64,000 bases of DNA. It comes from Selaginella moellendorffii (lineage: Eukaryota > Plantae > Lycopodiophyta). A program made the translations under genes and the position numbers. The notes under the pieces are model-generated. The model made no database searches. It saw nothing but the letters and a program-made list of their open reading frames with translations, and was not told the origin of the DNA. The DNA is taken from the NCBI RefSeq assembly GCF_000143415.4, contig NW_003314385.1, forward strand, positions 339,296 through 403,295. Direction: 5' to 3'. Below are positions 1 through 64,000 of this stretch, one piece after another; position 1 is the stretch's first letter; every line of letters begins with the position of its first letter.

Positions 1-847
1 GAATTTTTGGCAAAATGATCAACAGATCAACCATTGGAAAAGTTTAAGAAAATTTGTGGAAAATTTTCCATCCCAGAGAAAGAATGACTCTTAATCCAGT
101 GGTTTAGTCAAAGATGAGACCGAAAAGAGAGTCATCAGGGACGAAGGATCAAACACATAAATCTTCTCTTTTGGAGAGATGATTTGCAACGAGGTGTTAA
201 GTTATTGCTCGTGTTCACATTATGCAATCGAGAGTCCCTATCTTGATGCATGTTGGAAATGATGGTCTTGCAAGTGGTGAGTCGTGGGATGGATAGTGAT
301 GAAGTGCTAAACCATTTTGTCTAGGCTTGCTATTAAAGATTGGGGTTGCAATGCTCAATTCTTTTTCGGGGAACTTTGCTATTGCTCCTTGAGCATCTTG
401 GTGTTGGATTAGTTTTGAGATTGGTCAGAAAGAGAGTGGCATGAGTTTGTCCGTGTTGTGAACAAAAGTTAGTGGTGTTGCATTTTGTCGATTCAAGTTG
501 GCACTTGATGCTCATATAAACCTTTGAAGTAATGACATAGGTGTTGCTCATGATGTTGCTTGATTGATGATCAAGACATTGTAATTTTTATATCATATCC
601 ATGTGCTGATGAGCAATGTGTTTACAAAGTTGTTTGGTTAAACGATTATTAACCCCAAAATGGTTGATGGTGAAGTTAATCTACTTACATATAGTAGCAT
701 TGTAGTAGCTTTAACTGGATTCTTGATGGTGGTCTATTGTGCTAAACTTGAGTTGGGTTTGCCTATAAGGTGTTGGAAAAGAGTTGTAGCATTCATTTGT
801 TATGGCTTGTCGGTTGATCCGTTAGCACTTAGAGTAAATTGTTAGAT
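1..847. mobile_element. Rearranged internal fragment of non-coding LTR family C
   Basis: 1-100 matches ~36030-36112 directly. From 101 the sequence matches ~40041 onward and the reverse complement of ~36500-37390. No credible ORF. Confidence 0.75.
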
Positions 848-1416
848 GGTCACCCAACCCAGTACTATTCAAACCCAAGGACATTTAACCCCAAGTATCC
901 CAAGACCCTTAACCAATTGGAAAAGGGGGTGCACTTTTATTCATGAGCCCTTTCCTTCTATATTTGAACCCTATGGACCGTCTCTTGAGTCGTTCCCTTT
1001 GGTTGTTTACAATCCACCACACTTCCCTGCAAGTTCACACCCTCGTGAACGGAAGCTGAGAGCCACAGCTCTCCCGAGAGCCCCGCTCTCTTGACACCCT
1101 ACCCCTCGGGTCGAGCCCAGCGGGAGCAAACTGGACTAGCTAGATGTCAATGTCAATCAATATGTAGTGTAATTCTCCTAGCCAACCAATAGAGTCGGAC
1201 TCGAGACTTCTCTGATACCAAATGTAAGCTCCTGAGTTTGGACTTCACGGGAGGTCACCCAACCCAGTACTATTCAAACCCAAGGACGCTTAACCCCAAG
1301 TATTCTAAGACCCTTAACCAATTGGAAAAAGGGGTGCACTCTTATTCATGGGCCCTTTCCCTCTATATTTGAACCCCATGGACCGTCTCTCGAGTTGTTC
1401 CCTTTGGTTGCTTACA
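848..1416 (-). mobile_element. Cassandra-like TRIM with 5S-rRNA-derived LTRs; 3' LTR truncated
   Basis: 5' LTR 1223-1416 (TGTAAG...CTTACA, 194 bp). PBS TGGTATCAGA at 1211-1220. About 210 bp non-coding interior. PPT-like GGGAAGTGTGGTGGAT at 1012-1027. Second LTR copy 848-1011. Confidence 0.88.
1240..1313 (-). ncRNA. 5S rRNA-derived segment (Pol III A-box/IE/C-box) inside the TRIM LTR; not a complete 5S gene
   Basis: Minus strand reads GGTTAAGCGTCCTTGGGTTTGAATAGTACTGGGTTGGGTGACCTCCCGTGAAGTCC. Plant 5S as recalled reads AGTTAAGCGTGCTTGGGCGAGAGTAGTACTAGGATGGGTGACCTCCTGGGAAGTCC. Confidence 0.85.
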
Positions 1417-2420
1417 AGAACCCGAGGTTTAAGGCCTTGGGCCACTAAACGAAGGAACAGCGCCAAACCCCCAAGCATGGAGCCAAGGAGTGATGGTACT
1501 GGTCCACGGAGCAACTGCCAAGCATATAGCCCAAGGAGTGAAGGAACAAGGGCATTGAGCAACTTGGAACAGTCTTAGAGTATCCAGCATCCCAATGCCA
1601 GGACCAGCAGGCAAAACAGAGCCAAATGAAGTCTAGCGCTATTTCAGCATACCGGTGGCCTAACGTGAGGACATGGGTACTCCACCAGCTAGCATGGTGT
1701 GGAGTTTGGGCTTAGACCCAAGCCAGACGCAGAACAAGGACAAGCACGCAAGCGGGAGCTAAACTATGCCTCAGGTTGGTCGGCCATGCCCAACCTACCC
1801 ACTATCCCTACTATACATTTGGAACCCCCCGTAGGCCCCTTTATGGAACACATGCTTTGGGCTTTCACCCCAAGCCTCCCTTAGTATTAGGAGTTAGTCT
1901 CTGGGACAAGCTCAAAACTTACTAAATATGGAATGGTGCTAGATTACGAATTTGGACACGGGACAAACACCATTGTGTTCAGGACAATCTCTACATTCCA
2001 TAGATATGCCAGATGAGCAAATCTGGACACTTTCCATAAATAGCATTTGGGACCGAAATGAGACTAACACAAAGGGCATGATAGCGAGGGTGTTTGGCAG
2101 ACACGGTAAGCTATCATTCAGTGATATTGAGGGACCAATCTCAATATGCGAGGGTTCTTGTCAAGCCAGTGTAAGACAGAGCAAAAGAGAACTAACAAGT
2201 CGGGCCAAGTATACTTAGCTAAATAGACACTTAGGAGTTCCTTCCTTATGCTCATCTAGCCAAGTACAGATGCAAAGTCCAGTTTACTAACACTTGAACA
2301 AGAGGGGCTAATAAAGGGAACTAGCAATACCGACCTCCTGCCATCATGGCAGTAAGGTAAGAGTGTCTGTAAGGATTAGCCAACAGGTAACTTTCGAAAC
2401 TCGAAGTCACATTCGCGACA
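1417..2420 (-). mobile_element. Truncated LTR of the C/D family (C-type 3' module)
   Basis: Ends ATTCGCGACA, i.e. TGTCGCGAAT on the minus strand. Colinear with 38069-39088. Confidence 0.85.
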
Positions 2421-2575
2421 ACCTATGTGAAGTTGTAGGTAGGAGGAAGTTGGTTGAGTCTTGAAAGTTTGCATTCCTGGACTAAGAGTCATTCTTTCTT
2501 TGGGATGGAAAATTTTCCACAAATTTTCTTAGGCTTTTCCAATGGTTGATCTGTTGATCATTTTACCAAAAATTT
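2421..2575. mobile_element. Family C internal fragment
   Basis: Reverse complement of ~36030-36170 and of 1-100. Confidence 0.75.
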
Positions 2576-2814
2576 AGTGGCCCCAGCAGCCACCAAAGTG
2601 CCTGAGGTGGCCGGCCCGAGCTTGACTTCGGGCACTTTAGGGGCCGAAGGGGCCAAGGTTATTTGAATAACCACAATCCCTTGGGCAACCAAAGTGTCTG
2701 AGGTGGCTGGCCCAAGCTCAACCTTGCAGTTTTGTGGGCCGAAGGGCCAAGGTTATTTGCAAGGTGGCTGGCTCAGACTCAACCTCGAGCAATTTGGCCA
2801 CCCAAGTGGCCAAG
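2576..2814. repeat. GC-rich palindromic tandem repeat (~80 bp unit), left part; resumes at 19555-19710
   Basis: Recurring CCAAGGTTATT(T/C)(G/A)AATAACC and GAGGTGGC(C/T)GGCC motifs on both sides of element A. Confidence 0.7.
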
Positions 2815-4408
2815 TGTAAGCCACTAAAATTTTCCATTCTACTTTAGTCACTTAACCACACCTCTGACCACTTGGAGGAGTCTCATTCATAACCTCCTTA
2901 AGTGCAATTCAGGACTTGGGACTTGCTAGTCCCAAGAATGGCATCCATGCCACTCAACACTTGCACTTGGTCCAAGTGCTCCATGTGTCCAATCCCAAGA
3001 CCGACACCTAAAGGTACCACTGACATATCGGCCCGTTACACTAAGGCTATGCCCATTCACCTTTGCCACACTAGTGGTCCAATACCACTTGCATCACAAT
3101 CCCGTCTCTCCAAGACTGGGCCAACCATCCATGAGTGGTCATCCCAGATCTACTCCTTAGCATCTTTAGGATGCCTACCAACAAGGGGAACAGCCTTCCC
3201 CAATATCCCTCTGTCAGTCCCCACTAGGTCCCTTTTTGCCCTTGGCTGTGTTTGCCAACATTGCCACTGGATCGAGGCCCACAGGCCTGACCACTAAGTC
3301 CCATGGTCCTCTGGGACTTCCTCACCACATGACCGTATCCTTGGCCACCACACCAAAGGACTGCTCCTTTTCCTTTCCATAGTCTAGGACTTGGGGACAA
3401 CACTTCAGAACACTGTGGCCTTACGCGAGCCACCTGGGTACTCTCCCCGCCTTCCGCCTTTGGGTGCTCTAGCCATGGGCTTAGAGCGAGGTTCCGTTGA
3501 GCCACGCCTGGTATCCAAGTAGGTAGTGCCACCCACACTTGGACTGGGAGCATCGGCCAGTCGATCTCCCGGGGGAACTAGAGCTGGCTCTTGAACACTT
3601 CACTAAGCTACCCCGCTTGTCGGTCCATATTCACTCTAGTCTTGGACTTCCCAGTGGTCAGTTCATCACCCAACACTGGGTTTGGCCTTCCTGGGCCAAA
3701 CTGGCCTTTTCTGGCCAAACTGGCCTTTTCTGGCCAAACTGGCTCCACTGCAGTCCTCCCCATTACTATACTTTTGGAGCTCACCAAACCCCCCAGGGTC
3801 TGGGAGATGAATGCTTTGGGATTTCACCCTCTCAGACTCGAACTCGGACTCGGATTCAGACTCAGACTCGGATTCAGACTCGGACTCGAACTCGGACTCG
3901 GACTTTGGACTTGGGCTTGGTCTCGGCCTTAGCCTCGGTCTCGGTCTCGACTTCAGACTCCATCTCGGGCTCCATCTCGGGTCCATCTCGGACTCCATCT
4001 CGGTCCATCTCGGACTCCATCTCGGTCCATCTTGGACTCCATCTTGGGTCCATCTCGGTCCATCTCGGGTCCATCTCGGACTCCATCTCAGACTCCATCT
4101 CGGACTCCATCTTGGACTCCAGCTCGGACTCCAGCTCGGACTCCATCTCGGACTCCAACTCAGACTCCATCTCGGACACTTCCACGTGTCATGTGTTGGT
4201 CCTTTTGGGTCCCTTTTTGGAGCCTCGCTTATTGCTCACTTTGTGCTTGTTCCTCGAGCCCTTTTTTGGGAGTTCCACTCCTGCTCTCGACCTTTCAAGT
4301 CGGAGCTTTTGGTCCAAATGTGTTACGCTCGTTTGGCTTTCGATTCGGCCACTCCACGTGGCACCCTTCCGACTCCACTTTGGGGGCCTAGGGATTTTGT
4401 GTCTCACA
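2815..4408 (-). repeat. 3' LTR of element A (1594 bp)
   Basis: Direct repeat of 17726-19554; adjoins the PPT. Confidence 0.92.
3830..4176. repeat. Hexamer/dodecamer microsatellite (CTCGGA, CTCCATCTCGGA) in the A 3' LTR
   Basis: Directly visible tandem units. Confidence 0.95.
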
Positions 4409-7400
4409 ACTCCACCACCCATAGATGAAGTTCGATGTTCTCATCGAACGGTAAAACCTTTTAGAAAGTAACACCCGCATGTATTACTATTTCCGTCCTT
4501 AGCACCCAGCCAATGTTTGTCTATGGTTTGACACTGAAGGCTCACCATGCCTTATCCATTCTCTAAGGAGCATAACCTCTCCAACTTAGAGGCTCATTTG
4601 ACCACTTGAGGTGGTTCTCTTCTTTTATTGGTTTAGTTCTCACTAAACCGGTTTGAGACACCGTCTCTATCTCAATTCCACTACTCATTCTCGAGTAGTC
4701 TCAGATTCCATCGACATCACCTTTGCACTTTGGAACTTTTAATTTTGACTTTTCAGAGTTAATTTTCTAGGTGTCTCCGACACCCTACGTTGCACATGGT
4801 GCAACTCCACTTCCCTATCCTAGGAAGTTCTTTACTTGAGGGTACCATCACCCTCTCTTCGATATCGTGCCACCTTTGGCACCAAGTTCCAGTTATCATA
4901 ATTGGTGCTAGGGCTGCCCACGGCCCTATTATTTGGTTACCTTACCGCTCCTCCCTTTGAAGCATCCACTTTCGCCAAATTGAAGCGGTTGGGAATCCAT
5001 CCTTGGGGAAACATTACCTTTCCCACAATCCATTAGCACCCAACACATTAGTGTTCTCGGCCTAACTTTGCCATTTGGACTCTTTCCCATGATTCCCATG
5101 GCTCTTTTCTTAGCCACTAGTCTTTTGCTCCTATCCTTGATCGTTGCACCTAGCAACATAGGATCGCTACCTCCATTTTTGAGGTTTCCTTTCGGTTCCA
5201 TAGGAAACACTTGGCTTTGCCAAGTCTAGAGGGTGTTCACCCCTAGTACGTCTCTTTAACATTTTCTGTCGTGGGCTCTATCACAGCCCAACTTTTTGAG
5301 ACCCTCCCTTGGATCTCTTGTAGAGACTACTTTCCTTGGACTTACTATGCCATAGCATTGACATAGCTCATTTCCCTTAGGTGTTCTTCCCACTTGGTCA
5401 CTTTGACCAAGCCACACCTTTATCAATAGTTCAAATCAACACTTTGAACTAGGAATCATATTCCTTAACCCAAACAAAGATTTTGTCCTTATTTAGCCAC
5501 AAGATCACCTAGTGATCTCATCTTGACCCCTTAATAGGTCTATCAATAGGAACTAGGTCTTCCAAACCCTTCTAAGTTGTTGACTATGACCCTAGGGGCA
5601 TCCCCCACACTCGGCGGTGCGCCCAAGCCAGCCCTTTCGGCCAAGGATCCATAGCAACTGAGACTTGGGTGTCCCCATCTCATTCACCACGTCCTTGGTG
5701 CCCTTTGCACCAAAGTGTTCAAGTTAGATATGCTGAGCTTTCACTCTAAGCAATCTAACCGTGCATCACGACTCCAAGGCATCCCTCGCTTGGCAGTGTG
5801 CCCAAACCAGTCTCCTCACTGAGAGTCCATGACCACCGAAATATGAGTGTCCTCATATTCCAAACCATCACCATGCCCTAGTGATTTGGGACTCGAACCC
5901 AAGCACTAGAGGGTCAGGACTCGAACCCAACCTCCGTATATGCATCTACGGACGGCATCACCCTAGATGCCTGGCATGACTCCCCACGCTGGTGCACCAA
6001 CTTATACTTAAAGCGCGCTACAGATCACAGCTTAGGAAACTAGTTCCTCCATACTGCCAAGTCCTCTCACTTGACAAGTCCGTGATCATGCATGGACTCC
6101 TCCATGCTTGGCCCCATGGCCCACCCTTTTTGAAGTAATCAACTTCAACTAAGGTATTCGTTCCCCTGACTTGCCAATTTCGTTTGGCAAGTCCTTCGAC
6201 CATCGTAACATGATTCTTGCATAAGTGTGAAAGTCCTTAATCATCAACTTTTGTTCAAAGCCCTCTCTTTGAACACTCAAGAACTACTTCCCTAACCTTG
6301 ATAGCCTTGCCTCATGGCAAGCTTCAAGACCACGCTTCTGTTGCGCCACTCTGATTTCGCGTGTTTCATGAACCATTTACACTTGGCCTTTCTAGGTACT
6401 AAGTTACCTAGAATCATCTTTGGGAACCTTGAAGGAACTCTGTCCCTTAGCTTGCTAAAGCCTCCCTTTTCGCAAGCTTTATAGTTGCTATATAGTCTAA
6501 CATGGACAATTCCATATTTTAGACTCTCTATGGTCTCATGGTTGCTAGCAATAACATCCTCGAGCACCCTCTTGATTTTCCACTCCCAACTTGCATAACC
6601 ACCGTTGGATATGCCCTTCAATTTCTATGGTTTAGTTCAATCCCAATACTACTTGCCTTTTGACCCTATATGTTTCCTTTGGTTATTTTCCTCCAAACTA
6701 GGAGGATAGCTTTGCACATTTTACTATGCCTTAGCAAGTATGCTTAGGGATGAACCTACCTAATAGCATAGGGAGTGGTTCCTCAATTTTGGGCATGTTC
6801 ACCTTATAATCCCACACATCGGGGTTAACATTGCTGCTTATGGGCCTTTACATACCCATCACTAGCCTTGCCAAAATTCCATTTTTGGCTTTGTCCAATT
6901 CGGGTAGACAGTCTTCTCTTCTCTCCACAACATTAGACATTTGGATAGCACCTTCTATTCATCATTCGTTAGAGACTTAGTCCCTTGGGCCTTATCTATT
7001 GCCCTTGCGACACGAAACACCACCTTCTGGTGTTCTAGAGTGTTTGGGTGTTCTAATGATGGCTTTCGGACAATGAGCATTCCCGTTTACGACATTGACT
7101 TACTATATCGCAACATAAGCAATTTATCCCCCGTAAGGGTATATCTAACTTCCTTATACCATTAAGAAGTCTTGGGTAGCTACATTCTACCCGTTTAACC
7201 AATTATCTTGCACCTCTTGCTTAGTTGCCCCATAGCTGTCAAGTCCTACAACTCATTGCTTGGTGCTTCCACACCTCCATCATTATCTAAGTCACCACAC
7301 TCCAACCGCATGTCTTCTAGCTTAGGCCATGCCTTTCCCACTTCCGTTGGGATTCCCTTGGCAAAGGGTTCTTATGAACCCACCATCATAACCTCAAGGT

Positions 7401-8475
7401 ATCACACCTTGGCACATTTGGTGTCTCCACACCATCGGCCCCACGAGCCTACCCTTAGAACACTACTTATTAGTGTCTAAGTCTTTGCCAAGACCAATAT
7501 AGTTGTTCCTCATGCTAACTATTCGTTAGCACCGCACCATAGTGCTTGTTTCCAACTTTGGGCCAAAGTTGCTTTTTTCTAGGAACATCTTTCCCACAAC
7601 TTTAGTATGGCACATTCGGCCATTAATGAGATACCTACTGTTCTCATACTTGGATCTTATGATCCTCCCCATACCTCATGGGGCACCATACACCTCAATC
7701 CAAATGCTTCAACCAATCCCTTAGGACCATTTCCTGACTCCGCTTGAGTCATCCAGCATTTTGGACTTTGCTAATCCAACAACCTGCGAGGTCTTAGTCT
7801 TAGAAGTGTCAACTCACTGGAATACAACTTCTTGTATTCATGTCCTACTCACAAGGACAATCTTTGCAAGTGTTACTTTGACATTTGATGATTTTCTTAG
7901 GGCTAACCTTTGCCCCTTAGGACCACTTGTCCATGTGATGAGAATACCAACTCATCCTCTAAATACACCCCCACCTCCTTGGGTTGTTCTAGCATTTATT
8001 AGAGGTAGCTCTGGCTACCATTTCAAGGACTTGTGTCCTTTTCCGTATTTGACCTCCCGCGGTCATTATTTCTGGTCTCACATTCATGAGCACCCACCTC
8101 AAATATATGAGGATAATCTTGTGACTCCTTTATTGTTTTGGAGTCTTTATCTTTCCTGTGATCCTAACTATAGTTGTTTACCACAACTACATTAGCCAGT
8201 TTGCAAAGTCAAACTCTCATTTGGATCACATCCTCAACTTTATGAAGAAACCTTTATATTGTTCCCAAGATCCCAAAGTCGTTCCCTGTTAGGGTGTGGC
8301 CACCGAGAGAGTGAGAGAGAGGAAGGGAATATTCTGGTCCTTAGAATATTCCCCATCTTCCTTGTATAAAACCCTTGCCTCACAAGGGCGAGGGGGGGTA
8401 TTTTGTGGAGAGCAATGAAGCATTTCTCGTGTTTGAGCGAGTGTTGGGGGAAGCGCCCCTCCTTCCCCCAACAAA

Positions 8476-8492
8476 TGGTGAACCCGGCGTGA
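8476..8492 (+). promoter_or_regulatory. Primer binding site complementary to the tRNA-Trp 3' end
   Basis: TGGTGAACCCGGCGTGA pairs with the recalled plant tRNA-Trp end ...TCACGTCGGGTTCACCA (one G-U pair). Confidence 0.8.
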
Positions 8493-9325
8493 CGTGCAGG
8501 ACTTTCTAAAGCGTCATTTCTCTCTTTTCTTTTGGCCGCAGAGTTTGGGAAGGAATTCCTTGTTCATTTTGCGGTGGTTTTCTTTGATCTTGAGTGTGTT
8601 GGATAGGTCTGGAGCTCCTCTTTCCAGCAAGGTATGGCGCTCATCAAGCCGTGCAGTATTTGAAGAGATACAACATTTCTTGGCTCGGTCGGATGAACAT
8701 TTTGGGGGTTTTCACTTTCTTGCCTGGATCCTCGGCCAAATTTCTCAAGGTAGTGCATTTGGGCTTGTAGATTTGGCCTAAATCTATGAGTAGTGGTAGT
8801 TCTTGGCACTAGATTTGGGAGAATTGACGGCATGCAAAAGGATTTTCTTCTCCGGCTAGATTGGGTTATCTTTGTGGTAGGAATTCATGCTCCTCCATGC
8901 TTGGTTTTGGATGCCGTTTATTTCTAGAGGTGCTCCTAGTCCTAGGCTTTTGAGAAGTATAAACGGCGCCTTAGTGTCGATCTACATCATGGACATGCAC
9001 ATGTTTTTCCATAATGTTGGCGTTCTGGGCTACCTCTTTGTGGATTTTAGGGAATATTGAGGCAGTTTCTTCCCAAATTCTTGCGATATAAGGTAGACGG
9101 GGCTGAGCTCTTTCCAACGAGCCCACCAACAATCAAAATGGCGAAGGATCGAGACTAGAGGACTCATTTTTCTCTTTTGGGTTAAACTTCGTTGAGGGTT
9201 CCTTGGGAACGAAGCAATCTTCAAGGAACAGGTAACCGTAGGAACAGGAACAGGAGGAGCAGGAACAAAAGTTGGCGTAGAAACAGGGACAATAGGAATA
9301 GGCATAGGGATAGGAGTTGGTGTTG

Positions 9326-9783
9326 GAGCAAGCGCAGGAGTAGGAGCGAGAGTAGGGGTTACCGGTTACAGGTCACAGGTCCCTGGTTATCGGCTACCGG
9401 CTACTCCCGCGGCTACTCCAGTGGCTGCTCCAGCAACTACCCCGGTTACCGGCTACCGGCTACTCCAGTGGCTACTCCAGCGGCTACTCTAGTGGCTCCT
9501 CCAGCAGCTACTCCGAGTGGTCAATGTTTATTCTACGGGCCAACGGTTATCAATGGCTACCACTTCCGAGTGCCACCACCATCTCGGCGCTCCACCATAT
9601 CACTCCATCTTTCATCATTTCCACACTTACCACCCTTGGGCAACGCATCCCCTCTTCTACCTCTCTTTCTTTCTCGATTTCGGCCAATCCTTGGAGCATA
9701 CCGGAAGTCATCAAGAGGTTGCATTTGCATATTACACTTTCCTGAGCCGAAATCCAGGTATGGGTTAAGTTCTTTGGGTACTC
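9326..9783 (+). repeat. Internal direct repeat, 5' UTR copy, including a GGCTACTCC/CCGGTTA array
   Basis: Core 9509-9783 is nearly identical to 16797-17072. Confidence 0.9.
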
Positions 9784-9893
9784 CAGCGGTCGGCTCAAAG
9801 GCATTTTGAGCAACTTGAGCACTAGCCTACAGTCTTCTTGCTCCTATCAACCCAGTTGCCTTGACCGGGCATTTGCAGTGTTCAGGGTATTTG

Positions 9894-12800
9894 ATGCCGG
9901 TACAAACTAGACGTACGACGAATTGGCACCCTTTCACCATACCTCAAGGCCCTAAGGTACGGAGTAAACTTTTCAACATCCAAAGGCAGCTTAGGTACGA
10001 CACTGCACCTTCTTGGGCTGAGTCCTCTTCCTCCTCGACAGATTCCAGTGACTTAGATCTACGAGCTATGGCGCAGCCACCCTTAGCTCGACCTCAGCTC
10101 CATGTTCTGCAGAAGGGGAGTGATCTGCCGGTCTTTTCAGGTGTTGGAACAGTCTCTCCAACATCGCATATTAGTCGCTTTGATTACTACTGCACCACAA
10201 ACATGATCGTCGACGATGATCGTATGTGCCGCGACTTCCTGCAGTCTCTCGAAGGCAAAGCAGCAACTTGGGCAGATTCTCTCCTCCCAGAGGACCGGAC
10301 AGACTTCCAGACACTACTTGCTTCTTTCAGAGAACGCTTCGTTGAAGAAAAACCCACAAATCGGCTACTTGTCGACCTTTTTTCGTTCCGACAGGGTGCT
10401 CACGAGACTGTTCCTGACTACATCACACGCTTTCGAGCTTACTGGAAGCAGTGTTGGGATCGCGGAGTAGTCCAAGATGAGCAACAGGGGATCACAGCAT
10501 TCATAGCAGGTCTGCGTGGGAACTTGCAGCGGAAACTTCTTAAGAGGACTTTCAGGTCTTGTCGTGAGGCATTTTCGTTTGCCACAAAGCTGGAAAGAGA
10601 GCTTCTGGTCGACTTGGGGATTGCTAGAGTTGATTTTGACCAAGCCATCATCCCGTCAGAGTCACCTTGTGCCACTATTCGCCCGTCCACATCAAAGCCT
10701 GTTGCTGTTGAGCGTACACCTCCGGCTCTTGAGAACTTTGCCAATGAGATGCGGCAGCTGAAGGAGATCATTCTTCAACAGCAATCACACCATGACAAAC
10801 TGCTCCAGGAGCTGGTGGAGTCCAGGAAAGAGGCCGCTAAGCTTGGGAACGCAGATTTAAGTCCCGTTGGTGCACTCACTGCGAGACGAACACACACAAC
10901 ACACAGCGCTGCTTCAAGCTTCACCCAGAGCTTCGGCCTCCATCTTCTCAACGTGTCCAACAACATCTCTTTGCTGATAACTCCACACAGCCTCAGGGTC
11001 CAGAGACATATCAGGAGCAGTTGGAGCGACAAGCAATTGAGGCAGCCCCTTCGTCAAGCAAAGGCAAGGCACCAGTCTCATTAGTCAACATGATTTTGGT
11101 AGCCGAGGAACTTTATAGGCAACAACAGCAAACCGCAGCCACTCGAGCCCAAGCGAAGAAGAAGGTAGCCACTCAGCCTACCATAGATCCCCCAGCGCCA
11201 GTTGAGAGCGACTCTCCGTTGGCCTCAGGCCCAATGACACAGAGGGTGGCTTGTAAACTCCCCTTCAAGTCACTCCTCTCTTCTCCTCCTGAGGTCTCAC
11301 CAGCAGCTACTCCTGTTCCGGAGCTGGTTCTTCAACAGCTGGTTGACACTCCTGTCACCTTTTCGCTCCGAGATATGTTGTGCCTTGTCACGGGATTCGG
11401 CCAGCATTTGGAGAAGTTTGCACGGTCAGGAACACCAGAGAGCACTCTCAAGAGGACTCCTCAAGAGGTGCACATCCTCGATATGACAAGATATGGAGGA
11501 GATCCTGGTCCGTTCTTCGTCCCGGTGCAGATCGGTACTTCCTCTTGTAGGATGGATGCTTTGGTTGACTCCGGTTCTGGAAGCAACATTATCTCTCTTG
11601 AAGCTGCCCTTTCAGCACAGCTATAGATCACTGAGAGCTCCTCCATTGTGCTCAAAACCTTCGCCAACCATACCGTTCCTCCAGCGGGAATTTGCTGTGG
11701 TGTCAAGGTCTTTGTGCAGGGTGTTATTTCTAAGGTGGATTTCCTCGTGGTTGACTACCAACGTCTTGGAACGTCCTCTTTGAAGGACTCTATCATCCTT
11801 GGCCGCTCATGGCAAGTCACAGCCCATTGCACCATTGATAGTGCACAAGGCAAGTTGGAAATTAGCGATGGAACCCATAGCGCCACCTTTCTCAACAACC
11901 ACGGCAGAGCTCTTTCTCAGCAAGCCCAGCAAGCTCGGACTAGGATGGCCTCCACACCATACTTTCCTCCCGACCTCACAGAGGTTTTTCCTGAGTTGGT
12001 AGTGGCGTCAACCATCTATATGGCGGATGCTTCCTCATGCAATGCGATTGACACGGTTGGAGGTGAGTCAGGTAGACCGAGACATCTCTCAACTTCACTC
12101 TCTTTATTTGAGAGTAAGGCCGAGCCTCTAGACAGGCCCTCTTTATTTGAGGGCAGGGCTTATAGGATACGGGCTCACATATCTAGCTTTTCAGAGTGTT
12201 TCTTGATAGAGGAAGGGCTCCTTGATTCGTTTCTTGCATGGGACCAAATCTCTCTTATTGAGCTTGATGACACAGTCACCCCAGACCGAGTCCATCTTTC
12301 ACAGGACACAGCTGAACTCAATTCTCCTCAGCAACTCCCTGAGATGTTACACAGCCAGCATCTTCCTACTAAAATTGCGGTAGCTGATGACTTCGAGCGT
12401 ATTTTGTCATGCTGTTTTTTGGAGACGGAAGATGACATCCAGTCACACAATTGGCAGGAAGAATCAAGCAAATCGGACGTGCTGCATGCAAGTTATAGCT
12501 CTTTGAGTTCGGAATTTCCGACCATGGAGCCCTCAGTACAAATCCAAGGGTATTACACTGAAACTTTAGCACCAAACTTGGACTGGACTTCGGTGGAGGA
12601 TCTTCCTTCCCTTGCAGAGTACCTGGCTGCAGTCCTTGCATTGGACATCGAGCACTCAGAGCATCAGAAGCAAAGAGAACCACAAACAAAGACTCCGGAT
12701 CCAACAGCAACGTTCTTACCAGACTTACCAGAGATGGTCTTGCCAGATGTAGTGTCCCCAGCATCTTTATTTGAGGAAGAGGCCACTCCTATGATTACAG

Positions 12801-15800
12801 CTTATTTTGACGGTGTTTTCTGCCCCAAAAACCAGGTTGCCGGCATTGGAGTTTGGATGATTGATTCTGTGGAGAACAAAGTAGCCGACCTCTCTATCAC
12901 TTTGCCAGCAACATCAGCTAATGAAGCAGAGTACTTGGCGGCCATCAGTGCCATGAAGCTGGCCACAAACCTCAAGTTTAGGCGAGTCACTTTCATTGGA
13001 GATGCGCAACTCATCATACGCCAACTTACTGGAGAATACCAAGTCCGCAAAGAGAACCTGAAAGAGCTGTGGCAGCGGGCGGTCAACCTGAAGGATGAGT
13101 TCTCTGAGGTGTCTTTTCAAAGTGTCCCCCGTGAAGAAAAATTTTGGGCAGACAGGTTATCACACCAAGCAATCACCACGATGCGAGAAGCTAAAGGCAC
13201 TCCCTGCTCTTCGGTTTCCAGGGTCAGGGAAGAATCAAAGATAGAGCCTCCTGAAACCAAGGTTTCCCCAGACTCCAGGGTTCATGCCGTTTTTCTAGGT
13301 GATGACAAGGATCCGGTCTTTATCGCCACATCGCTTGCTTCAACAAACGCAGCAAAGCTCTTGGATCTCCTTCACTGTTTCAAGGACGTGTTTGCTTGGG
13401 ACTACAGCCAGCTCCCAGGAGTTCCCATGGACACAATCATGCACAGTATCGTGCTTTCAGAGTCAGCCAAACCAGTCCGTCAAAAAATGCGGCGTTTCAG
13501 CCCGGCAGCTCACTCAGAGATGAAGTTGGAGATCGAGCGACTTCTGGCAGCCGGCTTTATTTACCCTTTGGAGAGCTCAGAGTGGGTGGCCAATCTCGTC
13601 CCTGCACGCAAGGCAAATGGAAAACTCCGCCTCTGTGTTGACTTTCGAGACTTGAACAAGGCAACTGCAAAAGATCACTTTCCAACTCCGTTTATCGATG
13701 CGATTGTGGATGAGATGGCTGGCCACTGGTACTACTCTTTCATGGATGGCTTTTCCGGGTACAACCAGATCTTCATTCATCCAGATCATCGAGATCTTAT
13801 GGCCTTCCGGACACCTTGGGGCGTCTTTGCTTTCAATGTCCTCCCATTCGGCTTGTGTAACGCCGGGGCTACTTTTCAGCGCTTTATGACCCACGCCTTT
13901 CACGACTTGATTGGAGGCGCTTTGAGGGTGTATATGGATGATCTGTGCACGACCTCAGACTCCTTTGAGGATCACCTTATGCACTTGGACCAGATTTTCA
14001 CTCGCTGCCGACACCACAGGTTTTCATTGAACCCGGCAAAGTGTAAATTCGGGGTAACCGAAGGCCGGTTACTGGGCTTTGATGTCTCTCAGGATGGGAT
14101 CAAACCCCAGGTAGCCAAGGCTCAAGAGATTCTGGATCGGAACCCACCAACCAACTTGAAGCAGCTTCGCAGTTTCCTTGGGCAAACGGGTTTCTTTCGC
14201 CGTTTCATCCACAACTATGCTGCACGTTCACGGCCTCTGGTAGCTTTGCTACAACACAGTGTTCCATTTATCTGGGGTGAGTCCCAACAACAAGCCTTTG
14301 AATCACTACAGCAGTCACTCCGCACGGCCCCGGTACTCCAACCACCAGAACGACAACTTCCTTTTGACATTTACATCACAACGGGTACAGAGGCTTTTGG
14401 AGTATGCCTTTGCCAATGTTCACAGCCTGGCAAGCCACCACATGCAACATATTATGCCTCACATTCGTTCAAGGAGACTGAAAAGAAATATGTGGATGCG
14501 GAAAAAGAAGCAGTGGCTGTTGTTTACACCTTGGAGCAATTCTGTCACTTTCTCGCTGGAGCCCGTATCCATTTCCACGTCTATTTTAATGTGCTCACCT
14601 TTCTTTTACAGTGACCGGTTCACAGTACTCGTACTTTATCTTGGATTGTGACCATCCAAGAGTTCCAACCAACTTTTCACATGCGGCGGAAGCGTGTGAT
14701 GGATCCGAGCGAGTTCCTGGTTGCTGAGGCTACCTCCTTTGTGGTCCCAGCAGCATTACAGGATGTTGCGGTGTACCTAGATTCAGGTCAGTTCCCAGCA
14801 GATTCCTCACTAGTACAACAAAAGGCATTGGAGATCCGAGCACGGGGGTTTTGCCTTCTTGATGGACACCTTTACAGGAGGACTTCCCAGGAAGTTTTGT
14901 TGCGGTGTGTGGGAGAACACGAGGTCCCTGAGCTCCTTCGCGCTTTCCACTCTTGTGCGGGGCATTTCTCGGGACGGGTTACAGCACAGCTCCTCTACTG
15001 GCTACTTTTGGCCTCAGATTCACCAGGACAGCTTGGCCTATGCAAAGTCATGTGAGCAGTGCTAATGGTTCAACCCCCGGAGCCATGTTCCATGTCTTCC
15101 TTTCCAGATCATCACTTCTCCGGGTCCCTTTTTCCAGTGGGGACTTGACTTCGTTGGCCCGATCAACCCACCGAGCTCAAAAGGACAGCGATACATCATC
15201 GTGGCGACAGACTATTTCACAAAATGGGTCGAGGCCACCCCTTTGCGACAAGCGGATCAACAGTCTACAGCAAAGTTTGTCTACGAGTACATAATTTGCC
15301 GATTTGGAGTTCCCGCAGTTTTGGTTTCTGATCGTGGCAGCGGCTTCCTTGGACAGGTGATGCAGCGTCTTCTCCAGCAGTTGCAGGTCAAGCATGTGAA
15401 GAGCAGCAGCTATTATCCTGAGTGCAATGGCCAGGCAGAGTCCAGCAACAAGATATTGAAGATAGTCATCTCAAAGCTTGTGGAGGATCACCCAAGGCGT
15501 TGGCACGAGCACTTGGTTACGGCGTTGTGGGCCTTTCGGACGTCCTTCAAGACATCCATCTCTGCGACCCCATTCTCCCTTGTCTATGGGACAGAGGCCG
15601 TGCTCCCAGTGGAGATCCAGGTGCCATCACTCTCACTTTCACTTCAATACGCAGCAGCGATGCAGCTTAGCGATGAGGACAAGCTTCATGCACGTGACTT
15701 GGAGGTTCTTGCCTTGGAAGAATGGCGACAATCCACGACTGAACATCTCCTTCGAGGCAAGTAGAAGATTAAGTCAGTCATCGATCACCAGCAGTCTGCC

Positions 15801-15992
15801 GAACCATTCGAGGATGGCGATCTCGTTCTACTCAAGGAGTTCACGCCACCTTTGAAATTCTCCCCTCGCTGGACCGGCCCCTACTTTGTCCAGCGACACA
15901 TTGGAGGTGGAGCATACGTGCTACTTGATGCTGAGGGACGTGAGCTCCCACACGCTCACAACCACTCTCATCTCAAACGCTTCATCCGGTGA
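9894..15992 (+). pseudogene. gag-pol of element B, disrupted
   Basis: Retrotrans_gag (FRQGAHETVPDYITRF). Zn knuckle CTHCETNTHNTQRC after a frameshift at ~10848. Protease LVDSGS. aRNase H (YFDG..ANEAEY..GDAQLII). RT YMDD, RNase H, integrase (GLDFVGP, SDRG, NGQAE). Stops at 11624, 14612, 15063 and 15762; second frameshift at ~14995. Confidence 0.92.
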
Positions 15993-16712
15993 GGCGTTCC
16001 TTTTCTCTTCTTTTTCTTTTTCTTTTTCTTCCTTTCTTTCACTTTACTTTCGTGGCTACTTTTCTTACTTTCAGAGGGTGTTTCTCCATTGGACAATGGC
16101 CCATGCCTTGGATTTCGTGCTTAGGCTGCATTGCCGTTTGTATGGAGGTTCCTCGCTTGGCTCGGTCTATGTTCCAGGTTCTTTGGCCCTTCCTTTATCA
16201 TTACTACACCCTACACATTTCCCACATTTCATTCCATATCATCTACACTCACAGTTCCATCACCAATCACTTCCAACAGCGTTGCCCGCACTTATCTCTA
16301 GATGCCCATCTTGCATCTTTCATTCTTTCACCATCATTCCCATCTCCATTCGAGGTCACATTTACACCATACCACGGACGCACATACATGCAGCAAAAGA
16401 CACCACCTCACTTGGACGTGCCATGTCCAAGATGTCCTTACGACCATTTGCCGACAATGCACTAGCTTTTCTGGAACGACTTTCTTCCAACCAGGTGAAC
16501 CTGTTCACTCAAGGCACCTAGGTGGATCTTTAGGCGAGGCCACAGAAGCCGAAGCCACTTTCTCCTGCTCTAGCACTCAGTGGACACATGCCACCTCTCT
16601 TTACCGGCAACCCAGCGACTATGCCGTCCTTTTCAGCTGCTGACTTCTTCAGTCCGACACATCAGACTAGCCACCTTCTCAGAGAGCCACCACCATCTCA
16701 ACGCTCCACCAT

Positions 16713-17072
16713 GGAGCTGGCGCAGGAGTAGGAGCAAGAGCAGGTGGTTACCAGTTACTGGTTACAGGTACCCGGCTACCGGTTATCGGTTACCGGCTAC
16801 TCCGGGTGGTCAGTGTTTACTCTACGGGCCAACGGTTATCAATGGCTACCACTTCCAAGTGCCACCACCATCTCGGCGCTCTACCATATCACTCCATCTT
16901 TCATCATTTCCACACTTACCACCCTTGGGCAACGCATCCCCTCTTCTGCCTCTCTTTCTTTCTCGATTTCGGCCAATCCTTGGAGCATACCGGGAGTCAT
17001 CAAGAGGTTGCATTTGCATATTACACTTTCCTGAGCCGAAATCCAAGTACGGGTTAAGTTCTTTGGGTACTC
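16713..17072 (+). repeat. Internal direct repeat, 3' UTR copy
   Basis: Matches 9326-9783 with a shorter GGCTAC array. Confidence 0.9.
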
Positions 17073-17725
17073 ACGTTCTTTTTCCTCTATTTTCCTCCTC
17101 TTTTCACACTTTTTCTACACTTTTCTTCAACTTCAGGGTCCAGTTTGACTACAGGGTTTCCCACCGGGTTTTCTCCCTGTCTCCAAACTTCTCACCTACC
17201 TTTTTCTTTCTTTTCCACTCTGTTTTCTAGAGTTTCTACTATTTCACGCAGTTACCAGCACTTGGCATCAGTAGCAAACGTACACTCTACACTCTTCGGA
17301 GGGTTCTCGCGCGTCTGGAGCCAGCGCGATCCACCGTGGTCGCATGTTAGGGCGTGGCCACCGAGAGAGTGAGAGAGAGGGAGGGAATATTCTGGTCCTT
17401 AGAATATTCCCCATCTTCCTTGTATAAAACCCTTGCCTCACAAGGGCGAGGGGGGTTATTTTGTGGAGAGCAATGAAGCATTTCTCGTGTTTGAGCGAGT
17501 GTTGGGGGAAGTGCCCCTCCTTCCCCCAACATCCCTTACTGGCCCTTTTTTCATCCACCACATCGTGCGCAAGTTCATGCATGAACTTGAGTGGAGAGCC
17601 ATGTCTTTTCGACACGCTACTCCTCGAGGATAGGTCCATATCTAGGACCCTCTGATTCCAATACAAGCGGTGATATACTTGGCCACCAATAAGAGTCGGA
17701 CTAAGGAACAACTCCGATACCAAGT

Positions 17726-19554
17726 TGTAAGCCACTAAAATTTTCCATTCTACTTTAGTCACTTAACCACACCTCTGACCACTTTGAGGAGTCTCATTCA
17801 TAACCTCCTTAAGTGCAATTCAGGACTTGGGACTTGCTAGTCCCAAGAATGGCATCCATGCCACTCAACACTTGCACTTGGTCCAAGTGCTCCATGTGTC
17901 CAATCCCAAGACCGACACCCAAAGGTACCATTGACATATCGGCCCGTTACACTAAGGCCATGCCCATTCACCTTTGCCACACTAGTGGTCCAATACCACT
18001 TGCATCACAATCCCATCTCTCCAAGACTGGGCCAACCATCCGTGAGTGGTCATCCCAGATCCACTCCTTAGCATCTTTAGGATGCCTACCGACAAGGGGA
18101 ACAGCCTTCCCCAATATCCCTCTGTCAGTCCCCACTAGGTCCCTTTTTGCCCTTGGCCGTGTTTGCCAACAGTGCCACTGGATCGAGGCCCACAGGCTTG
18201 ACCACTAAGTCCCATGGTCCTCTGGGACTTCCTCACCACATGACCGTATCCTTGGCCACCACACCAAAGAACTGCTCCTTTTCCTTTCCATAGTCTGGGA
18301 CTTGGGGACAACACTTTAGAACATCGTGGCCTTACGCGGGCCACCTAGGTACTCTCCCCGCCTTCCACCTTTGGGTGCTCTAGCCATGGGCTTAGAGCGA
18401 GGTTCCGTTGAGCCACGCCTGGTATCCAAGTAGGTAGTGCCACCCACACTTGGACTGGGAGCATCGGCCAGTCGATCTCCCGGGGGAACTAGAGCCGGCT
18501 CTTGAACACTTCACCAAGCTACCCCACTTGTCGGTCCATATTCACTCTAGTCTTGGACTTCCCAGTGGTCAGTTCATCACCCAACACTGGGTTTGGCCTT
18601 CCTGGGCCAAACTGGCCTTTTCTGGCCAAACTGACTCCACTACAGTCCTCCCCTTTACTATACTTTTGGAGCTCACCAAACCCCCCAGGGTCTGGGAGAC
18701 AAACGCTTTGGGCTTTCACCCTCTCAGACTCGAACTCGGACTCAAACTCGGACTCAAACTCGGATTCGGACTCGGACTCGGACTTTGGACTTGGGCTTGG
18801 TCTCGGCCTCAGCCTCGGTCTCGGTCTCGGTCCCAGTCTGGGTCTCGGTCTCGGTCCCAGTCTGGGTCTCGGTCTCGGTCCTGGTCTCGGTCTCGACTTC
18901 GGACTCCATCTCGGGCTCCATCTTGGGTCCATCTTGGACTCCATCTCGGTCCATCTCGGACTCCATCTCGGGTCCATCTCGGACTCCATCTCGGTCCATC
19001 TTGGACTCCATCTCGGGTCCATCTTGGTCCATCTCTGGTCCATCTTGGACTCCATCTCGGACTCCATCTCGGACTCCATCTTGGACTTCAGCTCGGACTC
19101 CAGCTCGGACTCCATCTCGGACTCCAACTCGGACTCCACCTCAGACTCCATCTCGGACTCCATCTCGGACTCCATCTCGGACTCCATCTCGGAGTCCACC
19201 TCGGACTCCAACTCGGACTCCATCTCGAACTCCACCTTGGACTCCATCTCGGACTCCGTCTCGGTCCATCTCGGACTCCATCTCGGACTCTAACTCGGGT
19301 CCATCTCGGACTCCATCTCGGACACTTCCACGTGTCATGTGTTGGTCCTTTTAGGTCCCTTTTTGGAGCCTCGCTTATTGCTCACTTCATGCTTGTTCCT
19401 CAAGCCCTTTGTTGGGAGTTCCACTCCCGCTCTCGACCTTTCAAGTCGGAGCTTTTGGTCCAAACGTGTTACACTCGTTTGGCTTTCGATTCGGCCACTC
19501 CACGTGGCACCCTTTCGGCTCCACTTTGGGGGCCTAGGGATTTTGTGTCTCACA
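17726..19554 (-). repeat. 5' LTR of element A (1829 bp) with expanded microsatellite at ~18722-19323
   Basis: Adjoins the PBS; direct repeat of 2815-4408. Confidence 0.92.
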
Positions 19555-19899
19555 CCAAGGTTATTCAAATAACCTCAGCCCCTCGGCCAGCAAAACTGCC
19601 TAAGGTGGCCGGCCTGGCCTCAACCTTAGGCAGTTTGGCCACCCGAGGGGCTGAGGTTATTCAAATAACCTCGGTCCCTCAGCCAGCAAAACTGCCCGAG
19701 GTGGCCAGCCCTAAAGAAGCAATCAAGAAAAAAGCAAGAAGAAAAAAACTAAAAGTGGAAGCAATCAAATTGAAATTCACCCTTGGTGGCATCTTTCCTT
19801 CCCGATTTCTTGATCGTGCTGGATTTCTTGTGTGCTCAATCTCTCCCGCTCGTGCTCAGTCTCTCCGGCTTGCGCGCTCAAACTCTCCTGCTCACACGC

Positions 19900-20035
19900 T
19901 CAATCTCTCAATCTCAATCCCTCGATCTCCTTCATGCTCAATCCCTCGATCTCCTTTGCGCTCAATCCCTCGATCTCTTTCGTGCTCAATCCCTTGATCT
20001 CCTTCACACTCAATCTCTTAATCTCTCGCACGCTC
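19900..20035. repeat. 24-bp minisatellite (CTCAATCCCTCGATCTCCTTCATG-like), about 5 copies
   Basis: Visible tandem units, followed by scattered CCCTAA motifs at 20056-20110. Confidence 0.8.
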
Positions 20036-21062
20036 CACTCACGGTGCAAACAGTAACCTAATGTTGGCGGCCACCCTAACCCTAATCCTGACGGCTGCCC
20101 TAACCCTAACCAATCTCTCATCCTGGCCATTCATTCCGAATAACCTAAATCTCAACCATCACAATATCTTTGATCTTATTTTATCTTATCATTATTATTA
20201 TATGTAAATTATGCTTCTTTATTTTGTATATTTTAATGATGATAGCACCTATCAACATTTTTGTTATTAGAGATATGATATTATATTTTACAAATTATCT
20301 AGAAAGCATGCATTCTCATCAATATTTTGTACATATTTTGGAATCGTTACAAGAACTTTAAAGAGTATAAATAAGGCACGTTAAAATATGTTGTACTATA
20401 TCCATTTATGAATGGATGAATCCTCATCCAGAAATTTATTTTGTGTTGTATTAGATCCTAAACAATACGCACGTGCTTTAAATATCATTGAGCAGTGTTC
20501 ACAATTATGGATAAAACTTGAGTTGTACTACAAATCAAATCTGTCAGTGAAGAACAAGATTTGACAAGATTTATTATCAAGATTTATTATCATCTACCAC
20601 TTAAAATTTGACAACTTGACATATCACACGTACTGACAGTCAGATTGGATCTCGTTTTTTGACATGCTATAGTAGAATGTCATTACTGGTATCATTATTA
20701 ACTATCAAACTTCATGTGCTGAAAATATTTCCTTTGATCTATGTGTATACATGCATCAGACATCATAATAGATGACAGTAATATTAATACTGTCACACTT
20801 GAACATGTTAAATTTGCTATAGAATTTAAATTCATTTTGTATGTTGTCTTCTTGTTACTCTATTTAAATTTCAATTATGTTTCACTATGGATTTTTACAA
20901 GTAGCATAAAGAGAGAGAACTCCAAAACCTATTGAGAAGGATGAAGAGGTTTCTTCTTCATTTTCGAGATCACCCACCTCTTTCATTCTCTCAGAGTATT
21001 GTTTCTGAAAGTTTTTTATGTCGGTGTTTTGATTTTCATCTTGGCTCTATTTCTTTAGAGCT

Positions 21063-23290
21063 GTGATTCGCAATGACACCGGTATAGTTGCATACTCGGA
21101 GTTTCTTCTTTCTGGTGTGGGTGAGGGTGGACAACAATGGGATTTACAGAATTCCAAGTTGAAGGAGATTCAAGTGTTTGGATCTCCAATCAAAATGCCA
21201 AAATGCACTCCAACCAAAGTGAATGTGAAGCAAGAGTCAGTCATTATCCTCTTGTCCTCTTTTAGTTCAAGTGGAGAAGTCATGCTAGTGTTGGCGCCAA
21301 ATTCACCAGCTCCAGCTCTAGCTTCAGCTCCAACTTCAACAATATTCAAAGCCGTTAGCAATGCTTTCCAATTTTCACGCCTCTCAATCGACATGCACTT
21401 GTTTTGTATAGGCTTGTGAGTGAGCTTCCATCCTCCTACAACAGCAACATTTTCTTCGAGTTACCACCTCTTGTCAGCAGCACAGGTTCCAAATGGAAGG
21501 GGATGGAAACCAAGCAGGATGTCCATAATTGATGCAAGATCAAGACCACACATTTCCAACATTTTGAAGGCATAGTGTCTACAGTTCATTATGGCAGGCA
21601 TTTAGATTGTGTGGATGAAGCATGCAATCGAGACTGCTGTAGAAACTCTATATTTTTCGAAGGGTCTGCAATCAATCCTCCAGCCTGTAACACCATTGCT
21701 GTTGGATTCAAATGTCGATTCTGCAAAAATGCTCCTCTATGTCGTGCTATCTGCGAGGCCAAGATGTACTACTTTCTGCTACGGGATGGAGTGGCTGAAA
21801 GAGCTACAGTGCATGTTGGCACACATATGCATCCAATGTAGGAAGGGATACAAAGGAGTTCTCTCAACTATTTCAAAGATGTTGTGCAGGAAGAAACTAT
21901 GAGAAACTCATCTATAACTCCGAAGCATGTTCAGAAGACCGTCCTCAAGGATTTTATCGCAAACACCTTACTCAATCCAAGTTGCCAAGAGACTCAACTA
22001 AACGAGGCTAGCTTGCGGGACTTACTACAAGGAGTACAACCTGCTACTAGCCTAAAGAGGTACATCTGTTATATTTCATTATATTGAAATTGTTATAATA
22101 TTTGTGTTTTCATAGGCTACGTTGTAACTTAACAATTGCGATAGTAGAGTTTAAAGTACAAGACCAGACAACATAGGAAATATTTTGGAAGTCCCTCTCT
22201 GATATTGTCCTAAAGCGGACTGATAAGTCTGCAAACTTTCACGGTTTCATGGCAGATGGGGTTAGTGCAAATTGGAATGGTATCCGAGCAGTTTTTGGGA
22301 ATGGTCAGCCATTGGAAGGTCGTGAGAGGACTTGTGAGTTCCATTGGGCTCAAAGCCTAAACTAGCATTGCCACCTTATCAAGCCAAAGTTTCAATCAAT
22401 ATTTAAGGAGTTGTGCAAACAATGGCAGGTTGCACCTTCTGAAGAAGAGCATAAGGCAAAAACAAACGAGATTTGAATGTGGTGGCGTGAAGATGGCTAT
22501 ACAGACATAAGTTGCCTACCACAACTTGAGTCATGGTTAGGATGGTGGGAAGTTAGGATGTTCCACTGGGGACATCACTCTTTTTAGGTTTGTTTATATT
22601 TTTTTCTTCTCCTTTTATTACCTCTTAATATTGCCTTTTCCATTAGTTGAGGACCTCGTATACACCCCAACTATGAATCTCTTCAAAAGTAAGCTGAGAT
22701 AGTGCTGGCTATATTGTTGCAACACCGACGCCAACCATATGAAGTGGCTTGAAGACACTATAGTGACTAAACTTGATGTAGTACCTAAAGAATGGCCAGT
22801 TGCTAATGAGGTCGCACTCACCTCGGATGAGATTGAAAACCTTGAGAAATCTGGTTTCAATCTTGAAAGGAGAGTTGGAGATATGAGTGATAGAACCAGG
22901 ACTATTCCTACAGAGATGCATAGGAAGCCAACACGAAAAGGTAAAGTAGTTAAATTTATTGGTACCGTCTCCAAGCAGAAGTAAGGTAAAATAAACTTGG
23001 CTCAAACACTTGAGTGTGAGATTCTCTCCATGAAGTACATCACTACAATTGCAAAGGAGTACATAGTCAAAACAGAAGATGGAGAGTACACAATTGCCAT
23101 TTACGACTTTCCTTCTTGCACATGTCCAAACTTTACAAAGCGCAAGGAATATAGGAAGGCATATGCTCTTTGCAAACATATGTACTACATCTTCATTAAC
23201 ATCTTGCGCCAAAATCCTAAAGTGGATATTCATATACACCAAGCAAACTTTACTATTGCTAAGTCGCAGAAAACTTTTGGAGCTAATTAG
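21063..23290 (+). pseudogene. Decayed MULE-like transposase with a C-terminal SWIM zinc finger
   Basis: Cys/His block CRFC..C..HVGTHMHP. GFMAD..ANWNGIRAVFG..TCEFHWAQSL at 22243-22359 fits the MULE D..CxxH motif. SWIM CTCPNF..CKHMYY. Several stops and probable short introns. Confidence 0.72.
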
Positions 23291-24299
23291 ATTTCTCCAA
23301 CACTATCGATGTTTATTCTCTATCAATAAAACTTATTATACTTTATATAATTAATAAAAATGTGCTTTTTCATTTCACTTTTCACTTTATATGCTTCTAA
23401 GTGTTTTTTTCGCAATACTGCCCATAGTACTCGTGTGTCTCCATTTTTGTCTTTACCATCTCAAAAAAGACTTCATGGTAGTCTTTCGGGTGCGTGATGT
23501 TGCAGTATATCACAAGAGCATATATACCATCATATTGATCATTGCCATTATTTCCACTAAACGCTAGAAAACATATGGGGCATTTCTTGAAAGTGGCAGA
23601 ATTGCATTTTTCTAAAACAAGTAAGAGGGCATTCTTTTTCACCCAATTTGTTGCACCCTTTGTCATTGCATTTATCTCCAACTCATGATCACTATCCTCA
23701 CTATCCTCTCTTTCATTCTCTTGTGTAGTTTGGTTATGTTGTGCAATGGGATAATTATTACATCTCCTAGCCCTTGAACCCTAGGAAGAAAGATTTTGAG
23801 AGTTAAAATTACCAACATTAAAACCCATAAACATTTGTATGTATTTCCCTTTTTTCAAATGAGAGTGTGAATGAAGATTTCTAAATTCTAAACAGTATGC
23901 TATGACAAACCCCTCAAGAATGTATTCTAGAAAGTACCAAGTCTTTATTTTATATGCAATAAGCTTACATCAATGGTTATTTTTTTTTCCTTTCAAATGG
24001 TTATATGGCTTTACATAGAATCTTATTTCAAATTTACTAATTTTTTAATTCTGACAAACTTGACATTTATTAGCCAGAAAGCATAGAGTACAAATTTAAA
24101 GAAGTGACAAGAATACTCTTTTTGCAAACATTTTATTTTATGTTCTAACAAACGTCCCTATCATTGCATGTAGTAAATATTTAAATTATTAGAACAAGAA
24201 GTGTTCTTTAGAACATTTTTATCTATATAATATATAGAGAGTTATTAAATTATTAGGTTCGCCATAACCTTAAAATTTTAAAGTTTATAATGTTTGTAC

Positions 24300-25066
24300 T
24301 AAATTACAATTGAAAATTGAGCTCAACTCGTAATTCATCAACTCGTGAGCTCAAGTATGGTCTGTGCCCTTCTTTGAGTTATCTTACATAAGTTGTTTAG
24401 CATGCTATCTGAAATGTTTGATAGTTAAGTTTTATCATCAAATATTATTGATGGTATACTTGCTATTGAATTTTGTTGGATTGTCCTAAGTTATCATTGT
24501 CTATAACTTTAATATTGTCCATCTATTAATCTTTGAGTTTGGGCCAGTATAGGTAGACTGGCTTTTGCATTTTGTGTGCATGGTGAAATCTCTAATTATG
24601 GGGTAGCTACTGTCAACTGGTCACATCACCCGCCCCTCTGTCGATGTTCCTTTTATCATTTGAAAAGGGCGTGACCATGTAAACAACTCTAACTGCTTGT
24701 TTATAATAATCTATCTAAACCTTACTGACGAGTTTGGTTTCTTTGCTCATGAGGGTTGGGGCCTCTAGCTTCTCTCTCTATGTCCTTGCAGGTACGGGCA
24801 TATCACACTTTTGTAAGCTAGGTGACACCCAGAGCAACAAGGGTGGCTAACTCCGTTAATCATTTCCTTGTCGGAGACGGCCGGAAGGTGTCTAAGTTGG
24901 TAGCACATCCGCGTTAGACACAAAGGTTACCCCTAACTCATTTAAGTTGATCCATTTCTCACATAGTGTGATCACCGTGAACTATTTCTAGAGTTGTTTC
25001 CTTGGCGGTGGTCTAAACTCAAGTATGCATCAACGAGGACGTTGATCTTCCCTAAGGGGGGGAGAA
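24300..25066 (+). mobile_element. 3' internal end of a family C element, with PPT
   Basis: Reverse complement of ~33310-33700. Homologous to the D 3' UTR. PPT AAGGGGGGGAGAA at 25054-25066. Confidence 0.8.
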
Positions 25067-27019
25067 TGTCGCAAATGTGACTTTGGGTATCGAAAGTTAT
25101 CTGTCAGTTGTTCCTTTCGGATATTCTTTCCTTACTACCACGACAGCAAAAAATCGGTATTGCTAGACCTGTTATCAATTTCCCACTTGAGCTAGTTGAG
25201 AAACTGGTCAATGACCATGCACTCAAATTGGATAAACATTATGTGTTTTTTGCTAAGCATACTCGACCTGGTTTGAGAAACTTGAGTCTTTGGCTTGCAC
25301 TTGCTAGTATCCAGAACCCCCACGATATTGAGATTGGTCCCTTAATATTCACTAGATAATAACTTACCATGTCTGCCAAACACCCTCGCTATCATGCCTT
25401 TTGTGTTAATCCCAAATGCTATTTATGAAAAGTGTTTAGATTTGCTCATTTTGGCATATCTATGGAATGTAGAGATTGACCTGAACACAATGGTGTCTGT
25501 CCCGTGTCTAAATTCATAATCTAAGGACATTCCATATTTAGTAAGTTTCGAGCTTGTCCCAGAAACTAACTCCTGATACTAACGGAGGGTTGGGGTGAAA
25601 GCCCAAAGCATGTGTTCCATAAGGAGGGGGGGGGGATCGGGGGTTCCAAATTTATAATAGGGATAGTGGGTAGGTTGGGCATGGCCGACTAACTTGAGGC
25701 ATAGTTTAGCTTTTACTTGCGTGGTTGTCCTTGTTCTGCATCTGGCTTAGGTCTAAGCCCAAGTTCCATTCCATGCTAGCTAGTGGGGTACCCATGTCCT
25801 TGTGTTAGGCCACCGGTATGCCCAAATAGCACCAGATACCATTTGGCTCCGTTTTGCGTGTTAGTCCTAGCATTGGGATGCTAAATATTTTAGGACTATT
25901 TGAAGTCGCTCTGTGCCCCTGTCCCTTTGCTCCTTGGTGTCGCGAATGTAACTTCGAGTATCAAAAGATACTTGTCGGCTAGTCCTTACGGACACTCTCC
26001 TTACTACCACGATGGTAGGAAGTCGGTACTGTTGGTTCCCTTTATGGTCTCTGCCCAAGCTAGTTGAGAAACTGGTCAGCACATGTGCACTTAGACCGGA
26101 AGGGCACTAAGGAAGGATATCCTAAGTTGTTATTATGTCAAGCATACTTGACACGATGATGAGAAACTCATGATGTTGACTTGCACTTGCTAGTGTTGGG
26201 AACCCCCGCGATATTGAGATTAGTCCCTCAATATTCGCTAGATGATAGCTTACCGTGTCTGCCAAACACCTTCGCTATCATGCCCTTTGTGTTAGTCTCA
26301 TTTCCATCTTAAAAGCTATTTATGGAAAGTGTCTAGATCCGCTCATTTGGCATATCTACAGAATGTAGAGATTGGCCTAAACACAATGGTGTTCGTCCCA
26401 TGTCCAAATTCGCAATTTAGCGCTATTCCATATTTGGTAAGTTTCAGACTTGTCCCAGAGACTAACTCCTGGTACTAAGGGAGGCTTGGGGTGAAAGCCC
26501 AAGCATGTGTCCCTCAAGGGGGGGGGATATGGGGGGTTCCAAATGTATAGTAGGGATAGTGGTTGGAATGCATGTCCGACCACCTAAGACATTAGTTTGG
26601 CTTCCGCTGGGCTGTGTCACTCTTTGTTCTATGTCCGGCTTGGGTCTAAGCCCAAGCTCCACACTGCTCTAGTCGGTGGAGTACCCTCCTCCTCGCGTTA
26701 GGCCACCGGTATGCCAAAATTGTAGGTAGGTGCGTGGATACGGGGAGCTGGTGCTCGTGGGATTGTACTGGACCCTCATTCGTAGCGCAACGGGTTTGGA
26801 GTTAGGCTCCAAATTCAGGTGTGCTACATTTGGTATCAAAGCAATTGTCTCAGCGAATCCTATCCAAGTTTTGTCAAATTTTCTGACTCAAGTTGCATAC
26901 GCAGAGACTCTTCTAGTAGATCCGAAGCGACCTGCGTAGGATTAGTGGGATTGCACCATTCGGTAAGAACGTTGTATGCATGTTCAATTACTAATAGAGG
27001 CGTGCATGCAGCTAGCGGG

Positions 27020-30000
27020 ATGGTGAAAAGGAACCGTGCTAATGACACTGAAACATCTAGACGGGTGAATCGAGAGGAGGAAACTCCTGCTAAAGATGTT
27101 GTGGAAGGGGCTGAGGTTGAGTCGGAAGAGGAAGAGACAGATGTTGCGGTATTGCAACGTACGGCTCAAGAAGTCGAGATCGAGAATTTGCGAAGGGAGA
27201 TTCGCAAATTGAAGAAGGAGAACAAGAAGAGGAAGAAAGAAGCTAAGGCAACTAAATCAGCTAAGCCTAAGCAACCGGACTCCTCCTCAAGTTCTAAGGA
27301 CAATGAAGTTCTGCAGCCACCTCCGGTTGCACAAGTTTCAAAGTTCAAGCCTCCGAAACCACCCAACTTCAAAGTCATGCAGGACTATCAGGTTTTGGAA
27401 GACTAAGTCTACGATATGGAAAATTATTTCATAGCAGCAAACATAGATGATCATACGAAAGTTGAGTGCGCGCAATCCTTTCTCACCGATCATGCCAAAA
27501 CTTGGTGGCGCCAGGTGTGTGCTGAAAAAGGGCAGACTAAAAGTTGGACCAAGATGCAGTCTCGTATTCGTAGGGAATATTTACTGGATGATCTTGGTCT
27601 GAGACTTCGCATGGAGCTGCAACGGTTAAAGTAGCGAGGGGACCTTATGCATTACATTAATGCGTTTACTCAGAAGCGCATTATAATTGCAAATATGAGT
27701 GACGAAGATGCTCGGAGTTATTTTCTGGAGGGTTTAAGTTCATTTTCTCGCAATGAGATTTTGAAGTTTAAGCCGAAGACATACCTGGAGGGTAAGGAGG
27801 CAGCGCAGCAAGTTGCTTTTAGTCACTCGCTCATGGAACAATATCAGCAACCGCATGCTGGTAACTCAGATAGGAATAGAAATTCTGGGAATAAGCAAGG
27901 TGATCGGAAACAAAGGGTGGAAAGCAGGTACCGCCTTGAGGGCTCACAAGCTACGGTTAACAAAGGTGGTGGTGGTTGGAGACCACCAATAGCTTCTTCT
28001 GGTCCTAGGCCCTTTGTCCCTCCTTCTAGTGGGTACAAGCAGTAGCAATCTGCAAAACCTGCTCCTAGTGGAACGGGTAGTGTGGGTTATTGCTTCCATT
28101 GTGGAGAGTCAGGACATAGGTCCTCGGAATGTCCCAACAAGCATAAGACAAGGTCTTGTTTTAATGTCATGAGGGAAGACAGTGGTGGTGAAGCTAAAGG
28201 GGTTGACGAGTTGGTCAATGTAGACTATGAGGAAGAAGAGGTGAGTAACTTTCGCTGCTTTCCTCAAGCTTTTCTTGCAGTCAATGCAAACATTGATCCG
28301 TTGATTTATCTGGTAGGCTTTCTCTGTGGACACCGAATCCGAGTGATGATTGACACGGGAGCTATGCACAGTGTGATATCCGAAGACTTAGTTAAGTTGT
28401 TAGGATTGAATGCTGAGCAAATGTCACTTATGCACTTCCGGCTTGCGGAAGGTGGGCAAGTAGCCAAAAAGTTTGTGAGTGATGTTCCAATAAAGATATC
28501 CAAGTGGAAAGAAAGAGTGGACTTGGTAGTGTTGAAGATACCAAATTTTCAGATAGTGTTTGGTATGGACTTCTTCAACAAATATGTAAAGGGGATTTAT
28601 AGTGCTGGACAAAGTTGTATCACATTGAAGTCAGAAGGACATCCTGATGTATCCTTTCAATTGCAAAAGCGTTCCTCAAAGGAATGGGATGCAAAATTCC
28701 TAACTGTGAGGGCCACTCAAAAAGCAGCTAAGAGAGGATGTTGGACCTTTTGGGTTCAAGTGATGGAAGCTGAGGGTGTTGGTGACTTAGTTCGAATTGG
28801 CAACAGGGTTGATCCTGTACCAAAGAGGATATTGGAGTTGTTGGCGAGGAATCAGGATATCTTTCCAAAGGATTTGCCGCCAAGGCTACTTCCTAGCCGT
28901 GAGGTTGATCATCAGATTGAGGTTATTCCGGGTTCTAAACCACCTACGAAAGCTCCATATCGGTTGAACATCAAGGAGATGGCTGAACTCAAGAAGCAAC
29001 TCATAGAGCTTCTTGATAAAGGTCATATCCAACCAAGCAAGTCACCTTATAGAGTGCCGGTCCTTTTTGTTATGAAAAAGGATGGAACCATGAGGATGTG
29101 TATTGACTATTGGGCACTCAACAAAATCACGGTTAAAAACAGTTATCCTTTGTCTCACATTGATGACTTATTTGACCAACTCTTAAAGGCTAAGTATTTT
29201 ATGTAACTTGATTTGTGGTCCGGGTATCATCAGATACGGGTGGCGGATCAGGATGTGGAGAAGACAGCCTTTAAGACTCGGTATAGATCTTATGAGTTCC
29301 TTGTCATGCCGTTCGGGTTATGCAATGCTCCAGCGACGTTTAGCACTATGATGGATAGAATATTCAGAGATTATTTGGATGCATTTGTTGTCCTATATAT
29401 TGACGATGTTCTAGTCTTTAGTGAAATATTGGAGGATCATTTGAAACACTTGGAGCTAGTGTTTCAAAAGTTGCGCGAACACAAACTGTATGCTAAGGAA
29501 AGTAAATGCGCTTTTGGTCAATTGCGCGTAAACTTTCTCGGACATGTAGTTGGTGGTGGCGTGATTGAGGTTGATCCAAAGAAGGTGGAAACGGTGAAGT
29601 CTTGGGAAGTCCCGACCACTGTATCAGATGTTCGTTCCTTTCTTGGTTTGGCGGGATACTATCGCAAGTTTGTCCGCAATTTTGCAAGAATTTCTCTTCC
29701 ATTAACTGAGTTGACAAAGAGTAGTATTCCATTTCATTGGACACCAGCTTGTTAGCATGCTTTTGTACGGTTGAAGGAGATCTTGACTACGGTTCCTGTT
29801 CTCAAGATCCCAGATCTTGATAAATCCTTCGAAGTGCATTGTGATGCATCTGGTTATGCTATGGGTGCCGTGTTGCAGCAAGATTGTGACAAAGCGGTTG
29901 GTGTTATGCTAAGGCGACATGATTGTCCCATTGCATTCTATTCCAAGAAATTGGATGAAACTCAACAAAGATGGCCAACGCATGAGAAAGAGATGTTTGC

Positions 30001-31735
30001 TATAGTGTCGGCCCTGGAACACTGGAGACACTACTTGGATAGACATACCAAGGTTTATACGGATAGTAACACACTAAGCTACTTTGCTACGCAGCCTAAG
30101 CTTACCCCAAAGCAGGCTCGTTGGCAAGAGAAGCTTGCTAGATATGATATTGAAATCATATATAAACCTGGTAAAGACAATATTGTCCCGGATGCGTTGA
30201 GTCATCAGGCTCAATTCCGGGCAATATCGGCAATCAGTTCGGACTGGTTGGAGGACGTTCGGGCTTCGTATGGAAGTGATCCATTGGCGAAGGCAATTTT
30301 ATGTTGTGCGGGGTTGTTGAAGCAGAGCCCTGGTAGTGAAGCAACAAAAGTTGCTAGTCACACTAATGCAAAGCTTCACTTCTTAGTTCGGAATGGGCTT
30401 ATATTCTATAAGCAAGAAAGATTGTATCTTCCCTCTAAGGATCTTCAGCAGTTACTTCTGCGAAAACATCATGATGTTCCAACAGTGGGACATGGTGGAC
30501 AGCAAAAGACTCTGGCTTCTTTGAAAAAGGGATTTTTCTAGTCTGGTATGGAAGGTGATGTGGTGGACTATGTCCGTTTCTACCCTATATACCAGCAATG
30601 TAAGCGCAGAACTGAGAAACATGCTGGAAAGTTGCAATGCATTCCAGCACTGGCATGGCCATTTCAAAGTGTGACACTTGATTTCGTCACTTACTTGCTG
30701 AAGTCTAAGGGTTATGATACTTTGATGGTGGTTGTGGATTAGTTGTCAAAGATTGCACACTTCATTCCAACTGTGGGAACAGTAAATGCGAAACAAGCAG
30801 CAAAGCTCTTTTTCCATGAAGTAGTGCGGGTTCGTGGTCTTCCTAAAGAAATGATCTCGGATAGAGATTCGAGGTTTATGGGGAAGTTTTGGGGCACATT
30901 ATTCCAGCTGTTTGGTACCAAGTTGAAGTTTAGTACAGCTTATCATCCTCAAACTGATGGGCAGACCGAACGCGTGAATGCTCAAGTTGAGGATTATCTA
31001 CGGTACTATGTCACAGCGGACCAACGCGACTGGGTTGAGCATTTGGATACAGTAGAAATCTATTATAACAACATATTTCACAGTGCTATAGGCTGTTCTC
31101 CATGGGAGATGTTGCAAGGGAATGCTCGTGGGGTTCCTCAACAGATTGTTGTACCGAAACCAATGTCCAAAGTGTTGGTCCCAGCCGTTAAGACTTATGC
31201 GGAGCAACTACACCAAGGTTGGTCTCGGGCTACTAAGGCGATGGGCGACGCTCAGGATAGGTATCGACATGATAAGGATTAGCACCGTCGGGATGTATCC
31301 TATCAAGTGGGAGATCAGTTGTGGCTATCTTCCCGAAACTTGAACATTAAGGGCTCTTTGTCTCGGAAGCTCTTGCCGAGATATGTTGGACCCTATCAGG
31401 TGTTGAAACGCCTTGGTGATGTATCCTATCAGTTGGATATTCCACAAGAGATGTTCAACATTCATGATGTGTTTCATGTCAGTTTACTGGCCCCATATCA
31501 TGAGGATCCTGGTCACTCTCGGGATGTTTGTCCAGCTCCAGATGTTATTGATGGTGAACCGGAGTATGAGGTTGAGGCTATCCTTTTGTCCCGTAAGGCA
31601 CGTGATTGTCGAAACAAGGAATATTTAGTTAAGTGGAAAGGTTACCCATCTTGTGAATCAACTTGGGAACCTCTTAGGAATCTTACACATGCTCGTGAGC
31701 TTGTCACGGAGTATGAGAATCGTAATAAAAAATAG
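27020..31735 (+). pseudogene. gag-pol-chromodomain of D0 with multiple nonsense mutations
   Basis: [50 protein letters not shown]. Colinear with D1. Confidence 0.93.
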
Positions 31736-33105
31736 CTTTCGTAAACCTTGTAATAAATCTTGCAAATTAATAAAGTAATATATTTCTATCAATCAAAAGT
31801 GTCATTTCTCTTGCTCGTTCGTACTTGGGTCAGTTTTGGCAAGCTGACTTCGGCACTTTGGTGCATGGGTCCAATCCATAACCATGGGGATAACTATTAT
31901 AGACTGATCACAAGTCCCTGCCTCTCTCTCAATGCCTCACTTTTGGACAAGGGGTGTGGTCGTGTAAACAACTTAATCTGCCAGTTTATAATGATTGTCT
32001 AAATCTTCCCAACGGGGTTGATTTCTTGCTCAGAGGCAGTTGGGCCTCTAGCCTTATTCCTATGTCCCTGCGGGCAGGGGTGTATCATTCCTTTGTAAGC
32101 CAAATGGTACTCAGAGCAGCAAGGGTGGCTAGCTCCGTTAGTCATTTCCTTGTCGGCGACGGCCGGAGGGTGTCTAAGTCTTAACGTCTTTGGACGTAGA
32201 GGAGAGGTCATTCCATAACTCATTTAAGTCAGTGTGTTTCCCACATAGTGTGCTTTCCGTTAACTTTCGGGGTTGTTTCCTTGACGGTTTGCTAGACTTG
32301 GGTATACATCGACGAGGACGTCGATCTTCCCTAAGGGGGGGAGAGTGTCGCGAATGTGACTTCAGGTATCGAAAGATACTTGTTGGCTAGTCCTTACGGA
32401 CACTCTCTCCTTACTGCCACAATGGCAGAAAGTCGGTACTGTTGGTTTCTTTTATGGTCTCTGCCCAAGCTAGTTGAGAAACTGGTCAACACATGTGCAC
32501 TTAGACCGGAAGGGCACTAAGGAAAAAAATCCTAAGTTGTTATTAAGTCAAGCATACTTAACATGGTGATGAGAAACTCATGATGTTGACTTGCACTTGC
32601 TAGTGTTAGGAACCCCCACGATATTGAGATTAGTCCCTCAATATTTGCTAAATGATAGCTTACCGTGTCTGCCAAACACCCTCGCTATCATACCCTTTGT
32701 GTTAGTCTCATTTCCATCCCAAATGCTATTTATAGAAAGTGTCTAGATCCGCTCATTTGGCATATCTATAGAATGTAGAGATTGGCCTATACACAATAGT
32801 GTTCGTCCCGTGTCCAAATTCGCAATTTAGCGCCATTCCATATTTGGTAAGTTTCAGACTTGTCCCAGAGACTAACTCCTGGTACTAAGGGAGGCTTGGG
32901 GTGAAAGCCCAAAGCGTGTGTCCCTCAAGGGGGGGGGGGGGGGGGGGCCAAGGGGGGTTCCACAATGTTAGTAGGGATAGTGGTTGGAATGCATGTCCGA
33001 CCACCTAAGACATTAGTTTGGCTTCTGCTGGGTTGTGTTACTCCTTGTTCTGCGTCCAGCTTGGGTCTAAGCCCAAGCTCCACGCTGCTCTAGTCGGTGG
33101 AGTCC

Positions 33106-33281
33106 TGTAGCGCATGTGATCATGGGATGAGATTTGGAGATACTGTCACCGTGGATCCTTGGAACCTTGGGAGATAAATGGGGATAAAATAGCCACTAAG
33201 GGCTCTCTCATCAAGCAATTGCCCCTTTTCCAGTTGGCTTAAGGGGAGAGAGATAAGGTGCGCTACAGTTGGTATCAGAGC
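33106..33281 (+). repeat. 162-bp LTR-like unit followed by a perfect tRNA-iMet PBS
   Basis: TGTAGCGCA...TGCGCTACA at 33106-33267, then GT, then TGGTATCAGAGC at 33270-33281. Confidence 0.7.
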
Positions 33282-36200
33282 AAATGGCACGGATTCGATT
33301 CCCATTGATTATGTGACCAGTCGACAGTAGCTACCCCATGACTAAAGATTTCAATATGCACACGAAGTGCCGAAGCCAGTCTGCCTATTACTGGCCCAAA
33401 CTCAAAGATCAATAGATGGACAATATCAAAGTTATAGACAATGATATCTTAGAGTCGAAATTATCAGTGAATAAATCTTATATTAGAACACAAAAGTATT
33501 CCAAGTAAGGTATTATCTGATAAACTAGTATTACAGCATAGAAACCACCAAGATCATCATAATTGATAAACATAGGAATCACCATCCAACAAAATTCAAT
33601 AGCAAGTAGATCATCAAGGAAACTCAATGATAAAACTTAACTACCGAAAATGGCAGATAGCAAACACCACCAAACAACTCACAAAACACAACTCAAAGAA
33701 CACAAAGTATCATTGACTAACAAGCACAATGCTCGCGAATGTATCACCCGAAGGAAATAACATCCTAATCTATAAGAACTAACTCGAGCAATAATCAACA
33801 GAACAAAATGAATGTTGCAAAGCAAACAAACGCTTATTCATATCAACCATTGCACTAGCCAATCCGGATAGATCCCAGCCAATAACACTAAAGAACTCAA
33901 GTGGCCTAAGCAAGTGTCAGCAACATCCTACTAATGTCTCAAACCCAAGAGACCAATCCAGAGCAAACCACAAACAACTTGTGGTATTGCAAAAAGCCAT
34001 AAGCTATCAAAGAGAACAACTAACCATCATGAAAGATATTAATCATCCCATCAATAAGAGATATGCAGAATCATCATCTTAGAAGGAATCCACCATCACG
34101 AAGAATAGCAAATCAATCTAGATCAACGATAATCAAGCAAAACCTCGTACAAGGATAATCAATTATCCTAGTTGATAGTCAATCATCACCAATGATTGCT
34201 AAATGCAAATACTAACTTGTACATTGAAGCTAAAGAGCCAAAAATGCCTTCCCCCCAACAACTTCTAACAAATGGAACAATGAGCATAATAAACCCAAAG
34301 GACCGAAAGCTCGAAGAAGCCTATAGCTAAGTCTTGTCTAACAATGATCACAAGTCTTGCATGAACCAACTTCAATGTTAAAGAAGAAATCATAGTGCAA
34401 CCCACAATATCCTCCTCAACATATCCATAAGCCAAACTTTATAATGTAAAGCTGATGAAGAGCATTTCTGCATCAATCCAAAAGCTAAGCATAGCAAAGT
34501 TATGCTCAACAAGTGATCACCAAACGATCCTCCATGAATCCATCTATAGCAAGACGTAACTCACTTCATAGCAAGCACAAGAAGAATCATCAATGATTGA
34601 TATATTTCAACTAAAATCCCATAAGGATTCATCGATCACTAACTCTTCCTCTTGTAGAGTTAGCATAATCCACGACTAAATCACTTTTCAAGGAAAAGCT
34701 AAAACTCAACCCTCTACTAAATAATCTCGTCTAGAACACAACTAACTCAACTTGCCACTCAGTTCGTTTGAACGTCAACACAGTTGCTAACTAGCAAATG
34801 CACGAATGCCAACAACACAAAGCTATAGCCAAATCATCAACACTATTTTTATCAGAACTAATGAAACTCAATATCAATCCTACAGAGAGACATCTCATTT
34901 CACTTGAATCTCAATACCAACAATGTCAACAATAGGGCATTACTTCAATGCCATCAACATCAGAACAAAGCTAGAAGAAAGCAAGAGTGAATCACCACCC
35001 AAAGCTCTCAAGCAACCAAGCTAACCATAGTCGAAGATACTTTACTCAGTATCCAAGACCAATTTCTTCAGCAATACTCAGTTATAAATAACACTTCCTC
35101 AAGGAGTGAATCACCACATCCAAGACAAAATGAAATCCAACACCACAGACTAAATGTAACCAAATGATATCGACAGAGGTAGAGTCGACATGTCAACATG
35201 GAAAACCCATGTATGTCTAACGACACGATCCTCTGCAACACTATCCAGTAAAGCAAGCCCATCACTGCTAAATTATCATCGAGAAAAGCAAGTGTCAACA
35301 GTCCTTGATGAAGTCTACAAGTAATCACTAAATGCAAAGCAACTAACAATCACTCCTCAACATGCCTTCACAAGACCCAAACACCAATGCTTGTCACCAA
35401 GTTATATACTCGTCCAACAAGAACGTGATACCCCAGGTACGAGATAAAAGTTCATAGACAAGCACAAACTAAATGACCACTCGAATCCAACTCAACCGCA
35501 ATAAGCTCACTCAAACATTTAGCCACTAGCTCTGAGCATGCCTTGAAGAGGCTAGCTATGCATGATCAACACTCAGCCGAAACGAAAGTGAAGACCATGA
35601 GATGAACTCATATCGGTACACAACCTCCTCATAGACAAAGCTATAGTACGGGTACCAACATCTCAACCTCAAACAACTAAGTTGGACATCACCATCCTCA
35701 GCCAAGGCGCAGGGCCACCAAGACCAAGTCAAGATCAGTGAGAGCTCACTACTCTCATAGAGTCTAACGTAATGCAAGGTGCAACCTGCCACCAAGCACA
35801 ACGCTACAAAAGAAAGGTACAAGGGTCACCTTTCTGAGAAAAGTGCAACGGCCACTTTTTTATATCAACTCTAGACTCTATCCAACTCAATTATTTTATC
35901 CCCAAAAGTCAGCATCCCTTTCGGGCCGCATTATACAAACTACTTATCAGGGTCTAAGCTAACTGAAGTCAACTCCAACCCCTTCACTAGTTTGTACTGG
36001 CTTACGAAAATGGAATGGTTTTCGGCAAAGTGACCAACAGATCAGCCATTGGAGAAGTTTAAGAAAATTAGTGGAAAATTTTCCATCCCAGAGAAAGAAT
36101 GACTCTTAGTCCAGGAATAAAAACTTTCAAGACTCAACCAACTTCTTCCTACTAACAACTTCACATAGATTCCCTTCAACACAGATTCTTATGATCCATA

Positions 36201-36690
36201 ATATGCTTAAGCATCGAACATCTTTTTGCCCATATTTCCGATATCCAACTTCGACATCCGCAAAATGCAAAATGAACATCCAAGGCTTGATCACGGAGAC
36301 CACATCTTCGGATATCCATATTGCACTAACACTCTTCTTCAATCACCTTCAAGATCCAATGTAAAGCCAAAACACTAACAAAAAAAATGACATGGAAAAA
36401 TCAAGGTCCAAGGAAAATTCCTCATCACTTGAAATAACAATGCCACTTCCACTAACACAAGTGCTAGTGATGTCAATGCCCCAACTACACATCTTCTCCA
36501 TCCAACAATCTACTCCAAGTGCTAACGGATCAACCGACAAGCTATAGCAAATGAATGCTACAACCCTTTCCATCACCTAACAGGCAAACTCAAGGAAACA
36601 AGGTACCAACTTAAGCTTAGCATAATGGACCATCTCCGAGAATCCAGTTAAAGCTACCACAATGCTACTTCATGCAAGTAGACTAGCTTC

Positions 36691-36790
36691 NNNNNNNNNN
36701 NNNNNNNNNNNNNNNNNNNNNNNNNNNNNNNNNNNNNNNNNNNNNNNNNNNNNNNNNNNNNNNNNNNNNNNNNNNNNNNNNNNNNNNNNN
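36691..36790. other. Assembly gap (100 N)
   Basis: Run of N. Confidence 1.
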
Positions 36791-39517
36791 GGGTTGATCA
36801 TCATTTAACCAAGCAACTTCGTAAACACATTGCTCATTATCACATGGATATGATATAGAAATCACAATGACTTGATCATTGATTGAGCAACACCACAAGC
36901 AATGCCAATGTCATTACTTCAAAGGTTTATGTGAGTATAAAGTGCCAACTCAATTTGACAAAATGCAACAAAAATGCCACACTCCACCGATAAAGATTTA
37001 CAACACCCAACATCACTAACTTTTGTTCACAACACGGACAAGCTCATGCCACTCTCTTTCCGACCAAACTCAACACTAATCCAATACCAAACTACTCAAG
37101 GAGCAATAGCAAGGTTCCCCGAAAAAGAATTGAGCATTGCAGCCCCAGTCTTCCATAGCAAGCCTAGACAAAATGGTATAACGTTTCACTGCTATCCATT
37201 CCACAACTCACCATTTGTAAGACCATCATTTCCAACATGCATCAAGATAGGGACTCTTGATTGCATGATGTGAACACAAGTAATGAGTTAACACCTCGTT
37301 GCAGATCATCTCTCCAAGAAGAGAAAATGATTTACATATTTGATCCTCCATCCCCGATGACTCTCTTTTCGGTCTCATCTTTGACCAAACCTCAAGCTTG
37401 CTTTCGCACTGCCTTCAGTTCAAACCAAGAAAAGTTTATGAGAGAGCACGGCCATGATTACTTGAACCAATAGATTAATCCCTATAGTCTTGATTGATCC
37501 ACTTATAATCATGCCTAGGAAGGATCCACTAGTGCCGTGCTAAACAGCTTATTTGCCACTCATAGCAAACTCAGGGAAAGTTTACTTTCACCCACGGTAC
37601 ATGGAACAACTCATGGAACCACCGATAGGCTAACATTAATCTTGCCAACTCAAAGTGTAACCTCGAGTTGCTAATGTGCCTCACTCACGAGCTCAAGCTT
37701 AAACTCGTGCTACCGGAACAACTCAAATCCATCCTATGAGCCCAAGCGCAAGCTCACATCATAAGGTACAATAAGGTAATAATATCCATACCCAAGGAAC
37801 CAATTGCGAAGCCTTTACACCCAAACGTGTACCCACTCGGATCATCATTTTCATCTCTGCGTATGCAACAAGACTAGTTGCCCAATCTCATTGAATAGTA
37901 CTCGCTGAGACTCATCCTCTGATACCAAATGTAGCGCATATGGTTTTGACCCTTTATCCTATGGTGATTTACCATAGGATAACACCACGAAGCGGAACCT
38001 AAACCCTCTTTGTGCCACGTGACAGATGCCACGTGTCACATACCACGTGTCCATGCCACGTGTCCATAAGAACCCGAGGTTCAGGGCCTTGGGCCACTGA
38101 ACGAAGGAACGGTGCCAAACTCCCAAGTGTGACGCCAAGGAGTGATGGAACCGGACCATGGAGCAACTCCCGAGCATATAGCCCAAGGAGCGAAGGGACA
38201 GGAGCCCGGAGCGACTTGGAACAGTCCTGGAGCAACCAGCATCCCAATGCCAGGACCAGTACGCAAAACGGAGCCAAACGGAGTCTAGCGCTATTTCGGC
38301 ATACCGGTGACCTAACGTGAGGATATGGGTACTCCACCAGCTAGCATGGAATGGAACTTGGGCTTAGACCCAAGCCGGACGCAGAACAAGGACAGGCACG
38401 CAAGCGAGAGTTAAACTATGCCTCAGGTTGGTGGGCCATGCCCGACCTACCCCCTTTCCCTTCTATACATTTGGAACCCCCCAAAGGCCCCCCCCCCCCC
38501 CCCCCTTGAGGAACACACGCTTTGGGCTTTCACCCCAAGCTTCCCTTAGTACCAGGAGTTAGTCTCTAGGATAAGCTCGAAACTTACTAAATATGGAATG
38601 TCCCTAGATTGCGAATTTGGACATGGGACGAACACCATTGTGTTCAGGACGATCTCTACATTCCGTAGATATGCCAAATGAGCAAATCTGGACACTTTCC
38701 ATAAATAGCATTTGGGACCAAAATGAGACTAACACAAAGTGCATGATAGCGAGGGTGTTTGGCAGACACGGTAAGCTATCATCTAGCGAATATTGAGGGA
38801 CCAAGCTCAATATCGCGGGGGTTCCCAACACTAGCAAGTGCAAGTCAACATCATGAGTTTCTCATCACCGTGTCAAGTTTGCTTGACTAAATGACAACTT
38901 AGGATTTCCTTCCTTAGTGCCCTTCCGGTCTAAGTGCACATGTGATGACCAGTTTCTCAACTAGCTTAGGCGGAGACTAATAACGGGTCCAGCAATACCG
39001 ACCTCCTACCATCGTGGCAGTAAGGTAAGAGTGTCCATAAGGACTGGCCGACAGGTAACTTTCGATACCTGAAGTCACATTCGCGACAAGTCCCTCCTCC
39101 TCGCGTTAGGCCACCAGTATGCCAAAATTGTGCCAGACTCTGTCTGACACCATTTTGCGTGTAGGTGCTGGATATGGGGAGCTGGTGCTTGTGGGATTGA
39201 ATCGGACCCTCATTCGTAGCACAATGGGCTTGGAGTTAGGCTCCAAATTCAGGTGCACTACACTTGGGCTGTATGCTCAGGAGTTGCTCTGTGGTTCAAT
39301 TCCGTCACTTCTTAGCTCCATGGTTGGGAGTTTGGCACCGTTCCTTCATTTAGTGGCCTAAGGCTTTGAAACTCGGGTTCCACACCACTATCCTTTGGAC
39401 ACGTGGCATGTGACACATGGCATATAACACGTGGCATATAGAGGGTTTAGGTTTCACTTTGTGGTTATCCTATGGTAAATCACCATAGGATAAAGGGTCA
39501 AAACCACGTGCGCTACA

Positions 39518-40453
39518 TTTTGTATCAGAGGATGAGTCTCGGCGAGTACTATCCAATGAAATTGGGCAACTAGTCTCATTGCATATGCAAAAATGAGAAT
39601 GATGATCCGAGTGGGTACACGTTTGGGTGCAAAGACTTTGCAATCGTTCCTTAGGTATGGATTTTGGTTACACTTTGAGCTAATAAGATGGATTTGAGGT
39701 GTACCATTTTGCATGAGTTTGCGCTTGGGTTCATGAGTGAGGCACATTAGCAACTCAAGGTTACACTTAGAGTTGACAAAATTAATATTAGCCTATTGGT
39801 GGTTCCATGAGTTATTCCTTGTACCATGGGATAAAGTAAACCTCCCCTAGGTTTGCATAGAGTGGTGAATAGGCTGGTCAGTAGATGTTTAGCACAGCAC
39901 TAGTGGATCCTTCCTAGATATGATTACAAGTGGATCAACCAAGATTATAAAGATTAGTCTATTGGTTCAAGTAATCATTGCCGTACTCTCTTATCAACTT
40001 TTCTTGGATTGGACTGAAGGCAATGCGAATGCAAGCTTGAGGTTTAGTCAAAGATGAAACCGAAAGAGAGTCATCAGGGATGAAGAATCAAACACGTAAA
40101 TCATCTTCTCTTTTGGAGAAATGATTTGCAATGAGGTGTTAACATATTGTTCGTGTTCACATTATGCAATCAAGAGTCCCTATCTTAATGCATGTTGGAA
40201 ATGATGGTTTTGCAAGTGGTGAGTCATGGGATGGATAGCGGTGAAGCATTAAACCATTTTGTCTAGGTTTATAATTAAAGACTTGGGTTGCAATGCTTAA
40301 TTCTTTTTTAAAGAACTTTGTTATTGCTCCTTGAGTAGTTTGGTGTTAAAATAGTTTTGAGTTTGGTCAGAAAAAAAGTGGTATGAACTTGTCCGTGTTG
40401 TAAAAAAAAGTTAATAGTGTTGGGTGTTGCAAGTCTCTATTGGTAGAGTGTGG
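39518..40453 (+). mobile_element. 5' internal region of a family C element, truncated
   Basis: Reverse complement of ~36977-37929; begins with the PBS. Confidence 0.85.
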
Positions 40454-42176
40454 AACAAAAGGGTAAAACCTCATTTGATTTTGATCTTCAGTACGGATAC
40501 AAACTGTGAAAGCATGGCCTATCGATCCTTTAGTGTTTCCAAATTTGAAGCTAGAGGTGTCAGAAAAGTTGTCTTCCACCTTTAAAACATGCCCATCTCC
40601 CATCTCTATCATTGCAGTCATAAACTTGTCGCTCGTCCAGAGAAGAAGCCTACACTGTGAACACTTGTACTGGCAGTCTCTAACAGGAGTTGGCCTTCCA
40701 GAGGCAGCATCCGGACGTAGCGTGACAACGTCGATACCTCCTTTCCCTGTACTGAAAGCCAGTCTAGCTTGGCCCTTGCTATCTGGTTCCCAGCACCATG
40801 CACTGATAAAGAGCTTGGCTCTGGTTCCATACTCATCATCTGGAACCCGGTAATAAGGTCTCGGACGCTCTTCGGGATCCCCCACTGTATCTCTGAAGTC
40901 TAGCAAGCTGAATGCCACTAAGTTTGCTGGATAAGTCGTCGTGCCGATGGCCCTTGCGTCGACAAGTACAATCTCACCGAGCCGAAGCAGTAGCACGAAC
41001 CCCAGGAATGCGGGCATCTCCACGACACCATAAGTTAGAAAATCGATGGCCGGCTCTCCAGAAGGATGATACCGTGCTCCCAAGTGTATCGAACGCTCAT
41101 TCGTGTCGCAAAGTAGAACTTGCAGTTCGTTCGACAGAGCACCCTTCCTGTAAGGAACACTCCCGAGTTACTCTCAATCCTGGTGAGCAGAAAATTATCT
41201 AGGCTCTGTGTACCTATGCAAAATTACCGCGAGCAAAAGCTGGTGGGATTCCTCTGGGCTAGCAACAAAGGCCATGCTCCATATCGTTCCCCATCCATAC
41301 GTTGACTCTGCGTCATTTGCTACGTTACCCGGTGCTGGATATGTTATGGCCTGAAGGAAGGGTGTCAGGCAACTAGTACCAGAAAGAAAAACACACTAGC
41401 CTTCTCGACGACATTCTCCCCAGCTGCAACAGAGGTAGGAAATATTGCTACCAAATCTTCGATAGCAGAAACCGCTACAGCGCGAGATCTGTATCACAAA
41501 AGGTTTCCTATGAAATAAAACGTTCGACTTTATCGCACCTGGAGTCGACAGCAAGTAGCCATCCGAGCTCGCGAAGAGAAGTCCCGGGATGAGAGAGATG
41601 AATTTGACTGACAGCCACAAACCTGTAAAAGAGAAAGAGAAAACAGGTAAGAAGAGCGAAAAAAACCTTGATTTTTCTAATTCCATGGTACCTGTGCAGA
41701 TCGACACTGAAAGTCAGGAAGGAGAGTTTTCCGGAATCTGAAAGCAGCACGAGTAAGTCCTTGCCGTAGGTCTATGATAGAGAGATGGAACATTAGTTAA
41801 CAGTAGACTATAGCACAGTACATCGTTCTAAAGCATAGAATTTTATCTTACCTGCGAGTAAGGAGCTCGACGATGTTCATTCCAAGGGAGCAATTTCATG
41901 TCCTTGATGATTCCAAACACACTCTGCTCACACACCGGCTGCACGCTCCCATCTTCGACGAGCACGACAAGCTCCAGGGCGGTCTCCTGTGCGCAAATTC
42001 CAGCTCAAAACCAAGATAGATGGAGCTCCTACCTTGCCGAAGACCACCTCCAGCATCAGCGGCGATCGAATGTGGCCGCACACAGCATAAGAGACGACGC
42101 TGCTCTTCTGGAGGCATTTGGCGAGATAGAGAACCTCGCTGTCGTCCTCGGCAGCGCTCGCGTCCTGGACTGCCAT
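40454..42176 (-). pseudogene. 3'-truncated SF3B3/RSE1/CPSF-A-family beta-propeller gene (similar to Arabidopsis At3g11960 as recalled)
   Basis: Exons 42176-42033, 41986-41852, 41771-41692, 41622-41539, 41488-41401, 41350-41214 and 41147-~40470 splice in frame. Motifs YLAKC..VVFGKET, GKDLL..LSDSGKLSFL, W.WEP, EMGDG. Runs into TE sequence after ~450 aa. Confidence 0.85.
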
Positions 42177-42425
42177 GGCTTTGCGAACTTTAGGGCATTA
42201 TGTTAACCTAAAATGTCTACGAATATTCCCACTTTTACCCTTTCATTTTATAAGCAATGTTTTAAGAGACATTGGAATCGACAATGGAGTACGAATATTT
42301 CCAACTGATTCTTGAGATAATCCCGCATCAGCATTAAGACTTCATCTGTAGTCGTCATGGAATCTCTCTATTGTTTCATATGTTTATCTGGGATCCTATA
42401 ATGGAGCATTGATAGAAACATTTTA

Positions 42426-43337
42426 TTAAATCAAGCAAACTTTTGTGGAAGCCCACATTTGGTATATCCATGGTTTAAGATGGAATATTTTTTGATAACT
42501 TGCATATAAAACTAATCTACAATCATCTTGAAGTATTAAATATGAATTTACAAAACAATTTTTAGTTTTGCAATTTGTATTTGATGCCCATAAAGATTGC
42601 TCATTTTCTTCATATAGAACTAGATTACCATCTTCCTGGAGCCTCAACTTACAATTTGTACCTCTATTTGCAGTTTTGGTAGACCATAATATAAGATTTT
42701 TATAATATAATATTAAATTACAAATGCTATTTACATATAAATGTGCTTTTCCATTTGGGGAAATTAAAAAAGAATTTTCTGACAAATACTGACGTGGCAT
42801 ATTGATATAGCCACTTATTAATGTACTAAGAAAAATATTACATTTAAGCATGTTACCAACTGAAGTTAATAATTCAGGTCTACGAGGGATATAATTTCTT
42901 ATCATATATTGAAAAGCATAATGTTCAGTAACAACAGTAACATAAGAAGCAGCAACATTTACTATTTGACTATAAGCTTCTTCCAAAAGTGCACCTAACT
43001 CACCTCTTATAAGAGATCCAGGATCAGTACCACCAGCTGCATTCATTGCACATTTTGCAAATGATCGTTCAACTCTGCTATAAATCCAAAGACTAATAGC
43101 AATAGTTGTACTAGTTCCATCGTCATTTTCAAATACAGCTGTACCATCTTGTCTTTGACCTCTTGGATAATTATCATTGGCTATGAAAGCAATCATTCCT
43201 CCAATACCATTTAAAATCGCACGAACAGAGTCGTCATCTAATGCATTTAACTCACCATAATCAATTTGATAAGAGGATTGTACTTGTGAAAAAAAACTAG
43301 ATAATAAAAATAAATTAAAAAAATAAATAAAATTCAT
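42426..43337 (-). CDS. Secreted protein: signal peptide, unrecognised ~130-aa domain, C-terminal bulb-type (GNA/B) lectin domain
   Basis: 303-aa intronless ORF with a hydrophobic N-terminus. QEDGNLVLY, LWASNT and QDDCRLVLY match the QxDxNxVxY repeat. Confidence 0.88.
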   Translation of the reverse strand: MNFIYFFNLFLLSSFFSQVQSSYQIDYGELNALDDDSVRAILNGIGGMIAFIANDNYPRGQRQDGTAVFENDDGTSTTIAISLWIYSRVERSFAKCAMNAAGGTDPGSLIRGELGALLEEAYSQIVNVAASYVTVVTEHYAFQYMIRNYIPRRPELLTSVGNMLKCNIFLSTLISGYINMPRQYLSENSFLISPNGKAHLYVNSICNLILYYKNLILWSTKTANRGTNCKLRLQEDGNLVLYEENEQSLWASNTNCKTKNCFVNSYLILQDDCRLVLYASYQKIFHLKPWIYQMWASTKVCLI

Positions 43338-43960
43338 AATTAGTAATATGTAGTACTAAGATTTTATTATAGTAATTTTCTTGACAACCCCCTTATCCCA
43401 TATCCATATATATGTAGTATTAGCTTGTATTTTAACGTTTCATACAATCATTCAAGTAAAATAAAAAAGTGGTGTAATCCTTGAGAATTGCTTCATTATT
43501 AAACGACAAAGGCGGGGAAGAAGGCGGGAAGCTCTCTGGCGGAAGTCTAAGAATATAAAAATGTCCCAAACTAAACTTAGAGTAATCTTGTCTATCCAAC
43601 TGGATATCACTCTGGAGCTCCAGGCAACCTTGTCCACGCGACACTGTCTGCCGGCTCAGCTCTCCAGATCTTGCAATGGTATCTGCCATGAAACCATAGA
43701 GCTCATAACTTGGACTCAAGCCTCGGCTCTAAGTGCTCGGAACCGCAAATGCAGTGAGCTCGTCAGGCTTGATGCCATCAAGCACCATGAGCTGGAAGAA
43801 ATGAAATGAATCTTGCATTAGACCATTCTGGACATACGCCTGGATCATAGAATTATCGAATGAAAAACGTTGCCAACCTCCTGCACAAGCCAGCGGCCGT
43901 CCCATAGGTATGTCAACCTAAGAAGTTCCCACTGTTTTCAGTGGCTTCACGGAATATGTT

Positions 43961-45856
43961 ATGCCCGTGAAATGGCGCGACGAAGAAACGCTCCATTACC
44001 TCTCGCGAGCCGTGAGATCTTGTGGGATCAATCGGGACCTCGCGGAGGGCAAGCGCATCCACGCAAGAATTCTCGAAGGAAGCCACAGCAAAAACAGGTA
44101 TCTCACCAATCTCCTCATCGAGATGTATGGGAAATGTGGCAGCCTCGAAGACGCACAATCGGTGCTCGACTCCATCGACAACCCAAATCGCTTCTCCTAC
44201 ACGCTCATGATCCAGGCGTATGCCCACAGCGGCCACGCCCGGTTCATGCGCCAGGCGCGATTCTTGCTGGATCGAATGCCTGAGGCCGACGCTGTCGCAG
44301 CCAACATCATGATCAAGGGATACATACGACTGGGCGATCTTTGCAGCGCCCAAGAGATCTTTGACCGGATGGATCACAAGACGCTGGCAACCTCAAGCCT
44401 CATGATCGCGGCATATGCCCAATGTGGGCATCTCTACGAATCCTGGAACTTGTTCTTACGAATGGAAAGCCGGGACTTTCTTATCTGGACGGCACTTGTG
44501 ACTGCGTGTGCTGATATTGGTAAACTCGACGAAGCTCTTCGAGTGCTTCATCAGATGCCCAAGTGGGATGTTGTCCCGTGGACTGTTGTTCTTACAGCAT
44601 TTGCCCGGATTGGGCATTATGATTCTGCTAGAAGACTATTTGATAGTATGCCGTACACAGATAGGATCTCTCAAAATGCAATGCTCAATGTGTATGGACA
44701 AGATAATAGAACTCATGAATTGAAACAGCTCTTCCACAACATGCCCGAGCGGGATATCATAAGCTGGACTTCTATGATGGCTGCAAATGCCACACAAGGT
44801 AATGTGGACGATGCGCGAGGCTTGTTTGACAGGATCCCGCAGCGGAATACTGTGGCATGGAACACCATGATCCAGGCTTACGCCGAGAAGAAAAACCTCC
44901 ATGAGGCTCTCTCGATGTTCATGGCGATGGAGCAGCCGGATGTCATCTCCTGGACGCACCTTATTGCTGCCTTCTCTGAAAATGGATTCCTTGATCAAGC
45001 AAAGTTCATGTTTGACAGGATCCCTCTGCGAGATATGGTCTCTTTCAATGGAATGCTTGCGGCTCTCCTCAAGAACGATCGTCTTGACGATGCCAAGGCA
45101 ATGTTTAATGAGATCCCGGAGAGAAACCTGGCATCCTGGAATCTCTTGATCGGTGGGTTCTCGGACCGAGGAGAGCTTGACGCCGTGAAGCATTCGCTGG
45201 AGATAATCCCGCAGCGAGACTTCATCTCGTGGAACTCATTGGTGGCAGTCTATGTCCAAGCTCATCAGCTCGACCAAGCAAAAGCCGCTTTTGACGAGCT
45301 TCCCCAGCGAGATTGGTCGTCATGGAATCTCTTAGTCTCGGGTTACGCTCAAACAGGAAAACTCCAAACAGCGGCACAATGGTTCGGTCGAATGCCGCAG
45401 TGGAACGTTGTCTCATGGAACGCTCTCATCGCTGGTCATGCCAAGCATGGCGTCGAGTCGATTGCATTGAATCTCCTCTCGAGCATGAGCCTGGAAGGAG
45501 TAATACCAGACTCAACCACATTTAGCAGCGTTTTGGCCGTCTACAGCCACAAAGGGATGCTGGCCGCCTGCCGAGAAATCTTTGGACTCATGGTCCGAGA
45601 CCACTGGATCGATCCGAGCTTACAGCAGTTTTGCGGTGTGGTGGACGCCTTGGGCCGGAGTGGCAAGCTGAGTGAGGCTGAGGAGCTTGCGTCTGCCATG
45701 CCTTATTTGCCAAACCGTGCGGTATGCAATGCACTACTCGGTGCGTGTAACATCCATAGCGATGTGACTCGCGGTGAGAGAATGGCAAGCTGCGCAGTGG
45801 ATGTTGCTCCAAGCTCAGGTACCTCCTACGTGCTCTTGTCCAATATGTCCTCTTGA
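43961..45856 (+). CDS. PLS-class pentatricopeptide repeat protein with a partial E domain and no DYW
   Basis: 631-aa intronless ORF. NLLIEMYGKCGSL; tandem ~31-aa repeats (FDRIPQRNTVAWNTMIQAY); VDALGRSGKLSEAE..MPY.P; SYVLLSN. Confidence 0.93.
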   Translation: MPVKWRDEETLHYLSRAVRSCGINRDLAEGKRIHARILEGSHSKNRYLTNLLIEMYGKCGSLEDAQSVLDSIDNPNRFSYTLMIQAYAHSGHARFMRQARFLLDRMPEADAVAANIMIKGYIRLGDLCSAQEIFDRMDHKTLATSSLMIAAYAQCGHLYESWNLFLRMESRDFLIWTALVTACADIGKLDEALRVLHQMPKWDVVPWTVVLTAFARIGHYDSARRLFDSMPYTDRISQNAMLNVYGQDNRTHELKQLFHNMPERDIISWTSMMAANATQGNVDDARGLFDRIPQRNTVAWNTMIQAYAEKKNLHEALSMFMAMEQPDVISWTHLIAAFSENGFLDQAKFMFDRIPLRDMVSFNGMLAALLKNDRLDDAKAMFNEIPERNLASWNLLIGGFSDRGELDAVKHSLEIIPQRDFISWNSLVAVYVQAHQLDQAKAAFDELPQRDWSSWNLLVSGYAQTGKLQTAAQWFGRMPQWNVVSWNALIAGHAKHGVESIALNLLSSMSLEGVIPDSTTFSSVLAVYSHKGMLAACREIFGLMVRDHWIDPSLQQFCGVVDALGRSGKLSEAEELASAMPYLPNRAVCNALLGACNIHSDVTRGERMASCAVDVAPSSGTSYVLLSNMSS

Positions 45857-46116
45857 TAATAATTTAAAAATGTTTCTGTATTATTCTTGAATTCTTAGGC
45901 TACTATATATTATATGCTTGCAAACCTGGAAAAAATATTTTTATGTATTTTTATTACTAGTAAAATTATAAAAGTAGAGAAAAAAGATACTGGAAGAATT
46001 AATAACATATAAAAGGAAAGAGATATTTTATTTTATTGAAGGCTGATAGTTTAAATTGACTTATGCTATTTTTCAATGTGGCAATTAAAAGTAATATTAA
46101 ATATTTAATACAAATT

Positions 46117-47001
46117 TCAACAAAATGATTTTGAATCCCATGCAGGTTTGAATTTGGGATTACTACTAAACGTTTTTTGATATGCATAATATAAGACTAA
46201 ATTACAATCATTTTGCATGACTAAATATGCATCTTGATAACAATTATAATAATTACATTGAGTATTTGTAGCCCAAACAACAATTTTATTATATGAATAT
46301 AAAACTAAGTTTCCATCTTCTTGTAATCTTAAAATACAATTATTTCCCTTAATTAAAGTTTCTGGAGACCATAAATGTTTATCCTCTTTATATACACCTA
46401 AGTTGCAATCAAAACTCAAATATAAATATACTTTTCTATTTTCTGAGACTAAAAAATTTGTTGATAATAAGTATTGATGAGACATATCAGTATAACCACT
46501 TATTAAAAAACTTGAGAGAATGTTGCATTTAGTATGTTTCACTAAAACTTGTTGCCCTATTTGATGTTGCCTATTGTAGTTTCTAATAAAATAATAAATA
46601 ATAAATCTTTCAGTAGTTATAACAATAAATGAGGCAGCAAAATTATATATATCAGCAGTAGACTCATCTAAAATATTTTCTAATAAATATCTTACATTAG
46701 AGCCTAGAGTTCCTCTTCCTCTATAATACTCAACACCACAAATCTCTCCAATTGTATCTAGAAGGAAAACACCAAATCCAATATATGTTTGTCTTCAACC
46801 TATATGTGTAGCTATTATATGCCCATGAAAACTTTGACTTTGTGGAATTAAATCATTTGGTATTTTACCAATGGCACTTCTAATCCCTTGTAAAATAACA
46901 TATATAGTGCCTTCGCCTAGTACATTACTTTCTCCAGTTTCAAAATCAATACTTTCAGAAATTACAATTATTAGAATAAGAAATGGAATAATTCTATACA
47001 T
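46117..47001 (-). pseudogene. Paralog of the orphan-domain/B-lectin gene with one in-frame TGA
   Basis: Manual translation joins ORFs 46795-47001 and 46117-46542 in one frame; the only interruption is TGA at 46797-46795. Aligns to the 303-aa protein (GESNVL/GELNAL, AASFIVITTE/AASYVTVVTE, FIRNY/MIRNY, LRLQEDGNLVLY). Confidence 0.85.
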
Positions 47002-49234
47002 TACAGTATATCAATATATAAGTTAAGAGAAATAAATAAACTAGTTTTACTCTTTAAAAATTTATAGAATATATGTAAACATGGTCACACATACACAGAG
47101 ATAATACATACATACATACATATATAGCTTCATTTATTTAGCTTCATTGTCTCTAGCTTCATTTATTTCTTAAACTTCAAATTCTTTCTCTTTGAATATC
47201 TGAAAAACTTATTTTAATTTTTTTACTGTTTCTTAGGTAATATATTTTATTATGAAAATTGTACTATTATTTATTGACAAATGTAAAAAATACTTTTATT
47301 ATTTAACTTTTATTATCATAAGCTATTATAATAGGATATTAATTCCAGTGCATAAATTAACTTCTTGTGTTAGAATTAAGCATGTTTAATAGTATATGAG
47401 GTCTCTACATACAAATGTATATATATAGTGGGGGGTTCCAAGGGATAATGGTTGGAATGCATGTCTAACCATCTGAGATGTTAATTTGACTTTTGCTGGG
47501 CTGTATTACTCTTTGTTTTGTGTTTGGTTTAGGTCTAAGCCCAACTTTTACATTGCTTTAGTCGGTGGGGTACCTTCCTTGTCGCGTTAGACCATTAGTA
47601 TGCCAAAATTGTGCCAAACACCATCTGACACCATTTTGTATGTAGATGCTAGATATGGGGAGCTTATGCTTATAAGATTAAGAGTGTATTGGACCCTCAT
47701 TTCGTAGTATAATGGGCTTGGAGTTTGAATCCAAATTCAAGTGCATTACATTTGGTATCAGAAGAATTGTTTTAACGATTCCTATACAACTTTTGTCAGA
47801 TTTTTTAACTCAAGTTGCATACGCAAAGACTTTTCTAGTAGATCTAAAGTGACATGTGTAGGATTAGTTAGATTGCACCATTCAGTAAGAATGTTATATG
47901 TATATTCAGTTACTGATAGAGGTATGCATGTAGCTAGCGAGATGGTGAAAAGGAATTGTGTTGATGATACTAAAACCTTAAGATAGGTGAATCGGGAGGA
48001 GGAAACTCTTGCTAGAGATGTTGCAAAAGAGGCTAAGGTTGAGTCAAAAGAGGAAGAGTCTAATGTTGCAACACTACAACATACGGCTCAAAAAATTGAA
48101 ATTGAGAATTTGCAAAGGGAAGTTCACAAATTGAAGAAGGAGAACAAGAAAAGGAAGAAAGAAACTAAAGCAAGTAAACCAACTAAACTTAAGCAATATA
48201 ACTCCTTTTCAAGTTCTGAGGACGATGAAATTCTGCAACCACCCTTAGTTGCATAAGTTTCAAAGTTCAAACTTCCAAAACCACCCAATTTTAGAGTCAT
48301 ATGGGACTATCAGGTTTTGGAAGATTAGGTCTACAATATCGAAAATTATTTAATAGCGGCAAATGTAGATGATCATATGAAAGTTGCGTGTGCACAATCC
48401 TTTCTCACCGATCATGCCAAAACTTGGTGGTGCCAAGTTTGTGCTGAAAAAGGGCAAACTAGAAATTGGACCAAGATATGGTCTTGTATTTATAAGGAAT
48501 ACTTGCCAAATGATCTTGGTCTAAAACTTCGTGCAAAGCTGTGGTGATTAAAGCAGCAAGGGGACCTTATACAGTACATTAATGCGTTTGTTTAGAAGTG
48601 CATTATGATTGCAAATATGAGTGATGAAGATGCTTGAAATTAGTTTTTGGAAGGTTTAAATTCACTTTTTTGTAATGAGATTTTGAAGTTTAAGCCAAAA
48701 ATGTATCTGCAGTGTAAGGAGGTAGTATAACAAGTTGCCTTTAGTCACTCGCTCATAAAACAATATCAACAACCGTATGCTGGTACCTTAGACAAGAATA
48801 AAAACTCTAGGAATAAACAAAGTGATCAGAAATAGAGGGTGGAAGGAAAGTTTCACCTTGGAGGCTCACAAGCAAAGGTTAATAAAGGTGGTGGTTGACG
48901 ACCACCAACAACTTCTTTTAGTCCTAAGTCCTTTGTTCCTCCTCCTGGTGGGTACAAGCAGCAGTAACATGTGAAACCTAGTCCTAGTGGAACAGATAGT
49001 GTGGGTCATTGCTTCTATTGTGGAGAGACAGAACATAGGTCATTGGAATGTCCCAACAAGCATAAGACAAAGTCTTGTGTTAATGTCATAAGGGAAGATA
49101 GTGATGGTGAAGTTGATAAGGTTGATGACTTGGTCAATGCAAATTATGAGGAAGAGGAAGTGAGTTACTTTTGTTACTTTCCTCAAACTTTTCTCGCAGT
49201 CTATGCAAATGCTGATCTGTTGATGTATCTGGTA

Positions 49235-50888
49235 TACTTAGTCTTGGTGGCCCTGCGCCTTGGCTAAGGATGGTGATGTCCAACTTGGTTGGTTAAGGTT
49301 AAGATGTTGGTACCTGTACTATAGCTTTGTCTATGAGGAGGTTGTGTACCGATATGAGTTCATCTCATGGTCTTCACTTTCGTTTTGGCTGAGTGTTGAT
49401 CATGCATAGCTAGCCTCTTCAAGGCATGCTCAGAGCTATTGACTAGGTGTGCTAGTGAGCTTATTGTGGTTGAATTGGATTCGAGTGGTCATTTAGTTTG
49501 TGCTTGTCTATGAATTTTTATCTCGTACCTGGGGTATCACGTTCATATTGGGCAAGTATATAACTTGATGACAAGAGTTGGTGTTTGCGTCTTGTGAAGG
49601 CAAGTTGAGGAGTGATTGTTAGTTGCTTTGTGACTAGTGATTACTTGTAGACTTCGTCAAGGACCGTTGACACTTGCTTTGCTCGATGATGATTTAACAG
49701 TGATGGGCTTGCTTTACCGGATGGTGTTGCGGAGGATCGTGTCATTAGGCTGGCGTGGTTTTTCCATGTTAGCATGTCAATTCCTTTGTCGATATCATTT
49801 GGTTACGTTTGGTCTATAGTGTTGGATTTCATTGAGTCTTTGATGTGGTGATTCACTCCCTTCATTAGTTTGTACTGGCTTTCGAAAATGGAATGGTTTT
49901 CGAGCAAAGTGATCAACAGATTAGCCATTGGAAAAATCTAAGAAAATTTGTGGAAAATTTCCCATCCTAGAGAAAGAATGACTCTCAGTCCAGGAATGCA
50001 AACTTTCAAGACTCAACCAACTTCCTCCTACTAACAACTTCACATAGGTTCACCTCAACACAAGTTCTCATGACCAACAATATGCTTAAGCATCGAACAT
50101 CTTTGCCCATTTAACCGATATCCAACACCGACATCCGCAAAGTGCTAAATGAATATCTAAAACTTGATCACGAAGACCACATCTTTGGATATCCACATTG
50201 CACTAACACTCTTCTTCAATCACCTTCAAGATTCAATGTGAAGTCAAAACACTAACAAGAAAAATGACATGGAAAATCAAGCTCTAAGGAAAATTCCTCA
50301 TCACTCGAATCAACAATGCCACTTCCACTAACACAAGTGCTAGCGATGTCAATGCATCAACCTCACACCTTCTCCATCCAATAATCTACTCCAAGTGCTA
50401 ACGGATCAATAGATGAGCTATAGCAAATGAATGCTACAACCCATTCCCAACACCTTATGGGCAAACCCTCAAGGAAACAAGGTACCAACATAAGCTTAGC
50501 ATAATGAACCACCATTGAGAATCCAGTCAAAGCTACTACAATGCTACTTCGTGCAAGTAGACTAGCTTCTCCATCAACCACTTTGGGGTTGATCATCATT
50601 TACCCAAGCAACTTCGTAAACACATTGCTCATTATCACATGGATATGATATAAATCACAATGACTTGATCATCAATTGAGTAACGCAATGAGCAAGGCTT
50701 ATGTCATTACTTCAAACGTTTATGTGAGTATCAAATGCCAACTCGATTCGACAAAATGCAACATAAATGCCACACTCCACCGATAGAGATTTACAACACC
50801 CAACATCACTAACTTTTGTTCACCACACGGGCAAGCTCATGCCACTCTCTTTCCGACCAAACTCAAAACTAATCCAACACCAAGCTAC
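49235..50888. mobile_element. Family C internal fragments with an inversion
   Basis: ~49238-49858 is the reverse complement of ~35103-35728. ~49858-50888 matches ~35980-37094 directly. Confidence 0.8.
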
Positions 50889-53800
50889 TGTCGCGAATGT
50901 GACTTCGGGTATCGAAAGATACTTGTCGGCTAGTCCTTACGGACACTCTTTCCTTACTGCCATGACGGCAGGAGGTCGGTACAGTTGGTTCCCTTTATCG
51001 TTCCCACTTGAGCTAGTTGAGAAACTGGTCAATGACCGTGCACTTAAATTGGATAAACATAAGGTAGGAACCCTATGTGTTTCTTGCTGAGCATACTCGG
51101 CCTGGTTTGAGAAACTCGTATCATTGGCTTGCACTTGCTAGTATCAAGAACCCCCGTGATATTGAGACTAGTCCCTCAATATTTACTAGATGATAGCTTA
51201 CCGTGTTTGCCAAACACCCTCGCTATCACGCCTTTTGTGTTGGTCTCATTTTGGTCCCAAATGCTATTTATGGAAAGTGTCTAGATTAGATCATTTGGCA
51301 TATCTACGGAATGTAGAGATCAGCCTGAACACAATGGTGTTTGTCCCGTGTCCAAATTCACAATCTAAGGACATTCCATACTTAGTAAGTTTCGGACTTG
51401 TCCTAGAGACTAACTCCTGGTACTAAGGGAGGCTTGGGGTGAAAGCCCAAAGCGTATGTCCCTCAAGGGGGGGGGGCTATGGGGGGTTCCAAATGTATAG
51501 TAGGGATAGTGGTTGGAATGCATGTCCGACCACCTGAGACATTAGTTTGGCTCCCGCTGGGCTGTGTCGCTCCTTGTTCTGCGTCCGGCTTGAGTCTAAG
51601 CCCAAGCTCCACGCTGCTCTAGTCGGTGGAGTACCCTCCTTCTCGCGTTAGGCCACCGGTATGCCAAAATTGTGCCAGACTCCGTCTGACACCATTTTGC
51701 GTGCAGGTGCTGGATACGGGGAGCTGGTGCTCGTGGGATTGTACCGGACCCTCGTTTCGTAGCGCAACGGGCTTGGAGTTCGGCTCCAAATTCAGGTGCG
51801 CTACATTTGGTATCAGAGAAATTGTCTCAACGATTTCTATCCAACTTTTGTCGGATTTTCTGACTCAAGTTGCATACGCAGAGACTTTTCTAGTAGATCC
51901 GAAGCGACCTGTGTAGGATTAGTTGGATTGCACCATTTGGTAAGAATGTTGTATGCATGTTCAGTTACTGATAGAGGCATGCATGCAGCTAGCAGGATGG
52001 TGAAGAGGAACCGTGCTGATGACGCTGAAACCTCTAGACGGGCGAATCGAGAGGAGGAAACTCCTGCTAGAGATGCTACGGAAGGGGCTGAGGCCGAGTC
52101 AGAAGAGCATGAGCCAAATGCTGCAGCACTGCAGCGCACGGCTCATGAAGTCGAGATCGAGAATTTGCGAAAGGAGATTCGCAAATTGAAGAAGGAGAAC
52201 AAGAAGAGGAAGAAAGAAGCTGAGGCAGCTAAACCAGCTAAGCCTAAGCAACCGGACTCCTCTTCAAGTTCTGAGGACGATGAAGTTATGCAGCCGCCCC
52301 CGGTTGCACGAGTTTCAAAGTTCAAGCCTCCGAAACCACCCAATTTCAGAGGCATGCGGGACTATCAGGTTTTGGAAGACTGGGTCTACGATATGGAGAA
52401 CTACTTCATAGCGGCAGACGTGGATGATCGTACGAAAGTTGCGTGCGCGCAATCCTTTCTCACCGATCATGCCAAAACTTGGTGGCGCCAGGTGTGTGCT
52501 GAAAAAGGGCAGACTAGAAGTTGGACCAAGATGCGGTCTCGTATCCGTAAGGAATACTTGCCGGATGATCTTGGTCTGAGACTTCGCGCAGAGCTGCGGC
52601 GGTTAAAGCAGCGAGGGGACCTTATGCATTACGTTAATGCGTTTGCTCAGAAGCGCATTATGATTGCAAATATGAGTGACGAAGATGCTCGGAGTTATTT
52701 CCTGGAGGGTTTAAGTTCACTTTCTCGAAATGAGATTTTGAAGTTTAAGCCGAAGACGTACCTGGAGTGTAAAGAGGCAGCACAGCAAGTTGCCTTTAGT
52801 CACTCGCTCATAGAACAATATCAGCAATCGTATGCTGGTAATTCGGACAAGAATAAAAATTCTGGGAATAAGCAAGGTGATCGGAAACAAAGGGTGGAAA
52901 GTAGGTACCGCCCTGGGGGCTCACAAGCTACAGTGAATAAAGGTGGTGGTGGTTGGAGACCACCAGCAGCTTCTTCTGGTCCTAGGCCCTTTGTTCCTCC
53001 TCCTGGTGGGTACAAGCAGCAGCAACCTACAAAACCTGCTCCTAGCGGAACGGGTAGTGTGGGTCATTGCTTCCATTGTGGAGAGTCGGGACATAAGTCC
53101 TCGGAATGTCCCAACAAGCATAAGACAAGGTCTCGGGTTAATGTCATGCGGGAAGACGGTGGTGGTGAAGCCGAAGAGGTTGACGAGTTGGTCAATGCAG
53201 ACTATGAGGAAGAGGAGGTGAGTAACTTTCGTTGCTTTCCTCAAGCTTTTCTTGCAGTCAATGCAAACACTGATCCGTTGATGTATCTGGTAGGCTTTGT
53301 CCGTGGACACCGAATCCGAGTGATGATTGACACGGGAGCTACGCACAGTGTGATATCCGAAGACTTAGTTAAGTTGTTAGGATTGAATGCTGAGCAAATG
53401 TCGCCTATGCACTTCCGGTTTGCGGAAGGTGGGCAAGTAGCCAGAAAGTTTGTGAGTAATGTTCCAATAAAGATATCCAAGTGGAAAGAAAGAGTGGACT
53501 TGGTAGTGTTGAAGATACCAGATTTTCAGATGGTGTTTGGTATGGATTTCTTCAACAAGTATATAAAAGGGATTTATGGTGCTGGACAAAGTCGTATCAC
53601 ATTGAAGTCAGAAGGACATCCTGATGTATCCTTTCAGTTGCAAAAGCGTTCCTCAAAGGATTGGGATGCAAAGTTCCTGACTGTGAGGGCCGCTCAAAAA
53701 GCAGCTAAAAGGGGATGTCAGACCTTTTGGGTTCAAGTGATGGAAGCTGAGGGTGTGGGTGACTCAGTACAAATCGGCGACGGGGTTGATCCTGTACCGA

Positions 53801-56800
53801 AACGGATATTGGAGTTGTTGGCGAGGAATCAGGATATCTTTCCGAAGGATTTGCCGCCAGGGCTACCTCCTAGCCGTGAGGTTGATCATCGGATTGAGAT
53901 TATTCCGGGTTCTAAACCACCTACGAAAGCTCCATATCGGTTGAACATCAAGGAGATGGCTGAACTCAAGAAGCAACTCACGGAGCTTCTTGAAAAAGGT
54001 CATATCCGACCAAGCAAGTCACCTTATGGAGCGCCAATCCTTTTTGTTATGAAAAAGGATGGAACCATGAGGATGTGTATTGACTATCGGGCACTCAACA
54101 AGATCACGGTTAAAAACAGTTATCCTTTGCCTCGCATTGATGACTTGTTTGACCAACTCTTAAAGGCTAAGTATTTTACGCGACTTGATTTGCGGTCCGG
54201 GTATCATCAGATACGGGTGGCAGATCAGGATGTGGAGAAGACAGCCTTTAAGACTCGGTACGGATCTTATGAGTTCCTTGTCATGCCATTTGGATTATGC
54301 AATGCTCCGGCAACGTTCAGCACTATGATGGATAGAATATTCAGAGATTACTTGGATGCATTTGTTGTCCTGTATATTGACGATGTTCTAGTCTTTAGTG
54401 AAACGTTGGAGGATCATTTGAAACACTTGGAGCTGGTGTTTTAGAAGTTGCGCGAACACAAACTGTATGCTAAGGAAAGTAAATGCGCTTTTGGACAATT
54501 GCGCGTAAACTTTCTCGGACATATAGTTGGTGGTGGCGTGATTGAGGTCAATCCAAAGAAGGTGGAAGCAGTGAAGTCCTGGGAAGTCCCGACCACTGTA
54601 TCAGATGTTCGTTCCTTTCTCGGTTTGGCGGGATACTATCGCAAGTTTGTCCGCAATTTTGCAAGAATTGCTCTTCCATTGACTGAGTTGACGAAGAGTA
54701 GTATTCCGTTTCATTGGACACCAGCTTGCCAGCGTGCTTTCGCACGGTTGAAGGAGATCTTGACTACGGTTCCTGTTCTAAGGATCCCAGATCTTGATAA
54801 ACCCTTCGAAGTGCATTGTGATGCATCTGGCTATGCTATTGGTGCCGTGTTGCAGCAAGATTGTGACAAAGCGGTTGGTGTTACGCTGAGGCGACATGGT
54901 TGTCCCGTTGCGTTCTATTCCAAGAAATTGGATGCGACCCAACGAAGATGGCCAACGCATGAGAAAGAGATGTTTGCTATAGTGTCAGCCCTGGAACACT
55001 GGAGACACTACTTGGGTGGACATACCAAGGTTTATACGGATAGTAACACACTAAGCTACTTTGCTACGCAGCCTAAGCTTACGCCGAAGCAGGCTCGTTG
55101 GCAAGAGAAGCTTGCTAGATATGATATTGAGATCATATATGAACCTGGTAAAGACAATATTGTTCCGGATGCGTTGAGTCGTCAAGCTCAATTCCGGGCA
55201 ATATCGGCCATCAGTTCGGACTGGTTGGAGGACGTTCGGGCTTCGTATGGAAGAGATCCATTGGCGAAGACAATCTTACGCCGTGCGGAGTTGTCGAAGC
55301 AGAGCCCTGGTAGCGAAGCAGCAAAAGTTGCTAGTCGCACTAATGCAAAACTTCACTTCTTAGTTCGGGATGGGCTTATATTCTATAAGCAAGAAAGATT
55401 GTATCTTCCCTCTAAGGATCTTCAGCAGTTATTTCTGCGGGAACATCACGATGTTCCAGCAGCGGGACATGGTGGACAGCGAAAGACTCTGGCTTCATTG
55501 AAAAAGGGATTTTTCTGGTCTGGTATGGAAGATGATGTAGCGGACTATGTCCGTTCCTGTCCTGTATGCCAGCAATGTAAGCGCAGAACTGAGAAGCAGG
55601 CTGGAAAGTTGCAGTGCATTCCAGCACCGGCATGGCCATTTCAAAGTGTGACACTTGATTTCGTCACTTGCTTGCCGAAGTCTAAGGGTTATGATACTTT
55701 GATGGTGGTTGTGGATCGGTTGTCAAAGATTGCACACTTCATTCCAACTGTGGGAACAGTAAATGCGAAACAAGCAGCAAAGCTCTTTTTCCATGAAGTA
55801 GTGCGAGTTCGTGGTCTTCCTGAAGAAATGATCTCAGATAGAGATTCGAGGTTTACGGGGAAGTTTTGGGGGACCCTATTCCAGTTGTTTGGTACCAAGT
55901 TGAAGTTTAGTACAGCTTACCATCCTCAAACCGATGGGCAGACCGAACGCGTGAATGCTCAAGTTGAGGATTATCTGCGGTACTATGTCGCGGCGGACCA
56001 ACGCGACTGGGTTGAGCATTTGGATACGGCAGAAATATGTTATAACAACACATTTCATAGCGCTATAGGCTGTTCTCCATGGGAGATATTGCAAGGGAAT
56101 GCTCGTGGGGTTCCTCAACAGATCGTTGTCCCGAAACCAATGACCGAAGTGTTGGTCCCAGCCGTGGAAACTTATGCGGAGCAGCTACGCCAAGGTTGGT
56201 CTAAAGCTACCGAGGCGATGGGCAAAGCTCAGGATAGGTATCGACGTGATAAGGATCAGCATCGTCGGGATGTATCCTATCTAGTGGGAGATCAGGTGTG
56301 GCTATCTTCCCGGAACTTGAACATCAAAGGTTCTTTGTCTCGGAAGCTCTTCCCGAGATATGTTGGACCCTATCGGGTGTTGGCACAAGTTGGTGATGTA
56401 TCCTATAAGTTGGATCTTCCGGATGAGTTGTCCCATGTACATGATGTGTTTCATGTCAGTTTATTGGCACCATATCGTGTTAATGCGGATCGCTCTATGG
56501 ACATTCGTCCCCCTCCGGAAGTTGTGGATGGTGATATGGAGTATGAGGTCGAGGCGATTCTCTTGTCCCGCAAAGCTCGTGGTAGTCGTTCCAAGGAATA
56601 TTTAGTTAAGTGGAAAGGTTACCCGACTTGTGAATCAACTTGGGAACCTCTTAGTAATCTTACCCATGCTCGTGAGCTTGTCACGGAGTATAAGAATAGT
56701 AATAAAGACTAGCTTTTGTAATAAATCTTGCAAATTAATAAAGTAAAATATTTCTATCACTCAAGTGTCGTTTCTCTCGATCAATTGTACTTGGGTCAGT

Positions 56801-58235
56801 TTTGGCAGGCTGACTTCGGCACTTCGGTGCATGGGTCCAATCCATAACCATGGGGATACCTATTATAGACTGATCACAGGTCCCCGCCTCTCTCTCGATG
56901 ACTCCTTTTCAAAAAAAAAAAAAGGGGCGTGGTCGTGTAAACAACTTAATCTGCCAGTTTATAATAGTTGTCTAAATCTTCCCGACGGGGTTGATTTCTT
57001 GCTCAGGGGCAGTTGGGCCTCTGGCCTTCTCCCTATATCCCTGCGGGCAGGGATGTATCATTCCTTTGTAAGCTGAGTGGTACTCAGAGCAGCAAGGGTG
57101 GCTAACTCCGTTGGTCATTTCCTTGTCGGCGACGGCCGGAGGGTGTCTGAGTCTTAACGTCTTTGGACGTAGAGGAGAGGTCGTTCCATAACTCATTTAA
57201 GTCGGTGTGTTTCCCACATAGTGTGCTTTCCGTTAACTTTCGGAGTTGTTTCCTTGACGGTTTGCTAGACTCGGGTATGCATCGACGAGGACGTCGATCT
57301 TCTCCAAGGGGGGGAGAGTGTCGCGAATGTGACTTTGGGTATCGAAAGATACTTGTCGGCTAGTCCTTACGGACACTCTTTCCTTACTGCCATGACGGCA
57401 GGAGGTCGGTACAGTTGGTTCCCTTTATCGTTCCCACTTGAGCTAGTTGAGAAACTAGTCAATGACCGTGCACTTAAATTGGATAAACATAAGGTAGGAA
57501 CCCTATGTGTTTCTTGCTGAGCATACTCGGCCTGGTTTGAGAAACTCGTATCATTGGCTTGCACTTGCTAGTATCAAGAACCCCCGTGATATTGAGACTA
57601 GTCCCTCAATATTCACTAGATGATAGCTTACCGTGTTTGCCAAACACCCTCGCTATCACGCCTTTTGTGTTGGTCTCATTTTGGTCCCAAATGCTATTTA
57701 TGGAAAGTGTCTAGATTAGATCATTTGGCATATCTACGGAATGTAGAGATCGGCCTGAACACAATGGTGTTTGTCCCGTGTCCAAATTCACAATCTAAGG
57801 ACATTCCATACTTAGTAAGTTTCGGACTTGTCCTAGAGACTAACTCCTGGTACTAAGGGAGGCTTGGGGTGAAAGCCCAAAGTGTATGTCCCTCAAGGGG
57901 GGGGGGCTATGGGGGGTTCCAAATGTATAGTAGGGATAGTGGTTGGAATGCATGTCCGACCACCTGAGACATTAGTTTGGCTCCCGCTGGGCTGTGTCGC
58001 TCCTTGTTCTGCGTCCGGCTTGAGTCTAAGCCCAAGCTCCACGCTGCTCTAGTCGGTGGAGTACCCTCCTTCTCGCGTTAGGCCACCGGTATGCCAAAAT
58101 TGTGCCAGACTCCGTCTGACACCATTTTGCGTGCAGGTGCTGGATACGGGGAGCTGGTGCTCGTGGGATTGTACCGGACCCTCGTTTCGTAGCGCAACGG
58201 GCTTGGAGTTCGGCTCCAAATTCAGGTGCGCTACA
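50889..58235 (+). mobile_element. D1: young full-length chromovirus (tRNA-Met PBS, canonical chromodomain; Galadriel-like by inference)
   Basis: 917-bp LTRs at 50889-51805 and 57319-58235 with about 5 transitions by eye. PBS TGGTATCAGAG at 51808. PPT AAGGGGGGGAGAG at 57306-57318. No TSD. Confidence 0.95.
51997..56712 (+). pseudogene. Single-frame gag-PR-RT-RH-INT-chromodomain of D1 with one nonsense codon
   Basis: The 882-aa and 754-aa ORFs share a frame, separated by TAG at 54442-54444 where D0 has CAA. Confidence 0.93.
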
Positions 58236-61200
58236 ACAGACACTGAATTCGAGTGATGATTGATATAGAAGCTACGCACAGTGTGATATCTAAAGACTTA
58301 GTTAAATTGTTAGGATTGAAAGCTGAGTAGATGTCGCCCATACACTTTTGGTTTGTGGAAGGTGGGCAAGTAGCTAGAAAATTTGTGAGTGATGTTCCAA
58401 TGAAAATATTTAAATGGAAAGAAAGAGTAGACTTGGTAGTGTTAAAGATACCAAATTTTCAAATGGTGTTTAGTATGGATTTCTTCAACAAATATACTAA
58501 AAGGATTTATAGTGTTGGACAAAATCACATTATATTAGGTCAGAAGGACATCCTAATGTGTCCTTCCAATTGCAAAAGCACTCTCCAAACGATTGAGATG
58601 CTAAGTTTTTGATTATGAGAGTTGCTCAAAAAGCAGCTAAGAAGGGATGTTGGACCTTTTGGGTTCAAGTGATGGAAGTTAAGGGTGATGGTGATTTAGT
58701 TCGAATTAGTGACAAGGTTGATCTTGTACCAAAGGAGATATTAAAGTTGTTGGTGTGGAATCAAAAGATCTTTCTGAAGGATTTACCACCAAAGCTACCT
58801 CTTAATTGTGAGGTTGATCATTAAATTGAGATTATTCCAAGTTCTATACCACATACAAAAGTTTTATGTCATTTGAACATCAAGGAGATAGCTAAACTCA
58901 AGAAGGAACTCATATAGCTTCTTGACAAAAATCATATCTAACCAATTAAGTCACCTTATGGAGTGTTGATCTTTTTTGTTATAAAAAAGAATGGTACTAT
59001 GAGAATGTGTATTGATTATCAGGCATTTAATAAAATCATGATCAAAAAGAATTATCCTTTGCCTCATATTAATGACTTGTTTGTCCAACTTATAAAGGCT
59101 AAGTATTTTACACAACTTGATTTACGATTCGGGTATCATCAGATATGGGTGGCAAATTAGGATGTGGAAAAGACACCCTTTAAGACTTGGTATGGGTCCT
59201 ATGAGTTCCTTGTTATGCCATTTGGGTTATGCAATGCTCCGACAATATTGAGCACTATGATGGATAAAATATTTTATTTAGACACATTTATTGTCTTATA
59301 TATCAACAATGTTCTAGTCTTTAGTGAAATATTGGAGGATCATTTGAAACACTTGGGAGCTGGTGTTTCAAAAGTTGCATGAACACAAACTATATGCTAA
59401 AGAAAGTAAATATGCTTTTGGGCAATTGTGCATGAACTTTCCTGGACATATAATTGGTGGTGTGATTGAGGTGGATCCAAATAAGGTGGAAGCGATGAAG
59501 TCTTAGAAAGTGCCAACCACTGTATTAGATATCCATTTTTTTCTCGGTTTGGTAGGATACTATTGTAAGTTTGTTTGCAATTTTGCAAGAATTTTTCTTT
59601 TGTTCACTAAGTTAACAAAGAGTAGTATACTGTTTCATTGGATATGAATTTGTCAATATGCTTTTATATGGTTGAAGAAGATTTGGACTACGGTTCCTGT
59701 CACGATTTTAGATCTTGATAAACCCTTTAAAGTGCATTATGATACATTTGGCTATGCTATTGGTGCCATGTGGCAACAAGATTATGACAAAGCAATTAGT
59801 GTTATGCTAAGGTGACATAGTTGTCCTATTGCGCTTTTATTCCAAGAAATTGGATGAAACCCAAGAAAGATGGCCAATGCACGAGAAAGAGATGTTTGTT
59901 ATAGTGTCAGCATTGGAACATTGGAAACATTATTTGGGTGGACATACCAAAGTTTATACAAATAATAACACATTAAGCTACTTTGCTATGCAGCCAAAGT
60001 TTACATTGAAGTAGGTTCATTGGTTAGAGAAGCTCACTACATTTGATATTGAAATCATCTATAAACCTGGTAAAGACAATATTGTTCTAGATGCATTGAG
60101 TCGTCAAGCTTAGTTTTGGGCAATGTCGGCAATCAATTTAGACTAGTTGGAGGACATATGGGCTTCATATGGAAATGATCCGTTGGTGAAGGTAATGTTG
60201 CACTGTGCGGAGTTGTCGAAGCAAAACCCTAGTAGCAAAGTAGCAAAAGTTGCTCGTCGTACTAATGCGAAACTTCACATTTCTATTCAAGATGGGCTTA
60301 TTTTTTATAAGCAAGAAAGATTGTATCTTCCCTCTAAGGATTTGTAGCAATTGTTTTTTCGGGAACATCATGATATTCTAGCAGCGGGATATGGTGGAAA
60401 ACAAAAGACTCTTGCTTCATTGAAAAAAGGATTTTTCTAGTTTGGTATGGAAGATGATGTAGCGGATTATGTCTGTTCTTGCCCTATATGCCAGTAATGT
60501 AAGTGCAAAACTGAGAAGCAGGTTGGGAAGTTGCAATGCATTCCAGCACTAGCATGGCTATTTTAGAGTGTGATACTTGACTTTATCACTTGCTTGTCGA
60601 TATCTAAAGGTTATGATACTTTGGTGGTGATTGGTTGTTGAAGATTGCACACTTCATTCCAACTGTGGAAATAGTGAATGTGAAGCAAGTAGTAAAGCTC
60701 TTTTTCCATGAAGTAGTGCAGGTTCATGGTCTTCCTGAAAAGATGATCTTAGATAGAGATTTGAGATTTACAAGGAAGTTTTAGGGCACATTGTTCCAAT
60801 TATTCGGTACTAAGTTGAAGTTTAGTATAGCTTATCATCCTCAAACCAATGGGTAGACCGAATGTGTGAATGCTCAAATTGGGGATTATCTGTGGTACTA
60901 TGTCATAGCAGATCAACACAACTAGGTTGAGCATTTAGACACAACAGAAATCTGTTATAATAACATATTTCATAACACTATTGACTATTCTCCATGGGAG
61001 ATGTTGCAAGGGAATATTTATTAATAGAATGTTGTAATGAAACCAATGTTTGAATTGTTAGTCTAACTATTAAAACTTATGTAGAGCAGCTACACCAAGG
61101 TTGGTCTAGAGCTACTAAGGCAATGGGCAAAGCTGAAGATAGGTATCAATGTGATAAGGATTAACATCGTCAGAATGTATCCTATCAAATGGGAGATTAG

Positions 61201-62503
61201 GTGTGGCTATCTTTCCAAAACTTGAATATTAAGGGATCTTTGTCTCAGAAGCTGTTACCAAGATATGTTGGACCCTATGGGGTGTTGAAACAAATTGGTG
61301 ATATATCCTATTAGTTGGATATTCCACAAGAGATATCTAGACTTCTTCATGTCAGTTTACTGGCCCCATATCATGAGGATCTTGGCCGCTCTAAGGATGT
61401 TCATCCAGCTCCGAATATTATTAATGGTGAACTTGAGTATAAGGTTGAGGCTATTATTTTGTCTTATAAGGCACGTGGTGGTTGAACTAAAGAATATTTA
61501 ATTAAGTGGAAAGCTTACCTAGTTCATGAGCTTGTCACGGAATATGAGAATCATAATAAAGACTAGCTTTTGTAAATCTTATAATAAATCTTGTAAATCA
61601 ATAAAGTAATATAATTTTATAACTCAAAGTTTTGTTTCTCTCATTTGTTAGTACTTGGGTTTGTCTTGGCAGGCTGACTTTGGCACTTCAATGCATGAGT
61701 TCAATCGATAACCATGGGGATAATTATTATAGACTAATTACAAGTCCCCACCTCTTTCTTGTTGACTCATTTTTGAAAAAGGGTGTAGTCATGTAAAAAC
61801 TTCATCTACCAGTTTATAATAGTTGTCTAAATCTTCTCGACATGGTTGATTTCTTGCTCAGGGGAAGTTGGGCCTCTGGCCCTCTCCCTATATCCCTACG
61901 GGTAGGGATGTACCATTCCTTTATAAGCCAAGTGGTACTCGAAGGGTGGCTAACTCTATTAATCATTTTCTTATTAGTGACAGCCGAAAAATATCTAAGT
62001 CTTAATGTTTTTGGATATAGAGGAGATATTGTTCCATAACTCATTTAAATTGGTGTGTTTTTTTTACATAGTGTGGTTTCCTTTAACTTTCTGAATTGTT
62101 TCCTTGACGGTTTGCTAGACTCAGATATGCATCGATAAAGATGTCAATCTTCCCTAATGGGGGGAAAGTGTCACAAATGTGATTTCGGGTATCGAAAGAT
62201 GCTTGTCAGCTAATCCTTACAAACACTCTCTCCTTACTGCCACAATTGTAGGAGGTTAGTACTGCTAGTTCCCTTTATGGTCTTTGCCCAAGTTAGTTGA
62301 GAAATTGGTCAGCACATGCGCACTTAGACTAGAAGGGCATTAAGGAAAGAAATCCTAAGTTGTCATTAAGTCAAGTATATTTGACATAGTGATGAGAAAC
62401 TTATGTTATTGGTTTGCACTTGTTAGCATTGGGAACCCCCACGATATTAAAATTGGTCTCTCAATATTCTCTAAATGATAGCTTACTGTGTTTGCTAAAC
62501 ACC

Positions 62504-64000
62504 TATAAATGACTAAATTTTCCATTCTACTTTAGTCACTTAACCACACTTTCGACCACTTGGAGAAGTCTCACTCACAACCTCCATAAGTCTGATTCTA
62601 GACTTGGGGCTTGCCAACCCCGAAAATAGCATCTATGCCACTCAACCTTTGCACTTCGTCCAAATGCTCCACGTGTCCGATCCATGACCGACACCCAAAA
62701 GTACTACCGACATATCAGCCCATTACATTAACGCCATGCCCTTTTACCTTTGCCACTCTAGTGGTCTACACCACTTGCATCACAATCCCATCTCTCAAAG
62801 ACTGGGCCATCCATCCATGAGTGGTTATCCCAGATCCACTCATTAGCATGCTTAGGATGCTTACAGACATGGGGAATAGCCTTCCTTAATATCTTTTTTT
62901 TAGTCCCCACCAAGTCCCTCTTTATCCATGGCTATGTTCACCAATACTGCCACTGGGTCAAGGCTCACAGGCTCGACCACTAAGTCCTACTATCCTCTAG
63001 GACTTCTTCACCGTATGTCTATATCCTTCGTCACCATACCAGAGGACTATTCCTTTTCCTTTCCACAGTCTGGGACTTTGAGACAATATTTTGAAACACC
63101 ATGGCCCTTTGCAAGCCTTATGGGTACTCTCCCCACCTTCTCCCTTTGGGTGCTTTAGCCATGGGCTTAGAGCGAAGTTTCGTTAAGCCACACTAGGTAT
63201 CCAAGTAGGTAGTGCCACCCACACTTGAACTGGGAGCATTGACCATTTGATCTCCCGGGGAAACTAAAGCCGACTCTTGAACACTTCACCAAGCTACCCT
63301 GCTTGTTAGTTTGTATTCACTCTAACCTTGAATTCCTCAGTGGATATATCATCACCCAACACATGGGTATAACCTTGTTATGTCACACTAGCCTTTCTTG
63401 GGAGCTTCCACTTTCGCCAAATCGAAACAATTGGGAATCTATCATTGGAAACATATTGCCTTTCTCATAATCTATTAACATCTAACACTTTAGTGTTCTT
63501 TGCCTAACTTTACTATTTAGACTCCTTCCCATGATTCCTATGATTGTTTTTTTACCCACTAGTCTTTTGTTCTTATCTTTTGATTGTTACACCTAGCAAT
63601 ATAGGATCATTACTTCCATCCTCAAGGTATCATTTCGGTTCCATAGTAAAGACTTTGCTTGACCAAGTCCAAAGGGTGTTCACCCTTAGTAGGTCTTTTT
63701 AGCATTTTCTGCTGTGAGCTTTATCTACAACCCAACTTTGTGACCTTCCCATGGATCTTTCCTAAAGATTGCGTGCTTTATAAACCATTTACACTTGGCT
63801 TTTTAGATATTAATCTATTTAAAATTGTCTTTGGGAACCTTCAAGGGACTTTATCACTTAACTTGCTAAGGCTTTTCTTTTCACAAGTTTTTTAATTGCT
63901 TTATGATTTAACATGGATAATTCCATACTTTAGACTCTCTATGGCATCACGATTGCTACAACACTTTCGAGCATCCATTTAATTCTTCACTCCCAATTTG
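62504..64000 (-). mobile_element. Older relative of family A: short 3' LTR (62504-~63387) plus a deleted interior
   Basis: 62504-63370 aligns to 2815-3680. 63405-63770 aligns to ~4965-5330 and 63780-64000 to ~6370-6592. Confidence 0.82.

Follow-up and report, generated by a model that had tools for sequence, protein, structure and literature searches.

The 3′ end of a long terminal repeat (LTR) retrotransposon in Selaginella moellendorffii carries a run of short stems between positions 56780 and 57890 of the 64,000-nt stretch of DNA analysed here (the window), and the question it raises is whether these stems form one functional RNA domain of more than 1 kb, as originally predicted, a smaller set of selected structures, or the hairpin background expected of any such element.

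The locus is the 3′ end of a chromodomain Ty3/gypsy element

Within one chromodomain Ty3/gypsy retrotransposon copy (copy B), the interval 56780-57890 runs from the 3′ UTR through the polypurine tract into U3, of which it takes in about 570 nt, and it corresponds to the 3′ end of the template in the genomic RNA of this element. Its parts are as follows.

50889-58235: retrotransposon copy B, chromodomain Ty3/gypsy, Selaginella moellendorffii
56713-57305, plus strand: 3′ UTR of copy B, between the pol stop codon TAG (56710-56712) and the polypurine tract; alignable with four further copies
57306-57318, plus strand: polypurine tract AAGGGGGGGAGAG, immediately 5′ of the LTR-initial TG; kept in five of five copies
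57319-58235, plus strand: 3′ LTR of copy B, 917 bp, TG...CA; self-BLAST identity with the 5′ LTR (50889-51805) 99.45%

Copy B has the make-up of a chromovirus, with gag, protease, RT, RNase H and an integrase with a C-terminal chromodomain (Pfam), together with a TG...CA LTR pair, a polypurine tract and, at 51808 on the 3′ side of the 5′ LTR, a primer binding site of the tRNA-iMet type (TGGTATCAGAGA). The reading frame that encodes RNase H, integrase and chromodomain ends at 56712, and the 3′ UTR beyond it holds no long ORF, the longest being one of 103 codons for amino acids with a GTG start. One S. moellendorffii protein is 86% identical to the element, and more copies lie on GL377771.1 and GL377607.1. 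The relatives in the protein database include two S. moellendorffii gene models that touch this retrotransposon family; the others are at most 49% identical and are thus of no use for UTR alignment. In DNA contigs from a public run, summed depth (which does not equal copy number) was far higher on the LTR and 3′ UTR than on the coding bins 56400 to 56591, an excess that fits the existence of many non-coding relatives retaining these parts. In two RNA-seq runs labelled as the same species, a portion of about 9.2 million records from each yielded no reads at 85% likeness, the presence of the organism in that portion being unproven.

Most of the stems probably belong to the hairpin background of the element

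Every stem listed in the original prediction was found where it had been placed, and the interval contains a real yet modest excess of hairpins. Six perfect hairpins of at least 6 bp occur in its 1,111 nt, compared with 1.4 after dinucleotide shuffling (six being reached in 1 of 200 shuffles), and hairpin density is 5.4 per kb compared with a window-wide mean of 3.7 per kb; such hairpins are also enriched in the coding region of the element (13 versus 6.0).

We then asked whether these stems add up to a single domain. That the whole 1.1 kb of 3′ UTR and U3 might be one large functional RNA, possibly catalytic, draws some support from the short hairpins above shuffle level, from the presence of some covariation and from the folding of the 606-nt UTR, which lies below its own shuffles (z -4.1, with only 20 shuffles for each strand), but the minus strand of the UTR likewise scores -2.7. 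Window by window, folding was no stronger than in the coding region of the element, with a mean z of about -1.1 in 150-nt windows of 56780-57890 against about -1.4 in the coding region, so that the expectation of an unusually low folding energy was not borne out; consensus folding in 120-nt windows gave a mean z of -1.87, compared with -1.28 for coding controls. Of the 392 predicted pairs, moreover, 280 (71%) fall outside four short modules, and when these pairs change they keep pairing at the level of chance (0.424 versus a null of 0.435, P 0.61).

The fate of individual stems in other copies also argues against a single domain. The stem CTGAGT/ACTCAG is broken in copies A and C3 and in the family C copy (famC), every departure among copies from TGATAGC/GCTATCA and from GTGTTT/AAACAC is a break, GGTATC-GAAA-GATACT is half kept and half broken, and GGT-GAAA-GCC is a stem of 3 bp. 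The UUCG loop proposed for the region is present in copy B, but B is alone in this among the compared sequences, copy A having UUUG and C3 a broken stem.

No ribozyme or other family was recognised that would give substance to the suggested catalysis. A search of the whole window with Rfam 15 at the gathering score returned a fragment of LSU rRNA (40389-40556) as its sole match, and at 56600-58300 with E up to 10 the best matches had E values of 0.5-8, far under gathering, with no ribozyme or tRNA among them. A tRNA-like element was likewise rejected, as ARAGORN found no genes in 56600-58300 and Rfam no tRNA at E up to 10. Cyclisation between the 5′ and 3′ ends was also considered and rejected: the best duplex of the 5′ leader (51450-52010) with the 3′ region, at -42.7 kcal/mol, equals that of shuffles (-42.5 +/- 2.3).

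Taken together, these observations largely refute the reading of the interval as one large domain, which we now regard as very improbable. The more general proposal of a structured, functional RNA region survives in part, in that selected sense-strand structure exists and is common to copies with a non-coding interior, although it consists of a few modules totalling about 300-350 nt. We think it likely that most of the stems seen by eye are ordinary background of the element and that a minority are selected sense-strand RNA structures.

A long hairpin in U3 covaries on the sense strand

The best supported of these structures lies in U3, and its parts are given below.

57437-57578, plus strand: long U3 hairpin, 142 nt; 5′ LTR twin at 51007-51148
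57516-57531, plus strand: apical hairpin, 6 bp, loop CAUA
57449-57456, plus strand: module 1, 5′ side, GAG (paired) and AAACU (loop); partner UGCA-CUU at 57560-57566
57539-57546, plus strand: module 2, 3′-arm side, GAG and AAACU; partner UGCA-CUU at 57469-57475

Twelve copies, which fall into three sequence types and all come from one species, retain the hairpin, so the independent events behind the following counts are few, and the structural modules were chosen from the same data used for scoring. Its consensus fold has a z of -5.3 on the plus strand and -0.8 on the minus strand, which loses the fold because several of the commonest pairs are G-U. RNAalifold found 13 compensated pairs, as against 4.1 +/- 2.1 in column-shuffled alignments. 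When 11 copies were aligned without regard to structure, 90.5% of cells were paired and covariation scored 0.377, compared with 0.255 after shuffling and at most 0.127 when partners are slid; overall, slid-partner controls reach at most 0.15 against 0.38-0.42 observed. Copies B, A5 and Lm2420 each fold on their own into the same overall long hairpin with the same outer closing stem. Between B and A5, 16 of the 38 pairs have changed and 13 of these 16 still pair: seven are doubly compensated (four GC-richer in B, three in A5), six are kept with a one-sided change and three are broken. Type III copies add further compensations by transversion. No stretch of U3 varies more than the interior of the hairpin (identity 0.32-0.53), and pairing is nonetheless kept there.

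The apical hairpin is the stem that had been singled out as varying in a compensatory manner. The variants GCTGAG/CTCGGC (57516, with its 5′ LTR twin at 51086), GTCAAG/CTTGAC (26137) and GCTAAG/CTTGGC (2204, minus strand) are indeed homologous, and a fourth, GCCAAG/TTTGGC, was found in L002. Here 95.5% of cells are paired, with pair types CG:5/UA:4 and AU:6/GC:4. A covariance-model search with the U3 hairpin over 138 kb returned LTR copies only.

Within the long hairpin, module 2 is module 1 turned by 180 degrees. This duplication is non-random and conserved: an exact 10-nt repeat and an exact 7-nt repeat, spaced by 90 and 91 nt, occurred together in none of 5000 shuffles, and the sequence between the repeated motifs matches at background level (26-31%). 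In B3, A3, A5 and Lm39088 the two modules carry an identical motif pair, GAGAAACT/TGCACTT, and the modules of S1_3, S1_5, C3 and famC differ by single changes, that in S1_5 (GAG:CUU to GAA:UUU) being compensatory; type III copies have AGU:ACU in both modules.

Comparison among copies thus appears to give strong support to the U3 hairpin, which we consider very probably a selected structure. We infer its placement in U3, and its presence in the RNA, from the logic of LTRs alone.

Smaller modules in the 3′ UTR

Four further hairpins were considered in the 3′ UTR.

56974-56997, plus strand: hairpin H1 (AAAUC..CCC / GGG..GAUUU); three double compensations in famC, including the transversion pair CG to AU
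57034-57057, plus strand: hairpin H2, 10 bp, loop CGGG; includes the originally listed ATCCCTG/CAGGGAT
57092-57126, plus strand: 15-bp hairpin with invariant G-U pairs, in the part of the UTR where the coding family and famC are most alike
57201-57286, plus strand: long branch-free hairpin just 5′ of the polypurine tract

H1 and H2 (56974-57057) appear moderately supported by comparison among copies. The H1 module window has a z of -3.6 and five compensated pairs against 1.7 in the matched null (P 0.027); in H2, 96% of cells are paired, two pairs have changed on both sides and kept changes outnumber broken ones by 7:1. These hairpins would probably belong to the same class of cis signals as the U3 hairpin. 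At 57092-57126, 95.9% of cells are paired, yet 9 of the 15 pairs never vary, and identity to famC across 57088-57132 is 0.90-0.93, which points to conservation rather than covariation.

The domain adjoining the polypurine tract (57201-57286) may also be structured, but the comparative signal there is weak. The hairpin has a z of -2.66 when folded alone, its helices are 90-97% paired, and it competes with the local hairpin ATCGACG/CGTCGAT at 57281-57298. Its compensations, found in C3 or famC, are exclusively GC-to-AT transitions (matched null, P 0.06). Covariation is thus not clearly retained in this domain after removal of methylation-type transitions, whereas it holds for the U3 hairpin, where GC gains, GC losses and transversions all occur.

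The homology of the family C 3′ UTR (24539-25066) was confirmed, at about 71-78% identity. What can be recognised of this copy is its 3′ UTR and a single LTR (24539-25937); upstream of these the window contains no matching 5′ LTR and only short ORFs. The copy keeps the 3′ UTR modules and the U3 hairpin, although in the latter there is a deletion and the fold is no more stable than in shuffles (z -0.37). The lineages share LTR and 3′ UTR segments in mosaic fashion, a pattern suggestive of recombination, and because of this mosaicism the retention in family C is weak evidence by itself.

Alternative explanations for the conserved hairpins

Could the pairing have arisen with no selection at all, from chance palindromes, shared descent and a methylation-driven C-to-T decay that tends to keep G-U and A-U pairing? 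The differences in C3 are mostly C-to-T and G-to-A, compensations close to the polypurine tract (57201-57286) run in one direction, as described above, and base- and CpG-matched pseudo-pairs keep pairing in 41-44% of changed cells, all as such decay would predict. It does not account, however, for the compensations in the U3 hairpin, which run either way between the same two copies and comprise transversions as well, nor for their excess over column-shuffled alignments and the failure of slid-partner controls to approach the observed score, and we therefore hold this explanation to be improbable. It is also conceivable that the U3 element works as DNA, with the repeated motifs serving the LTR promoter as enhancers or transcription-factor sites and the pairing being secondary. 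The element does lie within U3, the promoter part of the LTR, and TGAGAAACT and TGCACTT are each direct repeats in the DNA, 90 bp apart and more conserved than the stems; binding sites would nevertheless leave unexplained both the compensatory changes in the flanking stems and a good fold confined by G-U pairs to the sense strand, which makes a purely DNA-level role unlikely. Roles of the U3 element at the DNA and RNA levels could coexist.

Being long (about 140 nt), imperfect and part of an abundant repeat, the U3 hairpin might, alternatively, be the precursor of small RNAs, whether a miRNA-like product or a trigger of host silencing. Its large conserved internal loops and loop sequence are better suited to recognition by a protein than to Dicer processing, and selection on the element would disfavour a silencing trigger, so that we give this origin little credence. 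The explanation that we prefer overall, and consider probable, is a small number of selected sense-strand structures, chief among them the 142-nt U3 hairpin as a candidate docking site.

A candidate docking site and its relation to known systems

From its base, the docking site would consist of a closing stem and a 3-bp GAG:CUU helix beside an internal loop of AAACU x UGCA; a middle helix of 8 bp then leads to the same module at 180 degrees, a third stem and a variable tip. It would act in cis on the RNA of the element by docking two copies, or a dimer, of one protein. The partner could be the Gag/nucleocapsid of the element itself, for packaging, or a host factor acting in export or in the stability of the long-UTR transcript. 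The folding of RNA rather than single-stranded DNA, the binding of a protein and the step of the life cycle concerned are all inferred. A role of the hairpin as a cis-acting RNA signal for replication or expression seems to us an even proposition, and one specifically in export rather doubtful.

Cis-acting RNA signals determine the choice of RNAs for export, packaging and copying, and also which non-coding parasites can exploit an autonomous element. To our knowledge, hardly any signals of this kind are known in plant LTR retrotransposons apart from the primer binding site, polypurine tract and LTR ends. The U3 hairpin, which is compact, supported by covariation and endowed with a duplicated loop motif, offers a concrete object for binding and reporter experiments. 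Stem runs seen by eye in S. moellendorffii retroelements, on the other hand, would mostly be background, and any claim of this kind should be judged against a matched null.

In the retroviral constitutive transport element (CTE), a long stem-loop of 150-175 nt carries two internal loops; it is located in the 3′ untranslated portion of a retroelement RNA that is not spliced (PMC7551171). The U3 hairpin resembles it as an extended stem-loop of 142 nt with two internal loops of the same sequence (GAG-AAACU / UGCA-CUU) related by a 180-degree rotation. The loops of the CTE, too, are reportedly mutual copies at 180 degrees, each binding one NXF1/TAP, as Ernst et al. in 1997 and Teplova et al. in 2011 are said to have found. 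The U3 hairpin differs in having no Rfam similarity to the CTE, in its position, which is within U3 and not in the interval from the last gene to the LTR, and in its lycophyte host. As far as we know, land plants lack a recognisable NXF1 ortholog, and the putative partner protein would thus differ from that of the CTE. By analogy, the hairpin might be a plant retrotransposon counterpart of the CTE, a two-fold pseudo-symmetric RNA that recruits two copies of a protein, whether of the host or of the element, to export, stabilise or package unspliced genomic RNA and its long 3′ UTR, independently evolved in a lycophyte chromovirus and common to its non-coding parasites, but we consider so specific an equivalence doubtful.

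Two further systems invite comparison. In Sire elements and HIV, sequence upstream of the polypurine tract has been proposed to pair with the start of U3 (PMC3601003). The polypurine tract and first LTR bases of copy B can similarly pair with 57370-57385, with poor comparative support (one compensation, four one-sided changes kept and six broken), but the tract would here occupy a stem and not a loop. Retrozymes, which are plant LTR elements of the non-autonomous kind, have hammerhead ribozymes within their LTRs (PMC4918200), and the U3 hairpin is likewise a structured RNA motif within the LTR of a plant retroelement; unlike in retrozymes, Rfam found no match to the hammerhead or any other ribozyme family in the copy B region.

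Finally, conserved RNA structure is said to have been described by Kalendar et al. in 2004 for the non-coding LTR retrotransposon derivatives known as LARDs and TRIMs. The family C copy is comparable in its retention of the 3′ UTR modules and U3 hairpin. In contrast to the multi-kilobase internal domain of LARDs, the structures supported here are short modules common to the coding family.

Copy B and its relatives in the window

Self-comparison of the window delimited copy B, a full LTR retrotransposon that spans 50889-58235. Its two ORFs encode gag, a zinc knuckle, protease, reverse transcriptase, RNase H, integrase, an SH3-like domain and a C-terminal chromodomain, a domain set that identifies the element as a chromovirus (a chromodomain LTR retrotransposon); an annotated S. 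moellendorffii protein is 86% identical to its integrase tail.

Features of copy B and related elements
50889-51805 and 57319-58235 (+): 5' and 3' LTRs of copy B, 917 bp, 99.45% identical, with TG start and CA end
51808 (+): primer binding site of tRNA-iMet type, TGGTATCAGAGA, after the 5' LTR
56710-56712 (+): pol stop codon of copy B
57306-57318 (+): polypurine tract, AAGGGGGGGAGAG; the LTR begins right after, at 57319
25938-33103: copy A, older, LTRs 93% alike
58239-62503: copy C3, truncated and transition-rich
24539-25937: 3' end of "family C"
2420-1531 and 39088-38183 (-): two minus-strand LTRs (Lm2420 and Lm39088)

Given the positions of the stop codon, the polypurine tract and the LTR start, the region under study, 56780-57890, takes in most of the 3' UTR (593 nt in all), the polypurine tract and some 570 nt of U3. 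None of the copies in the window is intact. An in-frame stop (TAG, 54442-54444) cuts the copy B polyprotein in two within the reverse transcriptase region, at a site that reads CAA in copies A and S1 and is frameshifted in C3, and copy A carries eight internal stops. Judged by its LTRs, copy B is young despite its one in-frame stop. Further copies are found on two other S. moellendorffii contigs, GL377771.1 and GL377607.1. An inverted fragment (33311-33700, minus strand), 77-89% identical to the start of the family C 3' region (24370-24626), lies shortly after the truncated 3' LTR of copy A, suggesting that insertions here were nested or rearranged.

Stems are frequent, and conserved pairing is local

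The original prediction saw in this region a near-continuous run of stems forming more than 1 kb of structured RNA. Stems are indeed present, with a modest excess over chance: there are six perfect hairpins of at least 6 bp against 1.4 expected, with an excess in the coding region of the element as well (13 against 6.0), and the density is 5.4 per kb compared with a window mean of 3.7 per kb. Another element, at 2001-8000, has 8-14 such hairpins per kb; this stretch has a strongly negative GC skew, and 12-nt tandem repeats form arrays at 3990-4189 and 18959-19266.

Folding energy does not separate the region from the remainder of the element. Single-sequence z-scores in 150-nt windows average about -1.1 here and about -1.4 in the coding region, and the whole 606-nt UTR scores -4.1 sense and -2.7 antisense (20 shuffles per strand). 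Consensus folds of 120-nt alignment windows, compared with column shuffles, average -1.87 sense and -1.34 antisense; coding controls scored in the same way average -1.28 on either strand, their minima being -4.2 and -4.4.

We then predicted a structure from copy B alone and scored whether predicted pairs that had changed in other copies could still pair, using pseudo-pairs matched for base and CpG context as the null. The sample consists of twelve copies of three sequence types from one species. The kept-pairing fraction was 0.50-0.535 in the 3' UTR against a null of 0.41 +/- 0.04, and in U3 the sense strand alone had an excess of double compensations, at about two to three times the null value; R-U5 gave no pairing signal over the matched null. 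Taken helix by helix, the comparative signal is confined to a few helices, many others being broken in other copies. Four modules, namely the U3 hairpin (57437-57578) and a few short 3' UTR structures, hold 46 double compensations against 8.0 in the null, a figure that is partly circular since the modules were picked from the same data. The figure for the remainder is free of this circularity: the 280 of 392 predicted pairs outside the modules had a kept-pairing fraction of 0.424, the null being 0.435 (P 0.61), and showed 23 double compensations where the null gave 19.5. The stems are thus real, but pairs outside the modules stand at chance, and the idea of one continuous structured RNA does not hold.

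A covarying hairpin in U3

RNAalifold on nine copies gave 34 pairs in the U3 hairpin, 13 of them with changes on both sides, compared with 4.1 +/- 2.1 compensated pairs when the full pipeline was run on column-shuffled alignments; shuffle and slide controls of the pair counter were also far below the observed value. The consensus energy z is -5.3 sense and -0.8 antisense. On a structure-blind MAFFT alignment of 11 copies, a four-helix model paired 90.5% of cells, with a covariation score of 0.377 (0.255 shuffled, at most 0.127 slid), and a covariance model picked up two more diverged copies on one of the two other contigs. The 3' LTR of copy B, the 5' LTR of copy A and Lm2420 each fold alone into the same overall long hairpin with the same outer closing stem (z -2.6 to -3.0), which the antisense strand of B does not form. 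The stem first noticed to vary in a compensatory manner is the apical hairpin of this structure, for which a fourth perfect variant was also found.

Between B and the 5' LTR of A, 16 of 38 pairs differ: seven are doubly compensated (four GC-richer in B, three in A), six changed on one side yet still pair, and three are broken. Extra transversion compensations come from type III copies. Because methylation-driven decay cannot yield changes in both directions, the covariation of this hairpin persists once transitions of that type are discounted. Its interior is the most variable stretch of U3 (identity 0.32-0.53 to other types), as expected when shape rather than sequence is conserved.

The hairpin also contains a duplicated module. 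TTGAGAAACT occurs twice (57447 and 57537), as does TGCACTT (57469 and 57560), at spacings of 90 and 91 nt; among 5000 dinucleotide shuffles, 24 had a 10-nt repeat and none a second repeat at a matching offset. Between the motifs the hairpin halves match at background only (26-31%), which rules out a recent tandem duplication as their origin. In the predicted fold, GAG pairs with CUU and AAACU lies opposite UGCA at the junction of the closing stem with the middle helix; at the junction of the middle helix with the third stem, the same unit recurs, rotated by 180 degrees. Both modules are identical in both LTRs of A, the 3' LTR of B and Lm39088; the other four type I/II copies (both S1 LTRs, C3 and family C) have single changes, including a compensated GAA:UUU in the S1 5' LTR, and type III copies have AGU:ACU in both modules.

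Short structures in the 3' UTR

Two UTR hairpins, 56974-56997 and 57034-57057, pair in 95% of cells, with double-sided changes in six pairs, among them a CG-to-AU transversion pair in family C (z -3.6; five compensated pairs against 1.7 in the matched null, P 0.027). Within the UTR, conservation with family C is highest at 57088-57132 (identity 0.90-0.93); a 15-bp hairpin whose G-U pairs are invariant can form in this block, which hardly varies. The domain immediately 5' of the polypurine tract (57201-57286) folds well (z -2.7). Its covariation does not clearly outlast the discounting of methylation-type transitions, the compensations being all GC-to-AT and in the two most diverged copies (matched null P 0.06), and selected structure is only weakly supported there.

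The polypurine tract and first LTR bases (57309-57325) can pair with a pyrimidine-rich U3 stretch (57370-57385), with one compensated pair in family C and six cells broken in other copies. A hypervariable UTR spot (56893-56925; identity 0.5-0.6 even to close copies) carries in B A13 followed by GGGG, resembling a second polypurine tract, where other copies are shorter and different.

Possible roles of the U3 hairpin

In the best reading, the U3 hairpin would be a cis-acting signal on the sense RNA, and so, probably, would the two UTR hairpins. Most likely, two copies of one protein would then dock at the duplicated module, serving packaging by Gag, or export or stability. As an additional or alternative role, the duplicated motifs could be DNA-level promoter elements, which leaves the covariation of the stems and their strand specificity unexplained.

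The retroviral constitutive transport element (CTE) is a 150-175-nt stem-loop with two internal loops (PMC7551171). As a long stem-loop with two internal loops, the U3 hairpin resembles it in layout, a likeness of working rather than of membership, since it has no sequence or Rfam similarity to the CTE, sits inside U3 and belongs to a plant host. The two CTE loops are reportedly, according to the primary papers, rotated copies of each other. Among open-access papers and preprints, we found none that describes a structured element in the U3 or 3' UTR of chromoviruses from Selaginella or other plants; besides the retroviral CTE, the nearest published ideas are the RNA structures conserved in LARDs and TRIMs (PMC7215508), stem-loops around the polypurine tract (PMC3601003) and retrozymes (PMC4918200). 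Searches of the region found no known RNA family, ribozyme or tRNA-like fold, and 5'-3' complementarity did not exceed chance. Two RNA-seq runs gave no matching reads, the presence of the organism in the portion read being unconfirmed.

Mosaic LTRs and other LTR features

Comparison of 57319-58235 with the LTRs at 25067-25937 and 25938-26840 showed that the U3 of B has higher identity to family C (0.85) than to copy A (0.82-0.83); for its 3' UTR (0.92) and R-U5 (0.94), copy A is the closest. This mosaic suggests recombination between lineages inside the LTR, so that sharing between families may reflect recombination as well as constraint. In DNA contigs from a public run, summed depth was far higher on the LTR and 3' UTR than in coding bins (56400-56591), which fits many relatives keeping these parts without genes, although depth is not copy number.

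The part of the LTR most conserved over all types, 57616-57935, ends at TGTATAGTAGGG (57923-57934) and is also where depth in the DNA run is highest, at up to 3.0 million; other parts of the LTR have 0.3-1.3 million. At 40389-40556 (plus strand), transposon sequence surrounds an isolated 168-nt piece of eukaryotic large-subunit rRNA (model positions 2621-2802, 73 bits). Within the LTR, sense-specific consensus folding is strongest at 58033-58152 (z -4.9, against +0.4 antisense), where four pairs covary; as its 5' LTR twin (51603-51722) is situated 85-200 nt 5' of the primer binding site, this is probably a 5' leader structure.
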